This document shows positions 1 through 64,000 of a stretch of DNA of 64,000 nucleotides, one piece after another (within the stretch, counting starts at the first letter, position 1; the number at the start of each line of letters is the position of its first letter). Below the pieces are notes generated by a model. That model was given only the letters and a program-made list of their open reading frames with translations, was not told the DNA's origin and did not search any database. This DNA comes from Octopus sinensis (lineage: Eukaryota): positions 33,740,464-33,804,463 of the forward strand of contig NC_043011.1 in NCBI RefSeq assembly GCF_006345805.1, in the 5' to 3' direction. The translations under genes and the position numbers were made by a program.

Positions 1-324
1 CTGAACAAATGAATGGCAAAATTGACCTCAGAATGTAAAGAGCTGGAACAGATATTGCAAGCCATTTTGTCTGATGCTCTAATGATTTTGCTAGTAACAG
101 ATGAAATCAGAATAGAGTATCCAGTAGAACTGTTACGAAAGGTTTGCCCCTTTGTCACAACCAGAATCAAGAAAGTATTAGATAGTTGAAAAGAACAAAA
201 AGTATGGTAACCTATGACCAGTAAACAAGTGTCACCTTAGTCTGCTGGCTGTGGACAGTTGACACTTTCAATCATACCAGCAAAATAAGTTGTGAGTTTT
301 CATATAATGATGATGATGACGATG

Positions 325-376
<52 letters not shown>

Positions 377-715
377 TAATAATAATAATAATAGAATCTC
401 TAGGAATGATTAAAAAAAGGTACTGAAACCTATTTAAAAATGATGCCAGGCTTACCATCCCTAGAGGAAGTGCAAAAAATCGTGTTAACTGGAATGACTC
501 GTGTACTGAGAAGAGCATTATCACTATGAAAACAACATCCATTCATGAATTTATTTGTTTATTAATTTTTTTTAAATACATATTTTACCTGTAAATTTGT
601 GTGTGTAATCTGGGAATACATACAATGAGCTTCTCTGCCCTAGGTGTACGGAAAACACTCAGCGAGAAATGGAAGAAAATTTGACGAAAGAAGGAAAAAT
701 AATAATGATAATAGC

Positions 716-761
<46 letters not shown>

Positions 762-762
762 T

Positions 763-1354
763 GCCCTGATGCAGTACCAGGCAATGGCTCTCATGGCTAT
801 GCCCTGATGCAGTACCAGGCAGTGGCTCTCATGGCTTCTGATCTTAACTGATTGGAAGTGTTATCATGTACATTGTTTTGTCTTAGTATAAAAGATGCGC
901 TAAAGCAAATATTCTGCTCAATACCACAGATTTGCTTGTCAGTTGTTTGACCTTAACTAGTTGACCATGTCCCTTAGTGGCTGACGATATGTGCATCTCT
1001 GATCATGACCAGAAGTAGTGGGGGAGCATCATAGCCGTGTGCTGAAAGGAATTCTTGGAGGTTTGGATAATTCACCTTTAGAAACATGGGTGGTTTGTTC
1101 AACATCCTTAAAAAATCCTTATTCAGGGACCTTTTCAGCAGGATGAGCTACTCAACTAGAAGAAAATTCTAACTGGGCCTCACCTGCAAGGTCATGCGCT
1201 GTTTATCTTGATACGAGATCACCATGTCACGCACATATGGTTGTGATGCACGTGCCTGGTGTACCCTTATCAGACGGGTAGTCATGATGGGTATACTGGG
1301 CTTCGTATATTTTACCCCAGTGTCACTTTGATGGCATGAACTGCTCTCTCACTC
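763..1354. mobile_element. Unclassified ~590-bp interspersed repeat found in (TAA)n tracts
   Basis: GCCCTGATGCAGTACCAGGC...CTCTCTCACTC; copies at 10175-10765, 20190-20545 (partial) and 54351-54778 (partial), all in the same orientation. This copy has a 38-bp terminal duplication. Confidence 0.85.
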
Positions 1355-1401
<47 letters not shown>

Positions 1402-1642
1402 CATATCCTTTCTACTATAGAAACAAGGTCTGAAATTTTGTGAGAGGGCTAGTTGATTACATTGACCCCTAATGTTCAACTGGTATTTATTTCATCAACC
1501 CTGAAAAGATGAAAGACAAAGTCCAGCTCGGCAGAATTTTAACTCAGAACATTAAGATGGATGAGATGCTACTAAGAATTTTTTCCAGCATGCTAATAAT
1601 TCTGCAAGCTCACTGCCATGATGATGATGGTGATGATGGTGG

Positions 1643-1673
<31 letters not shown>

Positions 1674-1699
1674 ACAAATTCTCTACGACAGCAACTGAC

Positions 1700-1873
1700 C
1701 ATTTGGGGAGAAGAGGTCTCGATCAAAGACACTAATACATAAGACATCTTGGTGCACATCTCGAATGACAAACTGCATTGAGTCATTCCATTTGGGATTA
1801 AGGGTTCCATTGATGACTTTGGTCCTATGTTCTTGGCTTCCCATGCTCACTTCACAATAAGGGTCACTTTTTC
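1700..1873 (-). CDS. ITSN: Intersectin C2 core exon: (G)[57 protein letters not shown]
   Basis: 174 nt, phase 1-1; acceptor ccctcag, donor G/gtcagt; C2 motifs SDPYC, TLNPKWN, VFDRD. The terminal exon was not found in 1-1699. Confidence 0.96.
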
Positions 1874-2617
1874 CTGAGGGTTGCCAGGGCAACAGAAGAA
1901 AAAAATAGGTGTATTAGAAGGAGAAAAGATTGTATAAAAAATGTGGTATCATTTTTTAAAAAAACATGAAAAACAAATACATTTGCTTACGGAAGTGAAA
2001 CAGAAAGAAAGAAAATAATGATAATAATAATAATAATTCTTTCTAATTTCGGTACATGACCAACAATTTTGCAAGGAGGGGCAAATCAGTTACATTGACC
2101 CAATTACTCAACTGGTACTTTATTTTATTAACCCCCAATTCAAATCCCCAATGGGATTTGAACTCAGAACAAAGGGCCAGAAAAACTGCCACTAAGTGTA
2201 TTATTTGGCATAGAAATGATACTGCCAGCTCAATCCATCAATAATAATAATGATAATAATAATCCTTTCTACTATAGGCACAAGGCCTGAAATTTTGGAA
2301 GATAGGGCTCGCCAATTACCTTATTATTATTACTATAAGAACAATAAATATCCATGTAATATTTTTCTGCATAACTTCATTTGATTTTGTAAATGAACAA
2401 TCAGGTGTGTTTACAGTGAGTTCCTTTACCCTAAGTATCAGGAAGACATTCGGCAAGAAAGAGAAACAAAGTTGAGATATTCTGAGGAACATAAAGGAAA
2501 TGAAAATATAATATCCAGTAGACCTGTTGCAAAATATTTGCCTTCTTGGCATGGCCAGAATCATTAGAAAAGTATTAGATATTTGAAGAGAAGAAATAGC
2601 ATGGTATGATAGGCGGA

Positions 2618-3520
2618 TCTTTTCCCTTTGAATGGCAGATCGAGAAATTAATTTTTTGTAACTAAACACTTTCAAACTTCGGACACTGGTAGAATGTGTC
2701 ATATAAAACATCTTTTACTCTTAGCGTTTTTGAGAAAAGTTTATATTTAAGATGTTATTTCATGTTAAAGTTGTCGTATTTCGGTAATTTCAACCAATCA
2801 ATGACATGTATTCAGCTGAATAAATTACTGCCGTTACTTGTCAACAACAACTATACACAGTGGCTATACATGGTGTATATTTCATTTGTCACAGTTATTT
2901 ATGACATCGTTCGTGCATTTGTACTGGTTTTAGCTTTAAGGTTTTAGGGTTAGGGCTTTGGGGTTAGAGTTAGGGTTAGGGTTTTAGGGTGTTAGGGTTA
3001 GGGTTGGGGTTTTAGGGTTAGGGTTACGGCTTCAGGGTTAGAGTTATGGAAAATAATGAAAAATGAAGAAATTGGAGGGGTAGAGGCAGGGGGGGGGGGC
3101 AAAATGTCTTTTTGAAAATAGCAGCTGATAAACAGGAAAAAAGAAAATTAAAAGCCGCAGAAATGCACGAACAATTGTGGTGGTGCCATGAAGTAAATAT
3201 GCTTCAGATATAATTGTTTATTCATACAAACATAACTGAGATGAAATATGTCATAAATAACAGTGACAAACGAAATATATACTGCCGGAAGTTGTTGTTG
3301 ACAAACAACAGCAGTAATTTTACTTAGCTGAATACACGTCATTGATTGGTTGAAATACAACAACTTTAACACAAAATAACTTTGTAAATATAAACTTTTC
3401 TCAAAAATGCTAAGAGTAAAAGATGTTTTATATGACACATTCTACCAGTATACGAAGTTTAAAAGTGTTTATTAGTTACAAAAAATTCTTTTCTAAATCT
3501 GCCGGCCAAAAGGTAAAGAT
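2618..3520. mobile_element. Fold-back element with ~280-bp inverted arms and an internal degenerate (TTAGGG)n tract
   Basis: Arms ~2618-2906 and ~3247-3520; ORFs 2696+ and 3148- give near-identical translations. TTAGGG-like repeats at ~2935-3047. Confidence 0.85.
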
Positions 3521-4879
3521 CCCAATAGGCTGCAGATAGCAAGACTGCTACTCATGCAAGTTTCAAGATTCCAGGCATTACAACAAAACCTGAGTTAAAC
3601 GAACAATAATAATTTAGATATGACACATAGGGGTCGTGGTAGAAGTGAAATTGGATGTAAGCCTTAGGTTTTGAGACAACCTAATCATGTGTCAAGTAGT
3701 ATGTAGTAGATCGATATATCCAGGTGAATTTTTTTTAGATAAACATTACTGTTTTATTTTTTAATTTAGGTGCAAGCATGACCATGCATTTAAGAAGCTT
3801 GCTTCGCAACCATGTGGCTTTGAGTTCAGTCCCACTGTGTGGCACCTTAGGCAAATGTCTTCTATTATAGCTCCAGGCCAAACAATGCCTTGTGAGTGAA
3901 TCTGGGTACAAGAAGCTGTGTGGAATCCCTTCATGTGTGTCTATTTCTTAGTATTTGTGTTTGTCCCCACCATGACTTGACAACTGGTGTTGATTTGTTT
4001 ACATTCCCTTAACTTATTAGTTTGGCAAAGGAAAACGAGAGAATAAAAACCAGACGTAAAACATAAATACTGATGTGCTTGACTCGAAACCTTCCAAGGT
4101 GGTGCCCCAGCATGGCTGCAGTCTTATGACTGAAACAAGTAAAAAGGTAAAAAGAGCATCATCTTTTTTTCCCCAGGATCTCGTAACTGTAAAAGTAAGT
4201 TATTCCCAAAACAGGGACCTGGCTTGACCGTTTGCAACAGCATGCTATTCTGGTCAAAAGCACCCATAGGTGTGGTGGTCTTTTTGTTTTTTCTATGCTT
4301 TGTTTTTTTTTTTCCATAATAAATGAAGACAGAGACACAGATACATTCCTTATATCTCATCACATAAAAGAAATAAAATAAAAATTAAATGGAAATGTAT
4401 AACTGATATCATAACAAAAATATGAGTTCAAATCCTACCAGATTTGACAAAACATTGTCTTTCCAGGATGAGATAGAGTTGGAGTGAGGGAGCCTATAAA
4501 ATAAGAATCAGCCAAGTATTTGGGTCAATATGATCAAGTATACACTTTATATTTCAATCAAAATGCGCATCATTATGTTAGAAATCAATAAGATTATAAT
4601 TTTCTAGTCAATTAATTACTGTCATCATCAGAGTATAATAGAGTAATAGAGAGTGTGCACAAATATATATATATATATATATTGTTTTGGTACAATGGTA
4701 GAACATCTATCATGTTTACAGAAGATGTAAGTTCATGTCACATAGCCAGCCTTTGCCTTTTTCTATCCCCCAAAATTTTTAAACCCAATATTTACAAGTT
4801 ATTACTTATAACTTAATTAACTCCAAATTCCACCATCAAAATTATTAATTTCACATATTTAAAAATTTCTAATTTATGA

Positions 4880-4920
<41 letters not shown>

Positions 4921-6122
4921 GCGCACACACATACATATATATATGTATATACATGGTGGCTCTTTGTCCTTGCAGGGATTGACCTCTTCTTGTACATATA
5001 ATTGCTCTTTCCTAATGTAAGATCTTAAATTACTTTTGGGTTCTGAAAAGCATATGGGGTACAGCATTTAAAACTGAAATAAACACTTCAAATTGTATAG
5101 TCTCCCCACTGTCCTGTTTTGAGGATATTACAGCATTAATAGGCTAAAACGAAGGTTTTCTGGTTCAAATTTAGACTGGTATTATCTACACATCTGTGAA
5201 GCTGTGAAACCTAATGATTAGGGTGATCCTAAGTTCATGGTTTTAATTCCTGGACTGGATAGGGGGTTGTGTTCTTGAACAAAACACTTCATTTTATGTT
5301 GCTCCAGTGTAAATATATATAACATCTGTACATCTACTGTACAGATTATTAGCACCATCTTTAGAATGTATATTCACAATATTTCTAAATCTTCACTCAT
5401 CACTCTTTACACATCCTTTACACAGTGGATAAGAACATTATTATTCTTAGCTTAGAAGTAAAGGTCCCTATTTTGAATCTAACCTAGTATTTTGATACAA
5501 AACCCAGATTATAGTAACTAATGACCATTGGAGATGAAATCAACTGAACAAAACATTTCATGTTGCTCCAGTCCACTCAGCTATAAAATGAGTTGCAGCA
5601 GTAGAGGGGAAGTTAACCCTGCGATGGACTGGTGTCCCATTCAGGGGGAAAGTGTGTTGTAATCTCAGTTACTTATACAACAGGAAAACTGGGTTAAATC
5701 CAGCCTTATAAATGCTAGGATTCAGTTCTAGGTCTAAGTATCAAAGCAAGTGTCTTTACATTTAGGAATAGGACATCTGAAGATGATAGGAGGTCAAATC
5801 GGTCAACCCAATAGAAATGTAGTCTTGATAGTTTGTTGTAGCTAAATATGGCTAAGGCCATGTTGGACTATTACCTTCTAGTATCGGTGCCATTTTTTAT
5901 TTGTGTGGAGGAGTGTGGGGGAGGGGTACAAAAACCCATTTATCTTTAATGATGATGCCAGTAGTCAGGAAAAGTGATTTAATGTTCCCTTCATCTTGGA
6001 CATTAAGACATGGTTTTCAACTTCCAAGTATATTTTCTTTCTTTCTTTTTCACTTCAGACACATTAAACATGTAAGAAAAAATTACAAAGAATTTTTTTT
6101 TTTAAATATTATATATTTAAAA

Positions 6123-6159
<37 letters not shown>

Positions 6160-7680
6160 TATTGTTGTTAGTGATGTTAGAGTGCCACAAACAGTTTCGG
6201 TGTCAGTTGCATCACAAGAATATAGTTGAAAACATAGCACATTACAATAAACACTTCCTCTTGGCCATTTAACAGGACTGAAGCAACAGTTAAAGAATAT
6301 AGACAACACTTGTTCAGACTGAACACAAATCTTTGTAACAAATAAAATAAAACAAAAACAAAAAAAAAAAACTAAACAGACCGCAAAGAAAAAAACACAA
6401 TAAATCAACGAATTTAACTCTATATAATAGGTGTGACAGTGTGGTTAAGAAACTTGCTTCCTAACCCTGTGGTTCTGAGTTCAGTTCCACTGTACAGCAC
6501 TTTGGTCAAGTGTTTTCTACAATAGCCCCAGACACACAAAAGCCTTGTGAGTGGATTTAGTTGACAGAAACTAAAATAAGCTTGCTGTTTGTCTATATGT
6601 ATGTATGAGTGCGTTTATGTATGTATATGTGTATGTGTGTATGTATTTGTGTGTACCCTTTGACAACTAACATCATCATCATTATCATGCAAACGATGAT
6701 GGTCATTTCCAGAAACATGTCTGGTCATGAGGAAAGATTGCTTTGCTTGAAAACAGGTGAGGGTTGGTGACAGGAAGAACATCCAGCCATAGAAAATCTG
6801 CCTTGACAAATTCCATCCAACCCAAGCATGCATGGAAAAGTGGATGTTAAAACGGTGATGATGATGATGGTCATAATTTGGTCATAATTAATCAATTGCT
6901 GGAGGAAGGCCTCAACACACCACCACTATCAGTACAGGCTGTAGGCCTACATTCATGTCAATACTGGTCAATTACAAGTATTTGCATGGTCAGGTGCTTA
7001 TCCCTGGCCATTGATAGCTAGATAGAATTTGAACTCAGAATGCAAATGAGTCAGAGCCAATCCAACCAGGCATCTTCTCTGACACTCTAACAATTCAGCC
7101 AGTCTACTGCCCTTGTCAACTACTTTATTCACTGACCCCAGTATGGAGGAAAGGCAATACTGACCTAGGTGGAATTTGAACTCAGACTACAGAATGAATA
7201 CTACAAGATGGGTTGTCTGATGCTTTAATCACTCACCCATTTTACCACCTATACAACACCAACATCATTATCATTAACATTATTGTAAAGCACTGCTGCT
7301 TATCATTATCATATTTATTAAAATTAAGAGCAACACTAATGACAGTAAACTGAGTGCAGGCATAGTCATGTAGTTAAGAAGTTCACTTCATAGTCGCCTG
7401 GTTCCAGGTTCAGTCCCACAATGCAGAATCTCAGGTAAAAGTTTTTTCTATCACAAGTATGTCTCAGGCCAACCGAAATTTTATGAGTAAAACAAGGTTA
7501 CAGAAAGTGTAGAGAAGCCCATTAAATGGACTTTTCCCTTGCTTATGTTCATAAGCAGCAGACTTATCTGTTGCCCTGTTGAACACCACTGCCATCACCT
7601 CTATCATCATCACCAGGTCCTTGGATGTCTTTAGGAGATTCCATTCTTTTGCAAACATATAGAATGGGTTACCAGATTAA

Positions 7681-7898
7681 CTCTTTAGTATTTAAACAAG
7701 CCATATCAAGCCCAAATACTCTACCTGGTTTATGTTCAAAATGGCCATATCTGGTCTCTTACACCTACCCTACAATGCCATTCTGATGTTAATATTCACA
7801 TCGTTGAAATCTTGAAGCTACAAGATTATGCATGATTCATTCAAAATAATATGAATAAATAAGCATGACATTCAACAAAGAAATTTGAAGCTAAAGGG
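7681..7898. mobile_element. piggyBac-type MITE
   Basis: TTAA TSD on both sides; ends CTCTTTAG / CTAAAGGG. Confidence 0.7.
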
Positions 7899-9236
7899 TT
7901 AATGACAATTCATGAGTCGGGTTTTTTTCTGTTAGTGTTTTTTTTTTGCTTTTTTTGCTTTTGCTTTTCCTCTGTTTACCCAAACAAGTTTTGAAGGCCC
8001 TGAAAAATGTTCAGATTTCTTTATTTTGTTTGTTTGTTTTTGGTTCATAGTTCTTTTTTTTTTTTTTTTTTAATTTTTGCATTTTTTGGTAGGGGCTACC
8101 AGTTTCCTGACTAAGCTATAAAAACAAAAACAAACAAAAAGCAAAAAACAAACAGAAGCAATGACTTTTTGCTGAACCTGAAGCTGCATCAATAGAAGCA
8201 ACATCTGCAACAACAGCAACAACAGCAACAACAGCAGCAAGAAAAGCAGCAGCACAACAGCACTTTAAAGCCATAAAAAATAAGATGGAAAAATCTGAGG
8301 AAATTAGTGTTAGTCTTCATCTATGAAGTTACCACCATCTTCCTATGACTAACACAATTCGTCCACTTCACTGCAAATTGCTATACTAGCAATGAACACT
8401 GGTTCCTGTCACCCATCACATAGTTGCTTCTATAAAAGGCCTGCGGTTGTGGAGTGGAATTATCGCCCACTTGTCTAAGTCAAAGATTAATAGGAGCACA
8501 CATGGGCTATGTGGTTAAGAAGCTTGCTCTGCAAAGCAGGTAGTTTGGGGTTCAGTCCCATTGTGGAGCACCTTGGGCAAGTGCCTTCTACTACAACACT
8601 GAGCTGGCCAATGCCTTGTGAGTAAATTTGGGAGGTGGAAATTGTGTGGAAGCCTGTCATGTGTGTGTGTGTGTGTTTGTATTTGTGTTTACCCTCAACT
8701 TCTCTTGACGGCCGGTGTTGCTTTATTTACATCCTCGTAACTTAGTGGTCTTTGAGAAGAAGACCAACAGAATAAGTACCAGACTTTAAGAAAAGGCTGA
8801 GTACTGAGGTTGATTTGTTTGACTAAACCTTTCAAGGCACTGCTCCAGCTTGGCTGCAGTCCATTGACCGAAACAAGTAAAAAAAAAAATAAACAAACAA
8901 TAAATAAAGATAAGACAGAAATATGAATGGAGTAGAATTACTAATATTCTCAATAATATTTTATCCATGTGAATTAGAGAGACCAAATGGAATGTTACAT
9001 TATTCCACATTTAACTCTAGCAAACACCAAAGTTATGAAAATAAGTTGATAACTACGAATGACCTTTCCATTTTTGGCACAGTTTCTATTGCTGGATGCC
9101 CTTCAAAATACCAACCATTTTACAAAATACCACTGACTGCATTTTTAAATTAAGCATCAGCAAGACTACAGAGCCCACTTGGCTCTAGTGCTCTTTTGAA
9201 TTTCGGGTCTTCTTAACTTAAAGGATTCTCCTAAAC

Positions 9237-9581
9237 CAATGGTTCTCAACCATTTCTTTACCTATGGACCACTTACATTACTTTACTATTTTATTCTGGT
9301 GGACCCTGTTCCCTATAGCCATTCAATGTTTAAAAACAAGTTTTATAGATACTTCTTCCAAAACTCCTATTCTGTTTATCAGATGTTCACTTATGTAGGT
9401 TTGCAATAGCATTCTTTGAGAGAATATTTCAGTGGCTGGAAACATTAGCGTAAGAAACCTAGTTGTTTCCAAAGCAAAACATTTTCATTGACCCTAAAAT
9501 ACTACTGTGGGTCTCCAACTTACTATTTTCCTACCATGGACCTCATAAAAACTTCATATAGACTCCAATTGAGAACCATTG
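9237..9581. mobile_element. hAT-type MITE
   Basis: TIR CAATGGTTCTCAA / TTGAGAACCATTG; perfect 8-bp TSD TCCTAAAC (9229-9236 and 9582-9589). Confidence 0.88.
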
Positions 9582-9662
9582 TCCTAAACATTGTTTTCTA
9601 CCACCACCACCACAAGTAGTAGTCACAGTAGTAGTAGTAGCAGTAGTAGTAGTAGTAGTAGC

Positions 9663-9694
<32 letters not shown>

Positions 9695-10088
9695 ACAACT
9701 ATTATTAGAAATAAACACATCTTATGTGAGAAGTGCCTAGTTAATCACTGCATGTACTCTGTGCTATTACAGGGTGAAAGCGAAACAGTAACAATGGCTA
9801 AGAACTACAACAAACTGAACAACAACAACAACAACACAACAACAATAATCGTTTCAAATTTTGCCACAAGGGCAGCAATTTTGGGGGAGGGGATGAGTCA
9901 ATTACATCGACCCCAGTGTTCAACTGGTACTCATTTTATCGACCCCGAAAGGATGAAAGGCAAAGTCGACCTCGGTGGAATCTGAACTCAAAATTTAAAG
10001 ACAGACGTAATACCACTAAGCATTTCATCTAGCATGCTAACGATTCTGCCAGCTTGCCACCCTAATAATGATAATGATAATAATAATG

Positions 10089-10174
<86 letters not shown>

Positions 10175-11009
10175 GCCCTGATGCTGTACCAGACAGTGGC
10201 TCTCATGGCTTCTGATCTTAACTGATTGGAAGTGTTATCATGTACATTGTTTTATCTTGGTATAAAAGATGGGCTACAGCAAATATTTTTCTCAATACCA
10301 CAGATTTGCTTGTAAGTTGTTTGACCTTAACCAGTTGAACATGTCTCTTAGTGGCTGATGATATGTGAATCTCAGCCCATGAGCAGAAGTAGTGGGGGAG
10401 CATCATAGCCTTGTGTTGAAAGGAATTCTTGGAGGTTTGGATAATTCACCTTTGGAAACATGGGTGGTTCATTCAACATCGTTAAATAATCCCTATTCGG
10501 GGACCTTTTGAGCGGGATGGGCTACTCGACCAGAAGAAAATTCTAACTGGGCCCCACCTGCAAGGACATGCGCTGTTTATCTTGATACGAGATTACCATG
10601 TTGCGCACATATGGTTGTGATGCCTTATCAGACGGGTAGTCTGATAAGGCATCACAGACGGGTAGTCTGGTGTACCCTTATCAGATGGGTAGTCATGATG
10701 GGTATACTGGGATTTGTATATTTTACCCCAGTGTCACTTTAATGGCATGCACTCCTCTCTCACTCAATAATAATAATAATAATAATAATAATAGCCATTT
10801 CAAATTTTGGTACAAGACCAGTAATTTTAGGTCGAGAGGGAAAATAATCAATTACATTGATCTCCAGTACCTGACCAGTACTTTATTTTGTCAATCCCCA
10901 AAGGATGAAAGGCAAAGTTGACCTCAGTGGTATTTGAACTCAGAGCGTAAAGACAGACAACACACCACTAAGCATTTTGTCTAACAATTCTAAAGCTCAC
11001 TGCCTTAAC

Positions 11010-11061
<52 letters not shown>

Positions 11062-11250
11062 GTTTCAAATTTTAGTACGAGGCCAGCAATTGTGGGGGAG
11101 GGTGCAGGTCGATTTCATCAACTCCAGTACACAACTGGTACTTATATTTGAAAGGATGGGAGACAAAGTTGACCTGAAGAGCATTTAAACTCAGAACGTA
11201 ATGACAGACAAAGCATTTCGTCTGGCATGCTAACGATTCAGTCAGCTTAA

Positions 11251-11471
11251 CCTTTTCGTTACTGTATTTATTTTGAGATGCTCTGTGATTCTCTCAATTA
11301 TTTTAGATGTAACAAAGAATTTATTAAAATAACTTCGTTATCATTAAGCTCGTGTTAGGAACATAAATTGTGACTAAGGTTTGGTGGAAGATTTTAATTC
11401 AAAATTTATGAAAACAAGACATTTGTACTACAGAGCCAGAGCCGGTTTCAGCCGGGTTGGTAACGAAAGGG
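11251..11471. mobile_element. piggyBac-type MITE
   Basis: TTAA TSD; TIR CCTTTTCGTTAC / GTAACGAAAGGG. Confidence 0.78.
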
Positions 11472-11569
11472 TTAATAATAATCTTTTCTACTCTAGGCAC
11501 AAGGCCTAACATTTTTGGGGGAGGGGGCCAGTCAATTAGATTGACCCCAATATGCAATTAATAATAGTC

Positions 11570-11780
11570 TTTTCTACTAAAGGCATGAGGCCTGAAATTT
11601 GTGGGGAGGGTACTAGTTGATTACATCGACCCCAGTACTCAAACTGGTACTTACTTCATCGACCCCGAAAGGATGAAAGGCAAAGTCAACCTTGACAGTA
11701 TATGAACTCAGAATGTGAAGACGGATGAAATACCGCTAAGCATTTCGCCCGGCATGCTAACGATTCTGCCACCTCACCAC
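11570..11780 (-). mobile_element. MetaSINE-like tRNA-derived SINE (representative copy)
   Basis: A box TGGCAGAATCG, B box GAGTTCA, core CTTTGCCTTTCATCCTTTCGGGGTCGATG. Other approximate copies: 1385-1600, 2035-2235, 9845-10060, 10790-11005, 11060-11245, 16975-17165, 21710-22320 (three), 40184-41440 (about five), 54095-54300, 55005-55135 (all minus); 27340-27405, 43075-43210, 59375-59590 (plus). Confidence 0.8.
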
Positions 11781-11818
11781 CTTCAATAATAATAATAATC
11801 ATGATAATAATAATAATA

Positions 11819-11869
<51 letters not shown>

Positions 11870-11959
11870 GTAATAATAATAACAATAATAATAATAATAA
11901 CAACAATAATAATAATAATAGTAATAATAATCGTAATAATAATAATAACAATAATAATA

Positions 11960-11990
<31 letters not shown>

Positions 11991-12070
11991 TCATAATAAT
12001 AATAATAACAACAACAACGGTACTGTTGAAGATTGAAATCGTTTGTGACCAATTCAAATGCTCAGCATAC

Positions 12071-12148
12071 CATTCAAGTCACATGCCACAAGATTGATGC
12101 CCTCTAAAATCACAACCAGCAGACGTCCAATTCCTCCAGTCCGTTTGG
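12071..12148 (-). CDS. ITSN: Intersectin C2 beta1/loop1 alternative exon B: (S)KRTGGIGRLLVVILEGINLVACDLN(G)
   Basis: 78 nt, phase 1-1; long pyrimidine tract ending cactttctctcag, donor G/gtatgc; GIGRLxVxxxEGIxL motif of intersectin C2. Confidence 0.88.
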
Positions 12149-12205
12149 CTGAGAGAAAGTGAAAACAAAAACAAAAGAAAAAAGATAGAAAGAAAAAAAA
12201 ATAGC

Positions 12206-12298
12206 ATGCAAGTAAGGTAAAGGGTAGGTAGGAGAGGCTGAGCCATGCAGGGTGGATTATCAAGCAATGTTTGTGGCATAAAGTTAATAATACATGCA
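12206..12298 (-). promoter_or_regulatory. Cluster of three UGCAUG (RBFOX-type) intronic splicing motifs upstream of exon B
   Basis: Plus-strand CATGCA at 12206, 12244 and 12293, i.e. 58-150 nt upstream of the acceptor, in non-microsatellite sequence. Confidence 0.55.
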
Positions 12299-12699
12299 AG
12301 AACAATTACATGATGGGTGATATGGTTGATATCCTATTTTGAAATGTTGGAATAATAAATGGTATAGAATGAGATATCTAAGTTCTTGATAACATTTTAA
12401 CAGTGTCTGTTTGTTTTTGATATTGTTATTTTTTCTGTTTAGTTTCTTTTTAACACTACAGTGTAATAAATAATCATATTGCACACATGTAAACGCATAC
12501 AAATATCCATGTACAAACATGCACACACACACACATATATACACATATATACACTCTTACATACACACACTCCTAAATTAGTGTTAAATCTGTCAACAAA
12601 ATTTCACCCCTTCATATCAAACATGCACTAAATGTACAGTCCATAATATATTTCAGATCTATGCAAGGAGCAGGTTCCAAGTGAGGTGAATATCTATTG

Positions 12700-12736
<37 letters not shown>

Positions 12737-13862
12737 CACACACACACACAAAAGCCAAACTTGCTATCTTCAATTTGGTGTTTGTGCTTACCCTTGGTCA
12801 GGAATCTTAGGTAATGACTAAAGGAATGTGACCAAAGATTCTATTTCTTAACATTTTCTTATCATTGTCAAAGACTTTATCACTCTATTTTAATACGTCT
12901 ATGTTAACTATATTTTAACACCACAAAGGCTACAGAAAGCCTTACATTTTACTTTGGAAAATCTTTTTTTTTTTAAATGAAAGCCGGCAAGTCAATAAAC
13001 ATCTTTAAAATACCTCTGCATTTTCAAATCCTCTATATGCATGAAAATACATACCTAAAACATTGAAATCTGCATATACATACATACACACATACATACA
13101 TACATACAAAAATACCCTGTTACTGATGTTGAAATTCCAATGAAGGAACCTTAGATCTAGATTAGAAACCAGTTCTTTTTCTATTGGCAAGAAATCTTGA
13201 AATAAACTGAATAATGACATACATACATACATACATACATACATACATACATACATTCTATACCAACAGACAGACACTCTGTTAATCTATCTATGGTAAG
13301 GGTCTCACATATGTATTACTATAGTGAATTGAAAAACTTCAGTTAACTAGATTTAGCCATGTAATTAATTAGATGGCAAGAACCCATGCTAAAATATAAA
13401 AATCGAACACACGAACAAACTCAATCAAAAGCTAAAATGAGCCAAGGGGAATAACTCAAATGGGTCAGCATATTGGATATATGAGCCCCTATCATAGTAT
13501 TTGTATTTAGAAGGAAGAACACTTCTGTGAGATTATTCGCCCCACTCCACACTCAACCCTGTTTGTAGAAATTCACATTTACAGACACTCAAACACTGTG
13601 TGGGTTTTATAAATGAAGAAGTGAGAAGGGGCTCTATGGTTGTTATGATGATGTCAGATACATGCAACGGGGTTAATAAAACACATGCAAACAATGTTCA
13701 TTGTGCACCTAAAAAAAAACAAATGGACAAAAACAGGATAACAAAGTTATTTGATATAAATATTATTTTTCTATTTGAAAAGAGACAAGTGTTATTAGAT
13801 TCAAACAGATCAGTAAGAAACAAGAATTACATACATTAACAACAAACATAGATTATCTATAT

Positions 13863-14154
13863 CAGTGATTCTCAACCATTTTTTGCCTGTGGTCTCCTTT
13901 GATTCCCATTTTAATTGGGCAGGCCCTCACAGCCATTCGATGTCTAAAAATATCCCATTATATTTTAATAATTAAATATTATTAAGAATTGCTTAAAAAA
14001 TACTAAGACTTATGATACCTGAAAGAAGTATAAGCAATTTATTGCAGATAAATTTGAACAAAAGCAATTTTATATGGACCTCCAAAGGTCATATGAACCC
14101 CTAAGGATCATATGGAGCCACACGGGTCATATGGGGCTTGGTTGAGAACCACTG
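13863..14154. mobile_element. hAT-type MITE
   Basis: TIR CAGTGATTCTCAACC / GGTTGAGAACCACTG; 8-bp TSD ATCTATAT / ATCTACAT (7 of 8). Confidence 0.85.
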
Positions 14155-14489
14155 ATCTACATCAGCAACAAATTGTCAATGTCCACAATAAACATACAGT
14201 ATCTATGTCAATAACAAACATAAATTATGCACATTAGTAACAAACATAAATTATGTACATCAGTAACAAGCATAGAATTAATAATCTATAACAGGTATAA
14301 ATTATGAAAATTAGCTGAATGAGTAAAACTTCTAAATTTTAGATATTACTTCATTGTTAAAACTGAATCATTTTAATTTGCTTATATTTTTCTAAATGAG
14401 TCATTTTAAGTGATTTTCAATTGTTGTGTATGATACATTTAACCCCTCTGCAATCTCTCACACAGTTATACGAGAATCAGATTTAATTA

Positions 14490-14885
14490 TGGCTTTGATT
14501 CGGTCATCATTCAGTATGTTGACCAGAACGTTGGTCAACTTTGAGTGAAAAATCTCCAGAATGGAATTTTTTACTCCATTTCTGACATGTGTGTTCAGTT
14601 AAGCAATCAATACCATATACTTCACATATCCCTTTGTGAGCCTTGGCAGCTTTTTTGCCTTTGTGGAAATAAAAAAGCAAAATATGGTGAAAATGTTTGT
14701 CTTTGCACTCCATGTTAAAATTGACACTGAACTAACAGATGTAAACAAAATTACATGCAATTTGCTTCTAAAGTCAGCAAAAAGTAATGGCTATCAAATG
14801 TCAAAAGGAAAAAAAAAAATCATACAGTCGTAGTCATGGCCAATTTCATTGTTGCATAACTGGCCCATTTAAAAGCACCCTTTAA
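14490..14885 (-). mobile_element. Truncated mariner: 5' end plus N-terminal HTH coding remnant
   Basis: ORF 14507-14713 MECKDKHFHHILLFYFHKGKKAAKAHKGICEVYG...WSKKFHSGDFSLKVDQRSG is a mariner HTH; boundaries approximate. Confidence 0.8.
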
Positions 14886-16048
14886 TTGTTGGCTGATTGT
14901 GAAGACCTATTGAACCAAGTGAAATTTTAGTTGTGACCATGCCAGAGCCACCTAACTGGCACCTGTGCCAGTGACACATAAAAAACACACTTCGTGCATG
15001 GCCGATGCCAGAGCTGCCTGACTGGCATCCATGCTGGTAGCATGCAAAAAGCACCATTCAAGCATGGTTGATGCAAGTGTTGCCTGACTGGCACCTGTGC
15101 CAGTGATACGTAGAAAATATCGTCCAAGCGTGGATGATACCAGTGCTGCCTGACTCTCAGAGTAGTTGACATTAGGAAGAGCAGCCAGCTGTAGAAACTT
15201 TGCCAAATCAGATTGGAGCCTGGTGCAGCCTCCCGGCCTACCAATTCTCAGTCAAACCGTCCAACCCATGCCAGCAAGAAAAGTGGACACTAAATGACGA
15301 TGAAGATGATGATGATGATGATGATTGCCATATCACCAGAATCTTAAATTCACTGAATTCTTGGACTTTGGATGCCATATATTACTCTCAAGAATTAAAA
15401 CTATCATGATTTGAAAAGAGTTTGAACTGCAGGACCAAACCTAGAACTTCTTAACCTCATGCTCATATAACTTATATTATAAGAACTGAAGAAAGCTTAA
15501 AATCTTGTTAGCACATGATCAAGATCTCTCATCAACTTGGGGTTTTAGGCTAACTCAATATCTATGGCAATACTTAGTATGTTCACACCACCATAACAGA
15601 TTCACAGGTTTTAATAGGTTCCATACTTTAAGTTAAGCCTTTTGCTATTCACTTTCACAAATTTTCTTACCAACATAAGAAACTACACTTAAACTGAAGT
15701 TATGTAAGAAGAACAGGGGAAAATATTTAAATTACCTTGTTTTATTCTACACATGCAATTGAATTCTTCCTACTCTTGAGTAGTTGGTTGGCTGGCTGGC
15801 TGACTAAACATTCTAGAAGGGGCATTTAAATAACACTGCCAAAGAATTTGAAGATATCTACTTCCTATGTTAAAACTAATCCAAAGTGAAAATGATCTGC
15901 AGAGTTGAACAGGAAATGAGATGGGAGAAACAATCTAGAAATAGATAAAGCCTGCCATCATGCAGAAGCTTTTGAAACTTAATCTCAAAAAAATCTTAAT
16001 AATAACGTCTAATCAAATTCATGAATAATTTTTCTGCTTTAGCTTTAT

Positions 16049-16049
16049 C

Positions 16050-16114
<65 letters not shown>

Positions 16115-16131
16115 TAATAATAATAATAATG

Positions 16132-16192
<61 letters not shown>

Positions 16193-16203
16193 TAATAATA
16201 ATG

Positions 16204-16258
<55 letters not shown>

Positions 16259-16278
16259 TAATAATAATGATAATAATG

Positions 16279-16332
<54 letters not shown>
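16049..16332. repeat. (TAA)n microsatellite (representative)
   Basis: Others at 325-392, 700-760, 10063-10171, 11785-12018, 20020-20190, 41150-41228, 54918-55000. Confidence 0.95.
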
Positions 16333-16333
<1 letters not shown>

Positions 16334-16431
16334 GTGCTTGTCTGATATTGAAAGGCAGCATCGGACAAAACATCTAATTACAGGAGTCATCTTAATTCCA
16401 CAACAACCAGAGACTGACAGATGGATAAGAA

Positions 16432-16473
<42 letters not shown>

Positions 16474-17759
16474 ATGTAATGTATGAATTTGTATGACATT
16501 CAAGTTTAACAAATAAAAACCACTATTCAGCATGGATTATAAAATACTGAAGAAGATTGCACTGGAAATTGGCAACTGTTTAAAATATACCACTAAAAAG
16601 ATTGTGTGAATGTATGTGTTTGTGTGTGTCTGTGTACAGGTGCACGGGCACACATGCGATATTGTATAATAAGATATATCTTGAGAATCATCGCCAACAA
16701 TGTACATATAAACAGATGTAAAAATGATCTGTGTATTTAATTTCTAACACGGAATTGACAAAGGAAACATAAATGAGATCAATACTGTTCACAACGGATG
16801 CCTGAGGGAAAATTATTAAATCTTCTGGCCTGGCATAGTGTTAAATGAGGAACCATAATGTAAAACCAACTGTAGTAGAGCAGTTCTTGAAATAAAACAC
16901 CAATGGCTCAGATGGCTCCAACTTATGTTGTTTCAGGGCAGCATTAAGACAGACACCACCAAGGAACTGAAAACAAAACCTGCAATTTCATAGGAGGGTG
17001 TAAGTCAATTACATCAGCTCCAGTGATCAACTCCTACTTATTTTATCAACCCCATAAGGATGAAAATTCAAAGTTGACCTCAGGAAAATTTGAACTCAGC
17101 GCATAAAGATGGATGAAATGCTGCAAAACATTTTGCCCAGTGTGCTAACAATTCTGCCAGCTTGCTGCCCGGTCTGTTAAGATTTTTTTCATTTCCCTCT
17201 GTGCCAGTTCGCCATGCTCATCTGATAGTCAAAAGACCCTTTTTGATTTGTTTCTATTGTTGTTGTATTCATACAATTATTTTCTTTTTGTTGTATAGCC
17301 GAAAGGTGTTTGTCCATTGTATATGTATATTCTATTTCATAATGTTACGTTCGTCCCATAGTCAAAAGACCCTTCCTGTTATTTACTTATTTGTATTCGT
17401 ATATATACAAAAAATATTTCCTTCTTCTATTGTATAGCCAAAAGGCATTCTGTCATTTGTGTATAATTCTAGCTTTCTTGTTTTTGCTTCCATTTCTGTT
17501 TTCATTCTCGTACACATTTGTTTGCCTTTCCCAGAGGCTTAATGTTTTTAGCTTAAGTCCCTGGCCCTGCCAAATCTGAGTAGTATCAGAGATAAAGAGG
17601 TGAAACTACAAAGACATTTCAGACTCTAACTGAAAAAGTTTTTGGCTCGGAATGTTCTGTGTATCTTGTTTTAGTCCTGTTTGCCATTTGTCGTGCTATC
17701 GTCCATTTTTCTGCAAGTTGGTTTCTGTTTCTTGTTTTCTTTCTATTCTAACTTTGATT

Positions 17760-17795
<36 letters not shown>

Positions 17796-18203
17796 ATTGA
17801 AATTAAAATTAAATTTTTACATTTTTACATTTTGGCATTTTGCTGAGATTTTTTCTTGAGAACACATTCTTCGTGTTAATGGCAATTTGACGTCTATGTT
17901 TAGCATATAGGGTGTCCACTTTAGTGGTCATTCCTCTTAATTTTGTATGTATATATATATATTGAAAGGACCAATGGTCCTTTCTGAGCCAAAGGCTCAT
18001 AAGACTAATTTCCCAGAGTCTGTGTAGCATACATTTTTCCTCTGGACAAGATGCCAATCTGTTGCAGGATTACGCACTTTTACCAGGTGTGTGGACTGGT
18101 GCAACATGAAATGAAGTGTTTTGCTTAAGGATATCACTTAGTCCAGGAATCAAAACCACAATTTTATGATTACACTAACCACTATAGCATATGCCTGTCT
18201 CTT

Positions 18204-18242
<39 letters not shown>

Positions 18243-18550
18243 TATATATATATATATATATAATGTCATGTCCCACTATCTCCAACTGTGGCAGAATGTA
18301 CACCAACATAATGTACACCTCTATAGTATTTGAACTTTCAGAAAAAGATGTCAAGATTTATCTATTCTGTGATGTTATCGTCCTATCTCTTAGGTCACCA
18401 ACCTCTGTTTCTCTTTCCATTAATCATGCCTTCCAAACAGGTCTTGTTGATGTCACAGACCATTCACTTAATGTGACTAAGCTGTTTGAGTACTTTATAT
18501 ATATATATATGTGTGTGTATATATATATATATATATCTCACCCTTATTAA

Positions 18551-18593
<43 letters not shown>

Positions 18594-18731
18594 CATACAT
18601 ATATATATACATATATATATATATACATATAATATATATGTATATATATACATATATATATATGTATATATATATATATGTAGAAGGTTGAAAAGGAACA
18701 CACGAGTTGATATATATGAAAAATCAAGTCA

Positions 18732-18801
18732 AGATAGAAAATGCTAAAATAATTTTATAAAGAACATGTTCTTTATAAAATTATTTTAGCATTTTCTATC
18801 T
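18732..18801. repeat. Perfect 70-bp loopless palindrome
   Basis: AGATAGAAAATGCTAAAATAATTTTATAAAGAACA|TGTTCTTTATAAAATTATTTTAGCATTTTCTATCT, checked base by base. Confidence 0.95.
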
Positions 18802-18840
18802 CGACCTGTTTTTTCATATATATATACATATATATATATA

Positions 18841-19595
18841 TCATCATCATCATCATCATCATCGCTTAACGTCCGTTTTCCGCGCTAGCATGGGTTGGAC
18901 GGTTTGACCGGGGTCTGGGAAGCCAGGGACAGCACCAGGCTCCAGTCTGATCTGGCAGTGTCTCCACAGCTGGATGCCCTTCCTAACGCCAACCACTCCG
19001 CAAGTGTAGTGGGTGCTTTTTACGTGCCACCGGCATAGGTGCCAGGGGAGTCTGGCATCGGCCATGATCGGTTGGTGCTTTTAACGTGCCACCGGCACGG
19101 AAGCCAGCCAAGGCGGCGCTGGCATCGGCCACGTTCGGATGGTGCTTTTTATGTGCCACCGGCACAGAAGCCAGTCGAGGCGGCGCTGGCATCGGATACG
19201 TTCGGACGGTGCTTTTTATGTGCCACCGGCACAGAAGCCAGTCAAGGTGGCGCTGGCAACGGCCAAGTTCGGATGGTGCTTTTTATGTGCCACCGGCTCA
19301 GGTATCACAACTACTATTTCCATTGATATTTGTTTCGATGTTCATGTACATGCACTTGACTCAACAGGTCTCCTCAAGCACAGCAAGATGTTCTGGGATC
19401 CAAGGTACTTTGAATGGGCAGGGGCTATGCGGGACTGGTGCCAGAAGCAGCCCGGGTCTTTGCAGTCACAGCACATCTCCAGAGATCTCGGTCCTTCGCC
19501 ATTGCCTCAGTGAGGCCCAATGCTCTGAGGTCATGCTTGACTACCTCATCCCATGTCTTCCTGGGTCTACCTCTCCCCCTGATTCCTTCAACTGT
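18841..19595 (-). mobile_element. 5'-truncated RTE-clade LINE: ORF2 C-terminus, repeat-rich 3' UTR and (GAT)n tail
   Basis: Minus translation RGRPRKTWDEVVKHDLRALGLTEAMAKDRDLWRCAV; the 3' UTR has ~60-bp GTGCCACCGGCAC units; ends CTAGCGCGGAAAACGGACGTTAAGCGATGATGATG. Confidence 0.85.
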
Positions 19596-19610
19596 TTGGG
19601 AGCGGCACTA

Positions 19611-19685
<75 letters not shown>

Positions 19686-20024
19686 TTATATATATGTACA
19701 ACTTCATATCCAGTCTGCTAATCAGGAATGTGAAATTTGAATAACTAGATTTGAGGTACCAGCTACAATAACGTGTGTGTACATAGTTAAAAAAAAATTG
19801 GTGCTGAGCTTCTTCAAAGCTTGACATTTAGAAACCAAAAGCAATCTGCATCCCCATCACTCATGAGACCCAACTGACTAGAACTAAAGGGTGGATTGGT
19901 TCTAAATTAACAGATAAACAACAACATGGAACCAGGGAATCCAAGAATCCAGTCATCAGGTGACATAACAATGATGATAATGATAATCCTTTCTACTATA
20001 AGCACAAAGCCTGGAATAATAATA

Positions 20025-20062
<38 letters not shown>

Positions 20063-20138
20063 AATGAGGATGATGATGATAATAATAATAATAATGATAA
20101 TAATAATAATAATAATGATAATAATAATAATAATAATG

Positions 20139-20189
<51 letters not shown>

Positions 20190-20633
20190 GTGATCAGGAG
20201 CAGAAGTAGTGGGGGAGCATCATAGCCATGTGTTGAGAGGGATTCTTTGGGGTTTGAATAATTTACCTCTGGAAACATGAGTGGTTCTTTCAACATCATT
20301 AAACAACCCTTATTCAGGGACCTTTTGAGCAGGATGGGCTACTCAACCTGAAGAAATTTCTAACTGAGCCCCACCTGCAAGGTCATATGCTGTTTATCTT
20401 GATATGAGATCACCATGTCGCGCACATATGGTTGTGATGCATGTGCCTGGTGTACCCTTATCAGACGGGTAGTCATGATGGGTATATTGGGCTTCGTATA
20501 TTTTACCCCAGTGTCACTTTGATGGCATGAACTGCTCTCTCACTCAATAATAATAATAAACCTTTCTATTGGAGGCACAAGGCCTGCATAATAATAATTA
20601 TCTTTTCTACTATAGGCACAATGCCTGAATGAT

Positions 20634-20668
<35 letters not shown>

Positions 20669-20792
20669 AAAACAATGACAACAATATGCACTAAATTATT
20701 TTAGCTAAGATATGTCAAACAATTATGGTGTTACATTAGGAGGTTATTTGCACTCATGCAAAACAACAATAATAATAATAATAATAATAATA

Positions 20793-20841
<49 letters not shown>

Positions 20842-21417
20842 CAAAAAGATCTTGTGTGCTAGTATAAGAAATAATCTAATTAACATTAACAAAACAATAA
20901 CTATACAAGACATGATTAACTGACTAATTAAGCATTTCAATGTAAGAAGGCTTTAATTAATTTTGACAAATCCAAGACAGAGAAAAAAAAACAAATAAAC
21001 ATAATGAATAATAAATAAGTAGATTGACGAAAAAAGAAATTGAATGATGAAAAATAAGAGATTTAAGTTGTGATGTGGTAACTATAGCAACTGTATTTAT
21101 AAGGAGAAAAAAATCTATGTGAATAACGTGTTAAATAGAGCTAAACAAAAATAACATTTAGAAAGCAATTTACGTGAGTGTTTGTCAGTAATATATAAAA
21201 ACAAAACAGATATAGATATACATATACACACATATATATATATATTTATATACACATACACATACACACAAAAACAAAACATACACAAAGGTCAAGACAT
21301 AGCAATTCTAAATGACAATTCTAAACCAATGACCGGTGGAGGTCATCAGTGTTACTTTTGCAGTCTTCGTGCAGCGGAACTGCAAAGGTGAGGCAGCAGA
21401 AAGCTGACTTGTCTTAC

Positions 21418-21501
21418 CATTGCCGTGACTGGAAGCGCAAAGACTGATGCCCTCTTGCAGTATGACAAGGAGGCGTCCAACGGTGCGTGAACGTCTCGGA
21501 G
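21418..21501 (-). CDS. ITSN: Intersectin C2 beta1/loop1 alternative exon A: (S)PRRSRTVGRLLVILQEGISLCASSHGN(G)
   Basis: 84 nt, phase 1-1; acceptor ctgttcttccgtag, donor G/gtaaga; paralogous to exon B (shared TTGGACG, GAGGGCATCARTCTT, AATG/gta). Confidence 0.85.
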
Positions 21502-22892
21502 CTACGGAAGAACAGGTGACAGACAGATGAAGGTAATGGTAATTATCGTGTTGAGCGGAAATGGTGGATGAAATGTAGGGGAGAGGTGGGGGTGGGAGAT
21601 AAGAGAAAACATGAGGCAATGGTAACAACAACAAAAACATAAAGCAGATGTAGCATATATAAACAAAATAATTATAATATAAATAACAATAATAATAATT
21701 TTTTTTTCTCTGATAAGCACAAGACCTGAAATTTGTGGGGAGGCGGGGCTAGTTAATTTCATCGACCTCAGTATTTGACTGGTACTTATTTCATCAACCC
21801 CCAAAAGGATGAAAGGTAAAGTCGACCTCAGTGGAATTTGAACTCAGAACGTAAAGATAGACAAAATATTGCTTAGCATTTTGCTCGGCATGCTAACAAC
21901 TCTGCCAGCTTGCCAATAATGATATTAGTAATGCTTTGAAATTTTGGCACAGGGCCAGCAAGTTTGGAAAAGGGGATAAGTCGATTACATCGACCCCAGT
22001 GTTCGACTGGTACTTATTTCGTCAACCACAATGATGGAATTTGAACTCATGAAATACAGCTAAGCATTTTGTCCGGCATGCTAACAATTCTGCCAGCTTG
22101 CCAAAAATGATAATAATAATTCTTTCAAATTTTGGCACAAGGCCAGCAATTTTAAGGGAGAGAGTAAGTCGATTACGTTAACCCCAGTACTTGACTGGTA
22201 CTTTATTTTATCAACCCTGAAAGGATGAAAGGCAAAGTCGGCCTTAGCTGCATTTGAACTCAGAATGTAAAGAGCTAGGAAAAATACTAGAAGGCATTTT
22301 TTCCAAAGCTCTAATGATTCTGATAATCCAGTAATAGGTGAGGACAAGAATTTCACCCATCTGAAAAGAAATTTCTGAAATAAACATTTAAAAAAAACAA
22401 TACCAAAAATAAGCAAGAAATATATTAATATTTTAAGCAAGGAATATATTGATAAATACAAATATTCTATAAATCATATAAACTTCATACACACATAGAC
22501 ACATACACACAAATACATAGGCACAAATACACACACATGCACACAAATATACACACACATGTAAACATTATGGTTATTAAGATTTTTGTAAATGTAAACC
22601 CATAAAATTATCCTTGCGGAAAGTTTCACAGAGTGTAATATATGTGAATGTGTGCATGCATACATGTGTGAGTACGTATATGTCTATCGCTAGCTACTAT
22701 ACCTTTTTTTATTTTCTCTCTGTTTATTTCTGTGTTCCTCTCTGTTAAAGAGCATAGGCTCGAAACATTAAAGACTTTCTCACTTCCCGATCGTTAAGCT
22801 AATACATTTGTTTATTGTTCACACACCCGTCTTCATCTTTTGTTTTGTTTTCTTGTAAATTCCAACTATATATATATATATATATATATATA

Positions 22893-24157
22893 TTGGGTTG
22901 GCAACTAAGTTCCCACCATTTAAAAAATTTTTGAATCTATTTTTTTTTGAGAATTCTATTTTTGAATCATTTTGGAATCTATTTTATTATTTTTCTAGTT
23001 AATTTTAGTTAATTTTTGTTTATTTTCAGATCATTAAAATGGAATGTCAAGTTAAGAAAAATGAGCATTTTCGACAGCTTTTTGCTTTTAATCAAGGGTC
23101 TAAGGCTGCAAAAGCTGCTCGCGACATTTGTTCCGTGTATGGAGAGGGTGCCATAGTTGAAAGAACCACTCATGATTGGTATGCCAAGTTCAAAATTGGA
23201 AATTTTGACCTCAAAGACACACCTCAATCTGGCCGTCCAGTTGAGTTCGATGAAGAGAGATTAAACCAACTTTTGCACAAATATTCTCGTCAAACGACAA
23301 GGGAACTGGCAGACAAAATGGAATGCTCCCACACTGCTATGGAGAAGCATCTTCATTTGATGGGAAAGTTTCAGAAGTATGGAGTACGAGTTCTGCATGC
23401 TTTAAGTAACAATAACAAAAATCAATGAGCCACAATCTCCGCTAGATTGCTTGCTCATCACTGCTCAACTCATGGACACAAGCAACGATTTCTTTACTGA
23501 ATCATTACTGGCAATGAAAAATGGTGCCTGTACATTAATATGAAGTAGCATAAATAATGGCTTAGCCCCAGTAAACAAGTGACACCGCGTGTGAAACAAG
23601 ATCTTCATCTGCGTAAAACGATGCTGTGCGTATGGTGGGATTGGGAAGGGATTATCCATTACAAATTGCTTGAACGGAACCAAACGGTCAACGTGGAACT
23701 CTATGTTCAACAGATGGAACAACTCAACATGGCTATTCAAGAGAAAAGACTTAATTAGCAGCATGGAGTTCTTCTGCTGCATGACAACGCCCACCCTCAT
23801 ATCGCCAATATGACTAAGGAAGCCATTCAAATGCATGACAGGCAAGTGCTGTCACACCCGCCGTACTCTCCTGATTTGGCACCAGTGGATTTCTACTTCT
23901 ATCAATCTCTTTCAAATGCTATGCACGGACTTTCGTTCAATACTGATACAGAATTGAGAGCTTGGTTGGATCAATTTTTCGAGTTGAAATCGAGTGATTT
24001 CTGCCAATGAGATATTGAAAATTTTGTTGAACTTTGGGAAGAAGTTGTAAACAACAAGGGTGAATACATTATTGATTAATTAGTTTTTATTTTTAATTAA
24101 ACCTTTTAAAAAATTTAAATTTAAAAAAAACCGGCAGGAACTTAGTTGCCAACCAAA
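22893..24157 (+). mobile_element. Full-length (1265 bp) inactive mariner (DD34D) transposon inserted in a (TA)n tract
   Basis: TIR TTGGGTTGGCAACTAAGTTCC / GGAACTTAGTTGCCAACCAAA, TA on both sides, contains a transposase frame. Confidence 0.93.
23039..24079 (+). pseudogene. Mariner transposase pseudogene (347 codons, no net frameshift, six internal stops)
   Basis: MECQVKKNEHFR...SGRP...ITGNEKW...LLHDNAHPH...HPPYSPDLAPVDF...GEYIID*; 34 residues between the second and third D; first catalytic D is N. Confidence 0.92.
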
Positions 24158-24255
24158 TATATATATATATGCATTTACTAGCAGTATGTATACACAATGG
24201 GCTTCTTTCAGTTTCCATTTAACAAATTCACTCACAAGGCTTTGGTTGATCTTTT

Positions 24256-24284
<29 letters not shown>

Positions 24285-24286
<2 letters not shown>

Positions 24287-24500
24287 GGATGCTGGAAAGT
24301 TCCTGGCTTTAAGGATATCGCGAAAGGCATGATTGGAGGCCCAAACTTCCGAATTCTTTTACAGGGCTTAGAGAAAATAAAGGACCACTGCAATAAGTGT
24401 GTGAATCTGAGAGGGGAATATGTTGGATAAAATCATAATCAACTGATCCTCCTGTATTTTCTTTTACCTAAAGCCAAGAACTTTTTAGCATCCCCTTGTG
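24285..24500 (+). mobile_element. Internally deleted mariner (MITE-like)
   Basis: Imperfect TIRs GGATGCTGGAAAGTTCCTGGCTTTA / TAAAGCCAAGAACTTTTTAGCATCC; retains the C-terminal QGLEKIKDHCNKCVNLRGEYVG. Confidence 0.75.
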
Positions 24501-24550
24501 TATATGTATGTATGTATATATATATATATATATATATATAATGTGCGTGC

Positions 24551-24586
<36 letters not shown>

Positions 24587-26239
24587 GGAGTGCATCTGTA
24601 TTTGTACCAGTCTCCAATCACAACTCAACAACTGGTGTTGGTATATTTATGGCCCCATAATTTAACAGTTCTGAAAAAGGGACCACTAGTGTAAGTACAA
24701 AAGTTCTTAAGGAAAATAAGAACTAGGTTTCATTTGTTTGCTAAAACCCTTTAGGTTGGTGTCACGACATGAACACAGTCCAAAGATTGAAACAATTAAA
24801 AGATAGAAGATTTCTCAATGAAATCTTCCCTGAATTTGACATTACAGGCCAGATGCACCTTAGCATTCTGGAATGCATCAGTTCATGCATTATTAGTCAT
24901 GAACAAAAGAAAATGACAACGGCCCCTTACGGAGGTAACCAGGGTAGAGTCCAGAAATGTCAAGCATTCTCTTTCAGTCTTTCTTTCTTCCCCACCTCTC
25001 TTTCTCTCCTCTGTTCACTCCCTATGTTCTTGTTTGTAATTTATTCTTTCTTAATGTATCTCCCTTTAACTCATCGTTTCTCTGACTGTCTCAGTCTCTC
25101 TCTCCCTCTCCCCTCTCTCTTTCTTTCTCTCACATACACATACAAACAAACTCATATAATATATCTCTCCCTAGTTTCTTGTTCGTGAATCATTCTCTCT
25201 CACTGATTTCCTTCCCTTTCTTTCTAAATTCCTTATATCATTTTCTCACTTCAAAAGAATTCACAAAATGAAAATCAACAACAAAAAATAGTCTCAAAAT
25301 ATTTACTCAGCCTAGAAGCCTGAAAAATAAAATTCAACTTTAATACATATCTGCATTAAAATGAAATAAAATAAAGACATAAGTAAATACAATTACATCC
25401 AAAAACAACTAAATAAAAAATATATTGAATATTGAATCCCTAAGTTTAACAAAAACAAACAAAAAACTGCTTCTATATATTCAGATAATGTCAAGTACTT
25501 CTGTTAATGTAATATATTTACACACAAAAGCAGAGGAGAAATCTCAATGAAAGCTCAAAATATCTAGAGATGAAATATTTAGTTTATAGGCGAAGGCATG
25601 GCTGTGTGACTAAAAATCTTGTATAGTAATTATTTGGTTTTAGGTTTGGTTCTACTGAGAGGTACTATGGGTAAGTGTCTTCTACAAGAGTTGTTGCCTG
25701 GCAAATGGCTTGTGAGGGAATTTGGTAGACAGAAACTGTTTGGAAGCTCATCGTATATGAATCTTTATATAATGTTTTGTCTTTTATTTATTTCAGTCAT
25801 TGGACTGCAGCCTTACTGAGATGGCACCTTTGAGGGTTTCAGTCAAATGAATTGATCCCAGTAAATTTTTTTTTCCTTAAAGCTTGGTACTTATTCTATC
25901 AGTCTCTTATAAACAAAACTGCTAAGCCATAGGGACGTAAACAAACCCACACAAGTTGTCAAGTGGTGGTGGGGAACAAATACAAAGATACAGACAGGTA
26001 TACATGTGTATATGTGTGTCTGTGTATATACATAAATATGTTTGTGTGTATATATATGTATATATCATCATCATCATCATCATTTAGCGTCCGTTTTCCA
26101 TGCTAGCATGGGTTGGACGGTTCAACTGGGGTCTGTGAAGCTGGAAGGATTCATCAGGCCCAGTCAGATCTGGCAGTGTTTCTACGGCTGGATGCCCTTC
26201 CTAACACCAACCACTCCGTGAGTGTAGTGGGTGCTTTTT

Positions 26240-26622
<383 letters not shown>

Positions 26623-26741
26623 TATAAGATCGTTTGTAGAGGTCTCAGACCAAACAGTGTTTGGGAACTGAAGATACACCATAAGGCTAAACCCCTTATG
26701 AGCGAGAAAACCAGGGTAACCCCATAATCTGGCCTACCTCA

Positions 26742-26792
<51 letters not shown>

Positions 26793-27470
26793 ATATATAG
26801 CTATGGTGATGCAGACAGGAAGAATAGAAGTCAAAATATGAATCACTCTGTTGCTTCTCTTAAATATCAATATATGTGTGTATGTGTGTGTGTATAAATA
26901 CAATAGGCTTCTTTCAGTTTCCATCTACAAATCCATGCACAAGGCTTTGGTCAACCCAGAGCTATAGTAGATAAAACTTGCCAAAGATGCCACACAGTGG
27001 GACTGAACCCCAAACCATGTAGTTGGGAAACAAACTTCTTACCATACAGCCACATGCATGAGTGTGTGTGTGTGTGCATGCATCTATGTTTGTTGTGTTT
27101 GTTATCAACCACTGCTTGACAGTTAGTGTTGGTTTCCTTCTGTCCCCGTAACTTAGTAGTTTGGCAAAAAAAACAAAACATCAATACAGTAAGAACTATG
27201 CTGGGGTCAATTTGTGTGGCTAAAGAAGAACAGTGTCTTGGAATGGTCATAGTCTAATGACTGAAACAAATAAATAGTTAAAAGGAAAAGATGGAAATAA
27301 GCTAACAGCAAAAAATAGCTGAGTTGTTAGAGCATTGCATATGAATGACTTGCGGTCCTCTGAGTTCAAATCATGCTGAGGTCAACTTTGCCTTCCACCT
27401 ACCTAGGTGTCAAAATGGTCAGACACTACAAAATGTGTTGAGTGCTCTTCTCTTTAATTTATTTACATCA

Positions 27471-27513
<43 letters not shown>

Positions 27514-27551
27514 GCTATATATATATATATATAATATATATATATATATAT

Positions 27552-27915
27552 ACTAGCACTATGACCCGGCTTTGCAGGGTCATAGTGCTAGTGCATGCAT
27601 ATACAGCTGTGTGTGTGCACACATACACGTGAGTACTGTACAAATCTCTGACCAATCACATACAGCTAGGTAGCATTTAATTGGCATATCAAGTTTCAGG
27701 CATTGTGATTGAGTTTTGGATAGAAAATTCACAAAAAAATCACTTCTATTGATTTTTTAATGGCTTTGCTGGGTGACTGGGGAAATGTAAAGATGTGCAC
27801 GACCACCCTTGGACGGTTTTGAATGACCATAGAAAGTGCAAGTCCTCTAACTAAAAAATTGTGGATTTGTATAAAGGACACACACACAGACAGACATTTT
27901 GCCGTTTTTTATATA
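27552..27915 (-). mobile_element. Non-autonomous Helitron-like element
   Basis: Minus strand starts ATATAAAAAACGGCAAAATGTCTGTCTGTG and ends GCAAAGCCGGGTCATAGTGCTAGT; perfect 16-bp hairpin at 27552-27592. Confidence 0.7.
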
Positions 27916-28219
27916 TATATATATGTGTGTGTGTGTGTATAGATATATATACATATATATATATATATTTATTTATGTGTGTGTGTGTGTGTGTGTGTGT
28001 GTGAGAGTGTGTGTGTGTGTATGTATGTATGTATGTATGTATGTATGTATATATATATATATATATGTATGTATGTGTGTGTCTGTGTGTGTATAGACAT
28101 ATAAATGTGTAAATGTACATGTGGATATATATATATTTATATATGTATATATAATTCTTTAAATTGTTTCTGCTTTAAAGCTGCAGTCATGCTGAGAAAC
28201 CATCATTAAAAAAATCATG

Positions 28220-28303
28220 TGCCCCAGTTGAGTATTGAACTCACAACCTTCAGATTTCAAGCTTGCTTATGAGACTGACATGCTGCCTATTGCGCTACCA
28301 GGC
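28220..28303 (-). tRNA. Elongator tRNA-Met(CAU) gene, probably a pseudogene, with a 12-nt insertion at the canonical 37/38 intron position
   Basis: Minus strand reads GCCT-GG TA GCGC AATAGGCA GCAT G TCAGT CT CAT A [AGCAAGCTTGAA] A TCTGA AGGTT GTGAG TTCAATA CTCAA CTGGGGC A, then CATGA and T7 (Pol III terminator). One acceptor-stem deletion and several CpG-type transitions. Confidence 0.75.
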
Positions 28304-29454
28304 CATTCATTATATAGGTATATATTATACATACATATGTGCGTAAGTATATATGTATATATATGTTTATATATGTGTGTGTTTATATATATATATATAT
28401 ATATATATATCTACACATTTTGCGTGTGTGTGTATGTATGTATATGATACACATACACTGTGTGTGTGTGCAGGTTCACTGAATGGTTAAGAACCATGAA
28501 GTTTCAGGTTCAATCTCACTATGTACCCATCCATATCGACTAATTGTAAACTGGGGTGGGCGGTGTTTCCTCATGGTCATTAGAGGATATCTCTGTAGCT
28601 AAGGTGATTTATATATATATACCACTTGACCATGGGGTTACTCCCCACCCCAGCTTGCAATTGGTCAATATGGACACGTAGGTCTACAACCAGCATGGAT
28701 AACATGGTGACAGCATGCTGAGGCTTTTATTCAGCAGTGGATCAAAAGTACTGAAACAGAATGTTTTAGACCTGTGAGTGTGTGTGTGTGTGTAAATAAA
28801 CATGTGTGTGAGTGTGTGTGTGTGTGTGTCTGCCTGAGCTTGTCATTACCATCTTAGTTTTAGTTTTAGACCTGTGAGTGTGTGTATGTGTATGTGTGTG
28901 TGGATGTGTGTACATAAACAGGTGTGTGTCTACATGCATGGGCATGTACATCTATATGGTTATGCATGTGTGTGTGTGTGTGTGTGTATCTAAGTGTGAG
29001 CATGTGCATATGTGAATGTGTGTGTATTTTTGTGTGTGCTCATGTGTATGTGTAAATGTATGTGCATGTGTTTGTGTGTATGTGTGTGTGTGTTTGTGAG
29101 TGTGTGTGTATGTGCAAGTGTATTTGTGAACGTATGTGTGTATATATGAGTGAGTGAGAGTATACAGTAACTAAAACTTCAAACATATGCATACAAATTC
29201 ATCGAATTATTTTTAAAATGTCAACACAAATTCTTCTATAAGCCACATTTATTTTGCCATAAAAATATAACTATAATTAACACATACCCACTGGCAGAGA
29301 GAAAGTGTGCTTATGTGCCTGTGTATATGCATGCCCAGATATAATAACCAACTTCAAACATTTGAATATATGAATTTATAATAATTCATAAAATATTTCT
29401 ATAAACAATACATTCTTCATACAACATTCAAATACTTCTTTGGAGATTTGTATA

Positions 29455-30070
29455 ATACGAGGGAGACCCAGGAAAACATGGGATGAAGAATCAAGGGCTA
29501 ATCTCAAAATGCTGAACCTTACGAAGGAGATGACAGAGGACCAAGGTAAGTGGTGCATTGCTGTACTCAAGATGAGCGATCTACCACAACAGAATTAATA
29601 TCTGAAAACCGAGGTGCCAAGTAAAATGCAATGGTGTTGCTGGTGCCATTGTAAAAAGCAAAGGTACTGGTGCCACAAAAAAAAAATGCACTGGTGATGA
29701 TGTCATGTAATAAGCATTGGCACTGGTACCTTGTAAAAAGCAATTATGCTGGTGCCACATGAAAATCACTGGTTCTGGTGCCACATAAAAAGCACTAGTG
29801 CTGGTGCCACATAGAAAACACTGGTGTTGATGTCACGTAAAAAGCTATGGTGTTGGTGCCATGTAAAAAGCACTGGTACGGGTTCTAAATAAACGGCACA
29901 GATGATGGTGCCATGTAAAAAGCACTGATACGGGTTCCACATAAACGGCACAGATGACGGTGCCATGGGAAAAGCACCCAGTACACTCTGTACAGTTATT
30001 GGCATTAAAATGGGCATCCAGTTGTAGAAACCAAGCCACAACAGACTACAGAAGCTGGTGCAGCACTTGG
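29455..30070 (+). mobile_element. RTE-clade LINE 3' fragment (older relative)
   Basis: RGRPRKTWDEESRANLKMLNLTKEMTEDQGKWCIAV followed by degenerate GGTGCCA...AAAAGCAC repeats. Confidence 0.7.
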
Positions 30071-30672
30071 TCTAGAAGGAAGAAGAAGATGTGGTATAAA
30101 ATGGTGGTGATAATGGTGGCATTGCCTCTGCTAATGATGGTAGTAATGGTGATGGTGGTGGGTTGTTGAGATGATGAGGATATTGATGATGATGATGGTG
30201 GTGGTGACAATGATGCTGCTGATTATAATGATGAGGAGAATAATGGTTTCAGTGAAGATGATGATGATGATAATGATGATGATGATGATGATGGTATTTC
30301 AATAAATAATTTGTGTCAATATTGTTTATTCTCCCATAAAATATATACTCATAGTAGCTGCAGTGATGGTGGTGGTGGTGGTGGTGGTGGTGGTAGTGGT
30401 GGCAGTGATGGTGGTGATGGTGGTAGTACTGGCTTTGATCCCTATGGTGATGATGGTGATGATAACAATGACAACGATGATGATGATCATGATGATGATA
30501 ACAATGATGACGATGATGATCATGATGATGATCCTGATGACGGCGTTGATGATGATGATGATAATGCCAACAATAATAATGATGATGATGCTTACAATAA
30601 TGATGGTGATGATGATTATGACAATGATGATTATAACAATGATGATGATGATGATGATGATGATAACAATGG

Positions 30673-30703
<31 letters not shown>

Positions 30704-31080
30704 GAATGTGATAATGATATTTCTCGTCTATGATAACCCTTGTCTATATGTTGTTTCCCCTCCATAAAGCATACACAACAAAGGGTCACACAGAAAGGTG
30801 AGGCCTTTATTTCCTTGCCGCAATACACCTTCAGCTAATGTATAATACACACTAATTGCACGCTGGTGCATGTAGTATATTGTGTGATACACGTTGTGAA
30901 AGTTAAAAGTTACTGGAGAGTTACGGGGCAGAGAGAGGTGAAGAGGGGCAAGCACAACAAAACAAAATTGTGGGTAAAAAAAAAAACATTTGTAATATAA
31001 TTACACACAGATGCATACACAGGTACACACGCACACACATGTACATACATATACATATACACATACAGCATACACACAAC

Positions 31081-31112
<32 letters not shown>

Positions 31113-31470
31113 CTCACACTTAGGAACACTTTCAATGCAAACCTATACATGTATATATACATGTATATAAACATACATGCTATACATATATATATGCATA
31201 TATATACATATACATATACGTATATATAAATACTCACGCCCATATATGCATACACACACGCATGTATGAATATATATATATGTATATCTATATTCATATA
31301 TGAGTGTGTGTATGCATATATAAGTATGTGTATATATATTTATATACATTATCCATGCTAGCATGGAAAGCAGACGTTAAACGATGATGATGATATATAT
31401 GTATATTATCTATCTGTCTATATATAATATATATATATATATATAATATATATATATATATATACATACA

Positions 31471-31503
<33 letters not shown>

Positions 31504-31594
31504 GTAAATGCATATGCGATATATATATAATATGTGTGTGTATACACACACACATATATATATATATGAAATATACATATATATAATATATATG

Positions 31595-31625
<31 letters not shown>

Positions 31626-31969
31626 ATATATATATATACATATTATATGAGATATATATATATATATAATATATATATATAAAATGTCCACATACACACA
31701 CCCGCATACAAACATACACATAAATACAACTATATTTTTCTAACCTAAGGATGAAATTCGAGATCAGTTGTGGTGGTGGTGATGATGATGATGGTGGTGG
31801 TGGTAATGATGATGGGAGGTGGGGTTATAAATTTATGTTCAGAAATTTGGAATAATGACATTGTTAAATTTTAGATCCAAAATTATGAACACACACATAT
31901 ACATATCTGTGTGTGTGTTTGTGTGTGTATAGATACACAAACAGATAGATAGAAGTGTGTGTGTGTATG

Positions 31970-32024
<55 letters not shown>

Positions 32025-32696
32025 TATACACACACACACACACACACACACTTATCAAACCATACACACACATGCAAACACACAAAGACATGCACACACA
32101 TAAACACACACACACACATGCACAGATATACATGCGTTATATCTGTGTAATATATATTTACATATATATTATATGTATATATAAATATGTATGACATATA
32201 TATTATGTATATTGTATAATGTGTGTGTGTGAGTGTGTGTGTGTGCGCGTGCATGTGTGAACATAAAAACACACACATACATATATGTATGCAGAAATTG
32301 TTATTTTCCTTGTGGTAGTTTAATTTATCAGATCAAAATGAACCGATAATATAAGATAAAGATGCCAAAACCTTCTCTGGAATGAAGCCAAGTGTAAAAG
32401 AATCTAAATTTAAATAACTATAATTCTTCTGTTCTCTCCAACCCTTCAAAATTTGTTCTTTCTTTTTTTCTTTTGTATCTATTTCCTCTTGCAAAAGTCT
32501 TCATCAAAAAGCATTACCATTTTATTTATGTATTTTAATTCTCACAAAAAACAAATAAAATGTATATTGCAGTACAGAATTTTTATATTTAATATTTTTA
32601 GCAAAAGGAATAAATTCATCCCAGGGCTTTGAACCATTTTCACATTCTTATATTTCATTTCTTGCCTACTTTATAAATATGTGTGTGTGTGTGTGG

Positions 32697-33075
32697 AGGT
32701 GCAATGGCTCAGTGGTTAGGGCAGTGGACTTGCGGTCATAGGATCGAGGTTTCGATTCCCAGACCGGGCGTTGTGAGTGTTTATTGAGCGAAAACACCCA
32801 AAGCTCCACGAGGCTCTAGCCGGGGTTGGTGGCGAACTCTGCTGTACTCTTTCACTACAACTTTCTCTCAATCTTTCTTCTTGTTTTTGTTGTACCTGTA
32901 TTTCAAAGGGCCAGCCTTGTAACATTCTGTGTCATGCTGAATCTTCCCAAGAGCTACATTAGGGGTATACATGTTTGTGGAGTGCTCAGCCACTTCCACG
33001 TTAATTTCACGAGCAGGCTGTTCTGTTGATTGGATTAACTGGAAACCTTGTTGTTGTAACCAATCAAGTGCTGAC
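32697..33075 (+). mobile_element. tRNA-derived SINE family 3
   Basis: A box TGGCTCAGTGG, B box GGTTTCGATTCCC; related copies at 51955-52250 and 43325-43620. Confidence 0.8.
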
Positions 33076-35613
33076 AAATAATAAAAGAAATATATATATA
33101 TATATATTCTTTTATTATTTTACTTGTTTCAGTCATTTGATTGTGGCCATGCTGGAGCACTGCCTTTAGTCAAATAAATCGACCCAGGACTTATTCTTTG
33201 TAAGCCTGGTACATATTCCATCAGTCTCTTTTGCCAACCCACTAAGTTATGGGGACACAAACACACTAACATCGGTTGTCAAGCAATGGTGGGGAGGACA
33301 AATACAGAAATAAAGACACACAAACATATACACACACATATATATACATATATACAACAGGCTTCTTTCAGGTTCCATCTACCAAATCTACTCTCAAGGC
33401 TTTGGTTGACCCAAGGCTATAGTAGAAGACACTTGTCCAAGGTGCCATGCAGTGGGACTAAACCCAGGACCACGTGGTTGGGAAACAAGCTTCTTACCAC
33501 ACAGTCATGCCTGTGCAGCTGATAACAGCACCGCCTGACTGGCACCCGTGTCAGTGGAACATTAAAAGCACCATCCAAGCATGATCATTGCCAGAGTCGC
33601 TGACTGGCTCCTGTGCTGGTGGCACATAAAAAGCACCATTCAAGCGTGATCGTTACCAGCGTCGCTTTACTGGCACTTGTGCCGATGGCACATGAAAAAC
33701 AACATTTGAGTGAGGTCATTGCCAGTGCAGCTGAACTGGATCCTGTGCAGGTGACACATAAAAAGTACCATTTGAGCATTGCTGTCACCAGTACCACCTG
33801 ACTGGCCCTTGTGCCAGTGGCATGTAAAAGCACCCACTACACTCTTGGAGTGGTTGATGTTAGGAAGGGCATCCAACTGTAGAAACTCTGTCAGGTTGAA
33901 AAGCAGGGGCGAATTATGCCTACCTATTCTACAAAAAGATAAAATATTTTGCATTTTATGCATAATAATCAGAGTAACCTTCATAATTCTATTGAATTAG
34001 GTGCATATTTTGCCATAAAAGGAAAATGTTACTATCAGTCTATTTTAGTCAAGGTAGGCACTGCCTACCTTGCCTACCCGGGCAGCACATCCCCGGTAGG
34101 TAGGTAGGTTGGTAGGTAGGTATGTATGTATGCATGTATGTATGTATGTATGAATGCATGTATCTAGCTATCTATGTATCTATGTATCAATTTATCTATC
34201 TATCTATCTATCTGTCTCTATCAGTATGTCTGTCTATCTGTCTGTCTGTCTATCTATCTACTTAAACCTGTGTGTACACACACACTCATGTATATACCGA
34301 TATAATTCTTATATAATCTAAAGCATTGTTACTCAGAGTTTCATAACCGGATATAGCCAAGCAATCAATAGACAAAACAGTAGCATGCTTTCTATGTGCA
34401 GGGCAATATGAATAAGATGTTATACATATTCACATGTGTATACATGGATGTGCACACTTGCATAAACGTGCACACATAAACACAATATGTAAGCACACAT
34501 ACATACATACAAACAAACACACACACATGCACTCACTTAGAAACAGAAAAGTATGCACACACACACATACGCACTAACATACACACAAATACATAAATGA
34601 AAGCACACGGCTGCTCTCTGAATAACTATGGCACAAAGCCAGAACTTTAGCCGTATGCATACTTAAAGATACATGCATAGCCATATAAAAGCAAAAATGC
34701 AAACACACACACACACACACAAATATGCATATACCCACTCATACACACTTGATTGCTCTCTGATAATTACGGCACAAGGTCGGATCTTTAATTGCAGTAA
34801 ACTAACTAAATATTCCTTCTGATCAATATACAAGAAGAAAATAATTAACGTAGAGTTTATAAGGGAACACCACCACCCCAGTCCGAGAATCAATTGAACT
34901 AATTATGTCAGGCTGTCAGTCCAGTCCAGTCTGGTCAAGTCCTGTCTAGTCCAGTCTAGTCTAGTTTAATGCTGGTCAGTCCAGGGTGTAATTCACATGC
35001 TTCAGTGAGCAGCTGTTTAGAGCAGAAAAATCTAGGAAACATCAACTGAACAAAACCAGATGACTAGCATTAAGGACAAGAACACTGGTGTAGTCACTAC
35101 CACCACCACCACTACCATCACCACAATCGCCATCATCATCATCACCACCACCACCACAACAACAACAACAACAACTACCACCACCACATCTTCCTCCTCC
35201 TCTTCCTCCTACATGGCTTCATAGAAACACTAAATTGCACTCAGTGCTTGACTGATTCTTTATTTTATCCACCCCTTTCGATACCCAAGTCCTTAATTTC
35301 ATTTTGATTGCTTCGTAACAAGTGAAGCACTCTTTCTTCACTTCACCCCATTTCACTACCACCACCAAAACCACCACCACCACACTATGTCCAACCCTAC
35401 CCAGGCCCACTAACTACTCAACCTGCTTCTCCCTTCCCAGAATGGAACTACCCCCCCCCCATTGAACTACCACCACCCCATTGAAAATTCACCCCAACCC
35501 CCCTGTAGCTGTTGACTTGCAACACTTGGAATGGCAGTGGAATGACAAAATCATCAACTTCACTGGTTCCAGGAGGCTTGTGAAGAAGGCCAAGAACACA
35601 CTTTCATCTCCAA

Positions 35614-35823
35614 AGATGTCACATCTGTACTTGCAGATGTCACATCTGTATGTGCAGATGTCACATATGTACTTGCAGATGTCACATCTGTACTTGCAGA
35701 TGTCACATCTGTACTTGCAGATGTCACATCTGTACTTGCAGATGTCACATCTGTACTTGCAGATGTCACATCTGTACTTGCAGATGTCACATCTGTACTT
35801 GCAGATGTCACATCTGTACTTGC
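35614..35823. repeat. Minisatellite, 10 x 21 bp (AGATGTCACATCTGTACTTGC)
   Basis: Exact 21-bp period; units 2 and 3 carry small variants. Confidence 0.97.
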
Positions 35824-36689
35824 TTCCTACATATACTGTATTGGGAAAGAAAAAGGTCAATAAATACTTGCCATTACCAACTTCCCAGCTCCTATCAAAC
35901 TGTCAAACCTTTGAACCCATGACAACTTGGAAAATGGACATTAAACGATGATCATGATCATGATGATGATTCATATTATGCAGGATGTTAACTATGGCTG
36001 TTCATCATCATCATCATCATCATCCTCATTTAACGTCCGCTTTCCATGCTAGCATGGGTTGGACGGTTCAACTGGAGTCTGGGGAGCCCGAAGGCTGCAC
36101 CAGGCCAGTCAGATCTGGCAGTGTTTCTACAGCTGGATGCCCTTCCTAACGCCAACCACTCCGAGAGTGTAGTGGGTGATTTTATGTGCCACCGACACAA
36201 GTGCCAGACGAGGCTGGCGAACGGCCACGCTCGGATGTGTGTTTTTTTTTTATGTGCCACCGACACAGGTGCCAGACGAGGCTGGCAGACGGCACGCTCG
36301 GATGTGTTTTTATGTGCCACCGACACAAGTGCCAGATGAGGCTGGCGAACGACCACGATCGGATGGTGTTTGTTACGTGCCCACAGCACGGAGGCCAGTC
36401 GATGCGGTACTGGCTACGGGCCACGTTCGGATGATGGTTTCTTGTGTGCCACCGCACTTGGTTACCACGTTATGTGATATATCACAGGTATTGTGATATA
36501 TTCATGCAAATGGAACTTCTTGGTTGAGGACAGCCAGTTCTTGCTTCCCAGAATGTTGGGTTTTTGGAATTCCTTCCTAACATGTTTCTTTTCCTTTTTC
36601 CTGCAGAAATGTTAAGTCATCAGTCTCACCAGACATAAGGGTCCATGGAGGAATGTGCAGCCCTTTCCTCCAGACAAAACTCCAAACTC

Positions 36690-37955
36690 ACTCTCAAACA
36701 CCTTTTTCTCTCTCTCTCTCTCTCTCTCTCTGGCCATTCCCCTTCTTTCTCTCTTTCAACATCTTTCCATACTCTCCTCTTCTCCCTCCATCCCTGCCTT
36801 TCCTGTCCTTTCTCTGCTCTCTCTCTCCTTTCACTCTCACCCTCTCCTCACTTTCTTCCTTCTCTTCTCTCACCCTCATTTTTTATTCACTCACCTTCTC
36901 CCTCACTCCCTTTTCCCCATTCCCCTCTCCTCCTCCCTCTCCCCTCCCTCCCTCTTCACCTTTCCATCCCTTCCTCTCTCTCCTTCTTCCTCAATTTTTC
37001 ACTCAATCTCCTTCTCCCTCCTCTCTTCCTTTTCTCTCCCTCTCTCTTTCCACATCTCTCCCCAGTTTTTTCTCTCCCCACCTCCTCTTCTCTCATCATC
37101 CTCTCCTTTCTATTCCTCTCTACACCCCTTCTCTTCCTCACTCCCTCAATTTTCTCTCTTCCCTTCTCCCTCCCTCCTTTCCTCACTCTCTTCTGCCTCC
37201 TCAATTCCATCTCTCTCTTTTGCTCCACATCTCTCCATACTCTCTTCCTCCTTTTATCTTCATTTCTTTCTTTAATCTCCATCTCCCCTTACTCTTTTCC
37301 TCCTTTGCTCTCCATCTCTCCTTACCATCTTCCTCGTTTGCTCTCCATCCTTCCTTACTCTCCTTGCTCTTCCTATTTTGCTCACCATATCTCCTTACTC
37401 TCCTCATCCCTGCTCTCCATCTCTCCTTACTTTCTTCCTTTGATCTCCATCTCCCGTTACTCTCTTACTCCTTTGCTCTCTATCCTTACTCTCTTCCTCT
37501 GCTCTTCACCTCTCCTTACCATCTTCCTCTATTGCTCTCCATCTATCCTTACACTTCCTCTTTTGCTCTCCATCGCTCCTTACTCTTTACATCCTTTCTT
37601 CTCCATCTTTCCTTACTCTCTTCCTTTCATCTCCATCTCCCCTTACTCTCTTTCTCCTTTTCCCGCCATCTCTCCTAGCTCTCTTCATTCTTTGCTCTCC
37701 ATCGCTCCTTACTCTCTTACTCCTTTGCTCTCTATCCTTACTCTCTTCCTCCTTTGCTCTCCATCTCTCTTTACTCTCTTCCTCCTTTGCCCGCCATCTC
37801 TCCTAACTCTCTTTGCCTGCCATCTCTCCTAACTCTTCCTCCTTTACTCTCCATCTCCCCTTACACTCTTCCTACTTTGCTCTCCATCTCTCCTTACTGT
37901 CATCCTCATCTGCTCTCCATCTCTTCTTACTCTCTTCTTCCCCTCCCTCACTACT
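36690..37955. repeat. ~1.3-kb pyrimidine-rich low-complexity tract with a degenerate CTTTGCTCTCCATCTCTCCTTACTCT unit
   Basis: Strongly C/T-rich on the plus strand; produces spurious long ORFs. Confidence 0.92.
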
Positions 37956-38963
37956 CAGTACAGATTGAAACCCGGGAGAAGCTTCCACACAATCTTCCAC
38001 CTCTGATTAAACCATCAAAAGAAAAAAAAACATAAAACAACAGAAAAGACCCCCTGAAAAAAACAACAAAAACTAAAAACCAAACATGAGCTCTATTCTG
38101 TGTGCCATATATAAATGGAAAAGTTCAAAACGTGATATTTTAAAACAACAGCCACATATGTAGTGGCATGTTCTTCAGTCATCATATGAGAGCCCTCTTC
38201 ATGACAAACATAGAAATGACAGGAAGATACTTGCATACACATACATGCATATATGCACACAAACATTCACACACACACATGTACATGCATACGTGAAGAA
38301 ATGCACATGCAAACACACACACATACATGTAGAAACATACACACATATATATAGAAACACACATGCACATATGTGCAGAAACATACACAAACACACACAC
38401 ACATATGCAAACACAAACACACACACATAGATATAGAAACACACAAACACACACATATGTGTCGAAACATAAACACACAAATACATGTAGAAACATAAAC
38501 ACATACATGTGTAGAAACACACACACACACACACAGAACCACACATACATCTAGACACACTCAGACACAAACACATACATGTAGAAACACACATGCAATT
38601 GCGCACATACATGTGGAAACACACAGACACACGCACACACACACACACAATTACATATGTACATACAAGCACATACTTATGCACACAGAAATGTACAAGC
38701 ACATACATTACACACATATATGCACATACACATACACACACAAATACACAAATACATTCACACAGATGTAGAAACATACACACAAACACCCACGTATGTA
38801 GAAACACACACACTCATATGCACACAAATACAATGACATGCACCAAAGCAATTCCGGAGAACATCCATAACGGTTGGATTGACATCATTGCTTCAAGGAA
38901 ACCGAAAATGTCATCAAAAAATATACAAAAATAAATAGTAATTACGTCAATGATACGTAATAC

Positions 38964-39870
38964 TGGTTTCAAATTTTGCCACAAGGCCAGCAATTTTGGG
39001 GGAGGGGTAAGTTGATTGCACCAACCCCAGTGTTCAACTGGTACTTAATTTATCAACCCCAAAAGGATGAAAGACAAAGTGGACCTTGGCAGGATTTGAA
39101 CTCAGAACATAAAGACAGACAAAATGCAGTGAGCATTTTGCCTGGCACAGGTAACAATTCTTGCTGCCTTATAAGATGGTAACATTGGTTTCAAATTTTG
39201 CCACAAGGCCAGCAATTATGGGGGAGGGGTAAGTTGATTGCACCAACCCCAGTGTTCAACTGGTACTTAATTTATCAACCCCAAAAGGATGAAAGACAAA
39301 GTCGACCTTGGCAGGATTTGAACTCAGAACATGAAGACAGACAAAATGCAGTGAGCATTTTGCCTGGCAATGTAACAATTCTTGCTGCCTTATAAGATGG
39401 TAACATTGGTTTCAAATTTTGCCACAAGGCCAGCAATTATGGGGGAGGGGTAAGTTGATTGCACCAACCCCAGTGTTCAATTGGTACTTAATTTATCAAC
39501 CCCAAAAGGATGTAAGACAAAGTCGACCTTGACATGATTTGAACTCAGAACATAAAGACAGACAAAATGCAGTGAGCATTTCGCCTGGCAATGTAACAAT
39601 TCTTGCTGCCTTATAAGATGGTAACATTGGTTTCAAATTTTGCCACAAGGCCAGCAATTATGGGGGAGGGGTAAGTTGATTGCACCAACCCCAGTGTTCA
39701 ATTGGTACTTAATTTATCAACCCCAAAAGGATGTAAGACAAAGTCGACCTTGACATGATTTGAACTCAGAACATAAAGACAGACAAAATGCAGTGAACAT
39801 TTTGCCTGGCACAGGTAACAATTCTTGCTGCCTTATAAGATGGTAACATTGGTTTCAAATTTCGGCACAA
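38964..39870 (-). repeat. Tandem array of four 221-222-bp MetaSINE-like units plus a partial fifth
   Basis: Units start at 38964, 39186, 39407, 39628 and 39850; each has a tRNA-like B box (GAGTTCAAATCC) and a core GTCTT(T/A)CATCCTTTTGGGGTTGATAAATTAAGTACC on the minus strand. Confidence 0.9.
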
Positions 39871-39908
39871 GGCCAGCAGTTTTTTAGAGGTGGGGTGGGG
39901 GTCTAAGG

Positions 39909-40183
39909 CAATGGTTCCTAAACATGTTCGGGCTGCTGCCCCCCTGACACCAAGGCCACATTTCTAGCACTCCCACCCCAACTAACCATCACAAGCCTAG
40001 ACCTCTTTCTGAAGCAAATTGAAAGCAACTGAATTTCACAAATAAAACTTAACCTAATGAACCCATTATTTTGTTGTTTTTACATGAATTGCTACCCCAT
40101 TATTGTCCCATGTTTCTTCAATGTCCCCTTGGAACTTTTCACCACCCCCAGTGCAACAATACCACCCACTTTGGGAACCACTA
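39909..40183. mobile_element. hAT-type MITE nested in a SINE copy
   Basis: TIR CAATGGTTCCTAAA / TTTGGGAACCACTA; TSD GTCTAAGG / GTCTGAGG; the SINE sequence resumes after it. Confidence 0.75.
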
Positions 40184-40894
40184 GTCTGAGGCAATTACAT
40201 TGACCTCCAAGCTCAACTGGTACTTACTTTGTTGATCCCACAAAGGATGAAAGGCTAAGTCAACCTTGGCACAATTTGAACTCAGAATGTAAAAACGGAT
40301 GAAATGCCGTTAAGCATTTTGCCTGGCATGCTAACAATTCTGCCAGCTTGCTGCCTTATAAGATGGTAATATAAATAATCCTTCCAACTGCGGGTACAAG
40401 CTTGAAATTTGTAATGGGGAACTAGTTGATTACATCGCCTGCCCCGCAGTTCTCAACTGGAACTCATTTTATCGACCCCAGAAGGATGAAAGGTTAAGTC
40501 GACCTCAGTGGAATTTGAACTCAGAACATAAAGGCAGACGAGATGCTACAGAGCATTTTGTCCAGTGTTGCTAATGCTTCTTCTGACAGATTACCATCTT
40601 CCTGCACAAGGCAGGAAAGTTTGTGGGGAGGGAGAAGTTGATATCATCTGCCAGCTCTCCACCTTTCTGCTATAGGCACAAAATCCTGAAATTTTAGAGG
40701 GAAAAGTGGCAGTCGATTAGATCGACCCCATTACACAACTGGTACTTAATTTATCGACCCCCCCCCCCCAAAAGGATGAAACACAAAGTCACCCTCAGCA
40801 GAATTTGAACTCAGGACATAGCGACAGGTGAAATACCACTAAACATTTCACCTGCCGTGCTAACAATTCTGCCAGCTCACTGCCCTTCTCCACC

Positions 40895-40933
<39 letters not shown>

Positions 40934-41150
40934 GTAATAATTTCAAAATTTGGCACAAGGCCAGCATTTTCGCGGAAGTGGGCAAGTTGATTACATCATC
41001 CCCAGTGATCAACAGGTACTTATTTTACTGACCCCTAGAGGATGGAAAATAAAGTCAACCTTGGTGGAATTTGAACTCAGAATATAAAAAAGGACAAAAT
41101 GCTACTGAGCATTTCGCCTGGGATGCTAATGATTCTGCTAGCTCTCCACT

Positions 41151-41229
<79 letters not shown>

Positions 41230-41442
41230 TCTTTTCTATTAAAGGCACAAAGCCTGAAATTTAGGAGGAGGTGATTAGTCAGTTACATTGGACCCCAATA
41301 TTTTATTGGTACTTAATTTATCAACCCCAAAAGGAAGAAGGGCAAAATTGACCTTAGTGAAATGTGAACTCAGAATGTAACGTCAGGAGAAATACCATTA
41401 AGCATTTCATCCAGTATCCTAACAATTTGCCAGCTCTCCGCC

Positions 41443-41479
<37 letters not shown>

Positions 41480-41590
41480 CCTTTCTTTATTAGCCTAATA
41501 ATATTGTTATAATGTTATTAATAACGTATAAATATCTAACATAATATCAGACAACAATATAAATAATAATAAATAATGATGATAATAATA

Positions 41591-41626
<36 letters not shown>

Positions 41627-41647
41627 TAAAATGATGAAACTACTTAC

Positions 41648-41730
41648 ACAGATATGCTTTCTCATTCTTTTTCCTCTCTGTCTCCAAGTAGTACCTTGAA
41701 GCTGTCTCTATTTTCTTCACCCATACACCT
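41648..41730 (-). CDS. ITSN: Intersectin PH C-terminal helix exon: (R)GVWVKKIETASRYYLETERKKNEKAYL(S)
   Basis: 83 nt, phase 2-1; acceptor ttgttgttgcag, donor gtaagt; WVxKI...YxETExKK.EKAYL motif. Ends on a T that completes TCT or TCC (Ser) with either alternative exon. Confidence 0.93.
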
Positions 41731-41864
41731 CTGCAACAACAAATTCAGAAAGGAAAATGGAAGGCTATTTATGATAGAAAAATACAGGCAGTGCCAAGCG
41801 TACCGTAGAGTATTAGCATCTCTCCTGGGAGAAAGTGGTGCCCATGACCCTGTTGAAAGACCTC

Positions 41865-42260
41865 AAGGATATCCTTAATCAGGAGGTCAGGACAGGTATG
41901 GGATATGCACCATTGCAGCATGTCACTGCATCCACTGTTTGTCAGTACTTGCTTGGGTTGACCCAGGCAACCTCTGGGCAGTATCATAGTCAGTCCCTAT
42001 CTCCATGAGATATTTCCTCATCTGCTATGGCCATGTGGCCAATCAATGAGCCACCACCTCAGATGGATCCTCAGTAAAGAGAACACAATATGCAGGATCC
42101 AATACAGAAAATCGAGCAACATGACCAAGCAGTCTGAACTGATGCTTGTGAATCAAAAAATGCATCCTGGTTTCAGAGTATGGTCAGTCATTGGTTGGTG
42201 ATGAAATCTAACCAATCATAACTCATAATCCTGCAAAGCGTCCTGATACCAAAGAAGTTC
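41865..42260 (-). mobile_element. Decayed RTE/Expander-like LINE 3' end
   Basis: QFRLLGHVARFSVLDPAYCVLF remnant, ending ...CCCATACCTGTCCTGACC; similar to 61700-62145. Confidence 0.65.
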
Positions 42261-44974
42261 AGGCTTGGCCAAAGTAGCCAAGGTGCTAAATGACGGTGTT
42301 AAATGGACAACTGATCTAATCTATAAAGTGTGGGATTTGAACCCCAAATGCAAGGAAATAAAATAAATACTGCAAAGCAATAGCTCCAATATTCCTGCAA
42401 TTCTGTTGAAGCACTGCTCTGAATTGGAACTTTTTAATGCCCACCCCACCTCAAAAAAAAAAAGAAAAAAAGATGTAAGTCAAAATTAACCTCAACAGGA
42501 TTTGAACTCAAAGCACACAGAATCAGACCAATACTATGAGTCATCTGACTCGTAGTTTTGGTCATTATCTGATGTTTTAATCATTATCATCATCATTTAA
42601 GGTCTGTTGTCCATGCTGGCATGGGATGGATGGTTTGACTGGGCTGGCATGCAGGAAGGCAGTGCCAGGCTCCAGTCTGATTTGGCATGGTTTTCTACGG
42701 CCAGATGCCCTTCCTAATGCCAATCACTCTGAGAGTGTAATGGGTGCTTTTACGTGCCACCAGCACAGGTGGCATTGGATTCTGCCAAATCATCATAGCA
42801 TTGACAATGTTGGCACTGTGGGGCAGTTCTGGAAGTGCAAAGAGTGTATGTAATGTTCATAATGCTTATAAAGGTGGCAGGGTCGCAGGGTGGGCAATGC
42901 TTGTGGTGTAAGTAGATATTAGCAGTGTCAGCAATGTTGGCATTTCTAGAACAGAGGCAATACATTCTGGAACATTTTAGAAAACAGAAAGACAAATAAG
43001 AGAGAGAGAGAGAAGGATGGGGATTTCAGAATGTTCTAGAACAGAGCAAAAAAACACATCTAGATAGCACAAAGAATTCAGAGTTCAAATTCCGCCGAGG
43101 TCGACTTTGCCTTTCATCCTTTTGGGGTTGATAAATTAAGTACCAATTATGCACTGGGGTTGATGTAATCGACTCAATCTCTTTGTCTGTCCTTGTTTGT
43201 CCCCTCTATGTTTAGCCCCTTGTGGGATTTTGACCTCTAAATTTTGGGAAAAAAAGTGCGGATTATACTCGAGGATTTACGGTATTTTTTTTCCTTTGTT
43301 ATTTACTGCTTATATGTTATTATATGGCTTAGTGGTTAAGGTATTCTGCTCACGATCATAAAGTCATGAGTTCAATTCCCAGCAACGTGTTGTGGTCTTT
43401 GAGCAAGACACTTTTTTTCATGTTACTCCAGCCCACTAAGCTAGCAAAAATGAGTAGCACCTGTATTTCAAAGGACCAGCCATGTTACAGTCTGTGTCAT
43501 GCTGAATCTCCCTGGGAAGGGTATACATGTCTGTGGAGTACTCAGCCACTTGCATGTTAATTTTACAAGCAAGCTGTTCTGTTGATCGGATCAACTGGAA
43601 CCCCTGCCATTGTAACTGATGGAGAGCCATTTTTTTTTTGTGGGGGGTTTATATGCTATTAAATCTTTCTCAAAATATTATTCCAAACATGAAACAATAT
43701 CATCATTATGTATGTTTGGAGATGTTGCTTGGGTAAGTTAGGGGAACAACTTGGGGTCTCAGAAGGAAACCTAATTTTTCTTTGAAGGCGGTGGGGGTGG
43801 AGCTGACCACACACTTGTGATAAACAAGGACAGATATATCATAAGTGTTCTCAGTATGTGACTGCTTTTATCAAACCCAGAAAAGTCATGTGCAAAGTCG
43901 ATCTCAACAATTTGAACTTCAGATGCACAAACCAAAAGCAAACACAGATAAATACACTTTTTACTAATTTTGCCATTCCACTCACTTTACAATTTTATAT
44001 CACATTGATTGCATAACAATAACAACAACAACAGTAACAAAAAGAATGATGATGATGATGATGATGATGATGACAATGATGAAGGGATATCATAGTTATA
44101 CATATGTGAGTGTATGTGCATATATTTACATTCACACATACAAACAAGCACACACACACATACACACTTAACAACAACAACAATGATGATAATAATAAAG
44201 GGATATCTTATATATCTATTGTGTATATATATATATATATATATATATACATACATACATATATATAAGTATGCAGGTAGACATGCATATCAACACACAC
44301 ACACATACATATGTACAAACACACACGCCTCCAATATAATTGCTTCTGGCAGTAAGTTAAATTGGCACTTAAAGAATTATGTGATGCCAAAACCATCTTT
44401 GTAGTAGTTGTTGTTGCTGTTCTGTAGCTCCAGGTCAACACTGATTGAGCAGACACATGGTCAAAGACATTCCGGCCACAACCATCCTATCTATTTATGG
44501 ACTTATCCAGATTACATTATCTAATGTGCGTTCTTCCCATTTTTAAGACTACCAAACGTGATCCAATGATAATTTGGCTGCTACTTATAGCAAGATCAAA
44601 CAACCACAGAGATGTTTCCTCATTAGTGCATAGGTAGTGGTGTAGTGGTTGTAGTCGTTATTGTAGCAGGTTTGTAGTTGTAGTTGTTATTGTTGGTTGT
44701 GGTAGTATTGGTGGTGTTGGTAGTGGTGGTGGTAGTGGTTGTGGCATCACTCATCCCAGATCAGTCCTAATTGAGCAGAAGTTAAGATCAAAGGCATTCT
44801 AGTCATCTTAATTTCAGTCATAGAATACTGATGTTTTACGAGTTGTATATATATCCTTGTCTTTTGAAAATGCTTAGGAGTGATTTTTCAGGAAGATTTA
44901 ACTTCTACTATAGCCTTGGGCCGACCAAAGCCTTGTGAGTGGATTTGGTAGATGAAAACTGAAAGAAGCCTGCC

Positions 44975-45015
<41 letters not shown>

Positions 45016-45430
45016 CATGTATGTGTGTCTGTGTTTGACCCCCACCCACCCAACATCACCTGACAAACGATGCCGGTGTGTTTACATCCCCGTAACTTAG
45101 CGGTTCAGCAAAAGAGACCGATAGAATAAGTACTAGGCTTACAAGGAATAAGTCCTGGGGTTGACTTGCTCGACGAAAGGCGGTGCTCCAGCATGGCCAC
45201 AGTCAAATGACTGAAACAAGTAAAAGAGTAGAGTAACTATTTCTAGCAGGTCAAGTAGCCACTAACAACACAACAACCACATCAATGTTCTTATTGTTGT
45301 CATTGATGCTGTTGCATGCATTGTTATTGTTATTGTTGTAGGCATTCCAGCTATGACCATCCATCCTAATTTCAGTCATAGGATAATGCAGATCTATAAA
45401 CTATACATACCCTTTTCTTTGAAAGATGCA

Positions 45431-45815
45431 TCTCTCTATATATAAACGGCAGTTTGTCTGTGTGTGTTTCTGTGTGTCTGTTTGGTTGTACCCTCACCCT
45501 GACCACGGCTTTCAACCAATTCTGATGAAACTTGACACACACATAGCCCAATGTCATAATTCAAAACTAACGCAGCGAAAATTTTGAAAAGTTCCCCCAG
45601 TTCTGAAAAAATCGATAAATTCGACATGGGGTCGAGAATCAGAAACACAAACCACTGACTGTCTAGGGGACGCAACTCGACCTTTTTTAACTCTCAAAAA
45701 AAATTTACCATCATTTTTTTTTCCATTTTTTTGCTATTTTTTGGCTATAACTCTCTAAAAATGCTTTATAGTTATTTCCCTTACAAACCTGAGCAACACC
45801 GGGCGATACTGCTAG
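45431..45815 (+). mobile_element. Non-autonomous Helitron-like element
   Basis: Inserted between A and T; begins TC(TCTCTATATATAAACGGCAG), has (TGTC/TG)n near the 5' end, ends ...CCGGGCGATACTGCTAG. Confidence 0.75.
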
Positions 45816-45960
45816 TGTTAAATAATATGCAAACACTATAATTGTAGACAACGGGGCAAAATGGATTAATGTAAGTGTTGTTTTTATTGTTGCTGTCATC
45901 GTCACCGTATTTGTTCTCCCTTACTGCTATCAGTGTTGTGAAATAAAAGCCAGTTTTTAC

Positions 45961-46085
45961 CTGTCATTGGCACTTCCTGCTTTCAAATTGTAAGTTTGGT
46001 TTATGTGGCATAACTGAAAGTGACATGGTGTGTCATATTCTCCATCTGTCCCTGTCTTCAGCATCACTTCATTCAAAAAAATAGG
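45961..46085 (-). CDS. ITSN: Intersectin PH exon: PIFLNEVMLKTGTDGEYDTPCHFQLCHINQTYNLKAGSAND(R)
   Basis: 125 nt, phase 0-2; acceptor tttatttgcag, donor gtaaaa; PIFLNEV motif; phase 2 matches next exon. Confidence 0.93.
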
Positions 46086-46291
46086 CTGCAAATAAACAAA
46101 TGAAACAAAGAACTCAATACTTATGGTGCTGCACCATTATAATTCTGAGCAACAAAAAAAAAAAATGAACATGGCTGTGTGGTAATATTATTACAATCCT
46201 GCAATCAAGAGTACGACACCCTAACCACTAGGCTTTGTCTTCCCTAATCCACTACCACAATGTTTAAAATTAATGACTCATAGATAGTCTT

Positions 46292-46670
46292 GGCTTGCTT
46301 ACCAACCACATGGTTCCGGGTTCAATCCCAATGCGTGGCACCTCGGGCAAGTGTCTTCTACTATAGCCTCGGGCCTTCCAAAGCCTTGTGAGTGGATTTG
46401 GTAGACGGAAACTGAAAGAAGCCTGTCATATATATGTATGTATGTATGTGTGTGTATATGTTTGTGTGTGTGTGTCTGTCCCCCCAACATCGCTTAACAT
46501 CCGATGCTGGTGTGTTTACGTCCCCGTAACTTAGCAGTCCGGCAAAAGAGACTGACAGAATAAGTACTAGGCTTACAAAGAATAAGTCCTGGGGTCAATT
46601 TGTTCGACTAAAGGCGGTGCTCCAGCATGGCCACAGTCAAATGACTGAAACAGGTAAAAGGGTAAAGGGT
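46292..46670 (+). mobile_element. tRNA-derived SINE family 2 (CORE-like segment, central microsatellite)
   Basis: B box GGTTCAATCCC, GGCACCTCGGGCAAGTGTCTT, tail GACTGAAACAGGTAAAAG. Other approximate copies: 3770-4145(+), 6430-6670(+), 8500-8885(+), 33110-33510(-), 44903-45232(+), 47468-47898(-), 50720-50920(-), 59040-59160(+). Confidence 0.85.
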
Positions 46671-47670
46671 CTCTAACATAGGCACAAAGCCTTAAATTTG
46701 GGTGAAGGGGTACAATTAATGATGTCAACCCCGAATTTGACCAGTATTTTTATTTTATAAACCTTGGAAGGACGAAAGGTAAATTGAGCCTAGAGTGTAA
46801 AGGGATACTACTAAACATTTCAAGGCATTTTATGCAGTTCCTTTAGCTCTCGTTCTGATAATCTGACACCCTTGAAAGGGAAATAATAAAAATGATGAAT
46901 AATGAATGAAATAAATAAATGAACACTGATAGAGTTACATCATAAAGTTCCATGACAAGGTAAGGCAGATTGAAGAAGAGAAGGAAAATGAGAAATTGTA
47001 TTGTTTAAGCTATTAAAGATAATGGACAATGTGTTGTAATTAGTAAATCATTAGGTAATGAGATTATTGAAAGATGAGTATTGCTAAAATGCATTAATTT
47101 CTAGCAGAGGAAAAGGGCACAATTTTTAGAGAGAAGCATAGTCAAATTAAATGAATCCCACCAAAGTATTTGGTGAGTGTTAATTTAAGAGACTCCAGAA
47201 TCATGAAAGGCAGAGTAAAACTTGGCAGGATTTGAACTCAGAACGTAAAGAAACAACCATATTTTGTGACATAAAAGATGCATGAGCATATTAAATGCAT
47301 CCTGTTTTCAGCAACTCATATTCAGGAGAAAAAAAAATTTAATGCATTAAAGCTTGAGAGGATCAACTTCACATTGAGGACCCAGGATGAGTTTTTTTTT
47401 TTGAGACATTTTTTATATGCCATAAAATACAATAAATTTAAATAACTGCAAAATGTTTTGTTCAATACTCTTTTACTCTTATCAGTCATTTGACTGTGGC
47501 CATGCTGGAGCACCGCCTTTAGTTGAGCAAATTAACCCCAGGACTTATTCTTTGTAAGCCTAATACTTATTCTATCAGTATCTTTTGCCGAACTGCTAAG
47601 TTACGGGGACGTAAACACCAGCATCGGTTGTCAAGCAATGTTGGGGGGACAAACACAGACATACAAACAT

Positions 47671-47733
<63 letters not shown>

Positions 47734-48890
47734 TACGACAGGCTTTTTTCAGTTTCCGTCTACCAAATCCACTCACAAGGCTTTGGTCAGCCCAAGGCTG
47801 TAGCAGAGGACACTTGCCCAAAGTGCCATGTAGTGGGACTGAACCTGGAACCATGTGGCTCGTAAGCAAGCTACTTACCACACAGCCACTCCTACACCTA
47901 CTCTACCAAATGTCTTGTAACTCTCAATGGATCATTTGCACCATTCTATCAATGTTCCATTGGAAGTCTGGATATACCTAAGTTTATCCAATGTGTGCCA
48001 GGGGTAGCTATAATGACTTATCAGGAAAGTTAATCTACAACAGACTAGCATCCTATCAAGGAGGTGTTATGTTCTCTCTCAACTATATGTTCCATACATG
48101 ATTCTTTTTTTGAACTCATTTTTTTCCATACTTGCCTTGCGGGAATGGTTTACCATTTGGAGTAATTCTATTCATAACTGGATGGTGTAAGTAGGGACTA
48201 TACATGTTAAACATGTGAGATGGTGAAATATGACCTTCAGTTGTAGATTTTCATGGGACAATTACAAGTGACTGAGACGTTTTGGTGAGTTGCTGTGCTT
48301 AAGAAGACACATCAAGCTAAGTGAAATCATGGTCATGACCAGTGCTGGTGACATGTAAAAGGCACCCACGCTGGTGACACATAAAAGGCACCTGTGCCAG
48401 TGACACATAAAAGATACCCAATATACTCTGAAGAGTGGTTGGCATTAAGGAAGGCATCAGTTTGTAGAAACCAAGTTAAAATAGATGACTGGAGCCAAGT
48501 GAGCTCTCTGGCTTACAAACTCTGATCAAATCATCTAACCCATGCCAGCATGGAGAATAGACGTATGATGATGATAATGATGATGATGATGATATGAATA
48601 AATGATGTACTACTATGAATAGTAGAGGAAGTATTATGAATGGCAGAGAAAGTGCTATTAATGGTAGAGAAGTTACTATGAATGCTACAAGGAATAGTAC
48701 ATGAAGTACTATTAATAGAAGTTGTACTATGAATAATGTAAATGAAATTATTCATGGTAGAAATGGTACTAAGAAGGGTAAAATTATCAACTATTTGAAT
48801 GGGGGAAAAAAATCATTATAAAATTTCAAATATACAAGTTTAACGGAAAAAAATTTCATCACATATATTTAAGAAAGTAGCTTTTCTTAC

Positions 48891-49022
48891 CATTTTGTAC
48901 ATACGAAACTGGGCTTTTGACTTGATGTTGAAGGTAAAGCTATTGCGATTGGATCCTTGCGACTGTGCAAGCAGTAGGAAATCATTGAAGAGGAAACCAA
49001 CCAGCTCCTTGTTGCTCTTAGC
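48891..49022 (-). CDS. ITSN: Intersectin PH exon: [44 protein letters not shown]
   Basis: 132 nt, phase 0-0; acceptor gtctttttcag, donor gtaaga; [17 protein letters not shown] motif. Confidence 0.95.
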
Positions 49023-49506
49023 CTGAAAAAGACACAGTGAGATTTATGTGTCAATTTATCATTACAAAAGCATTCATGTGTACACAGGCATACATCTCTC
49101 TGTTTGTATTTCTCTCATACTCTCTCTCTCTCTCTCTCTCTATAGTCTGTTTCTCACATTCACCAACTGCCATGACCTAACATCTCACCCATACTCTCTC
49201 TTTCCAGATGAGCAAGCCATGCGTTCACCTCTTCGGCAAGACACTTGCTCCTTCCTACCTATCATACACAGTTGAGGGAGGGGGTTATCTTGCAGGTACT
49301 CGGTGGCTTCACCAGTGCTGGTGCCACAAAAAAAAAAAGGCATCTAGTAGATTCTGTGACATGGTGGGCACTAGGAGGAGCATCCAGCCATAATAACCAC
49401 ACAAAAGCAAACATTGGAACATGGTGCAGCCTTCAGGCTTGTCTGTTCATGTTCAACATCCAACCTATGCCAGTATAGAAAAGGGTACATTAAATGATGA
49501 TGATGA

Positions 49507-49565
<59 letters not shown>

Positions 49566-49573
49566 ATATATAT

Positions 49574-49810
49574 AAACAATTACAGCATGGAAGGTGTTTA
49601 TAAGCCATTTAAGAAACACATAAAAACCATTAGATTCACTTCAACATTTCAATTTAATTTGCCAAAATATTTTCAGAGCTTTGAGACTGCGACTTGTTCA
49701 CTGACAAAATTCCGTGCTGCATCTGCAAATTAAATTTAAATGTCGAAGTGAATCTAACGGTTGTGTGTTTCTTAAATGACTTATAAACACCTTCCATGTT
49801 GCAATTGTTT
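49574..49810. repeat. Fold-back, ~88-bp arms, 62-nt spacer
   Basis: AAACAATTACAGCATGGAAGGTGTTTATAAG... versus ...CTTATAAACACCTTCCATGTTGCAATTGTTT. Confidence 0.9.
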
Positions 49811-49842
49811 TCATGCAAGTACATTTCTGTAATATATATATA

Positions 49843-50229
49843 TATTTGAAAAAAGAAAAAGAATGAATTCACTAGTAATTCTAATCAGTTTAATTTATTA
49901 TTTTTTAATTTTTTAATAATATAGGTTTTAGTTCGTAGATCTAGTAAGTTCTTTGTTAACTTGGATGTGGAGAATTTTTTTTTTTTTTTATTCTTGTTAA
50001 CTTTTTTGGAGAACTTCCTCACATTCATTGTCAAACAAATCTGACAACGAATGCGAGAAAGTTTTCCAAAAAAGTTAACAAGAAAAATTTCTTTTGAAAT
50101 TCTTCACATCCAAGTTAATAAAGAACTTACTAGATCTACGATCTAAAACTTATATTGTTAAAAAATTTTTTTAACAAATTAAGCTGATTAGAACTACCAG
50201 TGAAATCATTCTTTTTCTTTTTTCAAATA
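49843..50229. repeat. Fold-back, ~190-bp arms, 8-nt loop
   Basis: Centre CATTCATTGTCA-AACAAATC-TGACAACGAATG; the arms match out to TATTTGAA / TTCAAATA. Confidence 0.9.
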
Positions 50230-50303
50230 CACCCAACTATACCAAGGATTCCATACATTTTCCAACATATATATATATATATACACACACGCACACACAT
50301 ATA

Positions 50304-50456
50304 CAGGGTGTCCAGAAAGTTTCGCCAGATTTTTATTTTATTGTACATTGTTTCATTTGTAGACATTAGTCATCATTGTTCTATACAATAAAATTAATTG
50401 AAAAACCTACAATAGTTTTCAAAATAAGAATTGGGCAAAACTTTTTGGACACCCTA
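50304..50456. mobile_element. Tc1/mariner-type MITE
   Basis: TIR CAGGGTGTCCAGAAAGTTT / AAACTTTTTGGACACCCT in a TA context. Confidence 0.7.
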
Positions 50457-51223
50457 TGTATATATATATATATATTCAAAAATTGTGAAGCATGACTGTC
50501 ACCACTACTACATGAACCTGAAGATTGCATAATTTAATGCATGAAAGTACTAGTTCAATCAGAATGAACATTTAACATTCTATTATTTTATTTTATCTTA
50601 TTATATTATATTATCTTATATTATGTCATTATAAGATTGTAAATAAAACGTGAAAATCAGACAAGGTTGGAATTCCTTTTATTAATATATATATATATTC
50701 ATATATGTTCATATATATCAGTCATTGGACTGTAACCATGCTGGGGCACTACCTTGAAGTTCTACTCAAACAAATTAACCTCAGTACTTATGTGCTTTTC
50801 TTTTTTAAAGTCTTTTGCTGAACCACTAAGCTACGAGGGTGTAAACAAACCAACACTGGTTTTTAGCTGGTGTGGTGGGTCCAAACACAAACACACTCAT
50901 ATACAGCTAGATAGACATATAGAAACATGCGTGAGTATGTGTATGTCCATATATATATATATATATATATCATCGTTTAACATCCTCCTTCCATGCTGGC
51001 ATGGGCAGACAGTTTGACAGGAGTGGCCAGGCAGAAGACTGCACCAGACTTCTGTGTCTGTTTTCACATGGCTTTTATGGCTGGATACCCTTCCTAATAT
51101 CAACCACATATATATACACACACACATATAAAATATGCATACACAGACATATGCACATACACACACACACACACACACACTTTTACAAAGCTAAGTCAGA
51201 GAAATTTACATCAGAGCATTTAC

Positions 51224-51295
51224 CTTGTATAAAGTACCAGAGTGTAAGAATTTTCTTGGTCCCAGACAATTGGTGACAGAATTAAAAGTTAATTT
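51224..51295 (-). CDS. ITSN: Intersectin PH-start exon: [24 protein letters not shown]
   Basis: 72 nt, phase 0-0; acceptor cttttgcag, donor gtaaat; [17 protein letters not shown] is the intersectin DH-PH junction. Confidence 0.95.
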
Positions 51296-51390
51296 CTGCA
51301 AAAGAAAAGAAGCATTGGAAGTTATAAAGAAAAGAATCCAACTTATTAAAAGTCGATATTGAGGAATAAGTCAGGAACAGTAATAGAAAC

Positions 51391-51428
<38 letters not shown>

Positions 51429-51555
51429 AAGAAAGAGTGCGTTTGTGTGTAGATTTGACTAATTTTCTCTTTTTCTCCTCTTTCTCTCTTACCCTACACA
51501 GTCACACATATATACATGCACGTATGTAAGTATATATGTGTATGTGTGCATTTAT

Positions 51556-51596
<41 letters not shown>

Positions 51597-51630
51597 AATA
51601 AGGGAACAAGGTGTACGTACGCCACAATAG

Positions 51631-51856
51631 TATATGTATAAAAATATATATAAAAATACAAAATGGGACAAGAACGCAAAACATTCAAATAGACGATACA
51701 AAAAACGGACGGGTCATTCGAAGCGTCTAATCTTCAGTCAAGAACCGGATCATCCTCGCAATTTCGGCTGATTAATCTTGGACCCATCCGTTTTTTGTAT
51801 CGTCTATTTGAATGTTTTGCGTTCTTGTCCCATTTTGTATTTTTATATATATTTTT

Positions 51857-51866
<10 letters not shown>
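51631..51866. repeat. Fold-back, 85-bp arms (one mismatch), 65-nt spacer
   Basis: ...TGGGACAAGAACGCAAAACATTCAAATAGACGATACAAAAAACGGACGGGTC versus its reverse complement at 51781-51866. Confidence 0.92.
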
Positions 51867-51893
<27 letters not shown>

Positions 51894-53319
51894 TGCATGT
51901 GGATGGATATATATATATATATATTTATATATGTGTGTCTGTGTGTGTGTGTGTGGGCGCAATAGCCCAGTGGTTAGGGCAGCAGACTCACAGTCGTAGG
52001 ATTGCAGTTTCAATTCCCAGACTGGGTGTAGTGAGTGTTTATTGGGCGAAAACACCTAAAGCTCCACAAGGCTCCAGCAGGGGGTGGTGGCGATCCCTGC
52101 TATACTCTTTCACTGCAACTTTCTCTCAATCTTTCTTCTGTTGGCCTGCTCGCTTAACCAGTGGGGTGGCGTCATTTGAAGGCTAAAACAATGCAAAGTA
52201 CATTGTGGCCAGCGATGTGTAGCAACACATGATAGCCTGGTCGGTCACGTGATATATATATATATATATGTAAATATATATATGGCAAATGAAAGACGGA
52301 AGATGGAATATACGAGAATCTATTATTAATCACAACAATTGTTTCGACACATCTAGCATCGATTCATTTGCCATATGTATAACGATCAGTGAAAGTAACA
52401 GTGCTTTACCAGTAAGCTACCAGGTGTAAACCATTTGTTTTATTACGTATATATATGTATGTAACTATTTAGACTTTGGGCATGTCTATTAGTATGTCGA
52501 TTAAAGCACATTCACTGTTTGGGCTACCTGATGTCATCTGCAGTAACAATATAATTTTCACTGGGTCTACATCAGGAAATCCACAGCGTTTATTGAGTTG
52601 ATAATTGATAAAGGAAACGGAAGATGGATTTAGTACAAAACTTTACTCAACATGATGATCATTTTGACCCATCCTGCATCTGTCACATAGGATATTGTGC
52701 ATCTGATAACATTGTATTAATAAGTACAGGCTGTGTTACTTCAGGTGCTTGGTGTAGAAAAATATCCCACCAGATATACTGAGATCTCCTTGGCATGTTG
52801 TTCTAGCTAATTGCACATTGGTACACTGACAAAGTGTTACCGACAATAGTAATAAGAGTTGGCTATAGTTGACCATGAATATATAACATAAATTTAGATC
52901 ATAATGGTAGAGAATAAAATCTGTCAAAGAAAGTTAAGATTATGAAGGATGGCTATACATTCTTTGACATGAACACATATATAGGTGGAAGGAAGCAACG
53001 AAAAAAGAGAAAGAAAAAAGAAAGAAAGCCAAGGAGAAAGAGAAAAATACAGGTGGGTCTAAGAATTGGCCAACAATATAAACAGGTTTAATGTTTTTAA
53101 GACTATAAATAATGCTTCAAGTGCTCTTCAGCGAAATCTGCATTAGACGAAGAATATCTTCAACAAAGAAATGGATAAAGTATCAAAAGAAAATAAAAAA
53201 AAATGATAGAAAACAAAGTATCAAATAAGTTTGCTAAATAACTGATAAGATTAGATAAAGAAGCTAATAAGATAAAGCATACAAGATATCGTTCCTCTCT
53301 CATGGATATCATGAATTCA

Positions 53320-53974
53320 TCATCATCAACATCATCATTTAGAGTCCACTTTCCATGCTAGCATGGGTTGGACGATTTGACTGAGGACTGGCAAACCTGA
53401 TGGCTGCACCAGGCTCCAGTCTGATCTGGCTGAGTTTCTGCAGCTGGATGCCCATCCTAACGCCAACCACTCCGAGAGTGTAGTCAGTACTTTTACGTGC
53501 CACCGGCACAAGGGCCAGTCAGGCAGTACTGGCAATGGCCATGCTCAAATGGTGTTTTTTACATGCCACCTGCTCAGGAGCCAGTCCAGCGGCACTGGCA
53601 ACAACCTCGCTCGAATGCTTTTTCACATGCCACCAGCACAAGTTCCAGTAAGGCAACTCTGGTAATGATCACTCTCGAATGGTGCTCTTTACGTGCCACC
53701 CGCACAGAAGCCAGTCAACTGCTCTGGCAACGATCATGCTTGGATGGAGCTCTTAGCGTTCCACTAGCATGGATGCCAGTCATCGAAATTGATTTCGATT
53801 TCACTTGCCTCAACAGGTCTTTGCAAGCAGAGTTTAGTGTTCAATGAAGGAAAGGTACGCATAAGTGGGCTGGTTACACCCCTGGTATAGGCCTTGGGTT
53901 ATGGTCTCACTTGGCTTGCCAGGTCTTCTCAAGCACAGCATATTTCCAAAGGTCTCAGTCACTAGTCCTTGCCT

Positions 53975-53975
<1 letters not shown>
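53320..53975 (-). mobile_element. RTE-clade LINE 3' end
   Basis: DLWKYAVLEKT remnant and the same 3' UTR and (GAT)n tail. Shorter tails of this family (approximate): 14930-15300(+), 26065-26245(-), 33520-33900(+), 36000-36460(-), 42590-42780(-), 57100-57350(-), 58680-58955(-). Confidence 0.8.
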
Positions 53976-54005
<30 letters not shown>

Positions 54006-54917
54006 TCCTCCTCAGTATACATTTTTAAAGATTGAAGGTGAAATGTAAAAACAATAAGATAAAGATGATGGTGATAATAAAAATAATAATGATTCTTTCT
54101 AGTATAAGCACAAGGTCTAAGCACAAGGAAAGGGACTAGTCAATTACATCGACTCCAGTGTGTGACTGGTATTTATTTTATCAATCTTGAAAGGTTGAAA
54201 GGCAAAATGAACCTCAGCAGAATTTGAACACAGAACATAAAGATGGACAAAATGCAGCTAAGTATTTTGCCCAAGGTGTTAATAATTCTGCCAGCTCATC
54301 ACCTAATAATAATAATGACGATGACGACAACGCCAGTGCCGCCGATGAATGCCCTGATGCAGTACCAGGCAGTGGCTCTCGTGGCTTCTGATCTTAAATG
54401 ATTGGGAGTGTTATCCTGTACATTGTTTTGTCTAGGTATGAAAGATGGGCTACAGCAAATATTCTGCTCAATTTCACAGATTTGCTTGTCAGTTGTTTGA
54501 CCTTAACCAGTTGAGCATGTCTCTTAGTGGCTGATGATATGTACATCTCTGATCATGCACAGAAGTAGTCAGGGAGCATCATAGTCATCTGTTGAGAGGA
54601 ATTTTTGGGGTTTGGATAATTCACCACTGGAAACATGGGTGTTTCATTCAACATTCTGGAACAACCCTTATTCAGGGACCTTGTGAGTGGGATGGGCTAC
54701 TCAACCTGAAAAAAATCCTAACTGGGCCCCACCTGCAAGGTCAAGTGCTGTTTACTTTGATATAAGATCACCATGTTGGCACTCTTCTTTTAATTTTGAC
54801 TCTATATCTTCAGGAGGAGTTACCTCAACCCTTTATATATTAACCAAAATGAAGTAGATTGACAAAATTATTTTTTGAACCAGTTGAAGACACACGAGAT
54901 GTCGAAATATCGTTCAC

Positions 54918-54972
<55 letters not shown>

Positions 54973-55314
54973 TGGTGATGATGATGATAATAATAATAAT
55001 CGTCTCTAAAATAGGCACAAGACAAGCAATTTTTGATGGTAGGGTTAATTAATTTTATTGACCCCAATACTCAACTGGTACTTTATCAACTCTGGAAGGA
55101 TACAATGCAAAATTGATTTTGGTGGGATTTAAACTGACATCATAAAGAGTCAAAACAAACATTGAACTCAGAACATTAGGGTGAGCTTATTGCTGAGCCA
55201 CATAGACCACTGCATGAGCTTACACTGTTTCAAACTGGGTTCCCTTCCTCCCATGTTAAGTGGCTTGCTGTAAAATTTTAAAAAATAAGACTGAAATGAG
55301 GTGAAAGTACGTAC

Positions 55315-55482
55315 TTCATCCAGACCTTCACAGAGTACATGCTGCTGGATCCATTCTAGATCATTGGAGTTTTCCTTCTCTCGCACTCCTTCATTCACTT
55401 GGCTACATAGTTCTTCAGCTTTCGCTAAGGCATCGACCAGATGCAAATGGTCAGGGTGTTCTTCTGGGGTGTGTTTCAAAAT
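55315..55482 (-). CDS. ITSN: Intersectin DH C-terminal exon: [56 protein letters not shown]
   Basis: 168 nt, phase 0-0; acceptor gttttgattag, donor gtacgt; [17 protein letters not shown] motif. Confidence 0.96.
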
Positions 55483-56639
55483 CTAATCAAAACAATAAAA
55501 AAATCATTAGACATGATTAAACAAGGTATAATCACTATTATCATCATAAAATGTCCATGTTCCATGCTAACATGTATTAAACACTTTGACAGGATTCAAT
55601 GCATCCAAGGACCACATTGTGCTCCAATATATGATTTGGCATGGTTTCTACAGCTGGTCACACTTCCTAACACCAACCACTTTATAGCATGGACTGGGTG
55701 CTTTTTCTATGCCACCTGCACTGTTGGGGTCACCATGCAGCTTGCAGGACTACAAACTCTGGGCAAGGCAAGCAGGTCGGCTCCATGCTAGGGGACAGAG
55801 GGATTACTATGAGAAGCTGGGGGAGCAGAGCAGGTTCTTGTAGCGGGATCAACATGGCTACTCAGATTTAGTATGGAAAGTGGAGAGAGAGAAAGAGAAA
55901 ATTATCAGTAGGAACCACAAGAGATAGAAAAAGGAGGACGCCCAAAACCGAGCAAGACGGCGAGATGGTGTGAGGGTGGTTGCTATGGCATTGAAATAGA
56001 TCTGGCCACCCCTGTTAATGGGGACAAAACCTGGATTTAAAACAGTGGATGATGACGATGATGATCATGATGATCATGATGATGAAGTGCTTAGGTGGCC
56101 CCACAAAGTGCAAGGTGAGTAGCAGGTGGATTTGGCTTGCAAGACTGTATGGGAAGGAGAATGAAGGTATAAGGGGGCAATCTACCAAAACTGGTGAGGC
56201 TGAAGGGTGGATATACAAAGAACTATGAGTTAAGGAAGCTATAATACGGGGTTCTTTTAACACACACACAGGACATTAAATGTTTTGAGAGAAGGAGGAG
56301 TCTAGCAGATTCTTTTATTTTTTACTTGATTCAATCATTGGACTGCCCAGCTGGGGCACCACCTTGACAGGTATAGTTGTGTGGATATGGAGTTTAGTTC
56401 AAAACTGCAATGTTCCCTCTAAAAAACACCAATCCAAAATCAGGGTTAATACTGTTCTTTATCATCCCCCAAAAAATACAAGCAACCCTAGTGCTTATTT
56501 TTAAAGTTTGGTGTAGTAAAAGTGATGGGCATTATCTCTTCTTCCTGAATTAAACTATGTAAAAAAAAAAAAGAAGACACATTCCAGCCTTGACCTGACA
56601 GGTAAATAAACTGGCTGTCTCGTTAAGATGATGACTTAC

Positions 56640-56738
56640 CTTTTTAAGGAGAAGGGGATACCGAGTTATTCGCTGCATGGGTTTCAGAAGGAAACTACTT
56701 AACGGCATTCCTTGACATGCAGGATCTGTGACACATTG
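56640..56738 (-). CDS. ITSN: Intersectin DH exon: [33 protein letters not shown]
   Basis: 99 nt, phase 0-0; acceptor gttgttaacag, donor gtaagt; canonical DH motif [18 protein letters not shown]. Found by manual translation (not in ORF track). Confidence 0.96.
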
Positions 56739-57353
56739 CTGTTAACAACACGAATACAAAGAGAAACAAAACATTTAATAGATGTAGTAAGAAGCACGAA
56801 TCAATGAATACTTAATATTTATTGAATGCTACAAGCAGTTAAAATTTAACAGTGGTGCTACAAATGTATATGTGTGTGTATGTGTGTGTGTATTTTAGAA
56901 AGACAAAATGAACAAGTAAAACATGTAGTATCACTTTAGAGTGTGCAATTCATAATTCAAACATAATTGTAGAGTAGTGAGAGTAAGTAAAGGATTAAGA
57001 AATAATGCATAAAGTTTCTTACAGCTGTTTCTGTAATAGCTGTGCAAAGATTTCCATATAAGTCTAGTAGTTTTATATATATATATATCATCATTATCAT
57101 CATCATCATCATCATTGTTTAACGTCCGGTTGGACATTTAGCATGGGTTGGACATTTCGACGGGGGTCTGGGAAGCCAGGAGGCAGCACCAGGCTCCAGT
57201 GTGATCTGGCAGTGTTTCTACAGCTGGAAGCCCTTCCTAACGCCAACCACTCCGTGAGTGTAGTGGGTGCTTCTTACGTGCCACCGGCACAGGTGCCAGG
57301 GGAGGCTGGTAGCGGCCATATCAGTTGGTGCCTTTTACGTGCCACCGGCATGG

Positions 57354-57398
<45 letters not shown>

Positions 57399-57640
57399 GA
57401 GTGAGAGAGAGAATTTTAAAAAAGGTCAGGAGATATGACATGAATATATTTATTTCACCAGCCAATATTCAACTATGGAAAGGAAATAGATATATCCATC
57501 TCATACTTCTTGACTTTCTTTATATTCTATATACTCCTCATGAAATAATTTTCATTGATTAGATTTAGTAGCCTGATCCACCAACGGAGCTTTTTTGTGA
57601 TTACCACTGGATAATATAAATCCATATATTGTGCACTAAA

Positions 57641-57694
<54 letters not shown>

Positions 57695-57767
57695 ATAGTG
57701 ATGTATATATATATATATATATATTTAAGCATATATGTGTAAATACATATGTGTGTGTATGTATGTA

Positions 57768-57811
<44 letters not shown>

Positions 57812-58039
57812 TACATATATGTTTGTATATATGTATGGAGGAACAAATTCATTTCGATCATCAACTTATGGATATTACAATTTCATATTATTTATTAATT
57901 ATACAAATAGGAACATGAAAATCGAACAAAACAATACACATCAATATGCAAATTAATAATAAAATTAAATAATACAAATAAACTGCTCCTTACAGCTGTT
58001 TCAGTCTCATAACCCCTATCTTACTTTGTACTATATATA

Positions 58040-58530
58040 TATATAAAGGAATACCAAAAATGGGACAAGAATGCAAAACATCCAGACAGCTGGATGATAC
58101 AAAAAAAGAACAACAAAATATCCAGACAGATGATACAAATAAAACAAGAACGGATCATTCGGAGTTTTCTTTCTTCAGTCGAGTTCCTGATTATCTTTGC
58201 AATTTCAGCTGGTTATACTCGAGATTGCTCCAATCTAGCCAACCCCAAGGAAAAACTAAGCTAAGAGCATCGTGTAACATTTCTCCATTGTTACTCTCCT
58301 AGTTTTCATATACATTTGCTGCTTTCTTCCAAGGAATCTGGTGCTCTTAGCTTAGTTTTTCCTGGGGCTGGTCAAATTGGAACAATCTCGAGTATAACCA
58401 GCTGAGATTGCAACGATAATCTGGAACTCGACTGAAGAAAGAAAATTCCAAATGATCGGTCCTTGATTTTTGTATCGTCTGACTGGATGCTTTGCGTTCT
58501 TGTCCCATTTTTGGTATTCCTTTTTATATA
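58040..58530. repeat. Fold-back, ~190-230-bp arms, 72-nt spacer; same family as 51631-51866
   Basis: Shared TGGGACAAGAAYGCAAA and CTTCAGTC...GCAATTTC.GCTG segments in inverted orientation. Confidence 0.85.
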
Positions 58531-58559
58531 AATATAACGACATACATACACTTTGGTCT

Positions 58560-58651
<92 letters not shown>

Positions 58652-59797
58652 TAGATATATATATATATACACATATCATTATTATCATCATCATCGTTTA
58701 ACATCCGTTTTCCATGCTAGCATGGGTTGGATGGTTCGACCGGGGTCTAGAAAGCCAGGAGGCTGCACCAGGCTCCAGTCTGACCTGGCAGTATTTCTAC
58801 AGCTGGATGCCCTTCCTAATGCCAACCACTCCATGAGTGTAGTGGGTGCCTTTTATATGCCATGATCGGTTGGTATTTTTACATGCCACTGGCACAGACG
58901 CCAGTCAAGGTGGTGTTGGCATCAGCCATGTTCGGATGGTGCTTTTTACGTGCCATATGTATTTATGTATGTGTGTGTGTGTGTATGTATGTATGTATAT
59001 ATGTATGTATGTATGTACGTACATACATATTGGTGCAAGCATGGTTGTGTAGTTAAGGTTCAGTCCTACTGTATGTGCTGTCTTGTTTTTACTGTTGCCC
59101 TGGGCTTACTAATGTGTTGTGAACAGATTTGCCAGATGGAAACAGAAAGAAGCCCATTATAAATGTCTACGTGTGTCTGCATGTGCATGTGTGCACATGA
59201 GAATGAATTTGTGTGTATCTCTTTGTCTTGACATCATGTGACAGTTGTAAACAAGTGGCACCACCATACAAGTGGTGTCATGCCTTTCCAGTCTTCCATG
59301 AAAACCTATCTGACCACTGGGAAATGTTACCTTGCTTGGAAACAGGTAAGGGTTGGCAAGAGGAATGGTGGCAAACTGGCAGAAACGTTAGAACGCTGGG
59401 CAAAATGCTTAGCGGTATTTCGTCTGCCGTTACGTTTTGAGTTCAAATTCCGCTGAGGTCGACTTTGTCTTTCATCCTTTCGGGGTCGATAAATTAAGTA
59501 CCAGTTACTCACTGGGGTCAATATAATCGACTTAATCCGTTTGTCTGTCCTTGTTTGTCCCCTCTATGTTTAGCCCCTTGTGGGCAATAAAGAAATAAGA
59601 GGAAGGGCATCCAGCCATAGAAAATCTTTGTCAGTAAACTCCATCCAAACCATACAAACATGGAAAAGAGAACATTAAAATGACAACCATGATGATGACG
59701 ACGACGACGATGATGATGATGATGATATTGATGAAATTGAGTATGGTAATGATGATGGTGATGGTGATGATGAACTAACACAAATGTTGGTACTTAC

Positions 59798-59905
59798 TTT
59801 ATGAACCTCAACAAATTCTGGAACATTTTCTGTTTTCTTTTGCAAGAGGGTCCCTGCATTTAATTGGCAACTGCAGAATCTTATGTAAGGTGATAGGTGA
59901 GGCAG
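59798..59905 (-). CDS. ITSN: Intersectin long form, DH (RhoGEF) domain exon: [36 protein letters not shown]
   Basis: 108 nt, phase 0-0; acceptor ctttcttttcag, donor gtaagt; [11 protein letters not shown] motif recognised as intersectin DH; in frame with next exon. Confidence 0.95.
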
Positions 59906-60159
59906 CTGAAAAGAAAGCATGGTTATATTGTAGTTAGGGAAACAGTTTTAATTCATTTATATGTACATATATATATATATATATATATATAGGCGCATTC
60001 ATATATATATATTTAAGTCATTCATATACACACACGTTAGAAGTAAATAGCCACCCCATAAAACATTGTTTTCTGTTTATTCTAACTTGTAAAGGTTTAT
60101 ATTTCTTATTAATTGACATTTTTATGCTTCATATTCTATATGTGACTGTTTAATCATGC

Positions 60160-60840
60160 CATGTACAAAAGAAGCCTTGGAACAGTCTGAATTTCAAAAA
60201 GGCCATATTGTGGGTCATCCTGACGGTGGATTATAGTCAGCATAAAATTGCAGAAAACCTTGGGATCCCACTTTCTACAGTTCATAGAGTGATTGTGCAA
60301 TTCACCAGAGAGGGGAAGGAGTCCACATCGCCTTGTCCAGATCAACCAGAGCCCTCTGACAGGACCCTTCTCTTTGCTAAGTGAAGTGTGGAGGATAATC
60401 CTCATTGCAAGACCTCTGACATAACAGAGCAAGTTGATGTCAGTCCCAGAACAGCTGTCAGGTATCTCCACAAACTTGGTTACTATGGCAGAGCAGGAAG
60501 AAGGAAGCCACATCTTTGACCAGCGAAGAAAAGATTAGGCCAGTGAGATGGTGGAGAGGCCATTAGCATTTTGGGACACTGTCATATTCTCTGATGAGTC
60601 CAGATTTGCTGTACTTCTTAACAGTGGTTGAGTGTGGGACTGGAGACTCTGTGATCAAGAATTTGATGTAAAAAAGATTGCAACCAGCAATGAAACACAG
60701 CAGCTATTTTGTGATGGTCTGGGGAACAATTTGGAGCAATGGTTGATCAGAGCTGGTGGAGTGTGAGGGTAAGATAAACTCAAATAAATATGTGTCCATA
60801 TTGCAGAAAGGACTCCTTCCAAACTTCCCCAGTGGGAAAG
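60160..60840 (+). mobile_element. Decayed Tc1-like transposase remnant
   Basis: Frameshifted translation gives [41 protein letters not shown] and FWDTVIFSDESRF; boundaries approximate. Confidence 0.8.
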
Positions 60841-61699
60841 GGATGACTCAAAGTTTGCTGGAGTAACTCATGTTATCAGTTTATCCTCAAATTGGAGACC
60901 TTGCAACACAGTGTAGGTTCCACTTAATTTAGCCAAGAGCCAACTAATGGTGGCCCCTAGGTTACCCTAAGTATCAAACTTAAAACAAATTTGTATTGGG
61001 ATTAAAGCAGCGCCCCAGTATGGCTGCAGTCCAATGATTGGAATAAGTACAAGATAAAAGACTTCATCATGGCACAGGTCCTTTTACACTGGTCAGATTG
61101 ATGTAGGGGTGCCTGATCACTTGCAGGTTAATGTCTACTGAAGAAATATGGCTAAGTATTGGCAAAGCAGGAAATGGTGTAAAAGTACTCCATTAGACGT
61201 TTTTGTTATGGTGAACAAACTGAATGTGCTAGTGAATATAGAGTCAAGTTTTTATTTTACATCTTTTTAGTGACTAGTAATGCAAATGGTAACTGATGTC
61301 TTATTCCATATACCTTGACATAATACTGCAGCAGTAACGACAATCATAAAAGCTCAGAGCTTATGTCAACCTGCAGACATATGCCAAAGTTATTGCTCAT
61401 TGATTTCAAGGCAAAAATAAACGTATGTTGCCTCATGGTTAGGATATTTCACTCACCAGCACAAGATTATGGTTTTGAATGCTGAATTCATGATGCATTG
61501 TATTCTTGAGCAAAACACTTCATTCCACGTTGCTCCAGTCCACTCAGTTGTAAATGAGTAACTCTGCAATGAACTAGTATTCGCTTGAGGGGAAATGTTG
61601 TGATTTCAGTCACTTATATACAATGGAAACCATAACCTGGCCTATGAGACCTAGGACTTGAGGCAGTAATGAAGAAAAGTTACCTCTGATGTTTGATGA

Positions 61700-62145
61700 A
61701 AAGGATGTGAACTCGACTAAATAATCAATGAAAGACATCTGATACTTTTAAAATATCGTAACTATCATTTTGTTCTTTTGCACACACACTCAGAAGAATA
61801 TGAGCAACAGGATGAACCAGTTTGAGCTGAATCTTCAAAATCATTCAAGTAACAGGACACATCCCAGTTCCTGAGTATAGAGATTAGTTGGATAAAAAAA
61901 TCTGATCAATGGTAACCCATAATCTTGTGAAGTATCTTGGTACCAAAGGAGTTCAGGTGATCCCAGACAGTGTTAGTTGACTGCATACCACATGGCCACA
62001 GTGGATAAGGAAATATCTCGTGGAAATGCAGACTGACTGGGACAGAGCTCTGAGGGTTTATCAGGACAACACAAGCAAATACAAACAAATGATGGATGCA
62101 GCAATGCCCTGCAATGGCATATGTCCCCATACCTGATCTGACATA
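61700..62145 (+). mobile_element. Decayed RTE/Expander-like LINE 3' end
   Basis: WPQWIRKYLVEM...MDAAMPCNGICPHT* then CCTGATCTGAC; homologous to 41865-42260. Confidence 0.6.
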
Positions 62146-64000
62146 CAAACACTGACGAGCATGGTTAACTGTAAAATCCATAGCACGAAAGCTCTAGATA
62201 CGAGGATAAAAACCTGTTTATGCACATGCAATTTTTATATATATGTATGTACCTTCTTTCTAGAAATCTACAAAAAAAAAAAAAACTAAAAGAAAATATT
62301 CTTGATAAAAGATGAAGAACAAAAGAGAAACTATAGTCAAGATGATAATGACATTGTTTTAAATAAGATGAAAATAGAACAGAGAGAAAGGAGAGGAATG
62401 GAAGGTGGAGAAGGACTAAGAGGCGACATTTCAATATTTCTAAACGTGGGAGAGAGTGGTGGGAAGAGAAGTAACTGATCAGAGCACTAGACTTGGTTCT
62501 TGTTCTTCAAATTGTTTTGTGAAACTTTAATCATCTTAATGGATTATCTTGGTTGAACAAATTAAAACCGCTTCATTAAAACCGTCTTTGCCACAATCTA
62601 ATAATAATACACCAGAATTGGATTAGAATAGCAAATTATGATAAGATGAGCAAGTGTCTTTGTCTCTGGCTGCTGCTGGTGCTGTTGTCTAAGCTACAAG
62701 TCAATATATATGAAAAGCATTCCAGCTGTGACCTTCTCATCTTTGTAAGGGGGATATAGGACAACATTATCTTCAAAAACAGGATATGATTTAAAAGAGA
62801 TTTGGTTGCTATTTCTAGCAATTTGAGCGACCACATGGATCTCTCAATGCTTCACAGTTAGTGTTTACTGCTATGTCATCCCTGACTGAGCAAACCTTAA
62901 AATCAAGGGTATTCCAACCATGAACATCCCATCTATTTAAACAATAGACAGGACTCACTACATTACTGAATGTGTCCTTTTTTTTAAGCTAAGATGACAA
63001 GATGTGATTTGAGAGACATTTGGCTGCTTTTTCTAGCAGATTGTATAATTATGTTGTATAATAATTAGCTTGTTGTCGTCATCATTGTTGTTGTTGTTGT
63101 TGTTGGTGGTGGTGGTGATGGTGGTGGCGGCAGCAGTGGTGGTAGTAATACTATTATTGTCAGTGTTCTCATAGTTGTTGCTGTTGTAGCTGTTGACAGT
63201 GTTATTGTTACTGTTGTTGTTGTTGTTGTTAAGGATGTCGTTGTTGCTGTTCGTGAGTTTGGTGTTGTTACTGTTGTTGTTGATGCTGTTGTGGATGCTG
63301 TTATTCTTATTGTTGTTGTTGTTGCTGTTCTTATCAATGTTTACGATGACGGTGTTGGTGTTGTCGACAGAAGCATTCATCATAGAGCTGTTGTGGTATT
63401 TGGCCGTGTAGGTGGTGGTGGTGGTGGTAGTGGTGGTGGTGGTGGTAGTGGTGGTGGTGGTGGTAGTGGCGGTGGCAGTTGCCATAGAAGTGGTGGTGGC
63501 GGTGGCAGTTGCCATAGAAGTGGTGGTGGAAGTGGTGGTGGTGCTGGTGCCAGTAGTGGTGGGGATGATGTCGGTATTGCTGATGGTGGTAGTGGTGCCG
63601 ATGGTGGCAGTGGTAGTGATGCTGGTTGTTGTTGTTGTTGTTATTATTGGTGGTGGTAGTGGCGGTGGTGGTGATACTGCTGATGATGGTAGTGCTGCTG
63701 GTGCTGGCGACAGTGGATGTTCTAAAAATTTCATCTTCTCCATAATGATACTCAGTGGTATTTTTGTGATGGATGTAAAATAAACTCTGTTCTGTCTGGT
63801 ACAATAAACTTGACATTTCACTGACAATAGCAGTGAACATGCAGGTGAGGGATGAGGAGGAATAAGGAGAGGAGGAGGAGGAGGAGGAATATCGATGCAA
63901 GGAGTGAGAGGGTGAGAGGTGAGTGAGAAAATAGAAGGAAGAATATTGGATAAATGTGGTTTTGTTTCTGGTAATTGTAAAACAGCAGGAAGAGAGACAA

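What the first reader, a model, noticed from the sequence alone, without database searches (positions are those of the whole stretch)
1700..21501. Exon choice may toggle Ca2+ coordination of the C2 domain
Established: Ca2+-binding C2 domains such as synaptotagmin-1 C2A use five Asp, at D and D+6 in loop 1 and at D, D+2 and D+8 in loop 3. Seen: with exon B, loop 1 reads ACDLNGKSDPY (D and D+6 present). The shared exon gives [10 protein letters not shown] followed by a phase-1 G, compatible with a final Asp in the unseen last exon. With exon A, loop 1 reads CASSHGNGKSDPY: no acidic residue, His at the -6 position, one extra residue, and a basic RRSRT N-terminus with an R-x-x-T kinase-type site. 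Inference: B gives a Ca2+/phospholipid-sensing C2 and A a Ca2+-weak or independent one, a splice switch on an endocytic scaffold and Cdc42 GEF.
Basis: partly seen in the sequence, partly recalled or inferred. Interest (0 to 1): 0.82.

Follow-up and report, generated by a model that had tools for sequence, protein, structure and literature searches.

The report
Intersectin C2 domain alternative loop exons
A mollusc-like intersectin gene carries two interchangeable copies of the small exon that builds the first calcium-binding loop of its C2 domain, one with the standard calcium-binding aspartate and one without. The same arrangement recurs in other molluscs and in amphioxus, so it is a real, conserved splice choice whose effect on calcium sensing is plausible but untested.

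Summary
On the minus strand the window holds the 3' part of an intersectin-long gene: DH, PH, linker and C2 exons.

Between the linker exon (41648-41730) and the shared C2 exon (1700-1873) lie two homologous exons, and only two:
- A: 21418-21501, 84 nt.
- B: 12071-12148, 78 nt.

Both have AG/GT signals and identical phases, and both complete the same Ser codon.
- B gives loop 1 ACDLNGKSDPY, with Asp at 0 and +6 as in synaptotagmin.
- A gives CASSHGNGKSDPY, with His in place of Asp and one extra residue.

The last exon is outside the window. In every relative examined it starts AT, so G+AT gives the fifth Asp.

Six related loci carry 2-3 tandem copies of this exon, usually one canonical and one or two non-canonical. 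Both copies are conserved islands in unalignable introns. Two Branchiostoma gene models differ only in this exon (Asp versus Asn). A Haliotis RefSeq isoform uses the non-canonical type.

Not shown: expression of exon A in this species, strict exclusivity, and any Ca2+ binding. The kinase-site idea is weak.

Precedents are mutually exclusive exons in invertebrate Syt1 and Esyt2 C2 domains, and the dysferlin C2A variant. I rate this a new member of a known kind, of moderate interest.

The parts
56640..56738 (-). DH-domain exon ([33 protein letters not shown])
   Evidence: Aligns to human ITSN1 DH residues about 130-164. Splice signals are cag| and |gtaagt.
55315..55482 (-). DH-domain exon ([12 protein letters not shown]...[13 protein letters not shown])
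   Evidence: With the previous exon, E 1.2e-41 to ITSN1 structures 5hzi and 1ki1. Splice signals are ttag| and |gtacgt.
51224..51295 (-). PH-domain exon ([24 protein letters not shown])
   Evidence: Aligns to 1ki1_B residues 219-245. Splice signals.
48891..49022 (-). PH-domain exon ([20 protein letters not shown]...FRMYKM)
   Evidence: Aligns to ITSN1 PH in 3qbv_B, residues 240-289. Splice signals.
45961..46085 (-). PH-domain exon (PIFLNEVMLKTGTDGEYDTPCHFQLCHINQTYNLKAGSAND+AG)
   Evidence: Aligns to 3qbv_B residues 291-334. The donor AG|gtaaaa leaves phase 2, completed by the A of the next exon.
41648..41730 (-). End of PH helix and PH-C2 linker exon ((R)GVWVKKIETASRYYLETERKKNEKAYL+T)
   Evidence: 60% identical to the human ITSN1 linker. 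Pfam PH_13 C-terminus. The donor T|gtaagt leaves one base that makes Ser with either exon A or exon B.
21418..21501 (-). Alternative exon A (distal): beta1 strand and a non-canonical loop 1 (..EGISLCASSHGN-G). His sits at the position of the first Ca2+-ligand Asp and the loop is one residue longer.
   Evidence: Good AG/GT signals and phase 1 in, phase 1 out. Homologous to B (12 of 26 aa; 28 of 42 nt in the core). The spliced A variant passes Pfam C2 at 66.9 bits against a cut-off of 22. Distal-type counterparts occur in six other loci and in Haliotis rufescens isoform X4.
12071..12148 (-). Alternative exon B (proximal): beta1 strand and a canonical loop 1 (..EGINLVACDLN-G). Asp sits six residues before the Asp of SDPY.
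   Evidence: Very long polypyrimidine acceptor, donor gtatgc, same phases as A. Aligns residue for residue with synaptotagmin-3 C2A loop 1. The spliced B variant scores 75.2 bits against Pfam C2. Proximal-type counterparts are spliced in the Logan transcripts L002 and L003.
1700..1873 (-). Shared C2 exon ((G)KSDPYCEV...[10 protein letters not shown]+G). It carries the second loop-1 Asp and the first two loop-3 Asp, and ends in phase 1.
   Evidence: E 4e-31 to P0001. 91% aa and 82.6% nt identity to L001. The last exon, which in relatives starts AT to give Asp, lies beyond coordinate 1.

Best explanation
The window holds the 3' part of an intersectin-long gene (Cdc42-GEF type DH-PH followed by C2) from a mollusc-like animal.

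The exon that encodes the end of the PH-C2 linker, strand beta1 and Ca2+-binding loop 1 of the C2 domain exists in two tandem copies, A and B. The spliceosome most likely picks one per transcript and joins it to the shared exon.
- B supplies Asp six residues before the SDPY Asp. Together with D-x-D in the shared exon and the Asp that opens the last exon, this gives the five-Asp, synaptotagmin/PKC-type Ca2+ site.
- A puts His there, lengthens the loop by one residue and removes the hydrophobic residue after the Asp. The same scaffold would then carry a C2 with a crippled or absent Ca2+ site.

Shown: the exon pair, its phases and splice signals, its conservation and purifying selection in relatives, and use of either type in gene models or transcripts of other species.

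Inferred: one-of-two selection in this species, tissue regulation, and the Ca2+ and lipid consequence.
For: **Gene identity**
-. The spliced 310-aa ORF is 68.7% identical to Argopecten intersectin.

**Exon anatomy**
-.
- Only two copies are present.

**Ligand register**
- Checked against synaptotagmin-3.
- The fifth Asp is present in relatives. The acceptor cag|AT occurs in four genomes, and the spliced transcript reads CCT AAC GAT TTT.

**Recurrence in relatives**
- L004, L005, L006, L009 and L010 have two tandem copies. L008 has three. All are phase 1/1 with AG/GT and all lie between the linker exon and the shared exon.
- Five of these six loci have exactly one canonical Asp(-6) exon plus one or two non-canonical ones.

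**Selection**
- Across L005, L009 and L010 both exons are 81-91% identical in nucleotides, within flanks that are 33-50% identical and essentially unalignable.
- The non-canonical distal exon shows 5-7 synonymous against 2 non-synonymous codon differences, and its loop is invariant.

**Use of either exon type**
- Branchiostoma floridae XP_035687088.1 and C3ZLK0 are identical over the last 260 aa except for the 26-aa beta1 block: PSDIN versus PCNSN.
- Haliotis rufescens isoform X4 uses the distal non-canonical type.
- Two independent RNA-seq assemblies splice a canonical exon to the shared and last exons.
Against: - There is no transcript or protein from the window's own species. Searches found none, so expression of A here is inferred.
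- Both exons are multiples of three. Double inclusion or double skipping would stay in frame. One crustacean gene model (Notodromas) even contains both in tandem.
- No exclusivity mechanism was identified.
- No intersectin C2 domain has been shown to bind Ca2+. Reviews say only that it 'may' (PMC12559987, PMC3753573). Vertebrate ITSN1 and ITSN2 lack both loop-1 Asp.
- From general knowledge, some C2 domains with all five Asp do not bind Ca2+, for example rat synaptotagmin-4 C2B.
- One related locus (L005) has no canonical exon at all.
- The window's last exon is unseen.
Confidence: 0.6

Rival explanations
1. The exon swap is real, but its main effect is not on Ca2+. The exon also encodes the basic end of the PH-C2 linker and strand beta1. 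The two forms could therefore differ in C2 packing against DH-PH (GEF regulation), in Ca2+-independent lipid or protein binding, or simply in where and when they are expressed.
For: - A and B also differ in the linker part (PRRSRTV versus KRTGGI) and at several beta1 positions.
- Vertebrate intersectin C2 domains work without the loop-1 Asp. They are reported to bind tubulin and annexin A2 (PMC6547669).
- Non-canonical loops are very diverse between lineages: His, Lys, Asn, or a shortened loop. This looks like diversification of a surface rather than a simple on/off switch.
Against: In most species examined, exactly one copy keeps the precise Asp(-6) register while the others lose it. That is what is expected if the Ca2+ ligand is the selected difference. 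Loop 3 and the SDPY Asp are conserved in all invertebrate sequences.
Confidence: 0.22
2. Neither variant binds Ca2+. The intersectin C2 is a Ca2+-independent module throughout animals, the five-Asp pattern of B is a retained ancestral feature without function, and the alternative exons tune something else or nothing.
For: No direct Ca2+-binding data exist for any intersectin C2 in the searched literature. Vertebrate paralogues lack two of the five ligands. L005 lacks a canonical exon.
Against: All five Asp, the Ser at +5 and the Phe at +4 of loop 3 are kept in exact synaptotagmin register across molluscs, amphioxus and a hemichordate. That is hard to explain without selection on the metal site.
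Confidence: 0.12
3. Exon A of this window is an unused, decaying duplicate (pseudo-exon), and only B is spliced in this species.
For: There is no transcript evidence for A here. An 84-nt open frame alone is weak evidence. No close relative was available to test conservation of A itself.
Against: - A keeps a polypyrimidine tract and AG, a strong GTAAGA donor, the exact phase, and every structural residue of beta1 (GRLLV.L.EG..L).
- A distal non-canonical copy is kept in six other loci and is under purifying selection where that can be measured.
- The nearest named counterpart, in Haliotis, is used in a RefSeq isoform.
Confidence: 0.06

Closest known systems
Mutually exclusive exons that alter C2 domains in invertebrate Syt1, Syt34 and Esyt2 genes (Craxton 2010, PMC2823689)
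   Same: Tandemly duplicated, phase-matched exons inside a C2 domain, chosen one at a time. They are found in invertebrates and are noted to have arisen repeatedly.
   Different: The gene differs: intersectin, a DH-PH-C2 scaffold and GEF, not a tandem-C2 membrane protein. The swapped piece is specifically beta1 plus Ca2+ loop 1. Intersectin is not in that catalogue, and no paper describing it was found.
Dysferlin C2A versus C2A variant 1 from alternative first exons (Fuson et al. 2014, as cited in PMC9333456 and PMC7140416)
   Same: An alternative exon converts a Ca2+-dependent C2 domain into a Ca2+-independent one in the same protein. In C2Av1, positively charged residues occupy the Ca2+ pocket. 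This recalls the Lys, Arg or His seen at the -6 position in non-canonical intersectin exons.
   Different: Dysferlin uses alternative first exons and promoters and replaces much of the domain. Here an internal 26-28-residue exon is swapped. The Ca2+ difference has been measured for dysferlin and is only predicted here.
Vertebrate ITSN1-L and ITSN2-L C2 domains (PDB 3jzy)
   Same: Orthologous domain. 60-65% identical over the shared exon, with the same linker, the same loop 3 (F[DE]RDQFSPDD) and the same position at the C-terminus after DH-PH.
   Different: Vertebrates have one fixed loop 1 per gene. Both lack the two loop-1 Asp: KPCRSHGKSNPY in ITSN1 and ACKPNGKSNPY in ITSN2. The window's gene offers a canonical and a non-canonical loop from one locus.
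Synaptotagmin-1/3 C2A and PKC alpha/beta C2 (classical Ca2+/phospholipid-binding C2 domains)
   Same: Variant B reproduces the ligand register D..(+6)D in loop 1 and D-x-D-x-F-S-x-x-D in loop 3.
   Different: Overall similarity is only about 30-35%. Ca2+ binding by the intersectin domain is untested. Variant A lacks the first ligand.

Membership tests
Intersectin long isoform (DH-PH-C2) | Dbl-homology domain of intersectin type | tested here: met
   Two DH exons match ITSN1 structures at E 1.2e-41, about 80% identity over 87 residues. The next-best RhoGEF family (P-Rex1) scores E 4e-16.
Intersectin long isoform (DH-PH-C2) | PH domain directly after DH, then a C-terminal C2 | tested here: met
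   Three PH exons and the linker exon align to ITSN1 and ITSN2 structures. The C2 matches ITSN2 at E 7.5e-31. The colinear spliced ORF is 55-69% identical to RefSeq 'intersectin-1-like' proteins.
Intersectin long isoform (DH-PH-C2) | N-terminal EH domains, coiled coil and five SH3 domains | not tested
   These would lie upstream of the window or in its last 7 kb. No exon upstream of 56738 was identified.
Ca2+-binding C2 domain (synaptotagmin/PKC type) | Loop 1 Asp and Asp+6 | tested here: met
   Met for variant B: ACDLNGKSDPY aligns to Syt3 AKDSNGFSDPY. Not met for variant A: His at -6 and a loop one residue longer.
Ca2+-binding C2 domain (synaptotagmin/PKC type) | Loop 3 Asp, Asp+2 and Asp+8 | tested here: inconclusive
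   D and D+2 are in the shared exon ([10 protein letters not shown]). The +8 codon is split: G lies in the window and the rest lies in the unseen last exon. Eight relatives give Asp, one gives Glu and one gives Gln.
Ca2+-binding C2 domain (synaptotagmin/PKC type) | Measured Ca2+ binding or Ca2+-dependent phospholipid binding | not testable with these tools
   This needs recombinant protein. No published measurement for any intersectin C2 was found.
Mutually exclusive exon cluster | Tandem homologous exons of similar length, same phase, each with its own splice signals, between two constitutive exons | tested here: met
   A is 84 nt and B is 78 nt. Both are phase 1 in and phase 1 out with AG/GT. 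They share 12 of 26 aa, and both lie between the linker exon and the shared exon.
Mutually exclusive exon cluster | Conservation of each copy in other species | tested here: met
   Two or three copies occur in six related loci. Both copies are conserved islands (81-91% nt) in unalignable introns.
Mutually exclusive exon cluster | Transcripts that contain exactly one of the copies | tested here: inconclusive
   Met in relatives: two Branchiostoma models differ only in this exon, Haliotis X4 uses the distal type, and Logan transcripts use the canonical type. No data exist for the window's species. One Notodromas model contains both copies.
Mutually exclusive exon cluster | A mechanism that enforces exclusivity (frame/NMD, steric, U2/U12, competing RNA pairing) | tested here: not met
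   Frame/NMD is excluded because both exons are multiples of three. Steric hindrance is excluded by the 9.3-kb intron between them. The donors are not U12-type. RNA pairing was not tested; the duplex scan timed out.

The most novel reading that the evidence does not exclude
Intersectin-long carries an old alternative-exon module, shared by molluscs and possibly by cephalochordates and arthropods. The module lets one endocytic scaffold and Cdc42 GEF exist in a Ca2+-sensing form and a Ca2+-blind form. Vertebrates lost the module and fixed Ca2+-blind loops in both ITSN1 and ITSN2. If so, the 'calcium-binding C2 domain' assumed in the vertebrate literature is not one, and Ca2+ coupling of intersectin is a regulated, isoform-specific property in invertebrate neurons.
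Probability: 0.3. Interest if true: 0.7.

Novelty: new member of a known kind. Interest (0 to 1): 0.55.

Why it matters
Intersectin links exocytosis, endocytosis and Cdc42-driven actin assembly at synapses. Whether its C2 domain senses Ca2+ is an open point. Reviews assume or suggest that it does (PMC3753573, PMC12559987), yet the vertebrate sequences lack two of the five ligands.

A locus that offers a fully canonical loop 1 and a ligand-less loop 1 on the same protein is a natural experiment. Comparing the two domains would show whether an intersectin C2 can bind Ca2+ at all, and what that does to membrane targeting or GEF activity.

The recurrence of the exon pair in several molluscs and in amphioxus argues that the choice is selected. 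It also adds intersectin to the short list of genes in which invertebrates diversify a C2 domain through mutually exclusive exons.

Tried and rejected
1. Transcripts or proteins of the window's own species. The search with A plus the shared exon returned only relatives of 91% identity or less, mostly single-exon ORFs. The look-up of the exon-A ORF found nothing. The search with exon-level ORFs of A and B found nothing.

2. The last exon in 1-1699. Absent.

3. Exon A and B orthologues in the closest relative, L001. They are not within 10 kb upstream, and its introns share no alignable DNA with the window. An attempt to walk further upstream through a neighbouring ORF worked only for the L007 contig, giving L010, and not for L001.

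4. Limulus and Haliotis loci. Not on record.

5. A third beta1 copy in the window. None.

6. Spliced sequences as queries. No structure model of variant A was therefore attempted. A model without the last exon would also lack three strands.

7. Docking/selector RNA pairing scan. It timed out and was not repeated, because there is no close relative to test conservation.

8. Rfam and tRNA scans of the window. Nothing found.

9. Sample accessions in the literature, to name the relatives. Nothing found.

10. U12-type splice sites, steric hindrance and frame-based NMD as exclusivity mechanisms. Rejected from the sequence (and exon lengths of 84 and 78 nt).

11. The kinase-site reading of RRSRT. Rejected as uninformative. 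All copies and human ITSN are basic here, and the Thr is not conserved.

Full report
**What is in the window**

The window is AT-rich (about 36% G+C) and full of microsatellites and transposon remnants. The finding lies on the minus strand.

- Exon A is 21418-21501: 84 nt, acceptor ttcttccgtag|CT, donor AATG|gtaaga.
- Exon B is 12071-12148: 78 nt, a very long polypyrimidine tract ending ctctcag|CC, donor AATG|gtatgc.
- The shared exon is 1700-1873: 174 nt, from (G)KSDPYCEV to [10 protein letters not shown] plus one G.

One correction is needed. A is two residues longer than B, one in the basic N-terminal part and one in loop 1. Both exons are multiples of three.

**Gene model and identity**

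I followed the gene upstream on the minus strand.
- Two DH exons at 56640-56738 and 55315-55482. They match human ITSN1 at E 1.2e-41, about 80% identity. The next RhoGEF family is far behind.
- Three PH exons at 51224-51295, 48891-49022 and 45961-46085.
- An exon for the end of the PH helix and the PH-C2 linker at 41648-41730.

The linker exon ends ...KAYL plus a single T before gtaagt. T+CT (exon A) and T+CC (exon B) both make Ser.

Splicing DH through the shared exon with either A or B gives an open frame of 312 or 310 residues. It aligns end to end with RefSeq 'intersectin-1-like' proteins. The best match is Argopecten irradians at 68.7%, then Dreissena at 65%, Branchiostoma at 62-63% and Haliotis at 61%.

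The best solved C2 relative is human ITSN2 (3jzy, E 7.5e-31). Both spliced variants pass the Pfam C2 threshold: 66.9 bits for A and 75.2 bits for B, against a cut-off of 22.

The gene is therefore an intersectin-long orthologue of a mollusc-like animal. The long introns (4-20 kb) suggest a large-genome mollusc such as a cephalopod, but I could not establish the species.

**Are A and B more than chance?**

An independent relative (P0001) finds only these two beta1-like matches in the 64 kb, on both strands. A profile of beta1 exons finds exactly two on the gene strand.

They share 12 of 26 aligned residues, including the whole structural pattern GRLLV.(I/L).EGI.L, and 28 of 42 nucleotides in the core. 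They sit in the single intron where an alternative for this exon must sit. Their phases are identical and each has its own splice signals.

**The Ca2+-ligand register**

HMMER aligns variant B to synaptotagmin-3 C2A with lvacDlngksDpy over lpakDsngfsDpy, and [12 protein letters not shown] over svyDfDrfsrhD. The D/D+6 and D/D+2/D+8 spacing is therefore exact. The Phe at +4 and Ser at +5 of loop 3 also match the synaptotagmin pattern; the numbering comes from general knowledge of Syt1 C2A.

Variant A has His at the position of the first Asp, one extra loop residue and no hydrophobic residue after it.

The fifth Asp is not in the window, because no last exon lies in 1-1699. In four related genomes the last exon begins cag|AT TTY, so G+AT gives Asp. 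A spliced transcript reads CCT AAC GAT TTT. Among predicted or transcribed relatives the residue is Asp in all but two, which have Glu and Gln.

**Comparative evidence**

The protein database mostly returned single-exon ORFs from unannotated eukaryotic contigs. I fetched the DNA around six of them.

The closest one, L001, is 91% identical in the shared exon. It has introns too long to reach the alternative exons, and it shares no alignable intron DNA with the window.

All other loci show 2-3 tandem beta1 exons between the linker exon and the shared exon, each phase 1/1 with AG/GT.

| Locus | Exons, 5' to 3' |
|---|---|
| L004 | ELVPSDAN (canonical), then DLPASKTS (Lys at -6) |
| L006 | IRLRSTSD (short loop), then DLRACDST (canonical) |
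| L009, L010 | NLVCSKD (short loop), then DLMASDAN or DLMASDDN (canonical) |
| L005 | NLVCSKD, then DLMDSHAD (His at -6; no canonical copy) |
| L008 | KLMARNAS, then NLIASDEN (canonical), then HKLTKGDS |

Five of the six loci, like the window, keep exactly one exon with the precise Asp(-6) register plus one or two without it.

Across L005, L009 and L010, both exons and about 25-70 nt of their flanks are the only colinear conserved blocks. The exons are 81-91% identical in nucleotides and the flanks 33-50%. The non-canonical distal exon shows 5-7 synonymous against 2 non-synonymous codon differences, and its loop is invariant. Both copies are therefore under purifying selection.

Within molluscs the copies group by position rather than by species. 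Proximal copies have GRLLVV and distal copies GRLLVI, and the window's B and A follow this rule. This suggests the duplication predates those lineages, although 26 residues cannot settle it.

**Evidence that either exon is used**

The exhaustive search with P0001, followed by name look-up, gave full-length annotated proteins.
- Two Branchiostoma floridae models, XP_035687088.1 (isoform X19) and C3ZLK0, are identical over their last 260 residues except within the 26-residue beta1 block. They read ...YDLQPSDIN|GRSDPY against ...HRLQPCNSN|GRSDPY. This is the same swap, Asp against Asn, in a cephalochordate.
- Haliotis rufescens isoform X4 uses a distal-type, non-canonical exon (GLKSTSDG|GKSDPY). 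It is 74% identical to the L006 distal exon and 60% to the window's exon A.
- Two independent RNA-seq assemblies splice a canonical exon to the shared and last exons, with unspliced intron still attached upstream.
- A Notodromas (ostracod) gene model contains two beta1 segments in tandem. This shows that in-frame double inclusion is possible, at least for a gene predictor.

The alternative-exon architecture and the loss or gain of the first Ca2+ ligand are real and recurrent. That is what would be expected if the ligand is the selected difference.

The functional step is still inference.
- No intersectin C2 has been shown to bind Ca2+. Papers say it 'may' (PMC12559987) or simply call it calcium-binding (PMC3753573).
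- Vertebrate ITSN1 (KPCRSH|GKSNPY) and ITSN2 (ACKPN|GKSNPY) lack both loop-1 Asp.
- Five Asp are necessary but not sufficient.

The exon also encodes the end of the linker and beta1, so effects on domain packing or partner binding are a serious rival.

The kinase-site idea carries little weight. Every copy and human ITSN are basic here, and the Thr is not conserved.

Exclusivity is inferred from the fold, since a C2 sandwich has only one beta1 strand. It does not follow from the frame. Steric, U12 and NMD mechanisms are excluded by the sequence, and RNA pairing was not tested.

**Comparison with what is known**

Mutually exclusive exons that alter C2 domains are documented in invertebrate Syt1, Syt34 and Esyt2, and were noted to have arisen repeatedly (PMC2823689). 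Dysferlin makes a Ca2+-dependent and a Ca2+-independent C2A from alternative exons, with basic residues filling the pocket in the latter (Fuson 2014, as cited in PMC9333456).

I found no paper describing such exons in intersectin, although RefSeq isoform models already contain them. This is therefore a new member of a known kind.

Its value is as a natural experiment on whether intersectin can sense Ca2+. I score interest 0.55.

I put the probability that A and B are genuine alternative exons at about 0.85-0.9, and the probability that they differ in Ca2+ coordination in a functionally meaningful way at about 0.5.

Noticed in passing
window 23039-23428 (+): An ORF with the HTH domain of Mos1/mariner transposase (Pfam HTH_48, E 5.5e-15). 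It is a mariner-like transposon remnant inside the 20-kb intron between the linker exon and exon A.
   Followed up: partly
L005 3700-3770 and 6221-6275; L009 2620-2687 and 5322-5360; L010 7702-7770 and 12947-13002: Intronic blocks of about 40-70 nt lie directly downstream of the distal exon and directly upstream of the proximal exon. They are conserved among three species whose introns are otherwise unalignable. They are candidate splicing-control elements for the exon choice.
   Followed up: no
L002 1-505 and L003 1-310: Two independent RNA-seq assemblies (SRR18829207, SRR11244717) carry the canonical exon spliced to the shared and last exons. Both keep 300-500 nt of unspliced intron upstream. 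This is either late removal of the intron that contains the other alternative exon, or an internal transcript start.
   Followed up: no
L005 6276-6353 versus L009 5361-5438 and L010 13003-13080: In one of three closely related species the proximal exon loop changed from DLMASDAN to DLMDSHAD. Three loop substitutions in an otherwise conserved exon replace the canonical Asp(-6) with His, the same residue as in the window's exon A. That species is left without a canonical exon.
   Followed up: partly
P0108, P0117 and PDB 3jzy (not in the window): Vertebrate ITSN1 and ITSN2 C2 domains lack both loop-1 Asp ligands (Arg or Lys at -6, Asn at 0). Reviews nevertheless call the domain calcium-binding (PMC3753573) or a possible Ca2+ sensor (PMC12559987).
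   Followed up: partly
P0145 (Notodromas monacha CAG0918974.1), residues about 340-400: This gene model contains two beta1-like segments in tandem before GKCDPFCEV. It is probably an annotation that included both alternative exons, which is possible because they are in frame.
   Followed up: no
window 36600-37900: A CT-rich low-complexity block with strong negative GC skew (-0.37) produces long spurious ORFs on both strands, inside the linker-to-A intron.
   Followed up: no
window, many sites (for example 57115-57273, 58694-58852, 36033-36413): A repeated element recurs in both orientations through the introns. Its translation reads ...APTTL(T/M)EWLALGRASSCRNTARSDWSLVQPPGF.... It is probably a SINE-like repeat of this genome. 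No Rfam or tRNA match was found.
   Followed up: no
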